DNA of 64,000 nucleotides from an uncultured Planctomycetaceae bacterium (GTDB taxonomy: Bacteria; Planctomycetota; Phycisphaerae; SM23-33). This document shows, piece by piece, positions 1-64,000 of this stretch (positions are counted from its first letter, which is position 1; every line of letters starts with the position of its first letter). The stretch is taken from positions 2,414-66,413 of the forward strand of contig CAYYMD010000008.1 of assembly GCA_964472875.1 (NCBI GenBank), written 5' to 3'. Made by a program: the position numbers and the translations under genes. The notes below the pieces were generated by a model that had not been told where the DNA came from, ran no database searches, and saw nothing but the letters and a program-made list of their open reading frames with translations.

Positions 1-720
1 ATGCTCAAAAACCCGCCCGGCAAGTCGGCGATGAAAGTCCACGGCCAAAAGTGGGACAAACTCTGGAAGAACCGCAAGGACAAACCTGGTGAACCCATCC
101 GTCATGTTATCCCCGGTCGGTCTGTGGCCGCGGTGGTTAACGCCGCCAACAAGGTTAAGTCGCTCAGCCGGCGGCAAATCCACGACATCTACCGCGACGA
201 AATAACCGACTGGCGGCCGCTGCTGTCCAAACCCAAGGACAAAAAGCCAAGACGCCCGCAGCGTATTAACACCTACGGCCTGCCGTTGCACTCGCCCGAC
301 GCCCGCATGTTCTATGGGCGAATAGCACTGCCGTCCGACGAGGCCCGGTTCACACTCAAGAAGGACGACGCGGCGGTGCTCTCGGCCATGGCCACCGACA
401 CGGATGGCATCGGTTTCGTCAACGCCGCGGTTCTGCCCGACAATCCAGAAGAGGCGGGCGTGAAGGTGCTGGCCATGGGCGCCGGCGGCTCGGCCGTGCG
501 GCCAAGCGCAAAAACGGTTCTGGACAAATCATATCCCCTGGCCGGGCGGATTTACATCTACCTGCATCCCGAGGCCGATGATACGACCCGTGGCTTCGCC
601 GAGTTCATGGCCACATGCGGCCGCCCGGCCGGCAATCCGTATATCGATGTGCCGGAATCCGCCGCCATTGTATACAAGTCCCACGGCCTCCTGCCGCCGC
701 CCGAGCCGGTAAATAAATAG
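1..720 (+). CDS. PstS-family phosphate ABC transporter substrate-binding protein, 5'-truncated by the window edge (C-terminal part only)
   Basis: C-terminal motif SYPLAGRIYIYLHPEAD resembles the YPLSRPLYIYV signature of PstS-like periplasmic binding proteins. The ORF runs off the 5' end of the window. Confidence 0.45.
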   Translation: MLKNPPGKSAMKVHGQKWDKLWKNRKDKPGEPIRHVIPGRSVAAVVNAANKVKSLSRRQIHDIYRDEITDWRPLLSKPKDKKPRRPQRINTYGLPLHSPDARMFYGRIALPSDEARFTLKKDDAAVLSAMATDTDGIGFVNAAVLPDNPEEAGVKVLAMGAGGSAVRPSAKTVLDKSYPLAGRIYIYLHPEADDTTRGFAEFMATCGRPAGNPYIDVPESAAIVYKSHGLLPPPEPVNK

Positions 721-871
721 TATCGCCCGTTCCGTTTATTGATGGTGGATTCATACGGCGACGAGCAAAATCACCGCCACCTGTTGACCCCCGAAGTGTT
801 GTATAATCATCGGGAAGTAGGTATAGTAAAAACCGTAGACTGTCCGGAAAATATTACCGAAAGGAAAATCC

Positions 872-2257
872 ATGGATTCCTCAAAAAACATGCAGGAAAG
901 AAAAATCACGCGTCGGAAGTTCAATGCGGCCGTGGCCGCGGCGGCAACCGTTTCCATCGTACCCAGGCACGTCCTGGGCGCCGGCCATAAGGCACCCAGC
1001 GACAAGTTGAACATTGCAGGTGTCGGCGTCGGCGGCATGGGCGGCGGGAACATCCGCGCAAGCAGGGGGGAGAACATTGTCGCTCTGTGCGACGTGGACT
1101 CAAAATACGCCGGAAAGACGTTCAAGAAATATCCTAAGGCCAAAAAGTATGAAGATTACCGCGTCATGCTCGAAAAGCAGAAGGACATCGACGCCGTGGT
1201 CGTCGCCACGCCCGATCACACGCACGCGGTGATAACGATGGCCGCCATGCAGATGGGCAAACACGTCTTCTGCCAGAAGCCGCTGACCCATACCGTTCAC
1301 GAGGCCCATGCGATAGCCGAGGCGGCCAAAAAGTACAAGGTTCAAACGCAGATGGGCAACCAGGGGCATTCATCCGAACGTATACGCATGCTCAAGGAAT
1401 GGGTAAACGCTGGTGTTTTCGGCGATATCAGGGAGGTTCACGCCTGGAGCGACAGGCCCATCGGCAAGCCCTGGTACGCGAATTTCGCCGTGAAGGAACT
1501 GCCGAAGGGCAAGCATAAATGTCCGGATCACCTTGACTGGAATTTGTGGATAGGCCCGCAGAAATACCGCCCGTATGATCCGGCCTATCACCCGTTCATG
1601 TGGCGGGCCTGGCTCGATTTCGGCACGGGCGCCCTGGGCGACATGGGCTGCCACATACTGGACCCCGCCTTCTGGGCGCTGGAACTGGGATACCCAAAGA
1701 GCATACGGGCGGAAGTCGAGCATGTAAAACCCGAACTGGCCGACGAGGTCTTCCCGATATCGTCGAAACTGGTATACGAGTTTCCCGCCCGCGGAAAGTT
1801 GCCGCCGGTGACGCTGAAATGGTTCGACGGGCACTTCGAGGTTCCAAGGCCCGAAGAACTCGAGAAAGGCAGAAAACTCGACGCCAGCGGCGCGGTTATT
1901 TATGGCCGGAAGGCCGTCGCCAAGCATGGCTCCCACGGGGCCAGCGGGCTTAGAATTATACCCGAATCGAAGATGAAGGAAATGATACCTTCCCTGCCGG
2001 ACAAGACAATACCGCGCGTGCCGGGCGGCATGGGCGGCCACGTGCAGGACTGGATACGCGCCTGCAAGGACGGCAAACCCGCCAGTTCGAACTTCGGCTA
2101 CGGCGGCCCGCTGACCGAGATGGTGCTCCTGGGCGTGCTGGCGATGCGGCTGCCCGGCAAGACGCTGCAGTGGGACGCCAGGAACAGAAAGTTCACCAAC
2201 AGCGACAAGGCCAACGAACTGCTGCATATAGATTACCGCGACGGATGGAAGCTGTAA
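872..2257 (+). CDS. Gfo/Idh/MocA-family oxidoreductase with twin-arginine (TAT) signal peptide
   Basis: N-terminus RRKFNAAVAAAATVSIVP is a TAT motif. It is followed by a Rossmann GxGxxG-like region and a HAWSDRPIGKPWY-type Gfo/Idh/MocA core. RBS AAGGAA lies 7 nt upstream of the ATG. Confidence 0.85.
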   Translation: MDSSKNMQERKITRRKFNAAVAAAATVSIVPRHVLGAGHKAPSDKLNIAGVGVGGMGGGNIRASRGENIVALCDVDSKYAGKTFKKYPKAKKYEDYRVMLEKQKDIDAVVVATPDHTHAVITMAAMQMGKHVFCQKPLTHTVHEAHAIAEAAKKYKVQTQMGNQGHSSERIRMLKEWVNAGVFGDIREVHAWSDRPIGKPWYANFAVKELPKGKHKCPDHLDWNLWIGPQKYRPYDPAYHPFMWRAWLDFGTGALGDMGCHILDPAFWALELGYPKSIRAEVEHVKPELADEVFPISSKLVYEFPARGKLPPVTLKWFDGHFEVPRPEELEKGRKLDASGAVIYGRKAVAKHGSHGASGLRIIPESKMKEMIPSLPDKTIPRVPGGMGGHVQDWIRACKDGKPASSNFGYGGPLTEMVLLGVLAMRLPGKTLQWDARNRKFTNSDKANELLHIDYRDGWKL

Positions 2258-2442
2258 TTTGGCAGTCAGATTCCGCCGGTAAATCGATAATATAAGGCAT
2301 GGGGTTCTCGTGCGCCGACTCGTCGGCGGCTTCGGTGTATCACCGGCGTCGTCTTCGTCTTAGTGGGTCTTAACTACATGCCGAAGCAAATCTGCGGAAC
2401 GTTCCTTCAATGGTGCTGGCCGGATATTTATTCATGATTTTC

Positions 2443-2480
2443 TTGCGTTGTGGATACGCCTGTTATATAATTCGTTATAT
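2443..2480 (+). promoter_or_regulatory. Putative sigma70 promoter of the ars operon overlapped by a 16-bp perfect palindrome, the candidate ArsR operator
   Basis: TTGCGT (2443-2448) is followed after 17 nt by TATAAT (2466-2471). The palindrome ATATAA-TTCG-TTATAT (2465-2480) overlaps the -10 box and sits about 55 bp upstream of the arsR start. Confidence 0.5.
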
Positions 2481-2534
2481 GGCGAAGTATAATAATAAAA
2501 ACGCACCGATAACACGAACACGAGGATTCGCCCC

Positions 2535-2897
2535 ATGAGAGAGTTCCTGGCAATCACCAAGGCGTTGTCGGATGAAAACCGCGTGCGGGCGTTGATGGCC
2601 CTTGCCGGGGGAGAACTGTGCGTGTGTCAGATAATCGAGTTACTCGGCCTTGCGCCCTCGACGGTCTCCAAGCACATGGCCGTCCTGCACCAGGCCGGAC
2701 TTGTCGAGACTCGCAAGGACGGCCGGTGGATTTACTATCGTCTGGGCGGCGAACCGGGCTCATCGTGTGCGGCCAGGGTGTTAAGCGCAGCGCAGGAGTG
2801 CCTGGGCAAAGACAAGCGGATTCGCGAAGACGCCGGGCGAATCAAGGCCATCCGAAAAAAGAAGCCGAAAGATTTATGCGCGCGCTATCACAATTAA
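2535..2897 (+). CDS. arsR: ArsR/SmtB-family metalloregulatory repressor
   Basis: The winged-HTH ELCVCQIIELLGLAPSTVSKHMAVLHQAGLV includes the ELCVC metal-binding motif. The gene heads the arsC-acr3 operon. Confidence 0.9.
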   Translation: MREFLAITKALSDENRVRALMALAGGELCVCQIIELLGLAPSTVSKHMAVLHQAGLVETRKDGRWIYYRLGGEPGSSCAARVLSAAQECLGKDKRIREDAGRIKAIRKKKPKDLCARYHN

Positions 2898-2907
2898 GGA
2901 GGCGAAA

Positions 2908-3348
2908 ATGAACAGGAAACTTAAGGTGCTGTTTTTATGCACGGGCAACTCGTGCCGGTCGCAGATGGCCGAGGGCTGGGCCAGGGCGCTGAAGGGCGGC
3001 GTAATCGAGGCCTACTCGGCCGGGATTGAAACGCACGGCCTGAACCCAAATGCGGTCAGTGTCATGCGCGAGACCGGCGTTGATATCTCCGGCCATCGGT
3101 CCAAGAACGTGCAGGAACTGGAGCACGTGCCGTTCGATTACGTGGTTACGGTCTGCGACAGCGCGCACGAGTCCTGCCCCGTCTTCGGCGGCGATGCGAA
3201 GGTGGTCCACGTGGGCTTCGACGACCCGCCACGACTGGCCGCCGGGGCGCAAAGCGAACAGGAGGCCCTGAGCCACTACCGTCGAGTGCGGGATGAGATT
3301 CGCTCTTTCGTGGAAACATTGCCGGAATCACTGGAAAAAACGGGATAA
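2908..3348 (+). CDS. arsC: Arsenate reductase, LMW-PTP/thioredoxin-coupled family
   Basis: P-loop LFLCTGNSCRSQMAEG (CX5R) and downstream Cys pair VTVCDSAHESCP. RBS AGGAGG lies upstream. Confidence 0.9.
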   Translation: MNRKLKVLFLCTGNSCRSQMAEGWARALKGGVIEAYSAGIETHGLNPNAVSVMRETGVDISGHRSKNVQELEHVPFDYVVTVCDSAHESCPVFGGDAKVVHVGFDDPPRLAAGAQSEQEALSHYRRVRDEIRSFVETLPESLEKTG

Positions 3349-3354
3349 TTTCAC

Positions 3355-4569
3355 ATGACGGATGATGCTTGCATAACAAAAACGCCGAAGGGCCTGGGCG
3401 TATTCGAGAAATACCTGTCCATATGGGTGATTCTCTGCATCGGCGCGGGCATCGCGCTGGGCAGGTTCGCACCTCACCTTGCCAACTCGCTGGACGCCAT
3501 GGCCGTTTACGTGGACGGCGCGCCGGTGGTCTCGATTCCCATCGCCATCTGCCTGTTCCTGATGATGTACCCCATCATGGTGAAGATAGACTTCGCCGAG
3601 ATAATCCGGGCGGGCAGGAACGTCAAGCCCGTCGCCCTGACGCTCTTGGTCAACTGGTGCGTCAAACCTTTCACGATGTACGGCATATCGCTGCTGTTTT
3701 TGGGAACTTTGTTCTACGGTTTTATAGGCCCGGAGGCCGTGGACCACGTAAAGATGCCGCTGGGCATGCACGACCTGCCGGTCGGTGCAACGCACGGGGC
3801 CGGGACTGTGGTCATACACGAAGGGGCAAAGATGCTCCAGGTTCCGCTCTGGCGGAGTTACCTGGCCGGCTGCATCCTGCTCGGCATCGCGCCGTGCACA
3901 GCCATGGTGCTGGTCTGGGGCTACCTTGCTCGCGGCAACGACGGATTGACGCTGGTGATGGTGGCCATAAACTCGCTGACCATGCTGTTCCTTTACGGCC
4001 CGCTGGGCGGCTTTCTGCTCGGCGTCGGCTCTCTGCCGGTTCCCTGGCAGGCCCTGCTGCTGAGTATTTCCATTTACGTGGCCCTGCCCCTGGCGGCCGG
4101 ATATGTTTCCCGAAAGTGGATAATCAGGGCCAGGGGGCGCGACTGGTTCGAGCGCAGATTCCTGCACGTTCTGACGCCGATAACCATCATCGCGCTTCTG
4201 GCCACACTGGTGCTGCTGTTCTCCTTCAAGGGACAGACCATTCTCGCCGAGCCGCAGACCATCCTGTGGATAGCCGTTCCGCTGTTTATCCAGACCACGC
4301 TTATCTTTTCCCTTACATACTTATTGGCAAAGATTCTGCGCATCGAATACGAATTCGCCGCACCTTCGGCGATGATAGGCGCCAGCAATCACTTCGAGGT
4401 GGCCATCGCCACGGCCACAATCCTGTTCGGCCTGTCCAGCGGGGCGGCCCTGGCGACGGTTGTCGGCGTCCTCATCGAGGTGCCGGTGATGCTGATGCTG
4501 GTCAAGATATGTCTCAAGAGCAGGGGATGGTTCGCCGCGCCGGAGGATGTCCCGGCTGCATCTTCCTGA
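3355..4569 (+). CDS. acr3: ACR3-family arsenite efflux transporter, 404 aa with an apparent loop insertion of about 40 aa
   Basis: ACR3 signature segments [13 protein letters not shown] and [17 protein letters not shown], with multiple TM helices. The extra segment [42 protein letters not shown] is not typical of ACR3 proteins of about 350 aa. Confidence 0.85.
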
Positions 4570-4771
4570 GAGGGTTATTTTTGCACGTCGTGTAACACCA
4601 ATCATCACCCGTAGATTCACGGGGGCCGTCTGCGGTGAAAAAGACAAAAATCACCGGAACTTGTGTATTTCGTGAGTTGTTGTATAAATATCAAAGAACC
4701 TGCTATGGTGATTGTCGGGTAAATTATCCCGGGCACGCCGTTCAAAGTTACTGAACGAGGTATAAGCAAAA

Positions 4772-6094
4772 ATGTCACAAAAAACGGTATCGCGAAGACA
4801 ACTGCTCAAGTCCGTAACCGCGGCGGGCGCGGCCGTGAGCGTACCGACCATCATCCCAACCCGGGCACTGGGCAAGTCAGGTTCTGCGGCTCCCTCCGAA
4901 CGCATAGTCATGGGCGCAATCGGCGTGGGAGGCAGAGGAAGCAGCGATTTGGGATGGCTGCTGCGACAGCATGATGTACAGATGGTTGCGGTTTGCGACG
5001 TGCGTAAAAACTGGCGGAGGGCCGCCAAAAAAATGGTGGACGGGCATTACGGCCGCAAGGATTGCGCTTCGTACCGTGATCTGCGGGTGATGCTTTCCGA
5101 GCGAACGGATATAGACGCCGTGCTCATAGCCACGGGCGACCGCTGGCACGCCCTGGCCTCTATCCTGGCGATGCGGGCCGGCAAGGATGTTTATTGCGAA
5201 AAGCCGTCCTGTCTGACCATCGCCGAGGGCAGGCGGGTTATGGAGACCGCCGGTCGCTATGGCCGCGTGTTTCAGACCGGCGCCCAGCGGCTGAGCGAAG
5301 CGAATCATGTCTTCGCCATTGAGATGGCGCGTTTGGGACGGCTGGGCGAGATTCACACCGTCTACGCCGACTGCCGCTATCGGGGTGGATACCGCCATGA
5401 CTGGTTGCCGGCGCAACCGGAACCGCCCCGGAAGGAACTGGACTGGGACATATGGCTCGGCCCCAGCCCCTGGCGGCCGTACAACAGCGGTTATCTCCGC
5501 GGCGGTAGCGGGTGGTACCAGTTCTACGATTTGGCGACGGATATCGCAATGTGGGGCGCGCATTCGGTCGCGCAGGCCCTGGCCGGACTGGATATGTCGG
5601 ATGTCTCTTTCATTGAGTTTGGATACGGCGGGCCGGGCAAGACGTTGAACACACGCCTTTCTAATGGAGTGAAGCTGGTGCTGTACCGCACGTCCGGCAA
5701 CGTCTGGAAGCCGTGCCGATACTGGCACGGCGCCTGCGGGGAGCGGTTCGACGGTTCGGAAGGATGGGCCGCGGCCGCCGACGGATACGCCAGGCCCGAT
5801 GTTTCCTCGCCTCAGATGCTGCGTCGGTACAAGCAGGTCCTGACGGAATACATGACCCGCACGCAGCGGCCGATGAACCACGTGCGCGATTTCCTCAACT
5901 GCGTCCGGTCGCGCCGCCTTACGGTGGCGAACCCCGAGGTTATGTATCACTCGATGAATATCTGCCTGGCTGCCGATATCTGCGGCCTGGTCCGGCGCGA
6001 CCTGAAGTTTGACTTTCGCAAGGGCGAATTCGTCGGCGATGCGGAGGCCAACCGTATGTTATCCCGCGCGGCGCGACAGCCGTGGATTTTGTGA
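4772..6094 (+). CDS. Gfo/Idh/MocA-family oxidoreductase with TAT signal (tandem paralog 1)
   Basis: TAT motif SRRQLLKSVTAAGAAVSVP and conserved block DAVLIATGDRWHALASILAMRAGKDVYCEKP shared with the downstream paralog. Confidence 0.85.
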   Translation: MSQKTVSRRQLLKSVTAAGAAVSVPTIIPTRALGKSGSAAPSERIVMGAIGVGGRGSSDLGWLLRQHDVQMVAVCDVRKNWRRAAKKMVDGHYGRKDCASYRDLRVMLSERTDIDAVLIATGDRWHALASILAMRAGKDVYCEKPSCLTIAEGRRVMETAGRYGRVFQTGAQRLSEANHVFAIEMARLGRLGEIHTVYADCRYRGGYRHDWLPAQPEPPRKELDWDIWLGPSPWRPYNSGYLRGGSGWYQFYDLATDIAMWGAHSVAQALAGLDMSDVSFIEFGYGGPGKTLNTRLSNGVKLVLYRTSGNVWKPCRYWHGACGERFDGSEGWAAAADGYARPDVSSPQMLRRYKQVLTEYMTRTQRPMNHVRDFLNCVRSRRLTVANPEVMYHSMNICLAADICGLVRRDLKFDFRKGEFVGDAEANRMLSRAARQPWIL

Positions 6095-6120
6095 AGACAC
6101 AAAAATTGGAGTACATAACT

Positions 6121-7431
6121 ATGTCAAAAAAACGAGTAACGCGAAGGCAACTTTTGAAATCCGCCGCCGGAGCAGGTGCGGCCATGGCCGCGCCCGCTAT
6201 CGTACCGGCACGGGTGCTGGGCAAGGGCGGCGCGGTTCCCCCCAGCGAAAAGATCCAACTGGGCGCGATTGGCATCCACAACCGTGGCATGCATGACCTG
6301 CGATGGATTATGGGATACGAAGACGTCCGCATGCTCGCCATATGCGACGTGCAGAAGGTCCAGCGCCAGAGGATTAAAAAATACGTCGATAACCGCTACG
6401 GCAACAGCGACTGCAAAATGTACCCGGAAATTCGGGAATTCCTTGCCGAGCGGACCGACCTCGACGCAGTTCTGATAGCCACGGGCGACCGCTGGCATGC
6501 GCTGGCGTCGATTCTGGCGATGAGGTCCGGAAAGGACGTCTATACCGAAAAGCCGTCCTGCATGACTATAGCCGAAGGACGTGCGGTTGTGGAGACGGCC
6601 AGGCGGTACGGGCGCGTTTACCAGACCGGCACACAACGTCTCAGCGAACCTAATCACGTTTTCTCAATCGAAATGGCGCGGACCGGTCGGCTTGGTCCCG
6701 TCCATACCGCCTACGCCCATATCGGCCCCTGGAACGACGCCTACATGAGCCATGACTGGCGTCCCGCCGCGCCTCAGCCGAGCAAGGAAGAGGTGGACTG
6801 GGATGCGTGGCTGGGACCGTGTCCGTGGCGGCCGTACAATCCGGCCTATGTCCGCGGCGGCTGGCGGGGTTATTACGATTTCCACACCAGTTGCATCGGC
6901 GAGTGGGGCGCTCATACGTTCGCGCAGGCCCAGGCGGGCATAGGATGTTCACACACTTCGCCCGTGGCTTACGAATACGTCAAAAACCGAACCGGCGACG
7001 GTATGGTCTGCCACTTCGCCAACGGCGTGAAGATGATACTGTCCCGCGGCAAGAAATACTGGCACGGTTCGTGCGGCGAACGGTTCGACGGGCCGGAGGG
7101 CTGGGTCGCCGCCGCCGACGGTTACAAACGCCCGGACGTATCCGAGCCGGCTATGCTCGGTGAAATGAAAAAAATAGTGAACGAGTACGCAGCCCGGACC
7201 GGCCGGTCGCTTAACCACATGCGGAACTTTCTCGACTGCGTCAAGAGCCGCCGGCAGACCGTGGCCAATCCTTCCGTCATGCACCATTCGATGACCACGG
7301 TGCACGGGGCCAATATCTGCATGTGGCTCAAACGCGACCTGCGCTACGACCCGGACAAGGAACAGTTTATTAACGATGACGAGGCCAACCGCCTGCGCAG
7401 CCGCGCGATGCGGGAACCTTATATTTATTAA
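6121..7431 (+). CDS. Gfo/Idh/MocA-family oxidoreductase with TAT signal (tandem paralog 2)
   Basis: TAT motif TRRQLLKSAAGAGAAMAAPAI and the block DAVLIATGDRWHALASILAMRSGKDVYTEKP. The start was moved to the ATG at 6121 (MSKKRVTRRQ), which fits TAT-peptide geometry better than the ORF-track start at 6082. Confidence 0.8.
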   Translation: MSKKRVTRRQLLKSAAGAGAAMAAPAIVPARVLGKGGAVPPSEKIQLGAIGIHNRGMHDLRWIMGYEDVRMLAICDVQKVQRQRIKKYVDNRYGNSDCKMYPEIREFLAERTDLDAVLIATGDRWHALASILAMRSGKDVYTEKPSCMTIAEGRAVVETARRYGRVYQTGTQRLSEPNHVFSIEMARTGRLGPVHTAYAHIGPWNDAYMSHDWRPAAPQPSKEEVDWDAWLGPCPWRPYNPAYVRGGWRGYYDFHTSCIGEWGAHTFAQAQAGIGCSHTSPVAYEYVKNRTGDGMVCHFANGVKMILSRGKKYWHGSCGERFDGPEGWVAAADGYKRPDVSEPAMLGEMKKIVNEYAARTGRSLNHMRNFLDCVKSRRQTVANPSVMHHSMTTVHGANICMWLKRDLRYDPDKEQFINDDEANRLRSRAMREPYIY

Positions 7432-7464
7432 TCGCAAGCCGTTATCAGAAAGGATGTTATCGTA

Positions 7465-10245
7465 ATGAAAAAATCAATGTTTTATCTGTTGGTTACATCG
7501 GTGCTGGCGATGTCGCTGGTCTCGCCGGCGGAAGCCCGGAGCGAAAACGAACTGCTGGCGGTGCTGAAGAATCCGGATGCATCCCGCAAACAGAAACAGG
7601 ATGCCTGCCGCGAACTGTCGCGTGTGGCGACTGCCCGGTCGGTTCCCGTACTGGCCGAGCTGCTGGCGGACCCCAAACTGTCGCACATGGCCCGTTATGC
7701 GCTGGAGCCGATTCCCGATGACTCTGTGGATGCCGCACTGCGCGAGGCGCTGGGCAAGGTCGAAGGCGAACCGTTGGTCGGCGTTGTCGGCAGTATCGGT
7801 GTGCGCCGCGACGAAAAGGCAGTCCCGGCCCTGAAGCAGCTGCTTTCGCACGAGAATGCGGTTGTATCCGCCGCAGCCGCCCGCGCGCTGGGCAGTATCG
7901 GCAATACCGACGCGGCGGAGGCCTTGCAATCAGTGCTGGACGACAGTGACCCGTCGTCCAAAAAGTTCAAGGCGGTAAGTGAGGGCATATTCCGCTGCGC
8001 CGAACTGCTCGAGGCCGAAGGCGGCGCGAAAAAAGCCCTCGCGCTGTATGACCGCCTGCGCGAGTTTGACAAAGCTCCGCATCAAATCCGCACCGCCTCG
8101 CTGCGGGGCGCGGTGCTCCTAAGAGGCAATGAGGGCATACCCCTGTTAATGTCCGCCCTGCGTTCCGATGATTACCGTCGGTTCGCTTCGGCCGCGCGTA
8201 TATCGATGGAACTGGACGGCAAAAAAGTTACGCAGGCACTGGCCGGGGAGTTGGGGAAGCTTGGTCAGGATCGTCGGATAGTGGTGCTGCGCGTGATGGG
8301 TCAGCGCGGCGACATCTCCTGCGGCGATGCGATTATGAAGATATTGCGTTCGGACGAGCCGGCGGTCCGCGCGGCGGCGGCCAGGGCGCTGACTCGTCTG
8401 GGTTATGCTCCCGCTATAGCGGAACTGGAGAAATTGGCGGTTGAGGGCGATGGCGAGCTGGCGAATGTTGCCAAGTCATGCCTGGCCGGTTTTCCGAAGC
8501 AGGCCGCAAAAACCGCAATTATGGATATGCTCAAAAGCAAAGATGCCGGCTCCCGTCGCACGGGGGCGGAACTGAGCGCGAGCGTTACGCTCGACTCCGC
8601 CATACCCGTGCTGATGGAAAATGTGCTGGACAAGGATCAGTCCGTCGCGATGGCTTCGCTTCGGGCATTGCGCCAACTCGCCGGGCCGGACCATCTGCCG
8701 GAAATAATCGATCTGCTCGGCCGGATTGAGAGCGATAAAGTGCGGCGCGAGGCGGAGAAGGTTGCGATACGCGTCGGCAAGAAAGCACTGCATGCCAAAA
8801 CCAATCAAATACCGGCTAATGCGGACCTCCGGATAGATAAAGCCGTATACGGGGATTTGCCTGACGGCAAAAAGATGGACGTGACCGGTAAAGTGAAAAA
8901 TATGGTCAAACAGGGCAAATTCGAAATAGCCGCGACAAACGAGTTATTCGGCGACCCGGCCCCGGGCGTCAAAAAGAAGCTGAGTGTGAATTATACTGTC
9001 GAAGGTATTTCCGTCAGCCGGACGGCCGCCGAGGGCGAAACGGTGAGAATCCGTGTCCCGGCACAAGCCCAAAAAGGCGGCGGCATCGATAAGTTGATTG
9101 ATGCGATGGAGAAAGCCACCGGGCCGGACAAGGTGTCATTGTTGCGGGTGATTGCAGGCATCGGCGGCCCGAAGGCACTGGCCGCAGTGCGCAGCGCACT
9201 TGATTCGAAAAACGCCGCGATGCGCGAAGCGGCAACTCGGGCGTTGTTGAGTTGGCAGGACGGTTCGGCAGCGCCGGTTCTTCTTCGGCTTGCCGGTACG
9301 GCCGAGACGCAACGGCGTCGCACGCTGGCCTTGCGCGGCCTGGTGCGAGTGGTCGGCCTCTCGAAACAGCCCGTCCCCGAGAGAGTCGCTCTGCTGAACA
9401 AGGCCCGCGAGTTTGCCGAATCCGCTAAAGACAAACGCCTGTTGCTCAGCGGCTACGGCAATCTGGACCACCCGGCTGCGCTCAAAGCCGTGGTGAGCAT
9501 GCTGGATAACGAGTCAGTGCAGTCCGCGGCCGCGCACGCTGCAGTCAGGATTGCCGAGTCGATAGTTAAAAAACACCCGGACGCCGTGACCGGTGCGATG
9601 AGGCGCGTTATCGGGACGGTTTCGAATCAATCGATAAAAGACAAAGCCGGGGCGTTGCTGAATCAGGCCGAGGAACTCGCGTTAAAGAAAATCGGTTATC
9701 GCCGCGCCGGCGACTGGAAATCGCTTTTCAACGGGAAAGATCTCACCGGCTGGAGCAAGAGCGGCAACGGCGAATTCTACGTGGAAGACGGCCGCCTGGT
9801 CGGTACTCAGACCGACGGCAGGGGGGGCGACCTGTGGACCGGCGGCGAATTCGACGATTTCGAGTTGAAGGTCACGTATCGCGTGGACTGGCCGGCCAAC
9901 ACGGGCATATGGTACCGATGGAAAAACGGGAAAGGATATCAGTTCGATATCCTCAAATACAAAAAGCCCGTCGCTTTCAGCGGGACGCTTTACTGCCCCG
10001 GAAAGCTGTTTCTTTTCCGCAATACAGATGCATCGCTGGAGGACCGCGACGGCTGGAACGAGGCCAGAATACGCGCTGCAGGGTCCGATCTTACACAGTG
10101 GCTCAACGGCGTGTTAATCGGCTCGGCCTCGGATAAGCAGCTGCCTTCGGGCAAAGTCGGCATTCAGGTTCACGGCGGCAATCAGTTCAAGGGCATGAAA
10201 ATTATCATTAAAAGCATTGAAATCCGCCCGCTGAAAGCGCGTTAA
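7465..10245 (+). CDS. Secreted HEAT-repeat (PBS-lyase-like) protein with C-terminal DUF1080 (3-keto-disaccharide hydrolase/LamG-like) domain
   Basis: Signal peptide MKKSMFYLLVTSVLAMSLVSPAEA and multiple HEAT-like repeats (AAARALGSIG, VRAAAARALTRLG). The C-terminus carries the DUF1080 pattern GWSKSGNGEFYVEDGRLVG...FELKVTYRV...GKVGIQVHGGNQFKGMKIIIKSIEIRPL. DUF1080 proteins are commonly found next to Gfo/Idh/MocA oxidoreductases in Planctomycetota and Verrucomicrobiota. Confidence 0.75.
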   Translation: MKKSMFYLLVTSVLAMSLVSPAEARSENELLAVLKNPDASRKQKQDACRELSRVATARSVPVLAELLADPKLSHMARYALEPIPDDSVDAALREALGKVEGEPLVGVVGSIGVRRDEKAVPALKQLLSHENAVVSAAAARALGSIGNTDAAEALQSVLDDSDPSSKKFKAVSEGIFRCAELLEAEGGAKKALALYDRLREFDKAPHQIRTASLRGAVLLRGNEGIPLLMSALRSDDYRRFASAARISMELDGKKVTQALAGELGKLGQDRRIVVLRVMGQRGDISCGDAIMKILRSDEPAVRAAAARALTRLGYAPAIAELEKLAVEGDGELANVAKSCLAGFPKQAAKTAIMDMLKSKDAGSRRTGAELSASVTLDSAIPVLMENVLDKDQSVAMASLRALRQLAGPDHLPEIIDLLGRIESDKVRREAEKVAIRVGKKALHAKTNQIPANADLRIDKAVYGDLPDGKKMDVTGKVKNMVKQGKFEIAATNELFGDPAPGVKKKLSVNYTVEGISVSRTAAEGETVRIRVPAQAQKGGGIDKLIDAMEKATGPDKVSLLRVIAGIGGPKALAAVRSALDSKNAAMREAATRALLSWQDGSAAPVLLRLAGTAETQRRRTLALRGLVRVVGLSKQPVPERVALLNKAREFAESAKDKRLLLSGYGNLDHPAALKAVVSMLDNESVQSAAAHAAVRIAESIVKKHPDAVTGAMRRVIGTVSNQSIKDKAGALLNQAEELALKKIGYRRAGDWKSLFNGKDLTGWSKSGNGEFYVEDGRLVGTQTDGRGGDLWTGGEFDDFELKVTYRVDWPANTGIWYRWKNGKGYQFDILKYKKPVAFSGTLYCPGKLFLFRNTDASLEDRDGWNEARIRAAGSDLTQWLNGVLIGSASDKQLPSGKVGIQVHGGNQFKGMKIIIKSIEIRPLKAR

Positions 10246-10519
10246 CCGGCGGGTGATTATTTTGTTGCGTGAACATTGTGTTTTTGGGCCTCCAACCGCA
10301 TGGTCGGAGATAAATTTCTGCCGAAAGACCAGCGTTACACCTGGAGCACCTGGGATCCCTTCAACAAGAAGTCGCCGCTGCTGCCGTCCGGACTTATCGG
10401 CCCGGTGGTCATTTCAAAGGTAGATTAGTATTTCGGGTGTAGTGTAAACATCTTAAATACCTCCAAAAACAGGCCACATTGGCCATAAAAAAATTTTTTG
10501 AAAATCTTTGGATTTATCC

Positions 10520-10585
10520 TTGCCGCGTCTGGTGGTCGATGTATATAATAAATTCGTAATAGGAATAGTTATCATTATGAATAAT
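10520..10585 (+). promoter_or_regulatory. Putative sigma70 promoter (TTGCCG-18-TATAAT) followed by an AT-rich Fur-box-like element overlapping the regulator's own start codon
   Basis: TTGCCG at 10520-10525 and TATAAT at 10544-10549. The segment AATAGTTATCATTATGAATAATAA (10562-10585) resembles the GATAATGATAATCATTATC hexamer repeats of a Fur box. The match is partial, judged by eye. Confidence 0.3.
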
Positions 10586-11104
10586 AAAGCAAGACAACAT
10601 AATCACAGGCCATTGCGAATGACCCGACAACGAGAGGTCATACTGCAGCAGGTTAGGGAATCATCGGATCATCCCACTGCCGACACGATTTATAAGCGTG
10701 TGAGGCAAATACTGCCCAACGTAAGTCTGGGCACGGTTTACAGAAACCTCGAAGTACTTGCCAATAACGGCCTTATAAGAGAACTCCGCCTCTGTTACCA
10801 GAAGAGGCGTTTTGACGGGGGGATGCATCCGCACTATCACGTGCGGTGCATAAAATGCGGAAAGGTCTGCGACGTTTCGCCTCAGGCGATACCCGATTTA
10901 AACGGCTTGGCCCAGCGCGGCAGCGAGTTTGAAATACTCGACCACACGTTGGAATTCGAAGGGCTGTGCCCTCAATGCAGGGGCCGGAAGGCGGACGTCG
11001 ACGAGACCGGTAAGCAAGATGCGTATACGAACGGACCCAAGATAGATGCGGGAGAGCCCGGCCCAGATGAGACAAACGGCCGCGGCAACCTCCCGGGGAG
11101 TTGA
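10577..11104 (+). CDS. Fur-family (Fur/PerR/Zur-like) transcriptional regulator with a C-terminal extension of about 45 aa
   Basis: Fur N-domain RQREVILQQVRESSDHPTADTIYKRV...LGTVYRNLEVLANNGLIREL and the metal-site motif HPHYHVRCIKCGKVCDV. The ORF track starts at a TTG at 10508; the ATG at 10577 (MNNKARQ) is more plausible. The C-terminal tail GRKADVDETGKQDAYTNGPKIDAGEPGPDETNGRGNLPGS is not found in canonical Fur. Confidence 0.7.
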   Translation: MNNKARQHNHRPLRMTRQREVILQQVRESSDHPTADTIYKRVRQILPNVSLGTVYRNLEVLANNGLIRELRLCYQKRRFDGGMHPHYHVRCIKCGKVCDVSPQAIPDLNGLAQRGSEFEILDHTLEFEGLCPQCRGRKADVDETGKQDAYTNGPKIDAGEPGPDETNGRGNLPGS

Positions 11105-11107
11105 ACC

Positions 11108-12037
11108 ATGAAGACAGCGATAAATGAAAAAGCAGGTCCGGCCACAGTTCCTAAGGGCCTTAACGAAAGGCAGCGACAGCGTTACCTGTCGATACCGCAG
11201 GAAATGGATTACGTTTACGACGATTCCTTTTCGCAGCCGAATATCGAAGAAGAATTGTTCGAACAGCATAAAGAGGACTTGAACATACGTCAGTGGCGCA
11301 ATTTTCCGCAGGTGCCCGAAGACCGGCAACAGACTGCCGCGCCACGGAAGACGCCCACCAAGTCGCAGGAGCAACTACTTTTTTTGCGTTACAACTACGC
11401 ACGGTGGCGTCTGAGCGAACTCATCATCGCCCAGCAGCAAAAACGCGCCACGAAGAAGCGGGCCCTGGAGATGTTGCATTGGCACAGGCGCGTCCGCTGC
11501 GAACGCGCGAGTCTGTCGGCGGCCAACATGGCGCTGGTGGTGGCGATGGCCAAGCGGACGAAGATCCCCAACGTCGAATTCCCCGAGCTTATCTCCGAGG
11601 GAAACATGGCCCTGTTGCGTGCCATCGACAAGTTCGACGTTTCGCGCGGCTACAAGTTTTCCACCTACGCCTGCCGCGCGATACTCAAAGCGTTCAATCG
11701 ACTGGCCACGGTAACTGCGCGATACGTAAACCGCTATGGCGTGGAATACGATCCGGACATGGAACGCAGCGACTACGATGTCTACAAGCACGAGATGCAC
11801 AAGGACCTGGCGGTGGATGGCCTGCGGGAGATACTCGAAAAGAACCGCGCCCGGCTCAGCGACATGGAGAGCACAATCGTCAGAGAGCGTTTCGCCCTCA
11901 CGCCGGAAGGCCAAAAAGGCACGCTGAGCGAGGTCGGCGAAAAGGTCGGTCTGACCTCCGAACGCGTCCGGCAGATACAGAAAAACGCACTGACCAAAAT
12001 ACGCAAGGTGCTGAACGAAAAATATCTGGTGACATAG
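11108..12037 (+). CDS. Sigma-70-family RNA polymerase sigma factor (regions 2 and 4 present; atypical N-terminal region of about 130 aa)
   Basis: Region 2 FPELISEGNMALLRAIDKFDVSRGYKFSTYACRAILKAF and region 4 TLSEVGEKVGLTSERVRQIQKNALTKIRK. RBS GGGGAG upstream. It lies immediately after the Fur-like gene (3-nt gap). Confidence 0.8.
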   Translation: MKTAINEKAGPATVPKGLNERQRQRYLSIPQEMDYVYDDSFSQPNIEEELFEQHKEDLNIRQWRNFPQVPEDRQQTAAPRKTPTKSQEQLLFLRYNYARWRLSELIIAQQQKRATKKRALEMLHWHRRVRCERASLSAANMALVVAMAKRTKIPNVEFPELISEGNMALLRAIDKFDVSRGYKFSTYACRAILKAFNRLATVTARYVNRYGVEYDPDMERSDYDVYKHEMHKDLAVDGLREILEKNRARLSDMESTIVRERFALTPEGQKGTLSEVGEKVGLTSERVRQIQKNALTKIRKVLNEKYLVT

Positions 12038-12091
12038 TTGGCCGAGGAGTAGGTGGCAGATGTGCTTTAACCGCATCTGCACAGTGAGTAA

Positions 12092-13057
12092 ATGACCGCG
12101 CGGAGGGCGCGACTATTACGGCCTGGAAAAAGGCCCGTCAAGGTATGTGATCCATACCAGATGCTGGGCGCAATAGAAGAAGACCTGCTCGACGCCATAG
12201 GCAAAGACACGGTCATGCTGGCGCCGCCAAACACCATGTTCGGGTTTCGCAATGAGAACTGGAAGGGATTTATGACTCCATGGGGACAAAAAGTTCTTGT
12301 GTCTGAACACTTTAAAACTACCGAGGACGAAAACGGCGACATACTGATATATCCCGAAGGCGATACCTCCGCCCCGCCCAGCGGCCGCATGCCTACCAAC
12401 AGTTTCTTTTTCGACACCATTATCCGGCAGGAGCCCATCGACGAAGACAACCTCAATCCCGAGGACAACCTCGAGGAATTCGGGCCCATCAGCGAAGAAG
12501 ACCTCGAATACTACCGCAGCGAGGCCAAGCGACTCTCGGCCGGCGGCTGGGCGGTGTGCACGTCGATTGCGGGCACGGCGCTGGGTGACATCGCGCTGGT
12601 TCCCGCCCCGTTTATGAAGCATCCCAGGGGAATTCGAGATATCGCGGAATGGTACATGTCGACTTCCATGCGTCGGGATTATGTCGAGGAAATCTTCGAC
12701 AGGCAATCCAGGATTGCGGTGGAGAACCTGAAAAAAGTCCATGAGGCCGTCGGCGAAAATATTGACGTGCTGTTTGTCTGTGGAACCGACTTCGGCACGC
12801 AGGCCTCACAGTTCTGTTCGAAGGATACGTTCGAAGGACTCTGGGCGCCGTATTACAAGCGGATGAACGACTGGGTGCGTCAAAACATGACCTGGAAGCT
12901 GTTCAAGCATTCGTGCGGCGCCGTCGACCCTCTGATAGAGTCGTTCATCGACTGCGGTTTCGACATTCTGAACCCCGTGCAGTGTTCGGCGGCGTGTTCC
13001 AGTACATCCAGCAGTACCAGGGATACATCTGGCCGGGCGTGGTGGCGGCGTTCGTAG
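12092..13057 (+). CDS. Uroporphyrinogen-decarboxylase (URO-D)-like family protein, C-terminally disrupted and a possible pseudogene
   Basis: URO-D-like block LFVCGTDFGTQASQF...YYKRMNDWVRQN...KHSCGAVDPLIESFIDCGFDILNPVQ. After NPVQ the frame reads low-complexity CSAACSSTSSSTRDTSGRAWWRRS and stops, so about 60 residues expected for this fold are missing. Confidence 0.5.
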   Translation: MTARRARLLRPGKRPVKVCDPYQMLGAIEEDLLDAIGKDTVMLAPPNTMFGFRNENWKGFMTPWGQKVLVSEHFKTTEDENGDILIYPEGDTSAPPSGRMPTNSFFFDTIIRQEPIDEDNLNPEDNLEEFGPISEEDLEYYRSEAKRLSAGGWAVCTSIAGTALGDIALVPAPFMKHPRGIRDIAEWYMSTSMRRDYVEEIFDRQSRIAVENLKKVHEAVGENIDVLFVCGTDFGTQASQFCSKDTFEGLWAPYYKRMNDWVRQNMTWKLFKHSCGAVDPLIESFIDCGFDILNPVQCSAACSSTSSSTRDTSGRAWWRRS

Positions 13058-13362
13058 TAGCATTTGTGCTGCCAAAGGCGCCTGCCGCGGCGGGTGTAGT
13101 AACACTGATAGGCGGCCCGATTATCTACGGGGCGTTTCAGGCGACATCCGCGTGGCACGGCCTGCACTTCCTCATCCAGGTGCTGCTGTCGTTCATAGCG
13201 CTTATCATAATATCGATAATCATTACGATGGCAGCGCCGCTGTCTGAGCCGCGCAAACTGCCGGTTCGCGAGGATATGGACCTCAAGAGTTCCCGGCCGG
13301 CGCTGATTGTAGGCGCCGCCGTCATTGTGGGAGTAATCATATTTACGTATATCTTCCGATGA
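12980..13362 (+). pseudogene. Frame-shifted C-terminal fragment resembling the last TM helices of a solute:sodium symporter-like transporter, fused to the URO-D-like gene by a deletion scar
   Basis: A different frame from about 12980 encodes FGGVFQYIQQYQGYIWPGVVAAFVVAFVLPKAPAAAGVVTLIGGPIIYGAF followed by a second hydrophobic helix. There is no plausible start codon or RBS, and it overlaps the end of the upstream gene. Confidence 0.4.
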
Positions 13363-13527
13363 TGCGGATATTCGGTCGTAAAGATGCATCGGCCGTTTAA
13401 ATCCGCCTGCGGATGTTACTACGCTGCCGGTGGAAAATAATTTTGTAGACCAAAGTCGGGGCGCATATAAAGATATTCAGCAGGATTATTGCAGAAGAGT
13501 TATTTTAACCAACAGGAGACTAATCAT

Positions 13528-14076
13528 ATGAACGATATGACAGCGGCAAACATGCGAAGCGCCTATTCGGGCGAATCCATGGCGCACATGAGATATAAGA
13601 TATGGGCCGAAATGGCCGAGCGGGAAAACTTCCCCAATGTGGGGCGGCTGTTACGCGCCATCAGCCGGGCCGAACAGGCCCACGCCACCAACCATTTCCG
13701 CACGCTGAGGAAATTGCCCGAACCGGCCGACATCTTCAGCGGTGCGCCGTTTGGGCTGGACGGAACGTCGCAAAACCTCGTGGGTGCTATAGAAGGTGAA
13801 ACGTTCGAAATCGAACAGATGTATCCGGCCTACCTTGCAGTGGCCGAGATGCAGGGCGAACAGGAGGCGGTTCGCTCCATCAACTACGCGCTCTCGGCCG
13901 AGAAGATTCACGCAAAAATGTTCACCGACGCCAAAAAGTCCGTGGACGACGGCAAAGACATCGAACTTGGTCCGGTGCAGATATGCACCGTCTGCGGCCA
14001 CACGCTCGAAGGCGATGCGCCGGATGTATGCCCCATCTGCAAAAATCCGAAGGAAAAATACGTCAGTTTTGAGTAA
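13528..14076 (+). CDS. rbr: Rubrerythrin
   Basis: Ferritin-like diiron motifs (EQAHATNHFR, EGETFEIEQMYPAY) and C-terminal rubredoxin-like CTVCGH...CPICK. RBS CAGGAG lies 10 nt upstream of the ATG at 13528. Confidence 0.9.
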   Translation: MNDMTAANMRSAYSGESMAHMRYKIWAEMAERENFPNVGRLLRAISRAEQAHATNHFRTLRKLPEPADIFSGAPFGLDGTSQNLVGAIEGETFEIEQMYPAYLAVAEMQGEQEAVRSINYALSAEKIHAKMFTDAKKSVDDGKDIELGPVQICTVCGHTLEGDAPDVCPICKNPKEKYVSFE

Positions 14077-14120
14077 CTTTACTGCCACACCAACCGGCCA
14101 GTAATTAAAGAATGACGAAC

Positions 14121-14156
14121 CAGGGCGGGCTTACAAGGGTCCGCCCTGATTTTATA
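14121..14156 (+). terminator. Rho-independent terminator downstream of rbr
   Basis: CAGGGCGGgcttacaagggtCCGCCCTG is followed by ATTTTAT. Confidence 0.65.
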
Positions 14157-14217
14157 CGGAATTGTAGTTGGGATTTAGTTACCGAAATCGGCCGACCGGT
14201 CTGCCTTCACATGATTG

Positions 14218-14886
14218 TCATACACGTTGCATCAGAGTATGCCAGAAGCCGCGTGGCTCGTGGCGCTGCGTGATAATCTCGAAGTCCCCGCCGGCAAATT
14301 CGTCTATGTCCTCCCGCCCGAAGCATCGCCTGTACGACCCATGAGCCAGGTGCCACCGCCGTTTTGCTCCGGCGAACAGGTGGAACTTCGGGCTGAACAC
14401 CGAAAGCAGGTAATACCCCCGCGGTCGAAGTATCTTTAGGATATTTGCCTTGTAGGCAGGCCAGTCGCCCTTGCGCTGATGATGCAGGCAGCCGCAGTCC
14501 AGCACGATGTCGAAGCTGTCAGCAGCAAAGGGCAGGTTAAAAACATCGCCCCGTCGAAAACAAACCCGGCCGGGCTTTACCTGCTGGTGGCGACGTGAAT
14601 GTATCGGAACATCGGCTTGGCAAGCATACGCCCGCGCGCGCTCCAGCGCCTCGGGTATAAAATCCACCCCTGTGACCCGAAAGCCGAGTTTTGCGGCGGC
14701 GATGGCGTGACGGCCTTCGCCGCAGCCGACATCGAGCAGCGTTCCGCCGGCCGCCGGATGCTTCAGCGACTTTAGAAGATCCACTAACGCCGGAGTTGGT
14801 TGCACCGCTTCCCAGCCGTGCTCGCCCGTTTGATAAGCCCGGCGAAAATACTGCAGATTGGCTTGCCTGGCCGACAAATCAGCCAC
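14218..14886 (-). CDS. Class I SAM-dependent methyltransferase (TehB/TPMT-like)
   Basis: SAM-binding motif I LLDVGCGEGRHAIAAAKLGFRVTGVD and post-I acidic residue. Confidence 0.75.
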   Translation of the reverse strand: MADLSARQANLQYFRRAYQTGEHGWEAVQPTPALVDLLKSLKHPAAGGTLLDVGCGEGRHAIAAAKLGFRVTGVDFIPEALERARAYACQADVPIHSRRHQQVKPGRVCFRRGDVFNLPFAADSFDIVLDCGCLHHQRKGDWPAYKANILKILRPRGYYLLSVFSPKFHLFAGAKRRWHLAHGSYRRCFGREDIDEFAGGDFEIITQRHEPRGFWHTLMQRV

Positions 14887-14978
14887 GTGTTTTTCTCCCG
14901 GTCGGGCGGCAGGCGCGATAAAACGTAAGTAATATCATTCCAGATAGCCGGGAGTATCTGCCCACGCTAACACGCGAG

Positions 14979-15254
14979 TTATTCGCCCAGTTCGAACATC
15001 GTTTCCAGGTCGTGCCGGCTATACTGGCGGAATGCGATGAGCGTCTGTGTTTTGGTGATACCCTCGATTGCTATCATGTCCTCGGTTACGAGTTTGGCCA
15101 GGTCGTCGTTGTGACGAACGCGGGCGATTGCGACGAGGTCATAATCCCCGGCTACGCTGTAAACTTCGGTGATACCTTCGATGTTTAGGATTTCCTGCGA
15201 TGCGGCCGCAATCCGCTTCCGCTCGGCGTTTATTAGAATTATTGCCGTCACCAT
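14979..15254 (-). CDS. Stand-alone Lrp/AsnC-type ligand-binding (RAM) domain protein
   Basis: 91 aa: NIEGITEVYSVAGDYDLVAIARVRHNDDLAKLVTEDMIAIEGITKTQTLIA matches the AsnC C-terminal RAM-domain pattern. No HTH is present. Confidence 0.65.
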   Translation of the reverse strand: MVTAIILINAERKRIAAASQEILNIEGITEVYSVAGDYDLVAIARVRHNDDLAKLVTEDMIAIEGITKTQTLIAFRQYSRHDLETMFELGE

Positions 15255-15329
15255 ATTCGCCTCCTCACGCTGACATTATAACAGGCGGCTTCTTTGGAAT
15301 GCATCGCCCACGGGCCACGGCGAAATATT

Positions 15330-15800
15330 CTAACCGTTGGCATTTTGGTCATCCCAGGAGGTCAGCAGTTCATATGCCTTCTGCGGGCTGTCGGCCTTCT
15401 CGAGCGATTCCTTGAGTTCCACATCCGTCATCGCCTTGCTCAGCCGGGCAAGCGCCTGGATGTGCGGGCCGGTCTTGTCCATGGGGCTGACCAGCAGGAA
15501 CACTATCGTGACGGGCTTGCCGTCCACACTCTCAAAGTCCACACCATCAGGAGCTTCGCCCAGCGCCATGGCCAGGTCCGCCGCCGCGGAGCTCTTGCCG
15601 TGCGGGATAGCCAATCCTTCGCCGATGCCCGTGGTCCGCGTTTTTTCCCGTTCCATGACGGCCTGGAGCATCCGGTCACGGTCATTCAATGTCCCGTCGG
15701 CGGCGAGAAGGTCAACCAGTTCCTCGATAACTCCGGCCTTGGTGTCCGAGGTCAGGGGAACTTTTATCCGCCGGGGTGTGAGAATGTCCGTCAATCGCAT
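15330..15800 (-). CDS. ptsN: PTS EIIA-Ntr nitrogen regulatory protein (PtsN-like, fructose/mannitol-type EIIA)
   Basis: EIIA type-2 domain with the phosphorylatable His context GIGEGLAIPHGK. Size 156 aa. Confidence 0.8.
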   Translation of the reverse strand: MRLTDILTPRRIKVPLTSDTKAGVIEELVDLLAADGTLNDRDRMLQAVMEREKTRTTGIGEGLAIPHGKSSAAADLAMALGEAPDGVDFESVDGKPVTIVFLLVSPMDKTGPHIQALARLSKAMTDVELKESLEKADSPQKAYELLTSWDDQNANG

Positions 15801-15894
15801 ACGCGTAGAACCTGTCTGGATTCTCCAACTGTGGCGCCTGCTCAGTTCACACGGCGGCCGATACGCAATGGCCCGGGGCAGATTTTACAGTGCC

Positions 15895-17166
15895 TCAAGT
15901 GCCCATGTGGAACGAGGCCAGGTATTCCTTCTGCTGCTTGGTCAGTTTATCTATGGTCACGCCCATGGTCTTAAGTTTCAACCGGGCCACCCAACTGTCT
16001 ATTTCGGCCGGAACGTGATGCACCTTAAGGGCGAGTTCTCCGGCGTTCTTGATGGCGTATTCGGTTGTCAGCGCCTGTGCGGCAAAGGACATATCCATCA
16101 CCGCCGCAGGATGGCCTTCTGCGCAGGCCAGGTTCACCAGCCGACCTTCGCCGAGGACGAATATGCGCTTGTCCTTCGGCAGGACGTACTCGTCCACGCC
16201 TTCTCGCACGCCTTTGTTGACTTTCTTGGACATCTTCTTCAGCGCCTCAAGATTCAGTTCGACGTTGAAGTGTCCGCTGTTGGCCACTATTGCGCCGTCC
16301 TTCATCGCCTTAAAGTGCGGTTCGTCTATGGCGTTTATGTCGCCGGTGGTGGTCACGAACAGGTCGCCTTCCTTGGCTGCCTGACGCATCTTCATCACGC
16401 GGTATCCGTCCATGGCCGCCTGCAGGGCGCGCACGGGGTCGACCTCGCAGATTATCACGTTGGCGCCCATGCCGCGGGCCCGCGTGGCCACGCCGAGTCC
16501 GCACCAGCCGTAGCCGGCCACGACGACGGTCTTGCCGGCCATCAGTATGTCCGTAGCGCGGATTACTCCGTCTATGGTGCTCTGGCCCGTGCCGTAACGG
16601 TTGTCGAACAGGTGCTTCGTTGCGGCGTCATTTACCGCGATTACGGGGAACTTCAGCACGCCGGCAGCGTCCATCGCCCGCAGGCGTATAACGCCGGTGG
16701 TTGTCTCTTCCATAGAGGCGGCGATGTCGCCGGCGTATTTGGCGAATTTTCCGTGCAGCGCGTTGACCAGGTCCGCCCCGTCGTCCATGGTGACCGACGG
16801 CTTGTGCTTACACGCGGCGGCGATGTGGTCGTAATAGCGCTTGCGGTTTTCGCCGTGGACGGAATAAACGCGAATATCGAAATGTTTAACCAGCGCCGCG
16901 GCCACGTCGTCCTGGGTGGACAGCGGGTTCGAAGCGCACAGAACAAGGTCGGCGCCGCCGGCCTTGAGTGTGCGGCATAGGTTCGCCGTCTCGGCGGTAA
17001 CGTGCAGGCAGGCGCTCATGCGATGACCTTTGAGCGGTTTTTCCTTGGTGAAGCGCTTGCGCACTTCGGTCAGGACGGGCATGTTGTTGTCCGCCCACAG
17101 AATCCGCCGCTTGCCTTCGGTCGCCAGTTTCAAATCCTTTACATCGTAATCTTTCGTCTTTGCCAT
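15895..17166 (-). CDS. ahcY: Adenosylhomocysteinase (S-adenosyl-L-homocysteine hydrolase)
   Basis: 423 aa. N-terminus [30 protein letters not shown]-binding [24 protein letters not shown] and catalytic-domain motifs throughout. RBS GAGGAGA upstream. Confidence 0.95.
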
Positions 17167-17339
17167 AGTCTCCTCGCGGTAGGGGGTTAGGGGGTAATCG
17201 AGATTAGCGTGATATTGTTATCTCTCGGGATGCATTTTGCAAACATGATTTTTCAGGTTTCTAAAAAGAAATTCCAAAATTACTAATCAGCGTTGCTGCC
17301 CCTGGCTCCGGAGAAAGGATTGGTGCCGGGCGATTGCGG

Positions 17340-18929
17340 TTATTTGCCCGGCCGCGACTTTTTATAGTCGTCCGGGTCTATGCCGAGTTTCTTTGTTTTG
17401 TAACGCAGTATTCGCGCGGTGGCGCCGAGTTCGCGTGCGGCGGCGGCCACGTTGCCGAATGTGCGCTTCAGCGCATCGACGATGATGTCGCGCTCGTAGA
17501 GCCCCACGCGTTCCTCGAGCGTGCCGGTGCCTGCGGTGTCGGAGAAATCTGACGTCTGAAGTGTGGGCGGCAGGTTGTGGCCGTGAATCACCCCGTCGGT
17601 GCTCAGCAGCACGGCCCGTTCGATGCAGTTCTCCAGTTCGCGAACGTTGCCCGGCCAGTGGTAAGCCATCATCATGTTGATGGCCGGCGTCGAGATGCGG
17701 CGGACGTCCTTGCCGAGTTTCTCCGCATAGCGCTCGACGAAATAATCCGCCAGCAGTAGAATGTCATCCTTCCGTTGGGTCAGGGTCGGCAGGTAAACAG
17801 GAAACACGTTGACGCGGTAATACAGGTCCTGGCGGAAGTCGCCGTCCGTGACGGCCTGCTCCAGGTCCTTGTTCGTGGCGCAGATTATCCGCACATCCGC
17901 ACGGCGTGCCTCGCTGGAGCCGACCCGCTCGTATTCCTTCTCCTGGATGACGCGCAGCAGTTTGACCTGCGTGGCGGGGGGAAATTCACCGATCTCGTCC
18001 AGGAACAGCGTGCCGCCGTCGGCCTGTTCTATTCGGCCAACGCGGTCTTTTACCGCCCCGGTGAACGCGCCTTCGACATGGCCGAACAGTTCGCTCTCCA
18101 AAAGCGATTCCTGAAGCGCCGCGCAGTTGACCTTTACAAACGGGCCCTTCGCTCGCGGGCTGGCGTAATGGATGGCGTGGGCGACCAGTTCCTTGCCGGT
18201 GCCCGTAGCCCCGCGGATGAGAACCGTGGTCTCCGAGGCCGCCACGCGGTAAATGGACCGGTACACTTCGCGCATGGCGTGTGAGTTACCGATTATGTTC
18301 TCCGGGCGGAAGCGGTCTTCCAGTTCCTCCCGCAGGCGGACGTTCTCGGCCTCCAGCGCTTCGCGCTCGGCGGCCAGTTGGCGACGAACCTCCACGTCGT
18401 TTGCGATCATGCTGGCCACGATGCTCAGTACCCGCAGGTCCTCTTCGAGCGAAACTGACTGGTCGAACACCCTGTCGGCCGAAAGCGCCCCGATTACTTC
18501 CTCCCCGCTGGTTATCGGCACGCAGACGAAACTTATCTCGTTCCGCGCCAGCTCTTTTCGCTTGTGGAGCTTGTCCAGGAACAGCGGCTCCTGAGAAATC
18601 TTCGGCACCACGGCCGGGCTGCCCGTGGCCACCACCCTGCCGGTGATGCCCTCGCCGCTGCGGTAACGGACCGCGCGCAGGTCTTCGTCGGAAAGATTGT
18701 GCGCGACTTCTATGAGCATTTCGTCGGCGCCCGGCTTCAGCAGAGATATCGTTCCCCGTGTCATGCCCAGGCGGTCGTGCAGAACGTCGAGGACCTCAGC
18801 CAGTACCTGACGCTGCCCTCCGCGAGAGGCCAGGATGCGGCTGATGGCGTACAGCGCCTCAAGTTCGGCCAGGTGCTTCTTCCTGCCTGCCTCGGCACGC
18901 CTGAAATCTTTACTCAAGGTATTATCCAT
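17340..18929 (-). CDS. Sigma54-dependent transcriptional activator with N-terminal GAF domain and C-terminal Fis-type HTH (NifA-type architecture; no receiver domain)
   Basis: GAF-like N-domain, then the AAA+ sigma54-interaction domain (Walker [15 protein letters not shown] loop [17 protein letters not shown]) and [26 protein letters not shown]. It is divergent from amtB. Confidence 0.9.
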
Positions 18930-18992
18930 GGCGATATTCCGAAATCAATAACATACTTATACCACATATTTGTAGTATCTCACAATAATATT

Positions 18993-19006
18993 CACAAAAT
19001 TGTAAG
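18993..19006 (+). promoter_or_regulatory. Candidate upstream activator sequence (palindromic CACAAwwTTGTAA) 91 bp upstream of the amtB sigma54 -24 element
   Basis: CACAAAATTGTAAG here versus CACAATATTGTAAT at 22162-22175 (12 of 14 identical). Both have an ACAA..TTGT dyad at the same distance (91 and 92 nt) from the respective -24 GG. Confidence 0.45.
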
Positions 19007-19082
19007 AATCATGCTAATCATCCATGAAGCCCATATTTCATAAATTACTGCTAATGAATGAATTATACAATATGATATTTTT

Positions 19083-19098
19083 TGGCACAGAATGTGCT
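19083..19098 (+). promoter_or_regulatory. Sigma54 (-24/-12) promoter of amtB-glnK-omp
   Basis: TGGCACAGAATGTGCT has the invariant GG (19084-85) and GC (19096-97) with the canonical 10-nt spacing, about 55 bp upstream of the proposed amtB start. Confidence 0.75.
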
Positions 19099-19154
19099 AT
19101 TAACGAATGTCGTGGTCGGGATGGGCCCGGCCGGGATATATGAAAGGATGTGAC

Positions 19155-20540
19155 ATGCGACGAAATACTCCTGAGGAAATTATGCCGCTTACCGGCTCAC
19201 GTAAATATGGGCGAAGATTTATCAAGCCGGCGCTTATGGCGGCCGCGGCCGTGTTGTTTGCAGCCCCGTCCCGCACATGGGCTTCCGAGTCGGCGGCCTC
19301 AGTCACCAGCGGACTGGACACTGTCTGGGTATTGATGGGCGCCTTTCTGGTGTTCTTTATGCAGGCGGGTTTCGGTATGGTCGAGGCCGGGTTTATTCGC
19401 GCTAAAAATGCCTGCAACATTCTGACCAAGAACTTTCTGGACTACTGCACCGCCAGTATAATGTTTTTCCTCGTCGGTTACGGATTCATGTTCGGGATCG
19501 GCAACGGTTTTATAGGCACCTCGGCGTTTGGCCTGTCCGATGCAGGCAGTTGTCCGGATAATCTGCCGCTTTGGGCGTTTTGGCTTTTTCAGGCCGCATT
19601 CTGCGGAGCGGCGGCGACCATTGTGGCCGGGGCCGTGGCCGAGCGCATGAAATTTTCCGCGTATCTGATGTACACGGTAGTGATATCCGCGTTGGTGTAT
19701 CCGATAATCGGCCACTGGGTATGGGGCGGCGGATGGCTTAGCGAGATGGGTTTCGCCGACTTCGCCGGTTCCACGGTGGTGCACGCCACCGGTGGATGGG
19801 CCGGATGTGTCGGTGCGTTACTGTTGGGACCGCGGATAGGCAAATTCAGGCCTGACCGCACAGCAAACGTCATCCCCGCCCACAACATCCCGTTGGCGTC
19901 CATCGGCGTGTTCATTCTGTGGTTCGGATGGTTTGGTTTTAATCCCGCATCGACGCTCAGTGTGGGTGACGGATCACTGATAGGCCTTGTGGCCATCAAT
20001 ACCAATCTCGCCGCTGCTGCCGGTGCCATAAGTGCTATGGTGACTGTGTGGCTGCGATATGGCAAGCCGGACCTGTCGATGACAATGAACGGCGCACTGG
20101 CCGGCCTGGTTGCCATTACAGCCCCGTGCGCGTTCGTGGCGCCGTGGGCGGCGATAATCATCGGACTGGTCGGCGGTGTGATAGTGGTCTTTGGCGTGGG
20201 GCTGCTGGACCGCATCGGCATAGACGACCCGGTCGGTGCGGTTCCTGTCCACGGCATGAACGGCATCTGGGGCACGCTTGCGGTGGGCCTGTTCGGCAGG
20301 GAGGCGCTTGGCCTGGCCGGGGAAGGTCTGCTGTTCGGCGGCGGGCGGCAGTTGGCGGTCCAGGCGCTGGGCACGTTTGTCTCGGCTGGCTTTGCGTTCC
20401 TGGCGATGGGAGCTGTGTTTATGCTGATAAAAGTAACCGTTGGCCTGCGCGTCAGCCGGGAAGAGGAACTGCGAGGTCTGGACATAGGCGAACACGGCAT
20501 GGAGGCCTACGGCGGCTTCCAGATATTCTCGAACGTTTAG
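19155..20540 (+). CDS. amtB: Ammonium transporter (Amt family) with signal peptide
   Basis: Amt signature regions (DFAGSTVVHATGGWAG, GPRIGKF, NGALAGLVAIT, 11 TM helices). The start is set at the ATG at 19155 (RBS AAGGA 7 nt upstream) because the ORF-track start at 19107 overlaps the predicted sigma54 transcription start. Confidence 0.9.
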   Translation: MRRNTPEEIMPLTGSRKYGRRFIKPALMAAAAVLFAAPSRTWASESAASVTSGLDTVWVLMGAFLVFFMQAGFGMVEAGFIRAKNACNILTKNFLDYCTASIMFFLVGYGFMFGIGNGFIGTSAFGLSDAGSCPDNLPLWAFWLFQAAFCGAAATIVAGAVAERMKFSAYLMYTVVISALVYPIIGHWVWGGGWLSEMGFADFAGSTVVHATGGWAGCVGALLLGPRIGKFRPDRTANVIPAHNIPLASIGVFILWFGWFGFNPASTLSVGDGSLIGLVAINTNLAAAAGAISAMVTVWLRYGKPDLSMTMNGALAGLVAITAPCAFVAPWAAIIIGLVGGVIVVFGVGLLDRIGIDDPVGAVPVHGMNGIWGTLAVGLFGREALGLAGEGLLFGGGRQLAVQALGTFVSAGFAFLAMGAVFMLIKVTVGLRVSREEELRGLDIGEHGMEAYGGFQIFSNV

Positions 20541-20583
20541 AACGTTTAACAAGCGTTAAACCCACAATAGAAGGAACAGAACC

Positions 20584-20925
20584 ATGAAACTTATAATCGC
20601 ATATATCCAGCCGGAGAAACTTAACGACGTAAAGCAGGCCCTCTATGCGGCCGAGGTGTACAAGTTATCGGTCACCAACGCCATGGGCTGCGGGCAGCAA
20701 AAGGGATACACCGAGACTTACCGCGGCGTTGAGATGGAAGTGAACCTGCTAAAGAAGGTGCGCCTGGAGATAGCAGTAAACCAGGATTTCGTCCAGCCGA
20801 CGATAGACGCTATAGTCAGCGGCGCCCGCACGGGTAACATAGGCGACGGGAAGATATTCGTCATTCCGCTGGAAAGGTGTTTCCGTATCCGCACCGGCGA
20901 AGACGGAAACGAGGCCATTGGTTAA
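20584..20925 (+). CDS. glnK: Nitrogen regulatory protein P-II
   Basis: 113 aa with [20 protein letters not shown] and the T-loop [12 protein letters not shown] with the conserved Tyr51. It lies immediately downstream of amtB. Confidence 0.95.
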
Positions 20926-20956
20926 CGAGCGAACAGCAATCTAAGGAGAAATTGAA

Positions 20957-21971
20957 AATGAAAAGTACGGACACACAAGCGACACTAAAAATTGCAGGGT
21001 TAGCCCTTATTCTGACGCTGCTGACGCCGATGGTCACCATCATGGCCGAGGAAACGGAAGACGGCGTAAAGACCTGGCTGGAATCCGCACCAGTTGCAGC
21101 TAAAGACACGGATGATTCGAAAATTCCTCTCGATGCCGAGCAAGAGCACGGCTATGAGAAACCGATTCCGCTTACATTCAGCATCGAATACACCCTGGTC
21201 AGCGATTACATATTCCGCGGCATCAACTTCAGCGAATACGCCGGGGAAGGCAGAGAGAAGCCGAATCACCAGATGGCGGCCGGCGTGGAGTATGACACCG
21301 GCGATTTCGGTGCGGTGGGTTTTTCGGCATGGTTCGAGTGGTATGCCGACCAGGAAGTTTTTACGCCCAACGAAAATACCCATCTTCAGGAAGTGGACTA
21401 CACGGTGTACTGGTCGTATGAGATACCGGACACTCCTGTGACAGTCGAACTGGGTTGGATAGCATATACCTTCCCGCCGCTGGCCGGCGACGCCCACGAC
21501 ACAAATGAGGTCTATGCGAAGGTGAGCGTGGACGACGGTTTCATCTTCGGCACCGACGAACCGGTGCTGAATCCGTACGTTTACTACGGGCTGGACGTGG
21601 ACGACGGGCAGCAGGGCTCGTGGCTGGAGTTCGGAGTCAGTCACGATTTCGTCCTGGCCGACTGCAAGGCGATGAAGTCCGCGCCAATCCTGAAGGATAT
21701 CACCGTCACGCCATCGGCTGTACTGGCTGTGGATAACAGATACCTGGACAAGTTCGACGTCCTCGGCGACGGCACCGAGCAGGAGGCCATGCGGCTGGCT
21801 TACATGCAGTACGGCCTGAACGTCAGTTACGATTTGTCTTCCGGCCTGAATATCCCGCCACAGTATGGAGCGATGACGCTGTCGGGCTTTGTGAACTTTA
21901 ACCAGGCGTTCCGCGACGACCTGCTCAACGATGAGATGTGGGGCGGCGTCTCGCTCGGGTATGAATGGTAA
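20957..21971 (+). CDS. Putative outer-membrane beta-barrel (porin-like) protein encoded inside the amtB-glnK operon
   Basis: Signal peptide MKSTDTQATLKIAGLALILTLLTPMVTIMA and alternating hydrophobic/aromatic beta-strand pattern. The C-terminus ends GGVSLGYEW, an aromatic residue typical of OM barrels. RBS AAGGAG upstream, and the gap from glnK is only 31 nt. Confidence 0.5.
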
Positions 21972-22000
21972 TCAAACGAAAGACAGCAGGATCCGCCGTA

Positions 22001-22039
22001 GTCCCGGCGCGTACTTGGCAAAGTAGTACGCGCCGGGAC
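22001..22039 (+). terminator. Long perfect hairpin (15-bp stem, 8-nt loop) downstream of the omp gene, nested in a second imperfect inverted repeat
   Basis: GTCCCGGCGCGTACT-tggcaaag-AGTACGCGCCGGGAC, flanked by GGATCCGCC...GGCGGATTCC. There is no T-tract. It is likely a transcript-end or stabilising structure. Confidence 0.5.
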
Positions 22040-22161
22040 ACGAGGCGGAACCAAGGCGGATTCCGTTCCTGCCGTTTTCAATAGTTAAAATAATATTAGC
22101 CCCAAAAATGAAGCAAATCATCTCTAATCCGACAATAATGTAACTATTATACCTATATAAT

Positions 22162-22175
22162 CACAATATTGTAAT
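22162..22175 (+). promoter_or_regulatory. Second copy of the candidate UAS (CACAATATTGTAAT) 92 bp upstream of the glnA sigma54 -24 element
   Basis: See 18993-19006. ACAATATTGT is a perfect 10-bp palindrome. Confidence 0.45.
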
Positions 22176-22252
22176 ATTATCGTGCACGCAACTTTTGGTA
22201 CGTGTTTTTATAACGCTCTATCATAAAGGCATTTGTAAACTTATAACCTTTC

Positions 22253-22268
22253 TGGCACGGCGTGTGCA
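22253..22268 (+). promoter_or_regulatory. Sigma54 (-24/-12) promoter of glnA
   Basis: TGGCACGGCGTGTGCA has GG (22254-55) and GC (22266-67) at canonical spacing, about 85 bp upstream of the glnA ATG. Confidence 0.75.
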
Positions 22269-22351
22269 ATATTAAATGGAAACAGGCCGGATCTATTGTA
22301 GGCAGGCCGGCGATAGTCTGAGAAATTGAAGATATGCAAAGGAGCATTACA

Positions 22352-23764
22352 ATGACACCAAAGGAATTCTTCGAGTATGCCGAGAAAAACGGCGCAAAAA
22401 TGGTCGACCTGAAATTCGTCGACATGCTGGGCACGTGGCAGCACTGTTCCCATCCCATCGACACGTGGGATGAGGAGACATTCACTGAAGGCATGGGCTT
22501 CGACGGTTCGTCCATTCGCGGTTGGCAGGACATCCACCAGTCCGACATGATCGCCATTCCCGACCCGGACACGGCGCAGATAGACCCGTTCTTCGCCCGT
22601 CCTACCGTCAGCGTTCTGGCCAACATCAAGGACCCCACCAACGGTGAGGATTACTCCCGCGACCCGCGCCATGTAACGCGCCGTGGTGAGCAGTACGTCA
22701 GGGAATCCGGCCTGGCCGACACGGTTTTCATCGGACCCGAGCCGGAGTTCTTCATTTTCGACGAGGTCCGCTATGAACAGAACCAGCACCGCGGATTCTA
22801 CGAGATTGACTCTGTCGAAGGCGCGTGGAACACCGCCCGGTTCGAAGAACCGAATCTCGGCTACAAGCCGTCGTTCAAGGGCGGGTACTTTCCGGTCTGC
22901 CCCACGGACACCTACCACGACCTCCGCGGCGAGATGGTGGAGGAACTTCAAAAGGTGGGCATCGTCATCGAGGCCCACCACCACGAGGTGGCCACGGCCG
23001 GGCAGTCCGAGATCGACATGAAGTTCGAGCCGCTGACGAAGATGGCAGACGCTTTCATGTGGTACAAGTACATCATACGCAACGTCGCTCGTCGCAACGG
23101 CAAGACCGTAACGTTCATGCCCAAGCCGGTCTTCGAAGACAACGGCAGCGGTATGCACACACACCTTTCGCTGTGGAAGGACGGACGGCCGTTGTTCGCC
23201 GGTGACAAGTACGCCGGCCTGAGCGAAATGGCGATACACGCCATAGGCGGAGTGCTCAAGCACGCCCCTGCGATACTGGCCTTCGCCGCGCCGACGACGA
23301 ATTCCTACCGACGCCTGGTTCCGGGCTTCGAGGCGCCGGTGAACTTGGTTTACTCGGCGCGGAACCGTTCTGCGGCGATTCGCATACCGATGTACTCGTC
23401 CAGCCCCAAGGCCAAGCGCATCGAGTTCCGTTGCCCGGATCCGACCGCCAACGGTTACCTGGCGTGGACGGCGATACTGATGGCCGCGGTCGACGGCATC
23501 AACAACAAGATAGACCCGGGCAAACCGCTGGACGTAGACATCTACGAGTTGTCACCGGAAGAACTGGCCAAGTATCCGCACACGCCGGAATCGCTGGCCG
23601 ACGCCATCGATGCGCTCGAGGCCGATTACGAATTCCTCACCGAAGGCGACGTCTTCAGCGAGGACCTTGTCGGTGCGTGGATAAACTGGAAGCGGGAAGA
23701 AGAACTCAAGCCCATGGCGCTTCGCCCGCACCCCCACGAGTTCCACATTTATTACGACAGTTAA
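22352..23764 (+). CDS. glnA: Glutamine synthetase type I
   Basis: GSI motifs throughout (N-terminal beta-grasp [27 protein letters not shown], catalytic [10 protein letters not shown]). The adenylylation-loop Tyr context [11 protein letters not shown] matches the E. coli NLYDLPPEE loop. The ATG at 22352 is preferred (RBS AAAGGAG 7 nt upstream). Confidence 0.95.
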
Positions 23765-23790
23765 ACCGACAGGCGAAAAATTCATCTAAG

Positions 23791-23826
23791 GCGCGGCGGC
23801 GTGAAAGCGCCGCCGCGCTAATATAA
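23791..23826 (+). terminator. Rho-independent terminator after glnA
   Basis: GCGCGGCGGCG-tgaaa-CGCCGCCGCGC is followed by TAATATAAA (A/T-rich tail). Confidence 0.6.
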
Positions 23827-23989
23827 ACCCACAAAACCCAAACTTTATATGCGTTGCGCTTGTAATATAAGTATAACTTATAAAAACAATTAGATTATAA
23901 GACAATAAAACTTTGAAAAATAACCTAAAATGTAATGGAAGAACCGAGTTAGATATAAGGCAATCGAATATTCAGCACAGGAAGCAGCA

Positions 23990-28535
<4,546 letters not shown>

Positions 28536-28543
<8 letters not shown>

Positions 28544-29960
28544 GACTACCGGATTCATCGAATACGCTCGACACGCCCCGCCACACCGATCACCCCAGGT
28601 GCGAGTAAAAGACTACTTCGAGGTCACTTTGCCGTTGTCCCCGCAGGAGATAAACCGGCAGGCGGCACGTTGCATGGACTGCGGCATACCGTTTTGCCAC
28701 GGGATGGGCTGCCCGCTGGCCAACCGGATACCGGAGTTCAACGATTTGGTTTATCGCGGGCGGTGGCGCGAGGCGGCCGCGAATCTGCACTCGACCAATA
28801 ACTTCCCTGAGATAACCGGGCGGGTCTGTCCGGCGCCCTGCGAGGCCGCCTGCACACTCAATATTGACGCCGAGCCGGTCACCATCGAGCACATCGAGTA
28901 CCAGATAGCCGAGCGCGCCTGGGCTCAGGGCTGGGTTAAGCCCCGCCCGGCCGATAAGAAAACCGGCCAGAAGGTCGGCGTGATCGGCTCCGGCCCGGCC
29001 GGCCTGGCCGCCGCACAGCAACTGGCCAGAGCGGGTCACGAGGTGACCGTCTTCGAGAAAGATGACCGCATCGGCGGGCTGCTGCGATACGGCATACCCG
29101 AGTTCAAACTCGAAAAACGCATACTGGACCGGCGACTGAAGCAACTGGCTGCCGAGGGCGTAAAATTTGAAACCGATGTTACAGTCGGAGTGGATATCTC
29201 GGCGAGGTATCTTCGCAAGATGTTCGACGCCATTTGTCTGACTATGGGCTCGGGTCAGCCGCGAGACCTCGGCGTGCCCGGCCGCGGGCTGGAGAACGTC
29301 GTGTTCGCGATGGACTTCCTCAAACAGCAGAACCTCCGCGTCGCCGGCGACAGCATCGACGGCCGCGAGGCCATCTCGGCCCGGGATAAAATCGTCGTTA
29401 TCATTGGCGGCGGCGACACCGGCAGCGACTGCGTGGGCACAGCCATCCGCCAGGGCGCAAAGGAAGTGCACCAGTTCGAGATTCTTCCCAAACCGCCTGA
29501 GACGAGCAATCCTCAGACGCCCTGGCCGACATGGCCGAATATCCTGCGGACCTCCACAAGCCATGAGGAGGGCTGCAAGCGCCGCTGGTCGGTGGCGACC
29601 AAGTCGTTGTCCGGCGTGGGCGTGCGGGTTAACGAGTTGCACGGATGTGAAGTCGAGTGGGGCAAGGGGCCGCACGGGCCTGAAATGAAGGATGTTCCAG
29701 GCACGGAATTTTCAATGAAGGTCGACATGGTGGTGCTGGCGATGGGCTTCGTCCACGTGGTTCAAGAAGGGCTGGTCGATGCGCTCGGTCTGGACCTGGA
29801 CGAACGAGGCAACATTGCCGTGGCCGATTACCACACAAACAGCGAGGGCGTCTTCGCCGCCGGCGATGCAAAACGAGGCGCTTCGCTTGTCGTTCATGCA
29901 ATCAATGAAGGAAGGAAAGCAGCAGAGGCGATAAATAATTGGTTAAATACGAAATTCTAA
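28536..29960 (+). CDS. gltD: Glutamate synthase small subunit (NADPH-dependent)
   Basis: Fe-S cysteine clusters (CMDCGIPFC, CPAPCEAAC) and the FAD/NAD(P) Rossmann motifs GVIGSGPAGLAAA and IIGGGDTGSDCVGTA. The GTG start overlaps the gltB stop by 8 nt, and GGAGGAGG precedes it. Confidence 0.95.
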
Positions 29961-29969
29961 ATTCCAAAC

Positions 29970-30040
29970 ACCCAAACTCAAAACTGAAACATCCGTTTCT
30001 CTTTTTGAGATTTTTAGAATTTAAGTTTTCAGTTTTCAGC
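29970..30040. terminator. Putative bidirectional terminator region between convergent gltD and the PEP-binding-protein gene
   Basis: Imperfect inverted repeats CTCAAAACTGAAAC ... GTTTTCAGTTTTCAG and CTCAAAA/TTTTGAG in an AT-rich 80-nt spacer. Confidence 0.4.
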
Positions 30041-30041
30041 T

Positions 30042-32633
30042 TTATTCAAGATAAAGCACTGCCCGCTGGTCGAGCGAATTGGCATTCAGTTTGAGCGTCG
30101 GTGAGTTCGGCAGGTCGGCGACGTCTATCACGCGCACGGCGTCGGTCCATTTTTCGGCCGAGGGTATAAGTTCGGCCAGTTTGTTAGGTGCTGATTCGAA
30201 AAATTCATCGTTCAGCCGGTTACCTGCCTTGTCAGGGAAGATGGCCAGGTAAAGTATGTCCCTCTCGACAAGGTCGGAGAAGTAATGCGTGCCCAGCGAT
30301 ACATCGGGCACGAAGTCCTCGCGCATGGCTACGATTTCGCCAAGCACGTCCACGGTGCTTATGTCGCCGAAGGCCGCGGGAACGCCCAGCGACGGAGTGG
30401 TCGTGCCCCACCTGCCGGGGCCCAGAAGAATGGTGACCAGTTTATTTTGACCTTGCAGGTGAGTGAGTTTCCCTATCAGACGGGCCACGCTGTGGCGGTC
30501 GCCAATAGGCAGTTTGCCGTAAACTTGTGGCGCGACATATATGATTCGCTCGATATCGACGATGCGGCTTTGGCCGATGACCGCCCCGCGGGCGTCGAGG
30601 ATAAGTTTATCATCGGCGATGTTCTGCGGCGGTGCGACGATACGCCCGCCGCCTTTGACCTGTAGCGGGCGGCACTGGACCAGGTTCACCCTGCACCCCT
30701 TGCCGTCGGGCAAACCCCTGCGGGGCAGGTTCGCTGTGAATTCCACGTCCACCGGGTAGTCGTACGCTTCCTGAAGCGTGGCCAGCATTTTTCGCATATC
30801 GGCGGCAAAACTTGTCTCACTTAGAAGCTGCTCAAACGTCAGCACCATGTGGCCGCCTTCTGGTCCGGTTGGCGATGCGAACAGACTCACATTCGGAACT
30901 TCGCTGTGCTGAAGTATGTCCTCGAACCGAACCGAGACGAGTTGGTTGGCCTCGAGGTCGAGCACATCCACCTTTCGTTGGGCGTACTGGCGGGCCTCGT
31001 CGAAGTTCGCCTCGGGGCGTTTCTGCGGAACGTTCAGCGCCACCACGCGAGTGTAGTCGTCGTCCCAGCGGTTTACCGCCCGCGTGCCCAGGCCGAACAC
31101 CACGCGTATCATGCCGGCCGAGGCGTCTATATCCTCGTTCCAGACGTACGGATTGAACGAAAATCCCACACCTGCTATCTGCGGATAGAACAGTCGTCCA
31201 CGGAACCCGCCGGAAACACGCTGGACCAGCAGGGCCATCTGTTCGTCCCGGTCAAGCAGGCCGCGCTCCGCGCGATAGCGAAGGGCCTTTTCGCTCATGG
31301 TGCTGGCATAGATTGTCCGCACGGCCGAGACGAAATCCTTCAGCCGTTTCTGGCGCGAACCCTGGTTCGCGCAGAAGACGCTCTCGTACTTGCCCGCGAA
31401 GGCGTTGCCAAAATTATCCTCCAGCAGCGACGACGACCGCACGATAATCGGCGACTGGCCGAAGTAATCCAGCATCTGGGAGAACTGCTCGTTGATGTAT
31501 TCGGGAAACTCGCCGGTGAGAATTCGCTGGCGGGCGCGTTCGGCGCCCTCGAGGAAGTTGTCGGGGTCGCGCTGCTTCTGCCTGTCCCACCACAGGCCGT
31601 TGCGGACAAGGTAGGTGTAGAAAACGTCCGACCCGATAAAGAACGAATCATGCGGCTCGAGCATTTCGCGCCACCGCGAATCCTGTCCGGCCAGTATCGC
31701 ACGCGCCAGCAGCATGCCCACCGACTTGCCGCCGATCAGCCCGGTCCCTATCATCCGTCCGCCGATTTTCAGCGCGCCGGGCAGGTCCATGTGCCGTGTG
31801 ACCAGTTCGAATACACGCTCGTCGCGCGTGATCATCATTCGCACGATGCGATGAAAGTATTTTTTGTACTCCTCGCCGTCAATGTCGCCGTTGCGGCCGA
31901 GAAGTCCCCGTGCGGCCAGGAAAGTTCTTTCCCATATTCCCTGTCCTTCAGCCGAAGGGCCGCGAAGCCGCCAGGGCAGCGAGGTGAGTATCTGCGAAAC
32001 CGTGCTGCTTTCGGTCACGGGCCGGAACTGCCCGCCTTCCCACGTGTGCAGCATGTACATCGTCGGCGAGTATCGCTGCTGGACCTTCACCGGGTAAATG
32101 TAGCGGTTGTCTTCTCGACTGTAAACGTCAACCAGAACCTGAGCGGTGTTCATAATCGCAGCCACGGTCTGGCCGGCGTGACGGTTGCGGAGCAGCGCGA
32201 AATACGCTATGGCCTCCACGTCCAGCAGGTAAGGGCAGGTGAGCATGAAAAAGTTAGCCAGCATCTCGTCGCTGTACCAGTCAACCGACAGGTCCGACAG
32301 GCAGTCGAAAACATAATAGCCGCCATTTCCGGTTTCCTCGATGACCTTGTGTATCTCGGCCAGGAATGTTTCAAAGCCGGCTTCCGGGTGAAGTTCATGA
32401 ACCTCCGCGCCGGCATCGTCAGGCACAATTGGCGGATGTTTGGCGAAGCGGAAGTAAATGAGTTTCTGGCCGAGCTTCGGCGCCACCCGCGCGAACGGCT
32501 CGACCAGCGGGACGTAATCGTCAACCGACTCCACCTGCCAGACCAGGTTGTCGCCGGGTATCAATCCCTTTATGACGTCGTCAAGGCCCGTCAGGCCCGT
32601 GCTGAGTCGTGAATCTATCTGTGTTTGTGCCAT
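30042..32633 (-). CDS. PEP/pyruvate-binding (PPDK_N ATP-grasp-like) domain protein with an N-terminal degenerate KaiC/RecA-like domain
   Basis: Residues from about 290 onward carry PPDK_N-like motifs (IGGRMIGTGLIGGKSVGMLL, IIVRSSSLLEDNFGNAFAGKYESV, MALLVQRVSG). The N-terminal 200 aa resemble a KaiC/RadA fold (TGLTGLDDVIKGLIPGDNLVW) but lack the Walker A GxxGxGKT. No phospho-His swivel domain was recognised. Confidence 0.55.
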   Translation of the reverse strand: MAQTQIDSRLSTGLTGLDDVIKGLIPGDNLVWQVESVDDYVPLVEPFARVAPKLGQKLIYFRFAKHPPIVPDDAGAEVHELHPEAGFETFLAEIHKVIEETGNGGYYVFDCLSDLSVDWYSDEMLANFFMLTCPYLLDVEAIAYFALLRNRHAGQTVAAIMNTAQVLVDVYSREDNRYIYPVKVQQRYSPTMYMLHTWEGGQFRPVTESSTVSQILTSLPWRLRGPSAEGQGIWERTFLAARGLLGRNGDIDGEEYKKYFHRIVRMMITRDERVFELVTRHMDLPGALKIGGRMIGTGLIGGKSVGMLLARAILAGQDSRWREMLEPHDSFFIGSDVFYTYLVRNGLWWDRQKQRDPDNFLEGAERARQRILTGEFPEYINEQFSQMLDYFGQSPIIVRSSSLLEDNFGNAFAGKYESVFCANQGSRQKRLKDFVSAVRTIYASTMSEKALRYRAERGLLDRDEQMALLVQRVSGGFRGRLFYPQIAGVGFSFNPYVWNEDIDASAGMIRVVFGLGTRAVNRWDDDYTRVVALNVPQKRPEANFDEARQYAQRKVDVLDLEANQLVSVRFEDILQHSEVPNVSLFASPTGPEGGHMVLTFEQLLSETSFAADMRKMLATLQEAYDYPVDVEFTANLPRRGLPDGKGCRVNLVQCRPLQVKGGGRIVAPPQNIADDKLILDARGAVIGQSRIVDIERIIYVAPQVYGKLPIGDRHSVARLIGKLTHLQGQNKLVTILLGPGRWGTTTPSLGVPAAFGDISTVDVLGEIVAMREDFVPDVSLGTHYFSDLVERDILYLAIFPDKAGNRLNDEFFESAPNKLAELIPSAEKWTDAVRVIDVADLPNSPTLKLNANSLDQRAVLYLE

Positions 32634-32780
32634 CGCTTTATACGCTCCAGTCGGTTTAATATTTTATTACATCCGCCCGCCCAACGCACGAAATCTTCAC
32701 GGCCGTGCTGAGGTTATAAAAATAGGCCTGTATAAACGGTATACATCGGCTACAATGAATTTTGCGGTTTATCTCTTTCC

Positions 32781-34220
32781 ATGCGTATTACAAAAGCGTT
32801 TAATGGTTACATGAATGACAAACCGGTAGAACACTGCGGCGTATTTGGAATCTGGGGCGATCCGGACGCCGCGCGGCACGCTTATTTCGGGCTTTATGCT
32901 CTGCAGCACAGGGGCCAGGAGGCGGCGGGTATCGCCGCAGCCGACGGGCGCATAGTTAGGGCGCACAAGGGCGCCGGGCTTGTCTCGCAGGTATTCTCGG
33001 ACCGCAAAATACTCGAACAACTTTCCGGTGCGGCCGCAATCGGGCACAACCGTTATTCCACCACCGGCGCCTCGAGCATCCGCAATGCCCAGCCGATTCT
33101 CATCGAATACAAACGTGGGCAGATTGCCGCCGCCCACAACGGCAACCTCGTCAACTCCTCCGGGCTTCGCAGGCAAATGGAGCAGGACGGCTCCATTTTC
33201 CAGACCACTACGGACTCGGAAATCATCCTTCATCTGCTGGCTCGCAGCCGTAAGGAAAATATTTCCGACGCCGTGGAAGAATCGCTCAGGCAGGTGGAGG
33301 GTGCATATTGCTTCGTTTTTCTTGCGCCGGATTCGTTAATAGCGGTGCGGGACCCACTGGGCATCAGGCCCTTATGTTACGGGCGACTCGGCGATGCAAC
33401 GGTGGTGGCGAGCGAATCTTGCGCGTTTGACATAATAGGCGCAGAATACATGCGCAGTTTTGCCCCGGGCGAGATGCTAATCGCCGATGTCGACGGCGTG
33501 CATTGGCGGCAAATGCCGCCGGCGCCGCGTAAGTCGTGCTGCATATTCGAATATATTTACTTCGCCCGTCCGGACAGCAGGGTCTTCGGACAGAAGGCCG
33601 ACAAGATCCGGCGGGCATTCGGGCGCCGCCTGGCCGAGGAGGCCCCGGCCGATGCGGACATCGTTATCGCCGTGCCGGACTCGGCCAACACCGCCGCACT
33701 GGGCTATGCCGACCGGTCGGGCCTGAAGTTTGAGATAGGCCTTATCCGCAACCATTACGTCGGCCGGACGTTCATCAGCCCGCACCAGCACGAGCGGGAC
33801 CTTGATGTCCGCGTGAAATTCAATCCGGTCGCCGGCGTGCTGCGCGATAAGCGGGTGGTGGTAGTGGAGGACTCAATCGTCCGCGGCACGACGCTTAAGA
33901 AACTAATCCGCATAATACGCGCCGCCGGCGCGGCCGAGGTCCACGTTCGCGTCTCCAGCCCACCAATTAAGGAGCCGTGCTTCTACGGTATAGATACATC
34001 ACGTCGCGGTGAACTGATAGCATCGCAGCAATCCGTGGAGCGTATTCGAGATTTTATCGGGGCCGACTCCCTGCAATATCTCTCGGTCCATGGCATGCTC
34101 AGCGTGGTGCCTTACCCGGACCAGATGTGCAATGCCTGCTTCACCGGCAGATACCCTACCGACGTGCCCGGCCAGTTCCGCAAGGAACAGTTTGACGTCT
34201 CCTGTCCCAACCAGACATAG
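32781..34220 (+). CDS. purF: Amidophosphoribosyltransferase (glutamine PRPP amidotransferase)
   Basis: N-terminal nucleophile CGVFGIWGD, PRTase motif VVVVEDSIVRGTT, and C-terminal Fe-S cysteines CNACFTGRYP. Confidence 0.95.
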   Translation: MRITKAFNGYMNDKPVEHCGVFGIWGDPDAARHAYFGLYALQHRGQEAAGIAAADGRIVRAHKGAGLVSQVFSDRKILEQLSGAAAIGHNRYSTTGASSIRNAQPILIEYKRGQIAAAHNGNLVNSSGLRRQMEQDGSIFQTTTDSEIILHLLARSRKENISDAVEESLRQVEGAYCFVFLAPDSLIAVRDPLGIRPLCYGRLGDATVVASESCAFDIIGAEYMRSFAPGEMLIADVDGVHWRQMPPAPRKSCCIFEYIYFARPDSRVFGQKADKIRRAFGRRLAEEAPADADIVIAVPDSANTAALGYADRSGLKFEIGLIRNHYVGRTFISPHQHERDLDVRVKFNPVAGVLRDKRVVVVEDSIVRGTTLKKLIRIIRAAGAAEVHVRVSSPPIKEPCFYGIDTSRRGELIASQQSVERIRDFIGADSLQYLSVHGMLSVVPYPDQMCNACFTGRYPTDVPGQFRKEQFDVSCPNQT

Positions 34221-34505
34221 CATGCGACAGGGCGCAGATGTCGCTGATATGGGCGCCGCGTCGGATGATTTGGATTCCATCAATACACACGCGTTTTTCT
34301 CGTCTGTTCATTCTGGGGTCAACGGATTGAACTATTTGGCCGGTTGATTAAAATAGTGTTACAGGATTAAGCGGCCCGTGGAGGGGGCACGCTTAATTAC
34401 GGGAGCGCAATCATTACGGCGAAGAAAAGGCCGAAATCCGGTAAAGGAAAGCCGCAGCGAAATAACGCTGACAAGTGGGCCGCCAAGGACCCAGACGTTC
34501 GTCTT

Positions 34506-35060
34506 ATGCTGCGGTTCCAGAAGGGCGACCGCGAGGCCTTCGACGAACTGGTGCGGCGCAACACGCCACGCGTGCACGCACTGTTGTACCGATTTTTGAG
34601 CGGCTCGGACCAGATCGAGGATTTGACGCAGGAAGTATTCATGCGGGTTTTCCGCAATGCCCACCGTTACAGGCCCAGGGCCAAGTTCGGCACCTGGCTC
34701 TACAGAATAACGGCCAACCTGGCATTCAACGTATTGCGCGGCCGCAAGCGGATTAAATTCTCGCAGCTGGAAACTTCCGAAGACAGCGAGGGCTATGTTG
34801 CCAGGAATATATCGGATTCTTCCGCGCCGATGCCGAATGAGGGGCTCGACGGCAGTGAGATGCGCCAGAAGGTGATCGATGCCCTCGACACACTACCGGA
34901 GGATCAGAAAGTCGCGATTATCCTCAATAAGTACGAGCGCAAAACCCACGGGGAAATCGCCGAAATACTCAACAGGTCGCCCATGGCGGTCAAAAGTCTG
35001 CTCAGCCGGGCCAGGAAAAATCTGCACGAAAAAATTGAGGGATATTTGAAAGGTCGATAA
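34506..35060 (+). CDS. ECF (sigma-70 group 4) RNA polymerase sigma factor
   Basis: Region 2 EDLTQEVFMRVFRNAHRYRPRAKFGTWLYRITANLAFNVLR and region 4 ERKTHGEIAEILNRSPMAVKSLLSRARKNL. Confidence 0.9.
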   Translation: MLRFQKGDREAFDELVRRNTPRVHALLYRFLSGSDQIEDLTQEVFMRVFRNAHRYRPRAKFGTWLYRITANLAFNVLRGRKRIKFSQLETSEDSEGYVARNISDSSAPMPNEGLDGSEMRQKVIDALDTLPEDQKVAIILNKYERKTHGEIAEILNRSPMAVKSLLSRARKNLHEKIEGYLKGR

Positions 35061-35278
35061 TATATGACAAAGGGACAAATTTTTTTTCAAATTAGCGAGA
35101 CCCTTTTACGCTTGGTGAGTTAAATAATATGTGACGCACGAAATGTCGGGTTCGCCCGCCTAAGGCGTCTCGGCCGCCGAGAAAGCGTGCGGCGTTGCAT
35201 TTCGCGATACAGGATTGACTTGAGGATTTGCAAAAGAAAGACAGCCGGAAATTTTATCGGACCGGCGCAAGTAAATTT

Positions 35279-35839
35279 ATGAGCGGCGATAAACTGAAAC
35301 AATATGAAGTCGACGAGCTTTCGGCCTATGTCGAGGGCAGGTGCGGGCAGCGCCAGGCCAGGCGCATCAAGCAACTGATTCGCACCGACCCTCGCTGGGC
35401 GAAAGGGTATCGTTGGCTAAGGGAACTGGACAAGGCGCTGGACGCCTACACGGTTCCTGCCGTGCCTGAGGGCCTGTCGGAAAGAATAATTGACGCCGCG
35501 CGGGCCGAGGAGCGTAAAATTCATACGCAGGCACGGTGGCGTTCTGTCGCCCGCCTGGCCGCGTCGATAGCGACGGCTGCGGCGGTAATCTTTGCAATAA
35601 TGGTGATGGAGCTTAACCCGCCTCCGTTGCCTACGCCGAGCGGTGAAGTCAGTAAAAGCACATCCGCGCCGCCGCAGGCCGGGCAGGACAAAGTCAATGA
35701 AATACTACGCGAGGTACCGTCTAACGACCGATTTCTGGTTGAGAATCTGGATTTCTTCCGGCATTATGACGTGCTGGTGAACTTCGAGACTATTCGTGAA
35801 ATTGAGCGTTTGGAGGAGAAAGAGTCGATAGGTATATAG
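35279..35839 (+). CDS. Putative anti-sigma factor (single-pass membrane protein) cognate to the upstream ECF sigma
   Basis: It lies downstream of the ECF sigma gene. The N-terminal cytoplasmic segment (ELSAYVEGRCGQRQARRIKQLIRTDPRWAKGY) is followed by one TM helix (LAASIATAAAVIFAIMVM) and a periplasmic tail. The ATG at 35279 is preferred over the ORF-track start. Confidence 0.5.
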   Translation: MSGDKLKQYEVDELSAYVEGRCGQRQARRIKQLIRTDPRWAKGYRWLRELDKALDAYTVPAVPEGLSERIIDAARAEERKIHTQARWRSVARLAASIATAAAVIFAIMVMELNPPPLPTPSGEVSKSTSAPPQAGQDKVNEILREVPSNDRFLVENLDFFRHYDVLVNFETIREIERLEEKESIGI

Positions 35840-35842
35840 CAG

Positions 35843-36433
35843 ATGAAAAAAATCATATACATTATGGTGGCGGCGATGGCGTTCATATCGTCAGCGCCGG
35901 CGGACGATGCCGGGCCGACGGATGGAGCCCTGGCTGCAAAAAATGACAAAACGGCGTCGAAAAAGACCGCCTACCGCGGCAGCGTTGCGCGACAGTTGAT
36001 GCTCAAGCGGCGGCTGGACCGTATAGCCGAAGGCCGGCTCGCTCTGGCGCTGAACCACAACCGCAGCCAGTGGCAGTCGCTTACGCCCGATGAACGCCAG
36101 GAGTATCGCCGGGCGGTGCTTGCCTACCAGCACCAGGACCCCGAAAAACAGCGGCAGTTGCTTGAACACTACGAGAAACTGATTAAAATGTCGGCCCAGC
36201 GGCGAAAGGCATACCGCCAGAGGGCGAAGTGGCTGGAAGTCGTTGTGAATTCGCTCAGTGACCGGCAGCGGGAAGACCTGAAGCACATGTCGCCGCGCGA
36301 CAGAGCGAAGTTCCTGCTGCAGCGCAAGAAGGAACTTATCGAAAAGGGCGAACTCAAACCGGATGGCCCGGCCACCAAACCGGCCACGACGCAGCCCGAC
36401 GAACAAAAAACGGATTCTGACACAAACGAGTAA
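35843..36433 (+). CDS. Secreted coiled-coil protein, possibly of the Spy/CpxP (LTXXQ-like) periplasmic stress-protein family
   Basis: Signal peptide MKKIIYIMVAAMAFISSAPA. Repeated motifs SLTPDERQEYRR and SLSDRQREDLKHMSPRDRAKF are reminiscent of CpxP/Spy. It is third in the ECF sigma/anti-sigma cluster. Confidence 0.4.
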   Translation: MKKIIYIMVAAMAFISSAPADDAGPTDGALAAKNDKTASKKTAYRGSVARQLMLKRRLDRIAEGRLALALNHNRSQWQSLTPDERQEYRRAVLAYQHQDPEKQRQLLEHYEKLIKMSAQRRKAYRQRAKWLEVVVNSLSDRQREDLKHMSPRDRAKFLLQRKKELIEKGELKPDGPATKPATTQPDEQKTDSDTNE

Positions 36434-36458
36434 CAGTTTTTCAGGTATTACTTTATAA

Positions 36459-36499
36459 GTCGGCGGACTTTTTATTTTTACAGTCCGCCGATTTTTTTA
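36459..36499 (+). terminator. Rho-independent terminator after the ECF-sigma cluster
   Basis: GTCGGCGGACT-ttttatttttac-AGTCCGCCGA is followed by TTTTTTT. Confidence 0.7.
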
Positions 36500-36592
36500 C
36501 ACGGTTTGTACAGGTCGCTTCATAGCCAATTTATCCATCACGGCAGAAAAACATCATTATCGCGACCGTGTTTAAATGATAATCTTGTACGC

Positions 36593-37468
36593 ATGTCACA
36601 GACGGATAAAGATAAATGGACGGTTATGGCGCTTTTGCAGTGGACGAAGGATTACTTCGCCCGCAGCGGCGTGGATAGCCCACGGCTGGCTGCGGAGGTT
36701 CTCCTGGCCCATGTGCTGAAGTGCCGGCGTATTGAACTGTATGCGCGATACGAATATGCTCCGCGGCCGGATGAACTCGACGCCTATCGCGAACTCGTCC
36801 GCCGCGCGGCCGGTAGCGAGCCCATCGCTTACCTGGTCGGCGGGCGGGAATTTTACTCACTTTGGTTCAAGGTCAACGAGGTGGTGCTGATACCCCGGCC
36901 GGAGACGGAACTGCTGGTCGATTCGGCGGTTGAATATTTTCGCGGCCGCAAAGGCGGCAAAATGTGGGATGCTTGCACAGGCAACGGCTGTGTGGCTGTA
37001 GCCGTGGCGAAAAATTGCCCCGACGTGAAGATACTTGCCACGGATATCTCCACCGATGCGCTGGAAGTGGCCGGCGAGAACGCCCGCACACACGGCGTGG
37101 ATGAACGAATAACTCCTGCACAGGCAGATTTGCTGGAATTACCGGCCGAGTTCAGCGAAAAGAGACCTTTCGATGTGATAACCGTCAATCCGCCATATGT
37201 GCCGGATGATGTGCAGTTGCCCGCAAACGTTCAGAACGAGCCGGCAGCGGCCTTGCGCGGCGGGGCGGACGGGCTGGACTACATACGCTGCATCGATGCA
37301 GATGCGCCGGCGCACCTTGTCCCCGGCGGGCAACTGGTAATGGAATTCGGCGACGGCCAATCCGAAGCCGTTCGCCGTATGCTTGAGCAAAACGAACAAT
37401 TCACGAACGTGCAAATCCTCACCGACCACCGCGGTATGGAACGAGCGGCCTCGGCCACGAGGAAATGA
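36593..37468 (+). CDS. prmC: Peptide chain release factor N5-glutamine methyltransferase
   Basis: The NPPY motif occurs in DVITVNPPYVPDD. N-domain WTKDYFARSGVDSPRLAAEVLLAHVL and SAM motif MWDACTGNGCVAVAVA. Confidence 0.85.
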   Translation: MSQTDKDKWTVMALLQWTKDYFARSGVDSPRLAAEVLLAHVLKCRRIELYARYEYAPRPDELDAYRELVRRAAGSEPIAYLVGGREFYSLWFKVNEVVLIPRPETELLVDSAVEYFRGRKGGKMWDACTGNGCVAVAVAKNCPDVKILATDISTDALEVAGENARTHGVDERITPAQADLLELPAEFSEKRPFDVITVNPPYVPDDVQLPANVQNEPAAALRGGADGLDYIRCIDADAPAHLVPGGQLVMEFGDGQSEAVRRMLEQNEQFTNVQILTDHRGMERAASATRK

Positions 37469-37488
37469 ACTGTTTGCGCCACAGGCGT

Positions 37489-37875
37489 TTAGATTAAGCC
37501 GGCGGCTTTTTCGTTGTCTGTGGTGTTCATGACTACCAGCGCCTGGTTGGCGTCACCGGGGGCGGCGTAGATGGTCTCAATTCCGATTCCCGCCTGGGAC
37601 AGTTTGGAGGCCATCGCGTGCAGCGTTCCGGCCTGGTTGTCGACCTTGGTCGTTACCACCTGCTGCGACTCGCACGAGTCAGCCACAGATTCCACAAGCG
37701 CCGCGGCCTGGGAATTATTATCGGTCAGCATGAGCATCTTGCCCACGTTGCCCTCGACCCATGCGCAGACGGCCAGGATGTTTATGCCTTCATCCCTGAT
37801 TGTTTCCGTTATCTCGGCCAGGCGGCCGACCTTGTCCGGGGCCGCTATCTTCAGTTGATTCGTTATTTCCGCCAT
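37489..37875 (-). CDS. Tandem ACT-domain protein (small-molecule-binding regulatory domain)
   Basis: 128 aa with two beta-alpha-beta-beta-alpha-beta-like halves (KVGRLAEITETIRDEGINILAV / QAGTLHAMASKLSQAGIGIETIYA). Confidence 0.5.
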   Translation of the reverse strand: MAEITNQLKIAAPDKVGRLAEITETIRDEGINILAVCAWVEGNVGKMLMLTDNNSQAAALVESVADSCESQQVVTTKVDNQAGTLHAMASKLSQAGIGIETIYAAPGDANQALVVMNTTDNEKAAGLI

Positions 37876-37890
37876 GATTTTGCTCCTTAT

Positions 37891-38289
37891 TCAAAACGCG
37901 TTCTGTAAATACCGCATCTGCGGCTTTTCGCCCGGCGGTGCGGTTATCGATACGATGTCGAAACGGATATTGTATCCGTGGGCGTCTCGGCCGGACAGGT
38001 AGTAATCCGCAATTTTCCGAAGTCGTCTCTGCTTGTCGGCATCCACGGCCGCTTCCGGTTCAGTATATCGGTTTGACGAGCGAGTTTTCACTTCGACCAG
38101 CGCAATTGTCTCGGCGCCGAGGTCGTTGCGGGTGGAGCGGTCAAGAATAATGATGTCCGCCTCGCCGGCGGGGCAGCGGTAATTACGGGCCAGTATCTTC
38201 ATACCACGGCGGCGCAGCAGCCGGTGGGCGAGTTTCTCCCCTCGGCCGCCGAGTCCGTCACTACGCCGTGACTTTCCGAACGGCCACAT
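37891..38289 (-). CDS. yraN: YraN-family (UPF0102) predicted endonuclease
   Basis: GEKLAHRLLRRRGMKILARNYRCPAGEADIIILD...ALVEVKTR matches the YraN core pattern and size. Confidence 0.8.
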   Translation of the reverse strand: MWPFGKSRRSDGLGGRGEKLAHRLLRRRGMKILARNYRCPAGEADIIILDRSTRNDLGAETIALVEVKTRSSNRYTEPEAAVDADKQRRLRKIADYYLSGRDAHGYNIRFDIVSITAPPGEKPQMRYLQNAF

Positions 38290-38298
38290 ATGATTCTT

Positions 38299-38787
38299 TT
38301 ATTCTTCCTGCGATGTGTCCTGCTGTTGTTCGGCCTCTGGCTGGGGCGCGGCTTCGGGCTCTGGTACTGCTTGCTGTTCGGGTTCCGGCTGGGGCTGTTG
38401 CTGCTGTTGGGCCTGCTTACCCCGGCGCGTTTTCGGCCCGGTTGTCGCCTCTTTCAGCCGGGTGGCTTTGCCCAGCCGTCCGCGAAGATAATAGAGTTTG
38501 GCGCGTCGGACCTTACCCTTACGCATGACCTTGATGTCGGCCACGCTGGGGCTGTGGACGGGAAATACGCGCTCCAGGCCTTCATTGTTCACTATCCTTC
38601 TGACCGTGAAGGTTTCGCTGATGCCGGCGCCCCTGCGGGCTATGACGGTGCCGACGAAATTCTGTATGCGTTCCTTGTCGCCCTCGACGATTTTAACGCC
38701 CACGCTGACGGTGTCGCCGACGTCGAATTCGGGCACGTTGTCCTTCAGGTCTTTCTCTACGGCTTTTCTCAATAGTTCCTGGCTCAC
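38299..38787 (-). CDS. rplS: 50S ribosomal protein L19 with a Q/P/E-rich C-terminal extension of about 45 aa
   Basis: L19 core [48 protein letters not shown]...[21 protein letters not shown]. The tail [39 protein letters not shown] is extra. Confidence 0.9.
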
Positions 38788-39542
38788 GGCTGTTCTCCGT
38801 CTGAATTTTCACCCGTCGGCTTACCCGCGGGATTGTCCGATTTCAAGTTTCCTTTATATTTTTGCCACAGGTCGTTTCTGCGATTTTTAGTTCGCAGTTC
38901 CGCCTGTTCCTTTCGCCAATTTGCTATGGCCGCGTGATCGCCGCTGAGCAGCACGTCCGGCACGCCCATGCCGCGAAATTCGCGCGGCCGCGTGTACTGC
39001 GGATACTCCAGCAGGCCCTGCATAAACGATTCATCTTCTACCGACCGGGCCTTGCCTGTTGCGCCCGGCAGGAGCCGCACCACCGCGTCGGTCAACGCCA
39101 TTGCGGCCACCTCTCCGCCGGACAGCACGAAGTCGCCGATAGAAATTTCATCATCCGCCAAAGCGGTTCGTATACGCTCGTCGAAGCCCTCGTAATGCCC
39201 GGCCAGCAGTATCAACCGCTCCTTCCCGGCCAGTTCCGTCACAATTTTCTGATTCAGCTTCCGGCCCTGCGGGCTAAGCAGGATAACCTTTCCCGGCTCA
39301 TCGGCCTGCGGCCTTACGTGCCCGACGGCATCGAATACCGGCTGGCACATCAGCACCATTCCGGGTCCGCCGCCGAAGGGGGCATCATCCACCGACCCGT
39401 ACGAATCCTTTGCAAAGTCGCGGATATCGGTCAGGTGGATTTCCAGTATTTCACTTTTGATCGCCCTTCCGACCAGGCCAAGCCGGCGGAAACCGTCGAA
39501 CATGCCCGGAAAGAGCGTCAGGATATCGATGCGTAAACTCAT
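38784..39542 (-). CDS. trmD: tRNA (guanine37-N1)-methyltransferase
   Basis: [27 protein letters not shown], and [13 protein letters not shown], with a short low-complexity C-terminal tail. It overlaps the rplS start by 4 nt. Confidence 0.9.
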
Positions 39543-39592
39543 CCCTGCACCCGGAGCAGTCGCCGGCGAGTGGTCCTGTCGGAGGGGGCGGG

Positions 39593-39874
39593 TTACTTGC
39601 CCGCCATTATTCCCTGTCGAGTCAGCAGACGTCGCACGGTATCGCTCGGCTTGGCGCCGACGCTCAACCAGTGTTCAATCCGGTCGCGCTTCAGGCCTAC
39701 TTTCCTGTCGTCATCGGCAGTGGGATCGTACCAGCCGAGTTCCTCTATAACACGCCCGTCGCGCGGACTGCGTATGTCCATCGCCGCCAGCCGGAAAAAG
39801 CTGCGGTGCTTTCGTCCGAATTTTTTTAATCTAAGTTTTACCGCCAATTGAGTATCTCCGGTAACTAAGGTCAT
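39593..39874 (-). CDS. rpsP: 30S ribosomal protein S16
   Basis: [41 protein letters not shown]. The start was trimmed to the ATG at 39872-39874 (MTLVTG); the longer ORF-track N-terminus is not S16-like. Confidence 0.85.
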
Positions 39875-39975
39875 TGTACCCGCCCCCCGAAGCGAGTGTC
39901 GCGCTATTCTACAGATAAATCTCCGCATTGCAAGTGAAAATAACCGGATATTGCGGCTAAGATCCGTTCGGTTGG

Positions 39976-41076
39976 TCAGATGAACTTTTTCTTTTTCGGC
40001 AGTTTCCCTTTTACGTAGTTCAGGTGGTCCACCACGTTGTCCCACAGGGGGTTGTTTTTTTCCGGTTCCGGTTCGCTGGTGGCCGGTATCATTTCCAGGA
40101 GCTTCTCGAAAGCGGTGTGGGCATCTTCCCACTGTTCGTTCTGCTCGAGCACATAGGCCTTGTGGTACTGGTTAATTACACGGTTTATCAGCTCCGTTTC
40201 GGCCTTGGCGTAAATCCGTTCATCCGCTATTCGCTCGAAATCCGACCGGTTGGTGTAGGCCAGGTAAAGTTTGAAATACTTCACCGACCGATAAAGATTG
40301 CCTGGCTCCTGTTCTATGTTACGGTCTTCGTAGAGCATTCTGGCTTTATTGACTGCCCGCTCGGCTTTTACAGGGTTGCGGTGCTTGTTGGGGATGGGTT
40401 CCCGCAGGATGCTGCGTATTTTATTATCATCGAGTGCGGGCGGCGCCTTTGTTTGAACGGCCGATCCGCCTCGAAGGCGTGACAGAAGGGCGATGACGAA
40501 TATTATCACCCCCATGTAAACGCCGAAAATTATCAGATAGCGTTTGAGTTTCTTCTTTTTCTCCGCCTTCTGTTGCTTTTCCTCTTCGGTCAGCATTTCC
40601 GGCGATTCTTCCTGCTCGTCCTGCTCGGCGGGCTCGGGCGCGGATTTTCTCGGCGGCGGTTTGGGTTTTTCTTCCTCGGGCAGCTCCTGTTGCTCTTGCT
40701 CTTTTTCCTCCGGTGGGGGGGCATGTTCGGCGAGATAGTCGGCTACCGCCTGCTCGACATCGTCGCCGGCGGCTACGAACAATATCTTCGTTTCGCTGCC
40801 GATTTCAAAGACGTCGCCGGTTTCAAGCAGAATTCTCTTTTTGGGCTTTTTGTATTTTTTGCCGTTTATCCTGGTACCGTACGAAGAGAGATTGCGGACG
40901 GACCAACCGTCGGCGGTCAGTTCGAACTGCACCTGTTCTCTGGAGGCGTGCTGTTCATCCAATGTAATATCCGCCTGCGGCGACCTTCCCGCCATAGCGG
41001 AATTGCCGTCAATATCCACTCGGCGGTCTTTCTGCGGGCCTGACATGAAAACCAGTGTCGGAGCGGTCTGAGACAT
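39976..41076 (-). CDS. FHA-domain protein with acidic/Lys-rich linker, single TM helix and a periplasmic TPR-like domain (first gene of the Tad locus as drawn)
   Basis: N-terminal FHA RSPQADITLDEQHASREQVQFELTADGWSVRNLSSYGTRINGKKY...GDVFEIG. The TM helix is LIIFGVYMGVIIFVIALL. The C-terminal helical repeats show YFKLYLAY-type spacing. Confidence 0.6.
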   Translation of the reverse strand: MSQTAPTLVFMSGPQKDRRVDIDGNSAMAGRSPQADITLDEQHASREQVQFELTADGWSVRNLSSYGTRINGKKYKKPKKRILLETGDVFEIGSETKILFVAAGDDVEQAVADYLAEHAPPPEEKEQEQQELPEEEKPKPPPRKSAPEPAEQDEQEESPEMLTEEEKQQKAEKKKKLKRYLIIFGVYMGVIIFVIALLSRLRGGSAVQTKAPPALDDNKIRSILREPIPNKHRNPVKAERAVNKARMLYEDRNIEQEPGNLYRSVKYFKLYLAYTNRSDFERIADERIYAKAETELINRVINQYHKAYVLEQNEQWEDAHTAFEKLLEMIPATSEPEPEKNNPLWDNVVDHLNYVKGKLPKKKKFI

Positions 41077-42050
41077 CAGAACATACCTCCACGAATCATC
41101 CTGATAATCGCCGGGGCGAACACCGCCAGCACGACGCTCATGAGAATCAGCAGGGACGGTATGAGAATCCTGACCGATGCGACGGCGGCAGCATTTTCGG
41201 CCCGGACGCTGCGCCTCAGCCGCAGGAGGTTCGCCTCGGAATGCAGAACGTCGTGCAGCGGCGTGCCGAGTTCTTCGGCCTGGATTACGCTGGCCACGAT
41301 GCTCCGCAGCAGTTCGAGGGGGATTCTGTCGGAGAGGTTTCTAAGCGCCTTGCGTCGGGTGGAGCCCAGTTCTATTTCGGCGATGACGCTTCTTAACTCC
41401 ACGTTCAGAGGGTCGGTTGTGTCGTCTCTTACCACCGACTTGACCGCCTCGGTAAAGGTGGCCCCGGCAGCCATGGCCATTGCTATTAAATCGAGCGTAT
41501 ATGGCAGGCGCTTGGATATTTCGCTGACCCGTTTGGAGGCGGTGTCATGGAGTTTGTACAGCCGCACGAAGATGCCCCCGGCCAGGCCGACCGCTATCAC
41601 AAGAATACTGAACTGGCCGAATGAAAACAGGTAGAGCAGTTCGAGCACTATTCCCATCACAAGACCCGTCAGAACTGACACGGCCAGGTATTCTTCGGCG
41701 GTGTAGTAGTTGGGGCTGCCGGCGGCCGTCAGCCGTTGCCGCAGCCACTGCTTGGCCCGCGGCAAAGCGAGGCGGTGGCTTATCGCCAGCAGCAGCCACA
41801 TTATCGGCTGGAGAACCGGCTGTTCGAAAACGGTCCTGCGGTCGGTGTGTCCGGTGGCAAGGGCCGCCTCCCGCTGTGCAGAGACCTGGATTTTACTTTG
41901 CTGTGCGAAAACGCCGAGTATCAGTGTGGCCACCGCGGCGAACAAGCAGACCGAAATAACCAAGTCCCAGATCATGCTTCCGGGCCCGTAAGTAACCGCC
42001 GGTATCAGGATGTCCGCAAAAATTGTCATATCAGATGTCAACCGCAACAA
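41076..42050 (-). CDS. tadC: Tad/Flp pilus assembly inner-membrane protein TadC (GspF-like domain)
   Basis: T2SS-F-like domain with 3 to 4 TM helices, adjacent to tadB. Confidence 0.7.
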   Translation of the reverse strand: MLRLTSDMTIFADILIPAVTYGPGSMIWDLVISVCLFAAVATLILGVFAQQSKIQVSAQREAALATGHTDRRTVFEQPVLQPIMWLLLAISHRLALPRAKQWLRQRLTAAGSPNYYTAEEYLAVSVLTGLVMGIVLELLYLFSFGQFSILVIAVGLAGGIFVRLYKLHDTASKRVSEISKRLPYTLDLIAMAMAAGATFTEAVKSVVRDDTTDPLNVELRSVIAEIELGSTRRKALRNLSDRIPLELLRSIVASVIQAEELGTPLHDVLHSEANLLRLRRSVRAENAAAVASVRILIPSLLILMSVVLAVFAPAIIRMIRGGMF

Positions 42051-42909
42051 TTTTCTTTATCCACAAAAATCCAAGCACGTTCAGCACTATGATAAGCAGC
42101 AGGATAAGCTTTCCGATACTGTCGACGAACAGCATTCTCACATCTTCGGGCGCGACCATAAGGTACAGGATGGTCAGCACCACCGCCGGCATCGCACCCA
42201 GCCAGCGGGCCGTGGCCCGGCCCTGCGCGGTGAGCGTCTGTACGCGGCTTTCGAGGCGCTGTATCTCCCTGACGCTGTCGGCAATCCGGTCGAGAGTATT
42301 ACCCAGGTTGCCGCCTCTTTGGCGGTGCGTCTGAAGCGCCGAAAACAGCAGCCGGAAATTCCCCGACCCTATACGCTCGGCGGCGTTATCCATCGCCTCA
42401 TCCAGCGACATGCCAAATTCGTATTCCCGCAGCAGGTGGGCGAATTCCTGCCTAAGCGGCCTGGGACCGTCGCGGGCGAGCAGCTCCATCGCCTGCACAA
42501 GATTCAGCCCCGCACGCACGCCCGAGGCGAGGGTCTGCACGCCGCTTACAAGTTGCTCATCGAGCTGATTCAGACGCTTGCGCTGAAGGTAACGAAGCAC
42601 CACCCGAGGAAGCATAATTCCCGCAACGGCGCCCAGAATCCCGCCGATTATCGAACCGGCGATGATGTAGCCCAGCAGAGTCAGCAGTACGAATACCACC
42701 GCAGTGAGTATGGTGACCGTTCGGGGGCTTATGTTAAGCAGCAGCCCGGCACGGAGGACGCGGTAATATCTTTCCTCCCTCCGGTGAACCAACCCCATTA
42801 GCGGTGGCCCGCCGAGGTAAATAGCCGCGGCGGTGGCGATGAACACCACGGCCGAACTTACGGCCGTGGACACGCCAAAAGCCATCATCTGTCCTTCGGC
42901 CCAGGCCAT
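42031..42909 (-). CDS. tadB: Tad/Flp pilus assembly inner-membrane protein TadB (GspF-like domain)
   Basis: GspF-like domain; paired with tadC immediately downstream of the CpaF ATPase. Confidence 0.7.
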   Translation of the reverse strand: MAWAEGQMMAFGVSTAVSSAVVFIATAAAIYLGGPPLMGLVHRREERYYRVLRAGLLLNISPRTVTILTAVVFVLLTLLGYIIAGSIIGGILGAVAGIMLPRVVLRYLQRKRLNQLDEQLVSGVQTLASGVRAGLNLVQAMELLARDGPRPLRQEFAHLLREYEFGMSLDEAMDNAAERIGSGNFRLLFSALQTHRQRGGNLGNTLDRIADSVREIQRLESRVQTLTAQGRATARWLGAMPAVVLTILYLMVAPEDVRMLFVDSIGKLILLLIIVLNVLGFLWIKKIVAVDI

Positions 42910-44789
42910 CAGGTGAACGCTCCTACTTCAAGAAATCCATCTTCTATCAGTGCTTCGGCGAAACGCGGTATATAGCCGGTGTGTCGCAGGCGGGCCTGGG
43001 ATGGGGCCTGTCCTTTAGGTGTGCGGAGGACGTAAATATCTTCGGTTATTATCTGCGAGGTTTCCGGGTCCATGGTTAGTATCTCGGAGATGTGTGTTAT
43101 TCGGCGGCGGCCGTCCGGCATGCGGGCTATTTGCGCAATAATATCCAGCGCCGCCACCACCTGTTCGCGTATGGCTCTCACGGGCATTTCCACGGCCATC
43201 AGTACCATCGTTTCCAGACGCATCAGCATGTCTTCGGGATTGTTGGCGTGAATGGTGGTCAGCGAGCCGTCGTGACCCGTATTCATGGCCTGGAGCATGT
43301 CCAGGGCCTCGGGCCCGCGGCACTCGCCCACGATGAGCCGGTCCGGGCGCATCCGCAGGGCGTTGCGGACGAGGTCGCGGATGGTGTACTGGCCCTTGCC
43401 TTCGATGTTGGCCGGGCGCGTCTCCAGCGACACCAGGTGGTCCTGGGGAAGTTGCAGCTCCGCCGAGTCTTCTATGGTTACAATGCGTTCCTCGGACGGG
43501 ATGAAGTGGCTCAGCACGTTCAGCGTGGTGGTCTTTCCGCTGCCGGTCCCGCCGGAGATTATGATATTTTTGCGGCCGAGCACGCACGCGCGAAGAAAAT
43601 TGGCCGTTGCCTCTGTGAGCGTTTCTCTTTCAATCAGGTCATCAATGGTGAACGGTATCTGGGCGAATTTACGTATGGTAAGCGTCGGCCCCGAAAGTGA
43701 CAGCGGATTAATAACGGCGTTGACGCGCGAGCCGTCGGGCAGGCGCGCATCCACCAGCGGCTGGGAGCGGTCCACCCTCCTGCCCACCGGAGTGATGATT
43801 CGCTCTATGATGCTCTGGACGATTTCATCGGAAAAGAAGCTCCGCCCGGTGTTCTGGACCATGCCGTCTTTTTCGATATAAATCTTGTCCTTGCCGATGA
43901 CCATAATTTCATTGACGTTCGGCATCTCCAGGAGGTCCTGAAGAGGCCCGTAGCCGAGAACAACATCCTCAATTTCCTTGGAGAGCATTCGGCGGACGAT
44001 GTATTCACGCAGTTCGGGCGTGGCTTGCTTGGAAATGCGCTTAATCTGTTCGTCCCAGCCGGACTCGACCATGGAGATGTCTTCCTTGACACTGTGCGGC
44101 GCCAGTTGCAGCGGGAACCGCCCGAGCACGTCGCCCACCATGCGGGAGATTGCTTCTTCGTGCTTGCTCTGGAGCGTGTCGGTTTCGTCGAAGCCGTAAC
44201 TGTACATCAGTTTCCCGGTCGCCCTGCGGGATATCTCGGTAACCACGCTGCGCCACAGGAACTCGCGCATGAGGTGTTCGGCCATGTCCTGGTCGACCTT
44301 GTCATAGTGGGAGTCAATTATGCTCGACAGGTTGCGCTTGATGAGGGCTACGTGTTTTTTGTCCTCGGCCGAGGCCAGGTGAGAAGCCACCCGCAGGTTC
44401 AGCTGCTCCAGAAGCTCGGCATGCATCTGCTGTTCGAGGTCGACGATTTTTTTCCGCGGCGAGACGTCCCGTTTGCCGGCGGCGACGCGCTTGGCCGTGG
44501 GCGCCATCATGTACAGACTGTATTCGCCTATGCGTATTTCGTCGCCGTAGCCGATTTTGCGGCGTTGCCTAGGGCCCACCGGCTTGTTCGTCACAATCGT
44601 GTCATTCAGGCCGAGCGACTCGATGTAAAAACTGCCGCCGTCCCAGAATATGCGGGCGTGTTTCCTGGACACGAAGGGGCTTTTGAGCACGACGTTGTTG
44701 GCGTCGTCCCTTCCTATGGATATATTTTCCCGGTCGACCTGGGTGACCTTGCGCTGGTCTGTGTATTGATTGTAAATCCAGATTTCCAC
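42909..44789 (-). CDS. cpaF: CpaF/TadA-family secretion ATPase fused to an N-terminal FHA domain
   Basis: FHA domain: ISIGRDDANNVVLKSPFVSRKHARIFWDGGSFYIESLGLNDTIVTNK...GDEIRIG. ATPase core: Walker A IISGGTGSGKTT, IVTIEDSAELQL, Walker B LIVGECRG, His box. Confidence 0.9.
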   Translation of the reverse strand: MEIWIYNQYTDQRKVTQVDRENISIGRDDANNVVLKSPFVSRKHARIFWDGGSFYIESLGLNDTIVTNKPVGPRQRRKIGYGDEIRIGEYSLYMMAPTAKRVAAGKRDVSPRKKIVDLEQQMHAELLEQLNLRVASHLASAEDKKHVALIKRNLSSIIDSHYDKVDQDMAEHLMREFLWRSVVTEISRRATGKLMYSYGFDETDTLQSKHEEAISRMVGDVLGRFPLQLAPHSVKEDISMVESGWDEQIKRISKQATPELREYIVRRMLSKEIEDVVLGYGPLQDLLEMPNVNEIMVIGKDKIYIEKDGMVQNTGRSFFSDEIVQSIIERIITPVGRRVDRSQPLVDARLPDGSRVNAVINPLSLSGPTLTIRKFAQIPFTIDDLIERETLTEATANFLRACVLGRKNIIISGGTGSGKTTTLNVLSHFIPSEERIVTIEDSAELQLPQDHLVSLETRPANIEGKGQYTIRDLVRNALRMRPDRLIVGECRGPEALDMLQAMNTGHDGSLTTIHANNPEDMLMRLETMVLMAVEMPVRAIREQVVAALDIIAQIARMPDGRRRITHISEILTMDPETSQIITEDIYVLRTPKGQAPSQARLRHTGYIPRFAEALIEDGFLEVGAFT

Positions 44790-44810
44790 GTTTTTTCCAG
44801 TGTGTGTCGA

Positions 44811-45617
44811 TTATCTCCGGAAGCCGCCGCCACCTGTGGACGCCCGCTCGGTCAGTGGCTCCAGCGTCGGATTTATTCTGGGCTTGGACAGCGAGGATTC
44901 CTTGGAACTGTTGACGTAAATCCAGGCAGCGCCTTTTTTGTGACTCAGGACGTTTTCCAGTTTCTTCGCCAGTTCGGGGTCCATCTGAAGCGTTATCGAT
45001 TTATACGTCCGGGGAACTTTAACGCCGGATCTTGTGCCCCTGGGCTGGTATTCCTCCCGCGGGTACTGGCCGCCTATCGCCAGAACAGGCACGTTCTCTA
45101 TAACCCGGCAGGTGGTATATGTATCGCCCACGGGAAGAACCGCCAGCACATCGACCCTGTCGCCCCAGCTAAGTACGGTGCCCGGGGCCTTGTCCGGGTC
45201 GACTTCTATGGTGACGGCCGACATGTTCTTGGGAATGTTATAACTGGGCCGGTCTTCTCCGCCGCCGGTGACGTGTCCCCACAAAACATATTGTCCCTTG
45301 TTCACGTTCCTTGTGAGTCTCTCGCCGTCGAGGAAGGACTTTTTCGTCGAGGGGACAGGATTCGGCAGCACGTCGTACACATCCTCCGGCACGGTTACGG
45401 TGCGGATGTCTTCTTCGGCTTCGATTTCGTGGCCGAGGGTTAGATACTTGTTATACTTGAGAAGTTTTACGGTTTCGCCCCTTGCGGCGCTGCGGACGTG
45501 TGCGACGTGCACATTGTAGATTATCACCACAATCACCGCCAGCACCAAGGCGGTTATCAACAGTCCCTTGTTCTTTATTCCAGGTTTGCCTTCGCCGTTG
45601 TCATTATCCTGGGCCAT
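44811..45617 (-). CDS. cpaB: Flp pilus assembly protein CpaB/RcpC (SAF domain)
   Basis: N-terminal TM anchor followed by SAF/CpaB-like beta-rich domains. Confidence 0.7.
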   Translation of the reverse strand: MAQDNDNGEGKPGIKNKGLLITALVLAVIVVIIYNVHVAHVRSAARGETVKLLKYNKYLTLGHEIEAEEDIRTVTVPEDVYDVLPNPVPSTKKSFLDGERLTRNVNKGQYVLWGHVTGGGEDRPSYNIPKNMSAVTIEVDPDKAPGTVLSWGDRVDVLAVLPVGDTYTTCRVIENVPVLAIGGQYPREEYQPRGTRSGVKVPRTYKSITLQMDPELAKKLENVLSHKKGAAWIYVNSSKESSLSKPRINPTLEPLTERASTGGGGFRR

Positions 45618-45632
45618 TAATGTCTCCTGTTG

Positions 45633-46253
45633 TTATTCGGCGGGCCGTACCGCCATAAATTCTATACGTATTATTTTCTCAAGAGTCGGACAGTTTCGCA
45701 ACCGTAGTATCAGCAATACTGTCCCGCCGTCGTCGTTGCGGATAAAAATATCTTTATCCGGGGATGCTTTACGGTCGCCGGCAGGAGGTGAATAGAATCC
45801 CATATCCCGTGCGATTTGCCGGTAATGTTCGCGTGTAGAAGTTTTGCTTGCCGGGCAGAGATAGCTTGCATGCTGGTAAAGATGTCCTCCCACGATCCGG
45901 CTGAAGGCGGCCTGTTTGACAGCACGGAGGGGTGGCGGGATTTTGGCCGGGTCGCCTTCCATTTGTTTGAGATTATTTCGTGCAGCCGTTGCGGGGTTTT
46001 CGGCCGATTCGAGCAGACCCTCAATTGCCATTGACGAAGGCGTCTGCGAAGTACTATCGCCGCCAACTGCCCCCGTATCGCCGGGAACGGACGGCCGATT
46101 CGCATCGCCGCCGGCGGTGAAAAATATATATGCCTGCCAGGCGGCGAAAACCACGGCTACCAGCAGGCAGAAATACAATATCGACTTCCAGAATAATTTT
46201 CGCCTGGCCGATTTCTCCTGCTCGGCGCTTTCGGCGTAATTAGGTGCATTCAT
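45633..46253 (-). CDS. Hypothetical membrane-anchored protein of the Tad locus
   Basis: Single N-terminal TM (SILYFCLLVAVVFAAWQAYIFF); no recognisable motifs; conserved operon position. Confidence 0.4.
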   Translation of the reverse strand: MNAPNYAESAEQEKSARRKLFWKSILYFCLLVAVVFAAWQAYIFFTAGGDANRPSVPGDTGAVGGDSTSQTPSSMAIEGLLESAENPATAARNNLKQMEGDPAKIPPPLRAVKQAAFSRIVGGHLYQHASYLCPASKTSTREHYRQIARDMGFYSPPAGDRKASPDKDIFIRNDDGGTVLLILRLRNCPTLEKIIRIEFMAVRPAE

Positions 46254-46267
46254 GGCGTGATTAGTCT

Positions 46268-46897
46268 CTACCAGTTGACAAGGTATAAATCGCGGAACGT
46301 TTTCCCCATATCGGTGCCGGGTTGAGAAACGTTGCTTAGGGTCTGATCAAGTTCCGAAAAGTAGACTTCGGAAAGTTCTTTCCAGCACCGGGCCTCGTTA
46401 CGGCGCCACTGTCTCCCGTCGCGGATGTGATAACTTTGCATCGGCCCGGTTATGAACTGACGCCAATAACTCTGTGGTGGGGGGAATTCCACCGTCAATT
46501 CCGTGCCATGGCCACGGGGGTATTTTTCGACAACAGTTTCGCGCACAAATTCTTCGGCGGGGCTGTAATCTTCGCCCGATTTGGCGGCCAGTGCGTGCAG
46601 TGTATCTTCGGGGCCGTCGCTGTTTCTTCGGTGGACTATTTCCCCGCCGCCGGAAAGGAACAAATCCTCCAGCCGAAGACCGGATGGCCATCCTCCCCCC
46701 TTGGCGCTCTTCCAGGCCGAGTATCTGCTGGCGATCTTCACCTGCTGTTTATTCCTGTTGGCCCAGCCGAAAAAGAAAATCAGACTGATTATCATCGCCA
46801 GAAACGGAATGCTGACCACCGTCTCGAAGATTGCGCTGCCGGACTGTTTATGCCGACGCCGGCGGTGCGGGAAAGTTGTTTTTATAAGTTTGTGCAT
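46268..46897 (-). CDS. TadE-like pseudopilin/assembly protein
   Basis: N-terminal TadE-like segment SGSAIFETVVSIPFLAMIISLIFFFGW. Confidence 0.6.
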   Translation of the reverse strand: MHKLIKTTFPHRRRRHKQSGSAIFETVVSIPFLAMIISLIFFFGWANRNKQQVKIASRYSAWKSAKGGGWPSGLRLEDLFLSGGGEIVHRRNSDGPEDTLHALAAKSGEDYSPAEEFVRETVVEKYPRGHGTELTVEFPPPQSYWRQFITGPMQSYHIRDGRQWRRNEARCWKELSEVYFSELDQTLSNVSQPGTDMGKTFRDLYLVNW

Positions 46898-46918
46898 GTT
46901 TCAGTGTTATTTTGCGAA

Positions 46919-48997
46919 TCAGTGCTTAATGTACATCTCGGCCATGTCCTCGTCCACGGCCATCATGTACTCATATACCTTTTGCAGTTCGTCGTAAGTC
47001 AACAGGTGGCCGACCGAATCTATCTCCGATGAGCCCTCGTCGAGCCGCCAGGCCCAGTCCCGCCACTTGCTAACGGGCATCAGAGCGGTTTGCCAGTCCT
47101 GTGTCCACAAATCGAAACTTGAATTATTGAACACCTTGGATTGCGATACCGCCACCATTTGTTCGGCAGGGTTGGGGTTTTGGAAACGGTTCGACCAGAC
47201 CGTGCTGACGTCCCCGGCTCCGCCGACGCCAAGGTAGGTAAAGTATTCCCTGCGGAAACCCTCGTCGGGGTCCGAGCGGTATTCAGGCGCCGGGCCAGGA
47301 TCGTAATCGCCTGTGGAGGTGTCCAGCAACATAGGCGCCGGCAGTTCCGCGTACTGGTCCCAGTTACACGGATTGTCTATTTCCACCTCCGCGCCTACGT
47401 CAATACCGCCGAATGTATACCACGCAACCACGTAGACATCCTGGAACAGCGGCTCGCCGGTCATAGGATCGACTTTTTCCTGAATGCCTATCCGGTGATC
47501 ATAGGTGGTCTGGTAGGTGTAACTGTCTTTCCAGACGTAATTAGATACCATCGGCACCGACCAGTTCTCCGGGTCGTTCCAGCCGGGAGTCCAGATTGAG
47601 ATGGGATACTTGCCGTTGGTGTAATATGTTCCGGGGCTGAGCCAGTTGGGTGAATTCTCCGGAACGGAAGACACTATCTCCACCAGATAAAACATGGTGC
47701 GGTCAACACTCACATCATTGCGCTGGGCCGTTTCTCGCGCGGTGGGGTAATCCGTTATCCATTGTGGGTAATGTATGGTCTGCCGTGTTCCTGAGTCAAA
47801 CATGTAGCCCAGTTTGATGTCGGCGATTTTGCGGATGTAATGATAAAAATAGGTATCGGGCAGTTTGCCGCGGTGGTGCCGGCCGTGATCATACGCCCAC
47901 CAGTTTATGCGATCCATCGCCCAGTGATAAGGACCTTCAGCGCCATACCCGATGTGTACACGGTTAGTTACATTTCTCCAGTGTCCCGGGCGTCCTCCGC
48001 TTCTCTGTTTGGCCGAGGCCCCGACGCGCCTGCCGCCCACGTTCACGCTACCGCTGCCGCCTCTGACAAGCGGACCGGGGGTGCCCGGCACCCATTCCCT
48101 TCCGATTACCTCGGTCCTGTACAGAGGGTATCGCCAGCGATACAGGCGGGCCCACGGGCCCAGGCGGTGAGGCCACTGGCCGTCGGGAATAGCCCCGCCA
48201 CGTCCGCCGGTGTATCTGAATGTCGCGCAGTTGCTGTAAACGTGTTCACGTCCCTGGAGCGTGGGCTGGTAATCGCGAAACTCGCCGCGTTTTGCCGGTG
48301 GCCGCGGCACAACGGGAATCAGAAAGGCCGTATCGGTCTCGTTGGCCTGTCCGAATTGAACGGCATCGGCCTGCGCCAGCATGCCCGCGGCCTCAATGGC
48401 GGACTGCGAAAAATTATCCAGTGTGGTTACCGCCTGCCAGAATTTGCCGTTAGGCGGCGCGCTGCCTCCGCCGCGGATTGCCCAGTGCGTGGTCTGGTCC
48501 ATCTCGAAGCCACCCTGGTTAAGTGCCTCGTTCATGGCCGAAAGAATCTCGCTCTGGTGAAGCATTCTTTGGCGGAGAGATTCGAGCCCTTCGGTGAGGT
48601 ATGTCTCCGGTGTGCCCCGCGACACCTGGTTGCTTAGGGCCTGTTCCCAGGCCTGCAACTCTTCTGCCGACATCTGGACCGAAAGCGGCAGTGCATCCAT
48701 AATCGGAACCATTGCCAGAATGCGCGAAGACGCCACGTTGTTCATGGCCACCAGGTTCAGCGTGCGGGCTATCCAGCCGCCGCCGCTCACGGCCGCGGCA
48801 TCGGCGGTGTTCTGGCATTCCAGGCGCCGGTTGGCCTGGACCCCCATGTTCAGGACGTAAAACACCACTCCCACCAACAGCGTCATGGCCAGCAGCAGCA
48901 CCACCAGTATCTGCCCGCCGGCTTTTCGGCCGGGATATGGACGCCGGGCCCGAATGGCTACTTTCTGTTTCGATGCGATTTTTTTACCGTTCTGCAT
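46919..48997 (-). CDS. tadG: TadG-like large pilus-assembly protein (Tad/TadE-G-like N-terminal domain)
   Basis: 692 aa. N-terminal TM plus GQILVVLLLAMTLLVGVVFYVLNMGVQANRRLECQNTADAAAVSGGGWIA matches the TadE/G-like N-terminal family, followed by a long extracytoplasmic region. Confidence 0.6.
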   Translation of the reverse strand: MQNGKKIASKQKVAIRARRPYPGRKAGGQILVVLLLAMTLLVGVVFYVLNMGVQANRRLECQNTADAAAVSGGGWIARTLNLVAMNNVASSRILAMVPIMDALPLSVQMSAEELQAWEQALSNQVSRGTPETYLTEGLESLRQRMLHQSEILSAMNEALNQGGFEMDQTTHWAIRGGGSAPPNGKFWQAVTTLDNFSQSAIEAAGMLAQADAVQFGQANETDTAFLIPVVPRPPAKRGEFRDYQPTLQGREHVYSNCATFRYTGGRGGAIPDGQWPHRLGPWARLYRWRYPLYRTEVIGREWVPGTPGPLVRGGSGSVNVGGRRVGASAKQRSGGRPGHWRNVTNRVHIGYGAEGPYHWAMDRINWWAYDHGRHHRGKLPDTYFYHYIRKIADIKLGYMFDSGTRQTIHYPQWITDYPTARETAQRNDVSVDRTMFYLVEIVSSVPENSPNWLSPGTYYTNGKYPISIWTPGWNDPENWSVPMVSNYVWKDSYTYQTTYDHRIGIQEKVDPMTGEPLFQDVYVVAWYTFGGIDVGAEVEIDNPCNWDQYAELPAPMLLDTSTGDYDPGPAPEYRSDPDEGFRREYFTYLGVGGAGDVSTVWSNRFQNPNPAEQMVAVSQSKVFNNSSFDLWTQDWQTALMPVSKWRDWAWRLDEGSSEIDSVGHLLTYDELQKVYEYMMAVDEDMAEMYIKH

Positions 48998-49037
48998 ATT
49001 ACAGTAAATTATAGGCGTCGCGCCAGGCCCGAAACCT

Positions 49038-51764
49038 CTATTGCTCGAGTTGTTGCCGGGCCTGGGCTATGAGGGACTTCACCTCGTCGGTGTCTTTGTA
49101 TCTTTTGGCTATATTGAAATAGGCAATTGCGCCCTTGTAGTCATTGGCGTTCATTGCCTCACGACCTTTTTGGAGATTTTCCTCATAGTGGATTTCATCC
49201 GACAGCGCCTGAGTTTCTTTCGTATCGTTAATGTCCCGTGCCTGCTTGACGAGTTCCTTGGCATTAGCGAATTCGCGGTTTTCCAAAGCCGTCTTGGCCT
49301 GTGAGAGGTAGGATTTATACTTTCTCTCCCGCGTGGTTCTGGCCAGTTCAGCCGTGACCAGTTCTTTCTTGGAAGGGTCAATACTCCTGGCTTGTTCGAA
49401 TGCCGTGATGGCTTCTTTGTAATCGCCGTTGGCGCGGTGTTTTCTGCCTTCGTTAATTTTGATGCGGCTGCGACAGTCTTTTATTTTATCTTTGAGGGAA
49501 CTGTCGCTTTTGATTTTTGCGGCCTGCTGGTACAGTTCCAGGGCCTGTTCCCACTGTCCCTTGTTGTGGAGGCCGTCGGCCCGCCTGAGCAATCCCGCAA
49601 AGTCCTGTTCGCGGATTATCCTGTTGCGAAGCGATTTTGCCGCGGAGTTATCGGGATTATCGGCGAGTATTTTCTCCAGTTCCTTCAGCGCCTGGTCGTA
49701 TTTATTTTCGTCGTAGAGGCGCCGGGCACTGGTCAGCGACATTTCCGATTTGAGCCGGCTTATTTGATTCTCGAGTTCGGCTGACGGCTTGATATTGTTG
49801 GCCTTTTCCAGTGCTTCTATGCGGGCCGCCGTGTCGTTGTTCTGTTCGGCCTGGCGCGCCTCGGACATGGCGGCGGCGTAGCGGCTTTCCCTGTCCAGTT
49901 TTTCAATTTTTTCTTCTACAGTCTTCTGCAATTGGTTCCGCCGGGTAGCGGATAATTCCCGCGCAGTTTCGCTCTCGAGCATGGCCAGGGCGTCCTGGTA
50001 GGCAGTCCTCGCGGCAACGTAGTCGTCCTGGCCAAGCATTTCGTCGCCTTTGGAGACGTGCTCTTTAAACTGCTTTTCGAATTTCTTTTGTGTTGCCTCG
50101 GCCCTGAGTTGTCTCAGCCGCTGACGCTGCAGGGAAGTGAGCGTTAGGTTGGAGAGGTATTCGAGATTGTCTTCGGCCTCTGCGAAACGTTCCTCCTCGA
50201 GCGCGTTTTCAGCAGTTTGTATTTTGTCTTCGAAATCGCGGGTGTTCAGGCGATATTCCTCAAAGTCCCGGATTACGTTATCCATACGTGTGGTCCATTC
50301 CACGAACAGTTGGTTCTCGCTGCGCGCCTGAAGCTGCTGGATTCGTTCCGTGGCGTTGGATTCCTCCGCTGCCGCGGCGCTCCAGTTGCCGCGCAGTACG
50401 TTTATGTGTCCTCTGCACAGGTGAACCCATACGGATGCCTTGGCCGACTGGATGGTTCCTTTGAATCGCTGCTTTGTGGTCAGGTCCTGGAACCCGGCGA
50501 TGGCCTCGCGAAGTTTCTCGATGGCCTGATCCTTTTGGCCGATGTCGCGGGCCTCCAGGGCCTTTTCAAAATCGTCTTTGGCTTCCTCGAATGCCTGGGT
50601 GGCGGTTTTGCGCAGATTGGTCGCCTCCATGTGCTGTTTTACACCCCATGACACGCCGATGCCGATGATGCTTACTACAATAACGCCCAGCAATACGAGT
50701 TTTGTTCGCCTGGAGAGACCCTTGGAAGGAACGGGGGCGGTCGGCGGAGGGCCCTGCGGTTCTCGGGCTTCTTCGGCGGCTTCTTCGCCTTCACCACCGG
50801 CGGGTTGTTCGCCCGGCTGCTCCTGCGGCTGCATTTCTTCAGGAGGTCCGCCCACAGGCCCTGCCTGTGTCCCGCGGGCATGCCCCGAAAAGGCAGAGCG
50901 TATCGCCCTGCCCAGGATCTCCATATTTTCAAAACGCTGGTCGCGGTCCTTGGCCATCATTTTCGAGACGATGTCCGAAAGTGGCTTGGGCACCGAGGGA
51001 TTAATCTCGTGTGCTGGCGGGGCCTGGACTTTTTCGTTTCCGTGCCACTTCATCCAACGCAGGGCCTCGCTGTGGCGGTCACGCACAATATCCTGGAATA
51101 TTTCGTTGAACTTGTCCCTGCCTATGAGCATCTCGTAGGCGATAAAGCCCAGGGAATAAACATCCACCCGCTCGTCTATGTCCGTGCCGGCGAACAGTTC
51201 CGGGGCCATGTATTTGGTCGTGCCCAGCGGCAGAGACTCCTGGCCGGTTAATGTGGCGGCCACGCCGAAGTCGGTAATCTTCGCCCGCAGTCCCTCGCCG
51301 ACGATAATGTTGCCGGGTTTTATGTCGCGATGGATGATTCCCGCCGAGTGAACTGCGTTAAGCGCGGCGGCCAGTCGCCAGATTATCTGAAGCGTTGCCT
51401 TGGGGTCTACCGGCTGGCGGTTTTCCTCCAGAGACTGCTCCAGTGTGTGCCCTGCCACGAATTCCATAACAATAAACTGGCCTTGCTCGGTTTCCAGCAG
51501 TTCGTAGATATTGACAATGCCCGGCTGCTCCGGCGCAAGTTTGGCGAGGATTTGCGCCTCCTTGCGGAATCGCTTGAGCGATTCCTCGTCGGCGGCCAGT
51601 TGCATAGGCACCTGTTTGATGGCGACATTCCTGTCGAGCGTCGGGTCGTAACACTTATAGACGACGGCCTGTCCGCCGATTCCGAGCCGCTTGCGAACTT
51701 CGTATTTGCCGATTTTCGTGCCGGTCGGCATTCCCGGACCTTGTTGCGAGTTATTCTCAGGCAT
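49038..51764 (-). CDS. Hanks-type Ser/Thr protein kinase, single-pass, with a large periplasmic TPR-repeat domain
   Basis: Kinase subdomains LGIGGQAVVYKCYD, VAIKQV, HRDIKPGNIIV, DFGVA and TTKYMAPE. A Pro/Glu-rich linker and the TM helix LVLLGVIVVSIIGIGVSWGV precede a C-terminal region of about 550 aa of TPR-like repeats (AIAYFNIAKRYKDT etc.). Confidence 0.9.
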   Translation of the reverse strand: MPENNSQQGPGMPTGTKIGKYEVRKRLGIGGQAVVYKCYDPTLDRNVAIKQVPMQLAADEESLKRFRKEAQILAKLAPEQPGIVNIYELLETEQGQFIVMEFVAGHTLEQSLEENRQPVDPKATLQIIWRLAAALNAVHSAGIIHRDIKPGNIIVGEGLRAKITDFGVAATLTGQESLPLGTTKYMAPELFAGTDIDERVDVYSLGFIAYEMLIGRDKFNEIFQDIVRDRHSEALRWMKWHGNEKVQAPPAHEINPSVPKPLSDIVSKMMAKDRDQRFENMEILGRAIRSAFSGHARGTQAGPVGGPPEEMQPQEQPGEQPAGGEGEEAAEEAREPQGPPPTAPVPSKGLSRRTKLVLLGVIVVSIIGIGVSWGVKQHMEATNLRKTATQAFEEAKDDFEKALEARDIGQKDQAIEKLREAIAGFQDLTTKQRFKGTIQSAKASVWVHLCRGHINVLRGNWSAAAAEESNATERIQQLQARSENQLFVEWTTRMDNVIRDFEEYRLNTRDFEDKIQTAENALEEERFAEAEDNLEYLSNLTLTSLQRQRLRQLRAEATQKKFEKQFKEHVSKGDEMLGQDDYVAARTAYQDALAMLESETARELSATRRNQLQKTVEEKIEKLDRESRYAAAMSEARQAEQNNDTAARIEALEKANNIKPSAELENQISRLKSEMSLTSARRLYDENKYDQALKELEKILADNPDNSAAKSLRNRIIREQDFAGLLRRADGLHNKGQWEQALELYQQAAKIKSDSSLKDKIKDCRSRIKINEGRKHRANGDYKEAITAFEQARSIDPSKKELVTAELARTTRERKYKSYLSQAKTALENREFANAKELVKQARDINDTKETQALSDEIHYEENLQKGREAMNANDYKGAIAYFNIAKRYKDTDEVKSLIAQARQQLEQ

Positions 51765-51795
51765 TAATTAATATTTCCGTTATATCTTTTATAGT

Positions 51796-52686
51796 TCATT
51801 CGTCCCACGTCTCGACGTCGACATAATCCTGCGGTCCTTCGTTCGGCATGCGGCAGTGTGCGACTATGTCAATACCATAATCGCCGGCGCCGAAGTCCAG
51901 TTGCTTTCCGCCGCTTAAGACCGCAAAAACCCGGTCGGCATACGGCACCGATAAATACAGCGTATGTCTGACGGTTACTTTAAGGTCCTCATCCTTGGCG
52001 TATTTGTTGCCGCCACCGGCGGGCGGGGCCAGTGTAACGTCCGTATACTGGCGGGCGTAGTAAAGTTTTTTGCCCAGGTAATCCCTGGCCCACTTGGGCG
52101 TTGTTTTATTATAACGGCTGAACAGCTGCTGCAGCCCTTGCTGAAGTACGGCCGAATCTCCATCCGGCAATTCTTCGCTGGATGATGACACAGGCAACAC
52201 TGCCCATACGGCCGCATCCTCTATCATCCGCATCTTGGGCGATGCGTCGCCGGGGTACACTTCGTTGGGCGGCTCTTGGGGGAAGATATTCATCGGCACC
52301 GCCACGACCGCGCTGCGCGCTCCGCAGTAAGCCGCATAATGAACGGACATGTTTCCTGTCATCAGAAACATGCACTGGGTCATTATCATAACCAGCATAA
52401 GAGCAAACGGCAGCACCAGTGCGAATTCAAGTATCGCAACACCGCTTTGCGGGGATGGCCTTCGCCGGCGCCGTCCGGCCATCCACATCACACCGCACAG
52501 TCCAACCAGGGCCACGGCGCAAAACAGCATTACAACCCCGGCCAGTATGGAAATCCTGCTGAACAGTGCACGTCGTATCCACGGCGTTTTCGCGGCGGCA
52601 AATACGGCGGCCGCGCCGGCCGAAAGCAGCAGCACCGCAACGGCTGCGATAAACGCAACACGTCCTGTTCGCCATTTGCCGTTCAT
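51796..52686 (-). CDS. TadE-like protein with extra N-terminal TM segment
   Basis: SGVAILEFALVLPFALMLVMIMTQ matches the TadE N-terminal motif, preceded by an additional hydrophobic segment. Confidence 0.55.
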   Translation of the reverse strand: MNGKWRTGRVAFIAAVAVLLLSAGAAAVFAAAKTPWIRRALFSRISILAGVVMLFCAVALVGLCGVMWMAGRRRRRPSPQSGVAILEFALVLPFALMLVMIMTQCMFLMTGNMSVHYAAYCGARSAVVAVPMNIFPQEPPNEVYPGDASPKMRMIEDAAVWAVLPVSSSSEELPDGDSAVLQQGLQQLFSRYNKTTPKWARDYLGKKLYYARQYTDVTLAPPAGGGNKYAKDEDLKVTVRHTLYLSVPYADRVFAVLSGGKQLDFGAGDYGIDIVAHCRMPNEGPQDYVDVETWDE

Positions 52687-52689
52687 AAT

Positions 52690-53277
52690 TTAAAATCCAA
52701 GAATACCCCTGGCCGCCGGACCACCGAGCAGAACATCGACCAGTGCCCCGGCAGCGCCGATACAAAGCGCCAGGCCGAAAGGTATTTTAGGGCTCTCCGG
52801 CGAAGAGGGGCCCGCCGGTTTGCCCCGCGCAAACAAAAGGTAAAGGAATCGCAGTATCCGGCCCAGTGTGCGTTTTGTTATTTTCTTTTTCAACATTACC
52901 GCCAGGGCCATCACAGCGGCGACCGCAAAACCGTAAAAAAGAGTCGCCAGCGCCACTCCCGTGCCGCCGAGAGCGCCGACAGCGGCCATAAGTTTCACAT
53001 CGCCGCCGCCTATGCCTCCGGCCAGCCACGCCAGAAGTAGTGGCCCTGCGCCTACCAATACGCCCAGGGCCGCGCCGGCCAAACCTATGGACGCTGCCGA
53101 CTGTTTGCCGCTTATCCCGCCCAGGAATGTATGGCCGACGAGTCCGACGATTAAAGCCGGATATGTTATCACATTGTATATTTTGCCGCTGCGAACGTCG
53201 ACAATTGCGGATAACAACACCACTACGCCAAGAATCACAAGCGGCCAGTATTTGGCGAAATCAAACCACACACGCAA
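52690..53277 (-). CDS. tadV: Prepilin peptidase of the A24 family (CpaA/TadV type)
   Basis: 195 aa polytopic membrane protein. The conserved Asp context SAIVDVRSGKIYN and second Asp region resemble CpaA. Confidence 0.75.
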   Translation of the reverse strand: MRVWFDFAKYWPLVILGVVVLLSAIVDVRSGKIYNVITYPALIVGLVGHTFLGGISGKQSAASIGLAGAALGVLVGAGPLLLAWLAGGIGGGDVKLMAAVGALGGTGVALATLFYGFAVAAVMALAVMLKKKITKRTLGRILRFLYLLFARGKPAGPSSPESPKIPFGLALCIGAAGALVDVLLGGPAARGILGF

Positions 53278-53324
53278 ACCTCAGTCGGCGTCGCGCAATT
53301 TCAAACCGTTGATGAAAAGGCCGA

Positions 53325-53537
53325 CTAATCGGGCATAGTTTCTTCGGCGGATCCTCTGATCCGGCTGAAAAGATCGAGCACCCATTGCTTGATATCGCCG
53401 CCGAACCACACTACCAGCCCAAGCAGAGGCAGGGCGATGGCGGCTATGACAAGGATATACTCAATCATGTCAGCGCCTTGTTGGTCCCGATTGAGTGTGC
53501 GGAGTTTATTCATCATGCGTTTTACATTTTTTTTCAT
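53325..53537 (-). CDS. flp: Flp/Fap pilin (Flp1)
   Basis: 70 aa. Leader MKKNVKRMMNKLRTLNRDQQG, then ADMIEYILVIAAIALPLLGLV matching the Flp G/XXXXEY processing motif. RBS GGAGAGG upstream of the ATG at 53537. Confidence 0.8.
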   Translation of the reverse strand: MKKNVKRMMNKLRTLNRDQQGADMIEYILVIAAIALPLLGLVVWFGGDIKQWVLDLFSRIRGSAEETMPD

Positions 53538-53590
53538 TGGTTTCACCTCTCCGGCCGGTAACTTACAAATACTTCCTTCCTCGCCGGCCG

Positions 53591-53776
53591 TTACGGGAAG
53601 GGAAGGGTATGCAGAAATACCACCATACCGTAATGCACTGCCAGTAAATCCAGCAGCATTCTTATAACGTAAGCCATCGGCAACACGAAGGCCGCCAGTA
53701 GAAGCGCCCATTCTATGGTCGTCTGCCCCGCCTGGTTGGTTGCCGAAAGCGAGAAAAATTTTGCTATTGCCGTCAC
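53591..53776 (-). CDS. flp: Flp-like pilin variant (Flp2) with E-W in place of E-Y
   Basis: 61 aa. Leader ...ATNQAG then QTTIEWALLLAAFVLP. Start overlaps the upstream ATPase stop by 4 nt. Confidence 0.65.
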   Translation of the reverse strand: MTAIAKFFSLSATNQAGQTTIEWALLLAAFVLPMAYVIRMLLDLLAVHYGMVVFLHTLPFP

Positions 53777-54921
53777 TTCGCCACCGTTTCTTTATCGGCA
53801 TCCGCCGATGCCGCATCGAAAATTTCTTTCGTCAAATTCATCGAATTCCGAAGCATCCTGATTTTCGGCTCCCTGGAGAACGTGGATTGTTCTCCGGTCC
53901 ACCGCAGTTTTCCGGTTTCGTCCTTGGCCCTGGTGTCGTCGCCAAGACGATAGGAGAAGATATCCTTTACCTGGTACCTGCCCTCGGTGTCCAGCGGCAG
54001 GACCTCCGCCAGTTGTGTTATCTTCCTGCTTCCGTCGGAAAAACGCGTGGTCAGGGCTATAACATCAATGGCCGAGGCAATTTGTGCCCGCAGGGCATAA
54101 AGTGGCAACTCGACCTTTGACATCATCGCCAGCGTCTCCAGGCGGTTCAGCGCGTCCATGGCCACGTTTGCGTGCAGCGTGGACATGCTTCCGGCATGGC
54201 CGGAGGTCATCGCCTGTATCATGTCCAAGGCTTCGCCGCCGCGGACCTCGCCGATTACCACGCGGTCCGGCCTTAGCCGCAGAGACGAGCGGAACAGGTC
54301 GCGGATGGTTACTTCGCCGCGGCCCCAGCGGTCAGGCGGGCGCGACTCAAGCGATATCACGTGCTCCTGCTGCATCTGCAACTCGGCCGAGTCCTCTATC
54401 ACAACTATACGCTGGTGGTGGGGGATGAAACTGCTCAGGACGTTCAGCAGGCACGTCTTGCCGCTGGAGGTGCCGCCGGCAACGAGTATGTTCTTCTCGC
54501 CCAGCACGCATATCTTCAGATATTCCTCTGCCTGTTCGGTCCACGTTCCAAGCTCCACCAGGTGGTCGGCGTCGAAGGCGGTGCGGGCGAACTTTCTTAT
54601 GGTCATGCACGTGCCGTGGCGGGAAAGCGGTGCCATGATTATGTGCACCCTGCTGCCGTCCGGAAGGCGGGAGTCCATCAGCGGAAGTTCCGGGTTCATG
54701 CGCTTTCCGGTGTATTGGAGCACGTTGTTGACGGCCACCATCAGCGCGTCGGCGTCTTCGAATTTCGCATCGGTTTTTGTAATTTTGCCGGACCGCTCTA
54801 TGTAAATCTCATTCGGATTGTTTATCATGATTTCCGAAACTTCCGGATCCCGGACATACTCTATAACCGGCTCAAGAAAGTGCTCTATGGTACTTTCGTA
54901 AATGTTCGTATTTGCCGACAT
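53773..54921 (-). CDS. cpaF: Second CpaF/TadA-family ATPase (minimal, 382 aa, no FHA domain)
   Basis: Walker A LVAGGTSSGKTCLLN, VVIEDSAELQM, Walker B VVIGEVRGGEA. First gene of the minus-strand Tad operon. Confidence 0.9.
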   Translation of the reverse strand: MSANTNIYESTIEHFLEPVIEYVRDPEVSEIMINNPNEIYIERSGKITKTDAKFEDADALMVAVNNVLQYTGKRMNPELPLMDSRLPDGSRVHIIMAPLSRHGTCMTIRKFARTAFDADHLVELGTWTEQAEEYLKICVLGEKNILVAGGTSSGKTCLLNVLSSFIPHHQRIVVIEDSAELQMQQEHVISLESRPPDRWGRGEVTIRDLFRSSLRLRPDRVVIGEVRGGEALDMIQAMTSGHAGSMSTLHANVAMDALNRLETLAMMSKVELPLYALRAQIASAIDVIALTTRFSDGSRKITQLAEVLPLDTEGRYQVKDIFSYRLGDDTRAKDETGKLRWTGEQSTFSREPKIRMLRNSMNLTKEIFDAASADADKETVAK

Positions 54922-55219
54922 AATTCACTCTGCAGGCCGCTACCTGTTTTCAACCGCGGCCGCTTTACGTAACATATGCGAGATAACACATATAACTTTC
55001 ACTACTATAGTTTACAAGGATTTTACCCTTATAACAAGTTAAACAATTTTGTCTGCGGCAAAGTGTCGAATGATTTTCAAAATTCCCTTAATAGGATGGA
55101 TTGCCACGAATTGCGGCGAAGTTGTATAATTCATGAGGTTGATTCGTGTCATCAGTAACTCAAAATAACGAAGCCATCAATTGCATCGCGTTCTGTAACA
55201 TAATGCGGAGGCGACGGGC

Positions 55220-56494
55220 ATGAACTGGGGCGTATTCCTGGGCCATAACGCCTGGCAACTTGTCCTGATGGCGTGCCTGCTGGTGGGCTCTGCATTTTTC
55301 AGCGGGTCGGAGACGGCGTTTTTCTCGCTGTCGGCGGCAAAACTCCATCATCTGGAGCGGACTCCTGCCGGGGCGCTGGTGACCGGTCTGATGCGCAACC
55401 GCAGGAAAACCCTCAACACCATTCTGCTGGGCAACATGCTGGTCAACGTGGGTTTCGCCGCGTTTTCAGCAATGTTGGTGGTCCGCATGAAGCGGATGGA
55501 TGCGTCTTCGCTGGTGCTGGCGTTCGGGACGGTGCTGCCGCTGGTGCTGCTGATATTAGTGGGGGAAATTTCACCCAAGGCCATAGCGCTGGTGTGGGGA
55601 CCGCGTTGGTCGATTGCGGCCGCTGCGCCTCTGGCAGTGGCGCAGAAGGTCCTGGCCCCGCTGGTGTGGCTTATGGATGGCGTTATCATCTGCCCGCTGA
55701 CGCGATTATCGGCGCCTCGTGCATTGGCGCCGGCGGCTATTACCGCTGATGAACTCGCGGCCGCATTGGAAATATCCGCCAAGCGGGGCGTAATCGACCG
55801 CCATGCGAATTCGCTGCTGCAGGAAATTGTGGAACTGACTGACCTGCGGGTGGGCGACGTGATGGTCCCGCGGGTTGATATGGTCGCCTACGACGTCAAC
55901 GCCCCTCCTGAGGGGCTGGCGGAGCTGTTCCGCCGCACGCACCTGCGCAAGATTCCCGTTTTCAACGGCGACATGGACAACATTCTTGGCGTTATCCACG
56001 CAAAGCGGCTGCTGCTGCAGAGCCGCCCGCCCGAGCTCCGCCAACTGGTGGCGCATGTGCCCTTTGTTCCGGAGCCGGCCACGCTCGAGCGGACGCTGGC
56101 GCAGTTCAGACAGACGCGAACACAGATGGCCGTGGTGGTGGATGAGTACGGCGGCACGGCCGGACTCATAACACTGGAGGATATTCTTGAGGAAATCGTC
56201 GGCGACATACCAGACAAGCACGAAATCGGGCAGGTCCCGCCTGTGAGACAGATTCGCAGAAATCTATACATGGTCAACGGCGACCTGGGCATTCACGATC
56301 TGGCCGAGGCGCTCGGCATTGACCTCTCGGGCCGGCGCATAAGCACCGTCAGCGGGTTCGTAACGTCGCTTCTGGGGCGGATACCCATGCCGCACGACGA
56401 GATTTGCTACCGCAACCTGCGATTCGAGGTCCAGGCCATGCGGCGCAGGCGGGTGGAGAAGGTTTCGCTGAAACTGTTGGAGGAAAACGCATGA
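55220..56494 (+). CDS. CNNM/CorC-family transporter (DUF21 + CBS pair + CorC_HlyC domain), hemolysin-family protein
   Basis: DUF21 N-terminus SAFFSGSETAFFSLS, CBS pair, and C-terminal transporter-associated domain. Confidence 0.8.
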   Translation: MNWGVFLGHNAWQLVLMACLLVGSAFFSGSETAFFSLSAAKLHHLERTPAGALVTGLMRNRRKTLNTILLGNMLVNVGFAAFSAMLVVRMKRMDASSLVLAFGTVLPLVLLILVGEISPKAIALVWGPRWSIAAAAPLAVAQKVLAPLVWLMDGVIICPLTRLSAPRALAPAAITADELAAALEISAKRGVIDRHANSLLQEIVELTDLRVGDVMVPRVDMVAYDVNAPPEGLAELFRRTHLRKIPVFNGDMDNILGVIHAKRLLLQSRPPELRQLVAHVPFVPEPATLERTLAQFRQTRTQMAVVVDEYGGTAGLITLEDILEEIVGDIPDKHEIGQVPPVRQIRRNLYMVNGDLGIHDLAEALGIDLSGRRISTVSGFVTSLLGRIPMPHDEICYRNLRFEVQAMRRRRVEKVSLKLLEENA

Positions 56495-57492
56495 TAGCCG
56501 CGGCATGGATAACCTGGGCGCTGCTGTGGCTGGGATTGCTGGCGGGCCTGTTGTTCTCCGCGCTTTACAGCGGGATGGAGACGGGAGTGTACGTGCTGAA
56601 CAAGATTCGCCTGGACCTGCTGGCTGAATCGGGGCGAAAGTCCGCAGGCGTGCTGCGCAGGATACTGGCCGCCCCGACCAATCTTCTGGCCGTGCTGCTG
56701 GTGGGTAACAACCTGGCCAATTACGCTACCACGTTCGTGGTCAGCACCATGTTCGTGCTGACAGGGCGCGAACGTTTCGCAGAGCTGTATACCCTGGCAG
56801 TGGCCACGCCGCTTTTGTTCGTATTAGGAGAATCGGTTCCCAAAAACATATTCCAAACGCGCCATTTGGGCAGCGAGACACTCACATTGCGGCTGACGTG
56901 GCTGCTGAAGATTTCCAGTTGGATTTACAACGCCACCGGAATGGCGCCGCTTGTGCGGGGGTTCTCGGCCGTGCTACTGCGGCTGCTGCGCGCCGATACC
57001 GGCGGCAGGAGTCCGCTGGCGCACAAGGGTGTCTCGGCCGCTGTGGCCGAGGGCGCCGCCAGCGGCGTGCTGACGCAGTTCCAGTCGCTGATGGCCGACC
57101 GCGTCATTAACATAAGGCAGATAAGTTTGTGGGATGCGATGAAGCCCATGAGCGAGGTCGTTACTATCTCTCATGACTCCGGCCGCGAAAGCATCCTGGA
57201 GACCGTTACGAATCATAATTTCACGAGATTTCCGCTGGTCGGCTCCGACGGCAACATCACCGGCATAATTGACATATACGACGTTCTCACGGCCGATGAA
57301 AACGGCTCATCCGCCACTGCGGCCGCCAGGCCGCTGATACTGCGCGCCTCGATGACCATCTCTGACGCGCTCTACCGCATGCAGCGAGAACACACTGCAA
57401 TGGCCGTAGTCGCACAGGGACAAAAGCATGTCGGTATCGTCACCATAAAAGACCTCGTGGAGGAAATTGTCGGTGAACTTGAAGCGTGGTGA
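56491..57492 (+). CDS. CNNM-type DUF21 + CBS-pair protein (paralog lacking the CorC_HlyC C-terminal domain)
   Basis: FSALYSGMETGVYVLNKIRL (DUF21) and a CBS pair. The ATG overlaps the upstream stop (ATGA), so the two are translationally coupled tandem paralogs. Confidence 0.7.
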   Translation: MIAAAWITWALLWLGLLAGLLFSALYSGMETGVYVLNKIRLDLLAESGRKSAGVLRRILAAPTNLLAVLLVGNNLANYATTFVVSTMFVLTGRERFAELYTLAVATPLLFVLGESVPKNIFQTRHLGSETLTLRLTWLLKISSWIYNATGMAPLVRGFSAVLLRLLRADTGGRSPLAHKGVSAAVAEGAASGVLTQFQSLMADRVINIRQISLWDAMKPMSEVVTISHDSGRESILETVTNHNFTRFPLVGSDGNITGIIDIYDVLTADENGSSATAAARPLILRASMTISDALYRMQREHTAMAVVAQGQKHVGIVTIKDLVEEIVGELEAW

Positions 57493-57527
57493 AAGAAGTG
57501 TATAAGTAATCAATCATATATGTTCAT

Positions 57528-57543
57528 TCCCGATAAATCGGGA
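57528..57543. terminator. Perfect 7-2-7 palindrome between convergent genes (likely bidirectional terminator hairpin)
   Basis: TCCCGAT-aa-ATCGGGA. Confidence 0.4.
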
Positions 57544-57559
57544 TTAATCCCCGCTAATC

Positions 57560-57901
57560 TCAGCATGTCAGGTGAAGTGCTGCGGCGACGTTGTCTTTTT
57601 GAGACAGTTCGTTAAAGAGTTTAACCGCTTCGGTGGTCTTGCCCACCTTTGTCTCGATGCCGTGTGCGGTAAGATGCTCTATCGTCTCTTTCGACACGTT
57701 CATTCTTCCGTTGTGGCCGGTGCCGATTATCAGCAGTGAGGGCCCGCGGGATATTACGCCGGCCAGGTCTTCAGGGACGAGATTGTGCCCGCTTTGTCGC
57801 CACCAGCCGCCCTCCACACCGTCGGGGTGGATTATCACGTCGTTATCGTATGCCTTGCCGTCTATAACGATTCGCCCGAATTTGTAATCGTCAATTTTCA
57901 T
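57560..57901 (-). CDS. Mth938/AAMDC-like domain protein (DUF498)
   Basis: 113 aa, ending LHLTC (compare the eukaryotic AAMDC end ...FHSTC). The internal LLIIGTGHNGRMNVSKETIEHLTAHGIE parallels AAMDC's VLVIGRGMSEALKV...EYLKKHGID. Confidence 0.55.
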   Translation of the reverse strand: MKIDDYKFGRIVIDGKAYDNDVIIHPDGVEGGWWRQSGHNLVPEDLAGVISRGPSLLIIGTGHNGRMNVSKETIEHLTAHGIETKVGKTTEAVKLFNELSQKDNVAAALHLTC

Positions 57902-57914
57902 GGCCGCTCGCGTC

Positions 57915-58412
57915 TTAGCCCTCGCCGCCGCGATATCGCCGCCGCGTTTGCTTTGGCAAATCAGGCGTAACCATCCACGCCAGCCGCCATGCGCCCTCGT
58001 CGTCCTGTTCCAGGCAGACTATGCCGCCCTTTTGAAACGCCACCACATCCGCGCCTTCCCGGCCGGTGATAAGCAACGAGGCCAGTTTGTTCAGAAAAGG
58101 CAGATGGCCGACGATCATTACGTCGCGTCGGCGGGAGTTAATTTCCTTCTGCACCGGGTCCGGGATGTCGTTGGGCTTGAGACCGTCGCGATGGGTCACA
58201 CCGTCTGTAGTGACGACACTTTCGGCCAGAATCTCGGCCGTCTGCGCCGCGCGTGTCTTGCCGCTGTGCCAGACGGCTTCCAGTTCGATATCGCGGCCGG
58301 CCAGAAAGTCGGCCATTCTTTCAACATCGTCCCGGCCCTCATCCGCGAGCGGCCGGTCGGGGTCTTCATCCTTGGATTTCGCCTTGCCGTGTTGTACCAG
58401 ATATAAACGCAT
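57915..58412 (-). CDS. sixA: Phosphohistidine phosphatase SixA (histidine phosphatase superfamily)
   Basis: MRLYLVQHGKA with the RHG-type catalytic His, 165 aa, and ...IVGHLPFL. Confidence 0.8.
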   Translation of the reverse strand: MRLYLVQHGKAKSKDEDPDRPLADEGRDDVERMADFLAGRDIELEAVWHSGKTRAAQTAEILAESVVTTDGVTHRDGLKPNDIPDPVQKEINSRRRDVMIVGHLPFLNKLASLLITGREGADVVAFQKGGIVCLEQDDEGAWRLAWMVTPDLPKQTRRRYRGGEG

Positions 58413-58635
58413 GACTAATTACCTCCACTGCTATTGCTTTGCTGCATATTGCTGCAACTCTTCTTTAATTATATCACCCCGCCTGAAATTCATTGCGCGC
58501 ACCGGCCGCCTGCGATAAAAGGGCAGTATATTTACGCTTTTACATAATTTCGCATCCCACAGCGGACAATTGCCTTGACAGTTTGTTCTGTGTGCAGATA
58601 TTTTTCATGTGGCATGTCGCGCAGGGAGCACAAAC

Positions 58636-59715
58636 ATGAATGACAAGCCGCTGACCGCAGGAGTGATAGGACTGGGCGTTCCGGGCAAATTGGTAGCCAA
58701 GGGCCTTATCGAGTGCGACATCGTTCGCCTGGCGGGCGTGGCCGACAAAGATGCTTCCGTCGCCCATAGCGTGGGAAGCGAGTGCCACGTTTCGGCCTAC
58801 GACGACAACCGCTCGCTCATCGTTGAGCAGCGGCCGGATGTTATTTTCCTTTCGGTGCCGCCGATGGATCGGGTGGACCTGGTTAACCTGTGCGCCTCCC
58901 GTGGAATCCACGTGTGGACCGACCCGCCCTTGGGCCGCAACCTCGCCGAGGCGGCCGCCATGATAAAACAGATGGACCAGGCGGGGCTGAAGCTTGCTGT
59001 GGGTCTGCACAGAAGATTCTGCCCGGGCTATCTTCAGGCCCGCCGGATGCTCGACAAATTCGGGCAGGTCTTCCTGGCAAGGGCGCACTACCTGTTCAAC
59101 TGGGGTGGGGATCTGGGCTGGCGGGGCGACAAGTCGTCGGCGGGCGGCGGAGCGCTTCTGGAACTCGGCTGCCACGTGATAGATATGGCTGTGAGCATGT
59201 TCGGCCTGCCGGAGGATGTTTACGGCGTTGTGGCCGGCGGCAACCGCCCGGACCAGACAGGCCAGCAGGAGCCGCAGAGGGTCTACGACACCGACGACAC
59301 CGCAACGGCGATCATGCGCTGCCCCGGCGGATGCACTGCCAGCGTGGTCACCAGCCGTTCGTCCGGACCGGTCAGCGAGTCACTGACTATCCACGGGCGC
59401 AAAGGGTCGATATCGGCCGATCCCAACACCTGCCTGCTGCGCGACCCGGACGGTAACATCCTGGACCGCACGGAGGAAACCATGCCGCTGGCGGAGGTTT
59501 ACGGGCAGATGGTGCACGCGTTCGCATCAGCAATTATAAACAATTCGAAGACCTACGAATGCTCCGGATGGGAATGCATGCTGCCGCTGGCGGTTATTGA
59601 GGCGGTATACCTGTCCGACCGGACATCCCAACCGGAAAATCCCGCCCGCCTTCTGAAAAACCTTGAACTCGAACCGCAGGACTGCCTTTGCTGCACACCA
59701 CCGCAAGATGATTAG
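58636..59715 (+). CDS. Gfo/Idh/MocA-family oxidoreductase (cytoplasmic, no signal peptide)
   Basis: Rossmann N-terminus LTAGVIGLGVPGKLVAKGL and C-terminal alpha/beta domain. Start at the ATG at 58636 (MNDKPL). Confidence 0.8.
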   Translation: MNDKPLTAGVIGLGVPGKLVAKGLIECDIVRLAGVADKDASVAHSVGSECHVSAYDDNRSLIVEQRPDVIFLSVPPMDRVDLVNLCASRGIHVWTDPPLGRNLAEAAAMIKQMDQAGLKLAVGLHRRFCPGYLQARRMLDKFGQVFLARAHYLFNWGGDLGWRGDKSSAGGGALLELGCHVIDMAVSMFGLPEDVYGVVAGGNRPDQTGQQEPQRVYDTDDTATAIMRCPGGCTASVVTSRSSGPVSESLTIHGRKGSISADPNTCLLRDPDGNILDRTEETMPLAEVYGQMVHAFASAIINNSKTYECSGWECMLPLAVIEAVYLSDRTSQPENPARLLKNLELEPQDCLCCTPPQDD

Positions 59716-59818
59716 TCTCAAATTAAGCGACACAGTTGGCACAATGAGGCATTTAATTATCAGGCCACTGGTTACACGAGGAAATTATTTATAATTTACA
59801 AGTTCATGGAGAATTGAT

Positions 59819-61144
59819 ATATCCGAACAGTCAACAAGACGTGGATTTCTAAAGACATCGCTTGCGGCTGCTGCCGCGCCGATGTTCGTTTCCCGTTCAG
59901 CTTTCGGTGCGAATGACCGGGTAAACATAGCGGCCGTCGGCGTTGGCTCACGCGGAGCCGGCAATGTTTTCCACAATATCGTAAGGCGCCGCAACGACGT
60001 GCAGCTGATTGCGGCCTGCGACTGTTTCAGGGACCGTCGCGAGCGATTCGCTCAACGCTGCAACAAGCACTACGGCCAAGATGTTTGCAAACCATATGTG
60101 GATTACAAGGAAGTGCTTGCTACGGACAAGGTGGATGGCATCGTCGTCTCCACGCCCGACCACTGGCATGTGCCAATCGCATATCACGCTGCTCTGGCCG
60201 GCAAAGACATGTACGTCGAGAAGCCCCTCGGCATTGCCATGGACTGGGCCGTCAAACTGCGGAAGGTCATCAATAAAAACGATGTAATCTTCCAGTATGG
60301 AACGCAGCAGCGGTCCATGCGGACAAGCCAGATTGCCATGGATCTGCTGCATAACGGTTACATCGGAAAGATAAAGCGGGTGGATGTTTGGTCGCCGCAC
60401 GGGCCGTCCAAGTGGGGCACTCAAAACACAAAGCCGGTGCCGGACGACCTGGCTTATGACCGCTGGCTTGGCCCGGCGCCCGAGAAGCCATACTGTCCGG
60501 ATCGTGTTTCCAATAGTGGCGCCTGGCATATTTATGACTATGCACTCGGCTTCATCGCCGGCTGGGGCGCACACCCGCTCGACCTGCTGCAGTGGGGCAT
60601 GCAGGCCGACCACACCAGTCCGGTCAAATACGCCGGAAAAGGCGAAATTGCCTCCGGCGGCCTGGCCGACACTACCTACAAGTGGGATGTTCGGATGGAA
60701 TACGCCGACGGCACGCCCGTTCGCTTCATGAGCCGCCAGGTCGCCCAGCCCGTTATAAAGAAATTCAACTCGCGCATCTTCAAGGGCGACGGCACGCTGT
60801 TCCACGGCGAAGACGGCTGGGTGAGCGTTTCGCGCGGCGCGTGCTATCTAAACCTCAAGGGCAAAATGGTGAACGTCAGCACGTTCAAGTTCAAGCCCGA
60901 CGATAAGCGCGTTTACAGCGGAAATTCGCAGACGGGCAACTTTATCGACTGCATGATAACACGAAAGCCGACGGTCAATCCGTTCGAGTCGGCCATCCGC
61001 GGCGATACCATCAGCCACCTGTCCGACATCGCCATCCGCACCGGAAAGGAAATACACTGGGACCCGAAAAAGGAAACCATCACCAACTGTGCGAAGGGCA
61101 AAGCCATGCTCGACCGCAAGCAGCGCGAGCCGTGGATAATGTAA
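59819..61144 (+). CDS. Gfo/Idh/MocA-family oxidoreductase with TAT signal; start codon uncertain (no canonical start upstream of the RR motif)
   Basis: In-frame upstream translation gives ISEQSTRRGFLKTSLAAAAAPMFVSRSAFG, a TAT motif. The only ATG (59882) lies after the RR motif. The frame opens at 59795 with no ATG, GTG or TTG before the RR; ATT at 59813 or ATA at 59819 follows the GGAG at 59808. Confidence 0.75.
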   Translation: MSEQSTRRGFLKTSLAAAAAPMFVSRSAFGANDRVNIAAVGVGSRGAGNVFHNIVRRRNDVQLIAACDCFRDRRERFAQRCNKHYGQDVCKPYVDYKEVLATDKVDGIVVSTPDHWHVPIAYHAALAGKDMYVEKPLGIAMDWAVKLRKVINKNDVIFQYGTQQRSMRTSQIAMDLLHNGYIGKIKRVDVWSPHGPSKWGTQNTKPVPDDLAYDRWLGPAPEKPYCPDRVSNSGAWHIYDYALGFIAGWGAHPLDLLQWGMQADHTSPVKYAGKGEIASGGLADTTYKWDVRMEYADGTPVRFMSRQVAQPVIKKFNSRIFKGDGTLFHGEDGWVSVSRGACYLNLKGKMVNVSTFKFKPDDKRVYSGNSQTGNFIDCMITRKPTVNPFESAIRGDTISHLSDIAIRTGKEIHWDPKKETITNCAKGKAMLDRKQREPWIM

Positions 61145-61147
61145 ACA

Positions 61148-61927
61148 CTACATTCTGATGTTCGCCCAGGTTTGCTTTTGCAACTCGGTCAGGCGATTGT
61201 GCTCTGTCATGTCGAAATGAAGCGGTGTAACCGTGACGTATCCGGCCGCCAGGTCCGTCACGTCGGTCTCGGTCTCGCCGGGCGCAAATTTATATTCCAT
61301 CTCGAGGCGATACCTGCGGTGCGTGTCGTTTTTCTCCTGAAGTTTGTAAACGTCCTCAACCTCGGCCTTGGACTGCGGCACCACGCGCAGGCCCCTGGGG
61401 TTGCCCTCGGCGGGGACCGGAATATTGACGTTAATCAGGTCGCCACCGACCAGGCCGATAGATATTAGTTTCTCCAGCACCTGGCGGCAGATTTTGCCGC
61501 TCTGCGCGAAATCATCATCGCTCAGTGAGCCGCCGGTGGGCACGGCCGCGGAAAACGCCACGGCCGGGCAGCCCAGCATCGCTGCCTCGGCGGCGGCCGC
61601 GACCGTGCCGGAATAGAACACGTTGATGCCCACGTTCGCCCCGGCGTTAATTCCCGACAGCACCAGGTCCGCCGGCCCGTCCAGTAGTTCTTTAATCGCC
61701 AAGCGGACGCAGTCGGCCGGCCGACCGTCCACGCTCATGGCCTCAAAGCCGCCTATGTCCAGCCGCCGCACTGTAAGAGGGTTGTGCACTGTTATGCCGT
61801 GTCCGGCGGCCGACTGCGGTGAATCCGGCGCCACAACCGTTACATCGGCCATGTCGGCCACCGCGTGCCGCAGCGCCGCAATGCCAGGGGCCAGAACGCC
61901 GTCGTCGTTGCTAATCAGTATTCGCAT
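61148..61927 (-). CDS. surE: 5'/3'-nucleotidase SurE
   Basis: MRILISNDDGVLAPGIAALRHA...DVTVVAPDSPQSAAGHGIT matches the SurE N-terminal DDG motif family. Confidence 0.9.
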   Translation of the reverse strand: MRILISNDDGVLAPGIAALRHAVADMADVTVVAPDSPQSAAGHGITVHNPLTVRRLDIGGFEAMSVDGRPADCVRLAIKELLDGPADLVLSGINAGANVGINVFYSGTVAAAAEAAMLGCPAVAFSAAVPTGGSLSDDDFAQSGKICRQVLEKLISIGLVGGDLINVNIPVPAEGNPRGLRVVPQSKAEVEDVYKLQEKNDTHRRYRLEMEYKFAPGETETDVTDLAAGYVTVTPLHFDMTEHNRLTELQKQTWANIRM

Positions 61928-61978
61928 GCGGGCAGTTTACATGTCCGTGGGTGCGGGGGCAAATTCGTATTTGTTTAA

Positions 61979-62881
61979 TCATTTGGAGGAATCGAAGAAT
62001 TGCCAGATGCGCTCGGCATGTGTGGCATAATGCGCCCCGTCATCGGCGGGTGCGCTGTCGGCCGTACGGCAGTTGGCGGCGACGACGCCGTCGTCGCGGA
62101 TGTGCTTGACCGAACCGTCACCGAACGCCACGTTAAAAACGTCGCCGTGGCACCAGTCCGCGCTGACATCCCGGGCCGCTCCATCCGGGGCGGGGGCGAA
62201 ATAATCCCGTCGCCAGAATGCATCGGCCAGCATCGCATCGGACGCAACATCGTAAACCCCGTCGCCGGCGTCGGCGGGGGCCAACAGGCGGTAACTGCGG
62301 TCAATCTCCACCTGTGGCACATCCTGATAATACTGCCCGACGCGTTCGGGCAGCCCGCCGGCCTTCATGCCGTAAATCGAAAACCCCCACGTGTTCCACA
62401 GGCCATCCGAACCGTTGAACAGATCCCGGCTGTAAGGGAAGCGGAGGCAATAGGTGCTGTACCGCCGCGTGTGATGAAAGTAACTCGCCCGTCCGTCGGC
62501 CAGGTCTGCGGCCGCAGCGGGACAAACGAGGCAGGACGGCAAAATAAGTTCCTCCCGCTCGAGCGACCACAGGTTCACGTACTCGACGCCGACGCGGCCG
62601 AACGCGCCCGGGTCTTCGGTCGGGTCAGACCCGCCCCAGTGCCCCGAAAGCGGCAGGTCGCCGAGATAGTCGCTGAAGGCGAACGGCGGCATGCGGCCGG
62701 AATGTATCCCGGCGTATGACATCGTCGCCGAGTGCACGTTACGCATCGCACCCGAGCAGCAGGCCAGCCGGGCGTAGCCGACGGCCGTCGACAGAGTGGG
62801 AACCATCACGAGCAGCAAAAGCCCGATTATTGCCACAACCGTCAGCAGTTCCACCAGCGTCATCGCCCGATTCGAAAACAT
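61979..62881 (-). CDS. DUF1559-domain protein with prepilin-like N-terminal helix (Planctomycetota-expanded family)
   Basis: N-terminus NRAMTLVELLTVVAIIGLLLL resembles a type IV prepilin methylation motif but has Ala at the usual Gly position. The C-terminal signature CHGDVFNVAFGDGSVKHI matches the DUF1559 H..G.N..F.DGSV motif. The ORF extends to 62926; the internal ATG at 62881 is preferred. Confidence 0.65.
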   Translation of the reverse strand: MFSNRAMTLVELLTVVAIIGLLLLVMVPTLSTAVGYARLACCSGAMRNVHSATMSYAGIHSGRMPPFAFSDYLGDLPLSGHWGGSDPTEDPGAFGRVGVEYVNLWSLEREELILPSCLVCPAAAADLADGRASYFHHTRRYSTYCLRFPYSRDLFNGSDGLWNTWGFSIYGMKAGGLPERVGQYYQDVPQVEIDRSYRLLAPADAGDGVYDVASDAMLADAFWRRDYFAPAPDGAARDVSADWCHGDVFNVAFGDGSVKHIRDDGVVAANCRTADSAPADDGAHYATHAERIWQFFDSSK

Positions 62882-63062
62882 GTCCACTCCCCGCGGGGTT
62901 AAATCGTGAATACATACCGTAATCACTATTCCGCGCCCTGCCGGGCGCAGCGCCGGTTATATGCCGCGCGGCGCCGTATTCGCCGCGCCACGATTTTATC
63001 TGCGCGAACCGGACAGCGGCACACGCATGATATTTGCTCGCCTCAGGCCGTCGTGCGTGGTT

Positions 63063-63989
63063 TTAGAACCACCACGCGCCGCCGGGCTTCTGGCGGAGGA
63101 TGACGCCCTTGAGGTATTCGACGGCCTTTTCGAAGCCCTCGTTCATGCTCATCAGCGAATCCTCGTGCTCGATACTCAGCACGCCGTCGTAGCCGTAGGT
63201 CCGCAGCATGGAAACGAACGGTTTCCAGAACTCGTCGCCGTGGCCGTAGCCCACCGTGCGGAAAATCCAAGAGCGGTTCTGCTCGTCGCCGTAGGACTTG
63301 ATGTCCAGGTTGCCGGTGATGCCGGAGTTGTGCGGGTCAACGGCGCAGTCCTTGGCATGGACGTGGAAGATGCACTTGTTCTCGCCGAGGTAGCGGGCCG
63401 CCTCGACCGGGTCGATGCCCTGCCAGAAGAAGTGGCTGGGGTCCAGGTTCGCCCCAAGGTTCTTGCCGGCCGCCTTGCGCAGGCGGACGATGTCCTCGGG
63501 GTTGTGCAGAACCATGCCCGGGTGCGCCTCGAAGGCGATCTTGACGCCATTCTTTGCCGCGAAGTCGTTTTCCTTTTTCCAGAACGGAATGATGACCTTC
63601 TCCCACTGGTACTTGGCCGCTTCGGCGAAGTCGTCCGGCCAGGGACAGGTCACGAAGTTCGGCGTGCGGTCGTTGGGGCCGCCGCCGGGGCAGCCGGAGA
63701 AGTTGATCACCACGGTGTTTAACTCGGCCGCCAGTTTCACGGCGTTGCGGTGCGCCTTGGCGTGTGCGTTGGCGATACGCTTGTCGGGATGGACAGGGTT
63801 GCCGTGTGCGGCGATGCCCCGGACCTTCAGGCCGTGGTCGGAAATCTTCTTCTTCAGTTCCTTGACCTTGTTCTTGCTGCTGTGGATGCCGGATAGATTC
63901 CACGGGTCGCCGGGGTAGCCGCCGGCCGGCAGTTCTATCGCATCCAGTTCCAGGCGCCGGCAGTAGTCCAGCGCGTCGTCGATTTTCAT
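63063..63989 (-). CDS. Sugar-phosphate isomerase/epimerase (xylose-isomerase-like TIM barrel); N-terminus may extend beyond the window
   Basis: AP-endonuclease-2/xylose-isomerase-like TIM-barrel pattern (LDAIELPAGG...HGLKVRGIAAHGNPVHPD...IAFEAHPGMVLHNPED). The ORF begins 11 nt from the window edge. Confidence 0.65.
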   Translation of the reverse strand: MKIDDALDYCRRLELDAIELPAGGYPGDPWNLSGIHSSKNKVKELKKKISDHGLKVRGIAAHGNPVHPDKRIANAHAKAHRNAVKLAAELNTVVINFSGCPGGGPNDRTPNFVTCPWPDDFAEAAKYQWEKVIIPFWKKENDFAAKNGVKIAFEAHPGMVLHNPEDIVRLRKAAGKNLGANLDPSHFFWQGIDPVEAARYLGENKCIFHVHAKDCAVDPHNSGITGNLDIKSYGDEQNRSWIFRTVGYGHGDEFWKPFVSMLRTYGYDGVLSIEHEDSLMSMNEGFEKAVEYLKGVILRQKPGGAWWF

Positions 63990-64000
63990 TCCGCCGAAAA

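Follow-up and report, generated by a model that had tools for sequence, protein, structure and literature searches.

Tad pili are currently seen as one-motor machines, in which a single bifunctional ATPase, CpaF, is placed by the ParA-like protein TadZ. The planctomycete Tad locus described here encodes two CpaF ATPases, and no TadZ/CpaE was found anywhere in the window (the whole 64,000-nucleotide stretch of DNA that was analysed). How is the motor of such a locus brought to its platform, and what is the second ATPase for? The original prediction described a 626-aa CpaF (42909–44789) with an N-terminal FHA domain, a linker of about 180 aa and a complete secretion-ATPase core, accompanied in the same operon by a bare 382-aa CpaF (53773–54921), and it proposed a division of labour between the two. 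Both reading frames have these positions and lengths, and their translations agree. The reading preferred here, which we hold to be fairly probable, is that of a Tad (type IVc/Flp) operon with a threonine-phosphorylation arm, in which phospho-dependent recruitment of the motor takes the place of TadZ and the second motor is specialised.

The locus consists of 14 co-directional genes running from position 54921 to 39976 (Table 1). The gaps between them are at most 47 nt, and there are overlaps of 1–4 nt at the CpaF2/Flp, CpaF/TadB and TadC/FHA-TM junctions. The sole intergenic terminator-like site on the operon strand (39959–39941) lies directly past the last gene. Scanning the window with Rfam yielded no matches, and thus no riboswitch upstream of the operon. 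That FHA-CpaF and the second ATPase, CpaF2, share one operon is plausible rather than proven. The tadB/tadC and cpaB genes, the Flp pilins and the prepilin peptidase are all encoded together with FHA-CpaF. The same 14-gene order recurs in contigs of Planctomycetota and Phycisphaerae whose flanks are unrelated. Among the small genes, a 58–61 aa gene occupies the position of prepilin 1 in loci L001 and L004 of the comparative set, the orthologues of prepilin 2 have 63–73 aa, those of the 209-aa protein give weak or faint TadE matches, and the 206-aa protein keeps its position in L001, L003 and L004.

Table 1. Features of the Tad locus, in positions of the window.
Feature	Positions	Strand	Description
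CpaF2	53773..54921	(-)	382 aa; T2SSE only; second ATPase without NTD1; deep separate clade
Flp-type prepilin 1	53591..53776	(-)	61 aa; motif G/QTTIEW
Flp-type prepilin 2	53325..53537	(-)	about 70 aa from MKKNVKR; G/ADMIEY; weak Pfam Flp_Fap/Flp1_like
Prepilin peptidase (Peptidase_A24)	52690..53277	(-)	Pfam E 1.5e-13
TadE-like protein	51796..52686	(-)	296 aa; Pfam TadE E 2e-6
Receptor-type Hanks Ser/Thr kinase	49038..51764	(-)	908 aa; Pkinase E 3.7e-52 and TPR matches
Juxtamembrane T342-A-P-V-P of kinase	50727..50741	(-)	candidate pThr docking site for FHA domains
TadG-like large pseudopilin	46919..48997	(-)	692 aa; Pfam Tad PF13400 E 1.3e-4; N-terminal TM segment
Minor-pilin-like protein	46268..46897	(-)	209 aa; N-terminal TM segment; no Pfam match here
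Conserved protein	45633..46253	(-)	206 aa; N-terminal TM segment; no family match
CpaB/RcpC	44811..45617	(-)	Pfam RcpC E 1.4e-13; TIGR03177 82.8 bits vs cutoff 71
FHA-CpaF	42909..44789	(-)	626 aa; main Tad motor ATPase, adjoins platform genes; Pfam FHA and T2SSE
FHA domain (residues 1-95)	44505..44789	(-)	AF2 beta-sandwich, pLDDT 86-93
Helical module (residues 108-277)	43959..44468	(-)	AF2; extra three-helix unit 111-191, then three helices 208-277 at NTD1/3HB position
CpaF NTD2 and C-terminal ATPase domain (residues 278-626)	42909..43958	(-)	aligned to CpaF 9e24 residues 137-458
TadB platform protein	42031..42909	(-)	T2SSF E 1.7e-21
TadC platform protein	41076..42050	(-)	T2SSF E 4e-18
Membrane-anchored FHA protein	39976..41076	(-)	366 aa; FHA E 2e-10, Yop-YscD_cpl E 8e-9

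FHA-CpaF, encoded beside TadB/TadC, is an orthodox CpaF with an N-terminal FHA domain, which is followed by a lineage-specific helical module. Its secretion-ATPase core is complete, as predicted: T2SSE (PF00437) matches residues 281–556 with an E-value of 2.8e-60, and the core has its Walker A, Asp box, Walker B and His box as well as the Arg fingers. Among solved structures the nearest is that of Caulobacter CpaF (8rkd/8rjf/9e24; E about 1e-102 over residues 269–591, 346 bits). For both ATPases of the locus the next matches are archaeal GspE2/FlaI at 123–163 bits, and PilT scores about 43 bits with FHA-CpaF. The residues K/T, E312, E357, R359, H382, R217, R223 and R347 (Caulobacter numbering) are retained in both ATPases of the locus. 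Residues D340 and E463 of FHA-CpaF, the equivalents of Caulobacter D208 (loop 8) and E331 (central loop), are also conserved. The gene begins with GTG, and this start is correct, as the resulting VEIWIYNQ matches the MEIWVYNQY with which about 120 orthologues of 621–627 aa begin. The nearest homologues are 70–75% identical and carry the names Planctomycetota or Phycisphaerae; the best full-length match among the tblastn matches listed is 54% identical.

The stretch that joins the FHA domain to the core had been taken for a linker. Instead of a spacer, it is a conserved module that is predicted to be helical. The full-length AF2 model, made from a shallow alignment, has a pLDDT below 50 in the ATPase core, and only the N-terminus was taken from it; a rerun on residues 1–285 gave a pLDDT of 80.8. 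Helices are predicted at residues 111–134, 142–164, 167–191, 208–222, 231–255 and 258–277, with a pLDDT of 82–93 over the block, and confidence is low only in the short loops 101–107, 134–142 and 196–204. The first three helices (residues 111–191, pLDDT 82–90) are long and bear invariant residues, and many positions of the module as a whole, including R188..F200, are invariant among orthologues. A sequence search with the module found no homologues outside its own family and only 12 matches among 1.84 billion cluster representatives, so that it is specific to this lineage.

The FHA domain itself is genuine. Residues 23–88 match PF00498 at 62 bits, where the gathering cutoff is 20.7 (E 7.5e-17), and the AF2 model, with a pLDDT of about 90 for residues 1–95, adopts the eleven-stranded beta-sandwich of the FHA fold. 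A Foldseek search with the model places the FHA domains of GarA, OdhI and Rv0020c at the top (E 5e-8, probability 1.00, rmsd 2.2 Å, target TM-score about 0.84–0.85). These are pThr-binding FHA domains, and they include GarA in complex with PknB as well as Rv0020c. The pThr pocket is formed, as in Rad53 FHA1 and GarA, by the Gly-Arg, Ser-x-x-His and Asn positions. Across 60 orthologues G26, R27, S41 and R42 are invariant, and conservation of H44 and N62 reaches at least 90%, so that the pocket is intact by its residues. The loop residue S/T203 of FHA-CpaF was considered as an intramolecular ligand of the domain and rejected because the position is mostly Ser, whereas FHA domains need pThr.

A possible source of pThr lies in the same operon. 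The Hanks kinase, the second FHA protein and the absence of TadZ had been overlooked in the earlier reading of this DNA. The kinase is composed of the kinase domain with intact VAIK, HRD and DFG motifs, a single TM segment at residues 352–370 (from hydropathy) and an extracytoplasmic TPR region of about 530 aa, and its gene is positionally conserved in L001 and L003–L006. A T-x-x-[LIV]-P motif is situated 12–19 residues ahead of the TM segment in all of 120 kinase orthologues, which are 36–55% (mostly 37–44%) identical, and the positions flanking it are poorly conserved. This pattern makes T-A-x-[LIV]-P of the kinase a candidate FHA docking site. The motif was looked for and not found in the kinases of more distant FHA-CpaF loci and is thus clade-specific. 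In Mycobacterium tuberculosis, FhaA/Rv0020c, an FHA protein, is described as docking to the phosphorylated juxtamembrane domain of PknB (cited in PMC12077195). In both cases a receptor Hanks kinase would offer FHA domains a phosphorylated juxtamembrane site, here by prediction only, and the FHA domain of Rv0020c ranks among the closest structures to that of FHA-CpaF. PknB-FhaA, however, acts in cell-wall and division control, whereas the present kinase belongs to a pilus operon. The second FHA protein consists of an FHA domain, an acidic linker, a TM segment (residues 177–195) and a TPR-like extracytoplasmic domain. Its orthologues keep the GR and SR pocket residues and vary at the His and Asn positions; here the pocket is partly degenerate, with Gln for His and Tyr for Asn.

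The association of these parts was examined in 84 non-redundant CpaF loci. In this sample, which derives from the best 80 tblastn matches and is not random, a kinase occurs within 10 kb at 11 of the 22 FHA-CpaF loci and at one of the 62 others (p 4e-7), an additional FHA protein at 12 and one, respectively (p 6e-8), and a second CpaF at ten and one (p 2e-6). The half of the FHA-CpaF loci where no kinase was found within 10 kb includes some short contigs. A TadZ-like gene upstream of CpaF or fused to it shows the opposite distribution, being present at none of 20 FHA-CpaF loci and at 48 of 57 others (p 7e-12).

CpaF2 is a bare ATPase, as had been stated. T2SSE covers residues 17–292 (E 1.6e-57) and is the only domain; the family has a median of 16 residues ahead of NTD2, and even the NTD1 three-helix bundle is absent. 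The top PDB match is again CpaF (E 7e-79, 269 bits), and PilT is not among the matches listed. CpaF2 was also considered as a PilT and rejected, as it scores 54.9 bits with TIGR01420 against a cutoff of 319.1 and groups with the CpaFs. The two ATPases of the locus share 48% identity over 309 aa, so that CpaF2 is not a recent duplicate of FHA-CpaF. Second ATPases form one deep clade within the CpaF lineage (bootstrap 95/100), which is sister to all other CpaFs (65/100) in a neighbour-joining tree of 353 columns, where long-branch attraction could explain the deep position.

The CpaF2 clade keeps all nine catalytic, Arg-finger and related residues. However, the equivalents of Caulobacter D208 and E331, which are invariant in 118 of 118 and 117 of 118 other CpaFs, respectively, are both replaced: the present CpaF2 has N and W, and Glu never occurs at the E331 position across the clade. 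In Caulobacter these residues are situated at the AlphaFold-modelled interface with CpaG/CpaH, where mutants lose function (PMC11300603). CpaF2 thus looks, from its residues, like an ancient, catalytically competent paralogue that is altered at the modelled platform-facing surface. Retention of the catalytic residues together with loss of NTD1 and of the two surface residues favours the proposed division of labour, and we infer that CpaF2 has a role of its own in the same machine, one that does not depend on phosphorylation; retraction, priming and an alternative pilin are candidates for it. No feature of either ATPase speaks for extension versus retraction, or for regulated versus constitutive assembly, the two divisions suggested originally.

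In the preferred reading, the kinase would phosphorylate itself, most plausibly on the invariant Thr of its juxtamembrane T-A-x-[LIV]-P, or else a partner in the membrane. FHA-CpaF would dock on this pThr through its FHA domain, and because of this docking the motor would be brought to the platform, or licensed there, only while the kinase is active. FHA docking would then replace TadZ, the motor-positioning protein of classical Tad systems. Alternatively, the FHA domain might be a phosphorylation-independent scaffold, like that of T3SS YscD/EscD, tethering the motor to other FHA/TPR proteins. FHA-CpaF does match Yop-YscD_cpl (PF16697), below the cutoff; the FHA-CpaFs of L045, L051 and L060 lack the pocket Arg and Ser; and half of the FHA-CpaF loci have no nearby kinase. 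Nevertheless, the G-R, S-R-x-H and N pocket is invariant or nearly so in this clade, the conserved operon includes a Hanks kinase and the structures that match best belong to true pThr binders, all of which makes a mere scaffold improbable. The cluster could also be a Kil-like apparatus for contact-dependent killing, and not an adhesion or surface-sensing pilus. It shares with Myxococcus Kil an FHA-fused ATPase and extra FHA proteins, and two Myxococcota/'Deltaproteobacteria' MAG loci (L013 and L028) carry the same FHA-CpaF-TadB-TadC-FHA/TPR...CpaF2 parts. However, the planctomycete FHA-CpaFs group with those of L013 and L028 at a bootstrap of only 15/100, Kil has been reported only in predatory deltaproteobacteria and with a single ATPase, and the window contains no secretin or effector; a killing function is very unlikely.

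The role of CpaF2 allows further readings. The PilB/PilT pair of type IVa pili also comprises two paralogous hexameric ATPases per machine, the smaller without N-terminal domains, and by analogy CpaF2 might be a dedicated antagonist, a PilT-like retraction ATPase, of a kinase-gated extension motor FHA-CpaF. CpaF2 is minimal in the same sense, having only NTD2 and CTD as PilT does relative to PilB; it is catalytically intact by its residues, altered in its central loop and co-inherited with FHA-CpaF across phyla. On the other hand, it comes from the CpaF/TadA lineage and not from PilT, no sequence feature indicates direction, which leaves an opposing function conjectural, and the Caulobacter Tad CpaF is already bifunctional (PMC11300603, PMC12019362), so that a separate Tad retraction motor is not required. 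The retraction role is doubtful. Unlikelier still is the full scheme of signal-gated, two-motor Tad pili, with the ancient, NTD1-less CpaF2, its platform-contact loop rewired, as dedicated counter-motor, FHA-CpaF docking on kinase pThr instead of relying on TadZ, an extracytoplasmic cue triggering extension, and the exclusion between TadZ and FHA-CpaF as a general rule of Tad evolution. CpaF2 might, lastly, be a redundant or alternative motor with no opposing function, forming mixed hexamers with FHA-CpaF or serving one Flp pilin only. Two Flp genes lie directly 3' of cpaF2, L026 has cpaF2-flp-peptidase as a separate sub-module on the opposite strand, and the present locus has a single TadB/TadC pair. 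Simple redundancy is difficult to reconcile with the loss, in the whole CpaF2 clade, of modelled platform-facing residues that are otherwise invariant, and we regard this reading as improbable too. Should every inferred step of the preferred, phospho-dependent reading fail, what is left is an ordinary, well-annotated Tad operon of a planctomycete, in which the domain fusion is of a known kind.

A comparable arrangement exists in the T6SS of Pseudomonas aeruginosa, where the PpkA/Fha1/PppA pathway gates assembly of an envelope-spanning machine by means of an FHA protein and a Hanks kinase that sits in the membrane and has an extracytoplasmic sensor domain. The machine here is a different one, its motor ATPase carries the FHA domain as a direct fusion, and no PP2C domain was found in any scanned ORF of at least 90 aa across the window; a cognate PP2C phosphatase could be encoded elsewhere in the genome. 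The same threonine-phosphorylation analogy has been drawn for Kil (PMC8460266). The Myxococcus xanthus Kil system has an FHA-fused ATPase, KilF, and extra FHA proteins, and a phospho-signalling cascade has been proposed for it without identification of the writer (Seef et al. 2021, PMC8460266). Both loci are Tad-like and combine an FHA-fused ATPase with a further FHA protein (here one FHA-TM). Kil as described, however, has split clusters, the short secretin KilC and no kinase, whereas the present genes form one contiguous operon with an embedded kinase and two ATPases. KilF is needed for Myxococcus predation. The planctomycete operon joins a putative writer (the Hanks kinase), readers (two FHA domains) and the motor in one conserved predicted unit, and what the FHA domain of FHA-fused CpaFs reads, and who writes the mark, thus becomes directly testable.

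Fusion of an FHA domain to CpaF is therefore already known, from KilF and from class III CpaF. The latter is organised as FHA-IDR-3HB-NTD-CAD, as in Achromobacter xylosoxidans E3HIW0, and is found mostly in betaproteobacteria (Yen et al. 2025, PMC12019362). The N-terminal FHA domain and a motor core homologous to Caulobacter CpaF are common to both. However, the region following the FHA domain is disordered in class III CpaF, whereas the corresponding 170 residues are conserved and predicted to be helical here, the host is a planctomycete, and a kinase and another ATPase accompany the motor. Searches of the literature on planctomycete Tad, FHA and kinase genes, second Tad ATPases, and TadZ with FHA found no earlier account of the module. 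The exclusion between TadZ and FHA-CpaF, the CpaF2 clade that travels with FHA-CpaF and the surface residues lost in that clade are relevant to the recruitment of Tad motors and to the control of their direction. In TadZ/CpaE systems, too, an N-terminal or adjacent module couples the motor to spatial or regulatory cues, as in the Bdellovibrio TadZ-TadA fusion with its N-terminal 'address' module (bioRxiv 10.64898/2026.07.08.737194). That module is ParA/MinD-like, whereas here it is an FHA domain, and the two are mutually exclusive among the sampled loci, four of which (L014, L040, L041 and L061) encode TadZ-CpaF fusions.

Both CpaF reading frames lie where the original prediction had placed them, in a run of 14 minus-strand genes that extends from 54921 down to 39976 with gaps of at most 47 nt and several overlaps of 1-4 nt. 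The only intergenic terminator-like site on the minus strand is situated directly after gene 14. The canonical 626-aa CpaF, which carries an FHA domain (FHA-CpaF), adjoins TadB and TadC, and a Hanks kinase and a membrane-anchored FHA protein (FHA-TM protein) belong to the same conserved unit, which has no TadZ. The Tad cluster is otherwise complete, but no secretin, TadZ/CpaE or PP2C domain is found in the whole 64-kb window. Any outer-membrane conduit or phosphatase must therefore be encoded outside it.

Genes of the Tad cluster (numbered in order) and other genes of the window
Feature	Window coordinates	Strand	Remarks
1, CpaF2, 382 aa	53773-54921	-	T2SSE core only
2-3, two Flp prepilins		-	G/QTTIEW and G/ADMIEY motifs
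4, A24 prepilin peptidase		-	
5, TadE-like protein		-	
6, Hanks Ser/Thr kinase, 908 aa	49038-51764	-	VAIK, HRD, DFG; one TM segment, 352-370; ~530 aa extracytoplasmic TPR
7, TadG-like protein, 692 aa		-	
8-9, two small proteins		-	N-terminal TM segments
10, CpaB		-	
11, FHA-CpaF, 626 aa	42909-44789	-	PF00498 FHA + PF00437 T2SSE
12-13, TadB, then TadC		-	
14, FHA-TM protein, 366 aa	39976-41076	-	FHA, acidic linker, TM 177-195, TPR-like domain
GAF-sigma54 activator	17340-18929	-	
Ammonium transporter	19107-20540		
Glutamine synthetase	22334-23764		
Glutamate synthase large subunit	23990-28543		
Glutamate synthase small subunit	28536-29960		

The ATPase core of FHA-CpaF (PF00437, residues 281-556, E 2.8e-60) has Caulobacter CpaF as its closest solved structure (8rkd/8rjf/9e24; E ~1e-102, 346 bits over residues 269-591). 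The N-terminus, VEIWIYNQ, agrees with MEIWVYNQY, with which about 120 orthologues (621-627 aa) begin, showing that the GTG start is correct. The FHA fold proposed for the N-terminal region is borne out by both profile and model. Pfam places PF00498 on residues 23-88 (E 7.5e-17, 62 bits against a cutoff of 20.7), and an AlphaFold2 model of residues 1-285, built with 16 orthologues in the alignment (mean pLDDT 80.8), predicts a beta-sandwich for residues 1-95 (pLDDT 86-93). The top Foldseek matches of this model in the PDB are FHA domains only (GarA, OdhI, Rv0020c/FhaA, EmbR and Bdellovibrio DgcB), with E down to 5e-8, TM(target) up to 0.85 and an rmsd of 2.2 Å.

G26, R27, S41 and R42 never vary among 60 orthologues, and conservation is at least 90% at H44 and N62. 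G26/R27, S41/H44 and N62 correspond to the Gly-Arg, Ser-x-x-His and Asn with which characterised FHA domains such as Rad53 FHA1 and GarA hold phosphothreonine. The domain thus appears competent to bind phosphothreonine. In one subclade of FHA-CpaFs (L045:2548-4227, L051:9377-11110 and L060:9503-11161, on contigs labelled Gammaproteobacteria, Chromatiales and Streptomycetaceae) the pocket Arg is missing, GR being replaced by IGK or IGS, and the pocket Ser is absent as well from two of the three; these FHA domains may be phosphorylation-independent. The FHA-TM protein of the window has Gln for the pocket His and Tyr for the Asn (ASREQ...SSYGT), and its orthologues in the comparison loci L001 and L006 retain the canonical residues. 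The phosphothreonine affinity of the window protein may be weakened.

The region between the FHA domain and the ATPase core, originally described as a linker, is not a spacer. Three long helices are predicted at residues 111-191 and three further helices at residues 208-277, where the NTD1 three-helix bundle of CpaF sits, and many residues of the region are invariant. A HMMER search with residues 105-268 covered 1.84 billion cluster representatives and matched just 12 proteins, all of the same family. The two helical units are joined by a loop, R-R-A-T-G-K-L-M-Y-S-Y-G-F (residues 188-200, window 44190-44228), which both models predict with low pLDDT. Across 60 orthologues most of its positions are invariant or conserved to at least 90%, and a few are less so. 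The published class of FHA-fused CpaFs, class III, is laid out as FHA domain, disordered region and three-helix bundle (PMC12019362), whereas FHA-CpaF of the window has conserved predicted helices in place of the disordered stretch.

The second ATPase, CpaF2, is a bare ATPase, as had been predicted. Its best match in the structural database is also CpaF, but with a lower score, 269 bits against 346 for FHA-CpaF. It is just 48% identical to FHA-CpaF over 309 residues, so that the two are distinct paralogues rather than near-identical recent duplicates. A tree of 104 core sequences, built by neighbour joining (353 columns, 100 bootstraps) with archaeal GspE2 and FlaI from PDB alignments as the root, places every second, short ATPase in a single clade (95/100). 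This clade contains the window CpaF2, those of eight comparison loci (L001, L006, L008, L012, L026, L013, L028 and L075) and four database orthologues, and is sister to all remaining bacterial CpaFs (65/100), a deep position that may stem from long-branch attraction. Within the main CpaF radiation the Planctomycete FHA-CpaFs group together as a clade (91/100). The two clades branch in much the same order, which suggests that the two ATPases were inherited together over a long time.

The Walker A K/T, E312, E357, R359, H382, R217, R223 and R347 (Caulobacter numbering) are conserved throughout 54 FHA-CpaFs, 43 CpaF2s and 64 other CpaFs; the roles of the nucleotide-handling residues were defined from the Caulobacter structures (PMC11300603). 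D208 in loop 8 and E331 in the central loop are situated at the interface with CpaG/CpaH as modelled by AlphaFold, where mutation led to loss of function (PMC11300603). D208 is invariant in 118/118 and E331 in 117/118 of the proteins outside the CpaF2 clade. In CpaF2 proteins the former position is T, D, S or N, and the latter is never Glu, being W in 35/43 and M, R, Y, D or S in the remainder. CpaF2 proteins have a median of just 16 residues ahead of NTD2; they therefore have no NTD1 and are smaller than class I CpaF, the "minimum" architecture (PMC12019362). From the retained nucleotide-handling residues, the changed D208 and E331 and the missing NTD1, both motors look active and yet should contact the platform differently. 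The division of labour originally proposed is thus supported in part: specialisation of the two motors is likely, and CpaF2 may serve retraction, priming or a different pilin.

In the loci sampled, the FHA fusion and TadZ exclude each other. The sample comprised the best 80 tblastn matches among genome contigs, from many phyla, and not a random draw; after duplicates were collapsed and the window and earlier loci added, 22 loci had an FHA-CpaF and 62 did not. In 11/22 FHA-CpaF loci against 1/62 others a Hanks kinase is encoded within 10 kb (p 4e-7); the figures are 12/22 against 1/62 for a further FHA protein (p 6e-8) and 10/22 against 1/62 for a second CpaF-like ATPase (p 2e-6). A ParA/MinD-type TadZ, upstream of CpaF or fused to it, occurs in 48/57 non-FHA loci and in 0/20 FHA-CpaF loci (p 7e-12). 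A profile derived from the TadZ-CpaF fusions of Bdellovibrionales, Omnitrophota and other loci found no TadZ anywhere in the sampled 20-kb FHA-CpaF loci. Although the sample is not random, the contrasts are large. The fusions, recognised by Pfam in CpaFs of about 700-725 aa (L040:845-2995, L061:8918-11089, L041:2368-4545, L014:4068-6176 and also L073), come from Bdellovibrionales, a Deltaproteobacteria MAG, Omnitrophota and an uncultured bacterium. Bdellovibrio has several TadA paralogues, and a TadZ-TadA (TadZA) fusion has recently been described in it (bioRxiv 10.64898/2026.07.08.737194); the architecture of L014, L040, L041 and L061 matches it, and the fusion is more widespread than Bdellovibrio.

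The Pro/Glu-rich juxtamembrane linker of the kinase is unalignable among five orthologues except for a short conserved motif. T-x-x-[LIV]-P lies 12-19 residues ahead of the TM segment in 120/120 orthologues. Of the 110 kinases with the strict pattern, 102 have Ala after the Thr, and all have Leu, Ile or Val at +3 and Pro at +4; at each position from -4 to -1 the most frequent residue accounts for just 35-59%. The window kinase carries the Thr as T342, in the stretch PPP-T-APVPSK. Many FHA domains favour a phosphothreonine with an aliphatic +3 residue. The motif is a candidate docking site, whose Thr would be phosphorylated and recognised by an FHA domain. It was not found in the kinases of distant FHA-CpaF loci and is therefore specific to the clade of the window kinase. 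In a comparable pair, FhaA/Rv0020c docks on the juxtamembrane domain of PknB when this is phosphorylated (as cited in PMC12077195). The FHA domain of Rv0020c is also among the best structural matches of that of FHA-CpaF.

In the mechanism we propose, the TPR region would sense an extracytoplasmic cue that activates the kinase, and a phosphothreonine would then form either in the juxtamembrane segment of the kinase itself or on a partner in the membrane. FHA-CpaF would dock at this residue through its FHA domain, perhaps with the FHA-TM protein as a scaffold, and docking would recruit or license the motor at the platform, which is the job of TadZ elsewhere. CpaF2 would work on the same machine, free of phospho-control.

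The same gene order is found between unrelated flanks on one Planctomycetaceae, one Phycisphaerae and one JGI metagenome contig with 72-74% identical orthologues, which marks the Tad cluster, as judged from gene order, as a self-contained module. Among these relatives the ATPases are 70-75% identical and the kinase only 37-44%. The names of homologues put the source organism in the Planctomycetota, possibly in the Phycisphaerae. The same parts are rearranged in more distant Planctomycetota (Pirellulaceae L008/L012 and Phycisphaerales L010/L026). FHA-CpaF, TadB, TadC and FHA/TPR protein(s), followed by the short second ATPase, occur in L013 (a Myxococcota MAG), L028 (a "Deltaproteobacteria" MAG) and L075 (an uncultured bacterium). 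In L013 a 2xFHA+TPR protein (14569-16737) comes straight after TadC, followed by the CpaF2-clade ATPase at about 16770-17882.

The FHA-CpaF fusion itself is already known, as class III CpaF (PMC12019362) and as KilF of the Tad-like Kil system of Myxococcus (PMC8460266). For Kil, neither a writer kinase nor an FHA ligand is known, and the system was described with a single ATPase (PMC8460266), whereas L013 has both FHA-CpaF and a short ATPase of the CpaF2 clade. The T6SS PpkA/Fha1 pathway follows a logic similar to that of the module in the window, an analogy already made for Kil (PMC8460266). What appears to be new is the conserved package of a kinase, two FHA readers, an FHA-CpaF with a structured helical module, and CpaF2, without TadZ; its CpaF2 lacks NTD1 and has a rewired platform loop. 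A full-text literature search, of incomplete coverage, gave no description of the planctomycete module, the conserved second CpaF clade or the exclusion between TadZ and FHA. The package makes the open question of the FHA role on Tad/Kil motors accessible to simple experiments.

Two tandem CNNM/CBS (CorC-type) transporter genes (55220-57492) diverge from the Tad operon across an AT-rich intergenic region of ~300 nt (54922-55219), which holds the scan's top sigma-70-like match (55101-55130, + strand). Elsewhere the window contains a nitrogen-assimilation block (17340-29960), five GFO/IDH/MocA oxidoreductase paralogues (872-7431 and 58609-61144) and a 926-aa protein (7465-10245) that combines HEAT repeats with a 3-keto-disaccharide hydrolase domain.

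Follow-up and report, generated by a model that had tools for sequence, protein, structure and literature searches.

The locus described here raises the question why a pilus operon should encode a membrane-bound protein kinase with a very large domain outside the cytoplasm. The operon lies in a 64,000-nucleotide stretch of DNA (the window) from an uncultured Planctomycetaceae bacterium. The original prediction described a probably active kinase whose periplasmic TPR array might act as a TadD-like scaffold, which would explain why no TadD gene is recognised at the locus. According to our analysis, the most likely role of the kinase is to turn the pilus motor on or off, and not to stand in for TadD.

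The kinase gene does sit among pilus genes, as predicted. It is part of a 14-gene Tad-like operon (39976-54921) with a TadE-like gene directly upstream and a TadG-like gene directly downstream. Read along the minus strand, the operon comprises:

53773..54921, minus strand: second, short CpaF-like ATPase, 382 aa, no FHA domain (Pfam T2SSE, E 1.6e-57)
53591..53776, minus strand: Flp-type pilin 1, 61 aa (processing motif G/QTTIEW)
53325..53537, minus strand: Flp-type pilin 2, about 70 aa from Met94 of a long ORF (motif G/ADMIEY; Pfam Flp_Fap, E 3.9e-5)
52690..53277, minus strand: prepilin peptidase (Pfam Peptidase_A24)
51796..52686, minus strand: TadE-like minor pilin, 296 aa, with a hydrophobic N-terminal extension (Pfam TadE)
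49038..51764, minus strand: receptor Ser/Thr (Hanks) kinase, 908 aa (ORF, translation, Pfam Pkinase, orthologues)
46919..48997, minus strand: TadG-like large minor pilin, 692 aa (Pfam Tad domain)
46268..46897, minus strand: TadE/TadF-like pseudopilin, 209 aa (N-terminal GSAIFETVV followed by a hydrophobic helix)
45633..46253, minus strand: bitopic protein of unknown function, 206 aa (TM segment 19-49)
44811..45617, minus strand: CpaB/RcpC (Pfam RcpC; TIGR03177 CpaB, 82.8 bits, above cut-off)
42909..44789, minus strand: FHA-fused CpaF/TadA motor ATPase, 626 aa (Pfam FHA, E 7.5e-17; T2SSE, E 2.8e-60)
44490-44789, minus strand: FHA domain of this CpaF, about residues 1-100 (Pfam FHA)
42031-42909, minus strand: TadB platform protein (Pfam T2SSF)
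41076-42050, minus strand: TadC platform protein (Pfam T2SSF)
39976..41076, minus strand: bitopic FHA protein, 366 aa (Pfam FHA, E 2e-10; TM 177-207)

The core set of a Tad/Flp (type IVc) system is complete in the operon (Flp pilin with the G/xxxxEY motif, A24 peptidase, CpaF/TadA, TadB, TadC, TadE/F/G, CpaB/RcpC). Searches of the window and of related loci detected neither a secretin (RcpA/CpaC) nor TadZ/CpaE, and because these parts of the canonical diderm set were not found we call the system Tad-like. The remainder of the 64-kb window contained no recognisable phosphatase, secretin, TadZ or TadD gene either. The Flp_Fap match of pilin 2 falls on residues 110-143 of its long ORF, and the three homologous loci L001-L003 carry two small pilin genes at the equivalent position. 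In L001 and L002 the gene in the TadE/TadF-like slot has a weak TadE match. The 206-aa bitopic protein matched no Pfam or NCBIfam family and is poorly conserved, being detected at 13/35 loci. The 366-aa protein consists, in this order, of a cytoplasmic FHA domain, an acidic linker, the TM segment and, in the periplasm, about 160 aa forming a helical domain that is weakly TPR-like.

The position of the kinase gene is strongly conserved. More than 100 orthologues share it. All three homologues at L001-L003 (37-42% identity) occupy the same slot in the same operon, and dozens of independent metagenomic contigs keep the slot between TadE and TadG even where identity falls to about 37%. Using the family-specific RWMKWH block, 83 family loci were collected, and neighbours were counted only where the contigs reach far enough. 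TadG-like and TadE/F-like genes were each present at 39/39 assessable loci, TadE at 56/60, the prepilin peptidase at 40/45, the short ATPase at 30/32 and the FHA region of CpaF at 29/32. As a background served 80 unrelated Hanks kinase loci, drawn by the universal motifs I[IV]HRD[IL]KP and GTTKYMAP; there the same neighbours were seen at 0-7 loci. Homologues that never co-occur with Tad genes had been named in advance as a finding against the prediction; co-occurrence was found almost without exception. The kinase is a fixed member of the pilus operon.

Within the kinase the following parts were delimited:

50913..51704, minus strand: cytoplasmic kinase catalytic domain, residues 21-284 (Pfam, alignment, AF2)
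50712..50879, minus strand: disordered juxtamembrane linker, residues 296-351 (pLDDT 31-48, conserved Thr342 motif)
50634..50711, minus strand: single transmembrane helix, residues 352-377 (hydropathy, AF2 helix 352-407)
49041..50633, minus strand: periplasmic all-helical ectodomain, residues 378-908 (AF2, Pfam TPR, PDB profile, Foldseek)
49041-49892, minus strand: six spaced TPR motifs, residues 625-908 (repeat register)

The 908-aa ORF runs from ATG to stop on the minus strand (window positions 49038-51764); the earlier description had given no strand. Residues 21-284 match Pkinase (PF00069) with an E-value of 3.7e-52 and 177.8 bits (cut-off 31.7), and the catalytic motifs that had been called intact were all located in the translation (VAIK at 47-50, HRDIKPGN at 145-152, DFG at 165-167, APE at 187-189). 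K50, H145/R146/D147, K149, N152 and D165/F166/G167 are invariant in an alignment of 33 orthologues, and so are T182/T183, A187/P188/E189, D201 and R277; E69 is kept in at least 90% of them. The AF2 model of the domain is confident (pLDDT mostly 80-96). With fold and catalytic motifs all in place, the protein fits the definition of a Hanks-type (eukaryotic-like) Ser/Thr kinase, which besides VAIK, HRDxKxxN, DFG and APE comprises a Gly-rich loop, an alphaC Glu, an alphaF Asp and an alphaH-I Arg, and the Pkinase match together with the invariant catalytic residues supports the expectation that it is probably active. The invariance of an intact catalytic site across 33 orthologues also indicates selection on catalysis and not on a scaffold alone. 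A further invariant motif inside the catalytic domain, R236-W-M-K-W-H241, is specific to the family (RW[ML]KWH at 3/3 family loci, compared with 0/80 generic kinase loci). More than 100 full-length orthologues with 37-44% identity were found in Planctomycetota/Phycisphaerae.

Only one hydrophobic segment is present in the kinase (352-377, Kyte-Doolittle 2.46). It carries K/R residues on its N-terminal flank and was found in 75/75 family kinases. The N-terminal domain depends on ATP and only one TM helix follows it, so the C-terminal 531 aa must lie outside the cytoplasm. Judged by its sequence, the kinase is therefore a bitopic receptor kinase with N-in/C-out topology. A cytoplasmic location of the TPR region had been named beforehand as a possible refutation; the TPR-like region was placed outside the cytoplasm. 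In the AF2 model the TM helix runs unbroken into the first ectodomain helix (continuous helix 352-407). The juxtamembrane linker carries an acidic patch and is predicted to be disordered (pLDDT 31-48 in AF2). Its Thr342 (codon 50739-50741) is invariant in 33 sequences and belongs to the motif P-T-A-P-[LIV]-P-K, and T-x-x-[LIVMF]-P occurs at most 45 aa from the TM helix in 74/75 family kinases. The T-x-x-[LIV]-P motif in this disordered linker is a candidate FHA docking site.

The description of the outer part as a TPR array of about 550 aa needs correction. A helical periplasmic domain with TPR-like hairpins was confirmed, but it comprises 531-533 aa, is recognisable as TPR by sequence only at residues ~625-908 and has a period of 44-50 aa. 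AF2 predicts a wholly alpha-helical ectodomain with 22 helices and a pTM of 0.52 despite a pLDDT of 93. Each repeat consists of a helix of 24-32 residues followed by one of 14 residues, which differs from the canonical 34-residue unit. The TPR consensus has small residues at positions 8, 20 and 27. Pfam TPR models matched residues 678-800 only (TPR_2, 55.6 bits, above cut-off, three stretches), and in a PDB profile search the family profile matched consensus TPR designs (E 1.6e-10) over residues ~658-892 only. For the N-terminal half, neither the family profile nor the repeat register gave a TPR sequence match. Foldseek matched the ectodomain to TPR proteins at E~1e-6, yet with TM-scores of just 0.09-0.15. 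Invariant Ala pairs are spaced 7 residues apart in 33 orthologues, and conservation falls mainly on Ala, Tyr, Trp and Gly in structural positions; a clear polar patch is not among the conserved features. The length of the ectodomain is tightly kept (515-560 aa) at a sequence identity of only 25-33%, a hint that its geometry or structure may matter in addition to sensing.

TadD is an outer-membrane lipoprotein with a signal peptide, a lipidated Cys17 and five consecutive TPRs; the RcpA secretin docks with its C-terminus in the groove of these TPRs (PMC10499894). The kinase contains neither signal peptide nor lipobox; its N-terminus is the kinase domain and the ectodomain is tethered to the inner membrane. 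No PilW/TadD-type NCBIfam model matches the kinase protein, and no pilotin appeared among the 50 Foldseek PDB matches listed for the ectodomain or among the best 60 PDB profile matches. A possible secretin client was not found, too: no sizeable ORF of the 64-kb window contains a Secretin domain, and tblastn with Paraburkholderia RcpA gave 0 matches in the window and 85 related loci (890 kb), with CpaF and TadB from the same reference locus matching 51 and 29 loci as positive controls. A secretin may still be encoded elsewhere in the genome. The RcpA and TadZ queries were taken from plasmid Tad loci. Short ectodomain-only proteins (450-630 aa), obtained in a search of 150 representatives, were considered as standalone TadD-like lipoproteins and ruled out, for none of those examined has a lipobox. 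Some of them lack a start Met or start inside the TM helix; several others retain PTAPLPK.

That TadD is not recognised at the locus is correct, but secretin and TadZ are missing too. Canonical plasmid Tad loci of Paraburkholderia, Moraxella and Rhizobium contain no annotated TadD, and a Rhizobium plasmid relative of the operon encodes neither a kinase nor TadD. As TadD is absent from kinase-less relatives (Rhizobium and, according to PMC8460266, Myxococcus Kil), its absence is a trait of the Tad subtype and not a gap filled by the kinase. The Rhizobium plasmid locus also indicates that this type of machine can work without an in-operon kinase.

Accordingly, the idea that the ectodomain replaces TadD as pilotin or scaffold, kinase activity being secondary, is very improbable. 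It can appeal to TPR-like hairpins in the periplasm, to the obligate synteny with pilus genes and to the lack of TadD. Like TadD, PilF and PilW, the ectodomain brings TPR-type helical hairpins into the periplasmic part of a type IV filament system. Those pilotins, however, are small secretin-binding outer-membrane lipoproteins with consecutive 34-residue TPRs (PMC10499894), whereas the ectodomain is 531 aa long with spaced repeats, an inner-membrane tether and no secretin partner found. The published description of TadD (PMC10499894) and the lack of pilotins among the matches listed set the ectodomain apart, so that a TadD-like scaffold is not supported. The ectodomain may have a structural role of another kind. 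It could be a structural part of the periplasmic machine, e.g. an alignment or spacer element that replaces the missing TadZ or RcpB or contacts CpaB, with the kinase reporting the state of assembly rather than an external cue. We consider such a dual function unlikely, although the conserved length at low identity, the gene position between the minor-pilin genes TadE and TadG and the absence of several canonical Tad parts would fit it, as would two features of the predicted structure: the rigid TM-stalk helix and an elongated geometry rather than a compact superhelix (high pLDDT, low pTM, TM-scores of about 0.1). The mainly structural nature of the conserved residues speaks against it, and so does the Planctomycetales locus L073. 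Besides FHA-CpaF, TadB and TadC, this locus encodes an FHA-TM protein and a TM kinase that is only a distant relative and whose non-TPR ectodomain is unrelated, which also counts against a pilotin. The kinase and the FHA domains are thus the constant part in that one example.

Two further explanations concern the kinase itself. Kinases with a single TM helix and periplasmic TPRs are common in the phylum (PMC11032199), and the gene might be a mere passenger, one of many Planctomycetota STK-TM-TPR proteins without any role in the pilus. This is hardly credible and effectively ruled out by the synteny statistics, as the TadE-TadG slot is retained to ~37% identity in dozens of independent contigs, generic kinases lack such neighbours and the family-specific kinase motif is confined to these loci. 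The kinase could also act via targets other than FHA partners (pilins, TadB/TadC loops, a transcription factor), the FHA domains being phospho-independent. Hanks kinases often have several substrates, phospho-independent FHA domains have been described in some secretion machines (T3SS YscD, T7SS EssC), and the operon contains no phosphatase. We nevertheless regard this as improbable, because the phosphothreonine-binding residues are conserved in both FHA domains and each of two operon variants has kept the kinase together with FHA proteins.

In the FHA domain of CpaF the residues concerned are G26-R27, S41-R-K-H44 (S41-R-x-H44) and N68, conserved across 36 orthologues; in the 366-aa protein they are G30-R31, S45-R46 and N71, conserved across 8 sequences. 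The operon therefore pairs a Hanks kinase with two FHA proteins having intact binding residues; the FHA region of CpaF co-occurs with the kinase at 29/32 loci. The CpaF domain also shows a weak match to the TagH FHA model (TIGR03354, E 1.5e-10). We think it probable that the protein is a receptor kinase dedicated to the pilus machine, and that the CpaF motor and the bitopic FHA protein recognise its phosphothreonine through their FHA domains. A periplasmic cue would act on the ectodomain, candidates being the state of the pilus or the pilin pool, envelope contact, or a periplasmic component of the machine. The kinase would then phosphorylate Thr, either on itself (Thr342) or on a component of the machine; in P-T-A-P-[LIV]-P the +3 position is hydrophobic, as is commonly preferred by FHA domains. 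Docking of both FHA domains on the phosphothreonine would bring the FHA-bearing motor to the TadB/TadC platform, or activate it there, and in this way gate pilus extension; it might also choose which of the two ATPases engages.

Some observations weigh against a phospho-switch. A PP2C-type phosphatase gene is present neither in this operon nor in those of L001-L003, so that a cognate enzyme is not encoded alongside the kinase. The argument from a variable ectodomain comes from the single locus L073. The conserved ectodomain length, the kinase-less relatives of the operon and the phospho-independent FHA domains of other secretion machines belong here, too.

Similar arrangements are known from other machines. 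In the T6SS of P. aeruginosa and A. tumefaciens (PpkA-Fha/TagH-TssL), the operon of a trans-envelope machine likewise includes the gene for a bitopic Hanks kinase, part of which lies in the periplasm. TssL is the substrate of PpkA, and recognition of the phosphothreonine by Fha triggers assembly or firing (PMC3953482); a similar step is proposed here. The differences are a contractile machine there and a Tad-like type IV filament here, where the motor ATPase itself carries an FHA domain as a direct fusion, helical repeats make up the ectodomain and no PppA-like phosphatase is found in the operon. The periplasmic domain of PpkA is of the vWA type. In Sulfolobus, the Arn network of the archaellum (ArnA with FHA, ArnB with vWA, the kinases ArnC/ArnD, PP2A) likewise places a type IV filament under the control of Hanks kinases and an FHA protein (PMC5300886; PMC4858521). 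Unlike the system proposed here, it controls archaellum gene expression, its FHA domain is not fused to a motor, and ArnA/ArnB are never encoded in filament loci (PMC4858521). By analogy with these two examples, the kinase in the pilus operon is a variation on known regulatory logic.

The closest machines are those with an FHA-fused motor. FHA-CpaF is recognised as a class III architecture (PMC12019362), and such Tad systems share with the Myxococcus xanthus Kil system an FHA-fused CpaF/KilF, extra FHA proteins and the lack of TadD (PMC12019362; PMC8460266). The Rhizobium plasmid locus has a comparable gene order: TadE, TadG-like, CpaB, long TadA, TadB, TadC, FHA protein. For Kil an upstream phosphorylation cascade was postulated, and the main text of that paper mentions no kinase (PMC8460266). 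Kil has the secretin KilC, a single ATPase and no TadG (PMC8460266), whereas the present operon encodes its own kinase, a second ATPase and a TadG-like protein but no secretin. In open-access papers and bioRxiv preprints we found no description of a Hanks kinase encoded in a Tad locus. The Planctomycetota STKs with periplasmic TPR or WD40 arrays have the same layout of cytoplasmic Pkinase, single TM and periplasmic repeats, but they are expanded, mostly lineage-specific paralogues with no assigned partners, and pili are not mentioned in connection with them (PMC11032199). The present family, in contrast, is single-copy-like, syntenic within a pilus operon and marked by its own invariant motifs RWMKWH and PTAP[LIV]P.

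Tad pili serve adhesion, surface sensing and predation, and the finding bears on how their FHA-bearing motors (class III CpaF, KilF) are controlled. This operon combines a kinase with an FHA-fused motor and another FHA protein, a set that is co-conserved across the phylum. It provides a wiring diagram that can be tested, since it names a candidate phospho-site, the pocket residues of the FHA domains and two distinguishable ATPases. Attention is also drawn to a Tad-like machine whose operon lacks both secretin and TadZ, in a phylum whose envelope is unusual. In addition, a specific partner system can be named for one of the many STK-TPR receptor kinases of Planctomycetota, most of which have none assigned. 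More tentatively, and with some doubt, the Planctomycetota machine may represent a distinct, secretin-less, two-ATPase Tad-like system with the receptor kinase as a core subunit. Its rod-like ectodomain would monitor filament or envelope, and the juxtamembrane phosphothreonine would dock FHA-CpaF, possibly in competition with the FHA-less ATPase, so that a phospho-switch and not a single bifunctional motor sets extension versus retraction. If true, this would also point to the kind of kinase input missing from FHA-type Tad models such as Myxococcus Kil.

The 908-aa Hanks kinase gene lies in a 14-gene operon on the minus strand (39976-54921), between the genes for a TadE-like and a TadG-like protein, in agreement with its predicted placement among pilus genes. 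The operon starts with a short CpaF-like ATPase, two Flp pilins, an A24 prepilin peptidase and the TadE-like protein. The kinase is followed by the TadG-like protein, a TadE/F-like pseudopilin, a 206-aa bitopic protein and CpaB, and the last genes encode an FHA-fused CpaF ATPase, TadB, TadC and a 366-aa FHA protein. The flanking genes are of the housekeeping type, with trmD and rplS on one side and a CNNM/CorC transporter on the other.

53773-54921, minus strand: short CpaF-like ATPase, 382 aa, FHA-less
53591-53776, minus strand: Flp pilin, processing motif G/QTTIEW
53325-53816, minus strand: 163-aa ORF containing an Flp pilin, processing motif G/ADMIEY
51796-52686, minus strand: TadE-like protein, 296 aa
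49038-51764, minus strand: Hanks kinase, 908 aa, single ATG-to-stop ORF
45633-46253, minus strand: bitopic protein, 206 aa, in the slot between the TadE/F-like pseudopilin and CpaB
42909-44789, minus strand: FHA-fused CpaF ATPase, 626 aa

The 163-aa ORF is almost certainly an Flp pilin of about 70 aa starting near Met94; the long stretch ahead of this methionine overlaps, in another reading frame, both the second Flp gene and the ATPase gene at its 3' end. The TadE-like protein carries extra hydrophobic segments (residues 7-34 and 39-72) before the usual TadE N-terminal helix. Because its homologues are of comparable length (283-313 aa), this extension may be real and not the result of a mis-called start. 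No family match was obtained for the 206-aa protein in Pfam or NCBIfam; its slot is conserved, its sequence diverges fast and it was detected in 13 of 35 loci. One orthologous operon contains a small 23S_rRNA_IVP-family gene between TadB and TadC (L002:20511-20783). Two of the 14 genes code for CpaF-like ATPases; canonical Tad systems, as described, use a single bifunctional CpaF (PMC12019362). One of the pair might serve extension and the other retraction.

Elsewhere in the window we found a nitrogen-assimilation neighbourhood (17340-29960), five GFO/IDH/MocA-type oxidoreductase genes (within 872-10245 and 58609-61144) and a group of genes at 34506-36433 which is probably a sigma/anti-sigma module. 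The oxidoreductases and the HEAT-repeat protein listed here are consistent with a Planctomycetota genome.

7465-10245: 926-aa protein with HEAT repeats and a 3-keto-disaccharide hydrolase domain
17340-18929, minus strand: GAF-containing sigma-54 activator
19107-20540: ammonium transporter
22334-23764: glutamine synthetase
23990-28543: glutamate synthase large subunit
28536-29960: glutamate synthase small subunit
34506-35060: ECF sigma factor
35228-35839: DUF3379-like protein
35843-36433: DUF3106 protein

The protein kinase domain covers residues 21-284 (Pfam, E 3.7e-52), and every catalytic motif named in the original prediction was found in the translated ORF (VAIK 47-50, HRDIKPGN 145-152, DFG 165-167, APE 187-189). 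K50, H145-R146-D147, K149, N152 and D165-F166-G167 are invariant in all 33 aligned full-length orthologues, as are T182-T183, A187-P188-E189, D201 and R277. Judged from this conservation, the protein is an RD kinase with catalysis under selection. It has one hydrophobic segment (residues 352-377), which is kept in 75/75 family members with the region available. In the AlphaFold model of the full-length protein (mean pLDDT 84.6) the kinase fold is confident, the activation loop (169-178) is flexible and the juxtamembrane linker (296-351) is disordered (pLDDT 31-48); an unbroken helix of 56 residues (352-407) leads from the membrane into the C-terminal domain. The kinase depends on ATP of the cytoplasm and a single transmembrane helix is present, so the C-terminal 531 residues have to lie in the periplasm, as reported for STK-TM-TPR proteins of Planctomycetota (PMC11032199).

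More than 100 full-length orthologues were found (883-954 aa, 37-44% identity, 98-100% coverage), and those with a named source all belong to Planctomycetota, mostly Phycisphaerae. All three orthologues on long contigs occupy the identical slot in the same operon. A kinase-domain motif, R-W-M-K-W-H, is invariant in the family and absent from all of 80 generic Hanks-kinase loci, and was used to retrieve 80 further loci from metagenomes. Synteny was counted by tblastn with each window protein, considering only loci long enough to judge. We detected the ectodomain (residues 378-908) in 53/54 loci, TadE in 56/60, the prepilin peptidase in 40/45, the short ATPase in 30/32, the TadG-like and TadE/F-like proteins in 39/39 each, CpaB in 27/33 and CpaF, by its FHA region, in 29/32. 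The 80 generic loci gave no match for peptidase, TadE, TadG or CpaB, and seven mostly weak ones for the ATPase domain. Homologues are thus regularly accompanied by Tad genes, the opposite of what the original prediction had named as refuting it, namely homologues that never occur with them.

Modelled alone, the ectodomain consists of 22 helices and no other elements (pLDDT 93, pTM 0.52). By sequence, TPRs are recognised only towards its C-terminus: Pfam TPR_2 and similar models hit residues 678-800, and the similarity of the family profile to consensus-TPR designs (E 1.6e-10), to P58IPK and to OGT is confined to profile positions of about 283-517, corresponding to residues of about 658-892. 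Six TPR motifs with a spacing of 44-50 residues lie in residues 625-908, each a helix of 24-32 residues followed by one of 14; several looser hairpins with helices of 35-39 residues precede them. These repeats are not canonical TPRs. Foldseek against the PDB returned TPR proteins at E~1e-6 with TM-scores of only 0.09-0.15, indicating a TPR-like local structure but not the overall shape of a compact TPR superhelix. Of the predicted TPR array of about 550 aa, the long periplasmic helical-repeat domain is therefore upheld, whereas TPRs can be recognised only in about its C-terminal half.

When the ectodomain alone was used for an exhaustive profile search, matches came essentially only from proteins of about 900 aa, at positions of about 375-900. 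Shorter matches were considered as standalone ectodomain proteins, but those examined proved to be fragments or gene calls cut short; some have no start methionine or begin within the TM helix, several retain the juxtamembrane motif, and none carries a lipoprotein signal.

The original prediction regarded the ectodomain as a TadD-like scaffold, explaining the missing TadD gene. The defining features of TadD are a lipidated cysteine in a lipoprotein signal and a crescent of five consecutive TPRs, whose groove binds the C-terminus of the RcpA secretin (PMC10499894). The kinase sequence contains neither signal peptide nor lipobox, and pilotin-specific likeness was absent from the 50 Foldseek PDB matches listed, the best 60 profile matches and NCBIfam. 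Nothing resembling a secretin, TadZ/CpaE or TadD is encoded in the 64-kb window, nor was any of the three found within 10 kb on either side in the three long-contig orthologue loci. Paraburkholderia RcpA gave no tblastn match in the window and 85 related loci (890 kb; L001-L003, L084-L163, L073 and L166). The CpaF and TadB proteins of that reference locus matched 51 and 29 loci; the CpaB control detected only one locus, and sensitivity is limited for divergent proteins. A TadZ/CpaE homologue was likewise not found in or beside this operon type in the 85 loci (890 kb). The secretin result applies to the operon neighbourhoods; the gene for the channel lies at another site, or else the machine needs no secretin.

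TadD is also missing from kinase-less relatives, namely the Rhizobium leguminosarum plasmid locus L166 and, according to its published description, the Kil system (PMC8460266). The subtype as such therefore lacks TadD, and no substitute is called for. Neither a TadD-like scaffold nor the explanation built on it is supported, and we regard a replacement of TadD by the ectodomain as very improbable. A different structural role, as spacer, alignment element or assembly-state sensor within the machine, appears less remote, though still rather unlikely: it is favoured by the ectodomain length, held at 515-560 aa at a sequence identity of only 25-33%, and by the rigid TM-stalk helix of the AlphaFold model.

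Two further operons are related to that of the window.

L073:4508-12682, Planctomycetales MAG JBBDNU010000172.1: FHA-CpaF, TadB, TadC, 324-aa FHA-TM protein and, at the 3' end, an 898-aa TM Hanks kinase
L166, Rhizobium leguminosarum plasmid CP050516.1, 468846-483934: kinase-less and secretin-less; prepilin peptidase, TadE, TadG-like (546 aa), two unknown proteins, CpaB, 632-aa TadA with a long N-terminal extension, TadB, TadC, FHA protein

The alphaproteobacterial operon L166 has the gene order of the window operon and also ends in an FHA protein, but lacks the kinase. The L073 kinase, found by chance in the generic-kinase control set, has a distantly related catalytic domain (33% identity, 'VAWMMWH' versus 'LRWMKWH') and an unrelated, non-TPR ectodomain without Pfam match.

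Both FHA domains of the window operon retain the phosphothreonine-binding residues. In CpaF these are G26-R27, S41-R-K-H44 and N68 (CpaF numbering; Gly-Arg and Asn at least 95%, Ser, Arg and His at least 80% conserved in 36 orthologues). The 366-aa protein has its FHA domain at the N-terminus; an acidic linker leads to a TM helix (177-207), and about 160 aa beyond it form a helical domain in the periplasm. The corresponding residues of its FHA domain are G30-R31, S45-R46 and N71 (own numbering), conserved in 8 sequences. The kinase linker contains one invariant threonine, T342, in P-T-A-P-[L/I/V]-P-K after an acidic patch, and T-x-x-[LIVMF]-P occurs at most 45 residues from the TM helix in 74/75 family kinases. 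FHA domain specificity and receptor kinases such as PknB are the background against which we read this site. With its conservation, the hydrophobic residue at +3 and its place in a disordered linker, T342 looks as an FHA-docking autophosphorylation site would be expected to look, and is a predicted phospho-site.

FHA-CpaF is recognised as the 'class III' CpaF architecture (PMC12019362). The Tad-like Kil system of Myxococcus possesses an FHA-fused ATPase and several FHA proteins; its authors postulated a phosphorylation cascade, and no kinase was identified (PMC8460266). The STK-TM-periplasmic TPR architecture is common in Planctomycetota (PMC11032199), and FHA-fused CpaF was already known (PMC12019362). 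In open-access papers and bioRxiv preprints we found no description of a Tad-like operon to which a Hanks kinase belongs as a fixed, syntenic member. The combination of an in-operon Hanks kinase, two ATPases and two FHA proteins, with neither secretin nor TadZ, appears to be undescribed in this literature.

We consider it reasonably probable that the protein is a dedicated receptor kinase whose phosphothreonine signal is read by FHA domains and gates the FHA-CpaF motor at the TadB/TadC platform. L073, although a single locus, adds independent support, as kinase and FHA proteins are kept there while the ectodomain differs. The same logic is found in the PpkA-TssL/Fha pathway of the T6SS (PMC3953482). 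The kinase would be under the control of a cue that reaches its repeat domain in the periplasm, the resulting phosphothreonine would be read by the FHA domains of the CpaF motor and of its bitopic 366-aa partner, and this reading would gate recruitment or activity of FHA-CpaF at the platform. With the second, FHA-less ATPase, a switch between two motors is conceivable.
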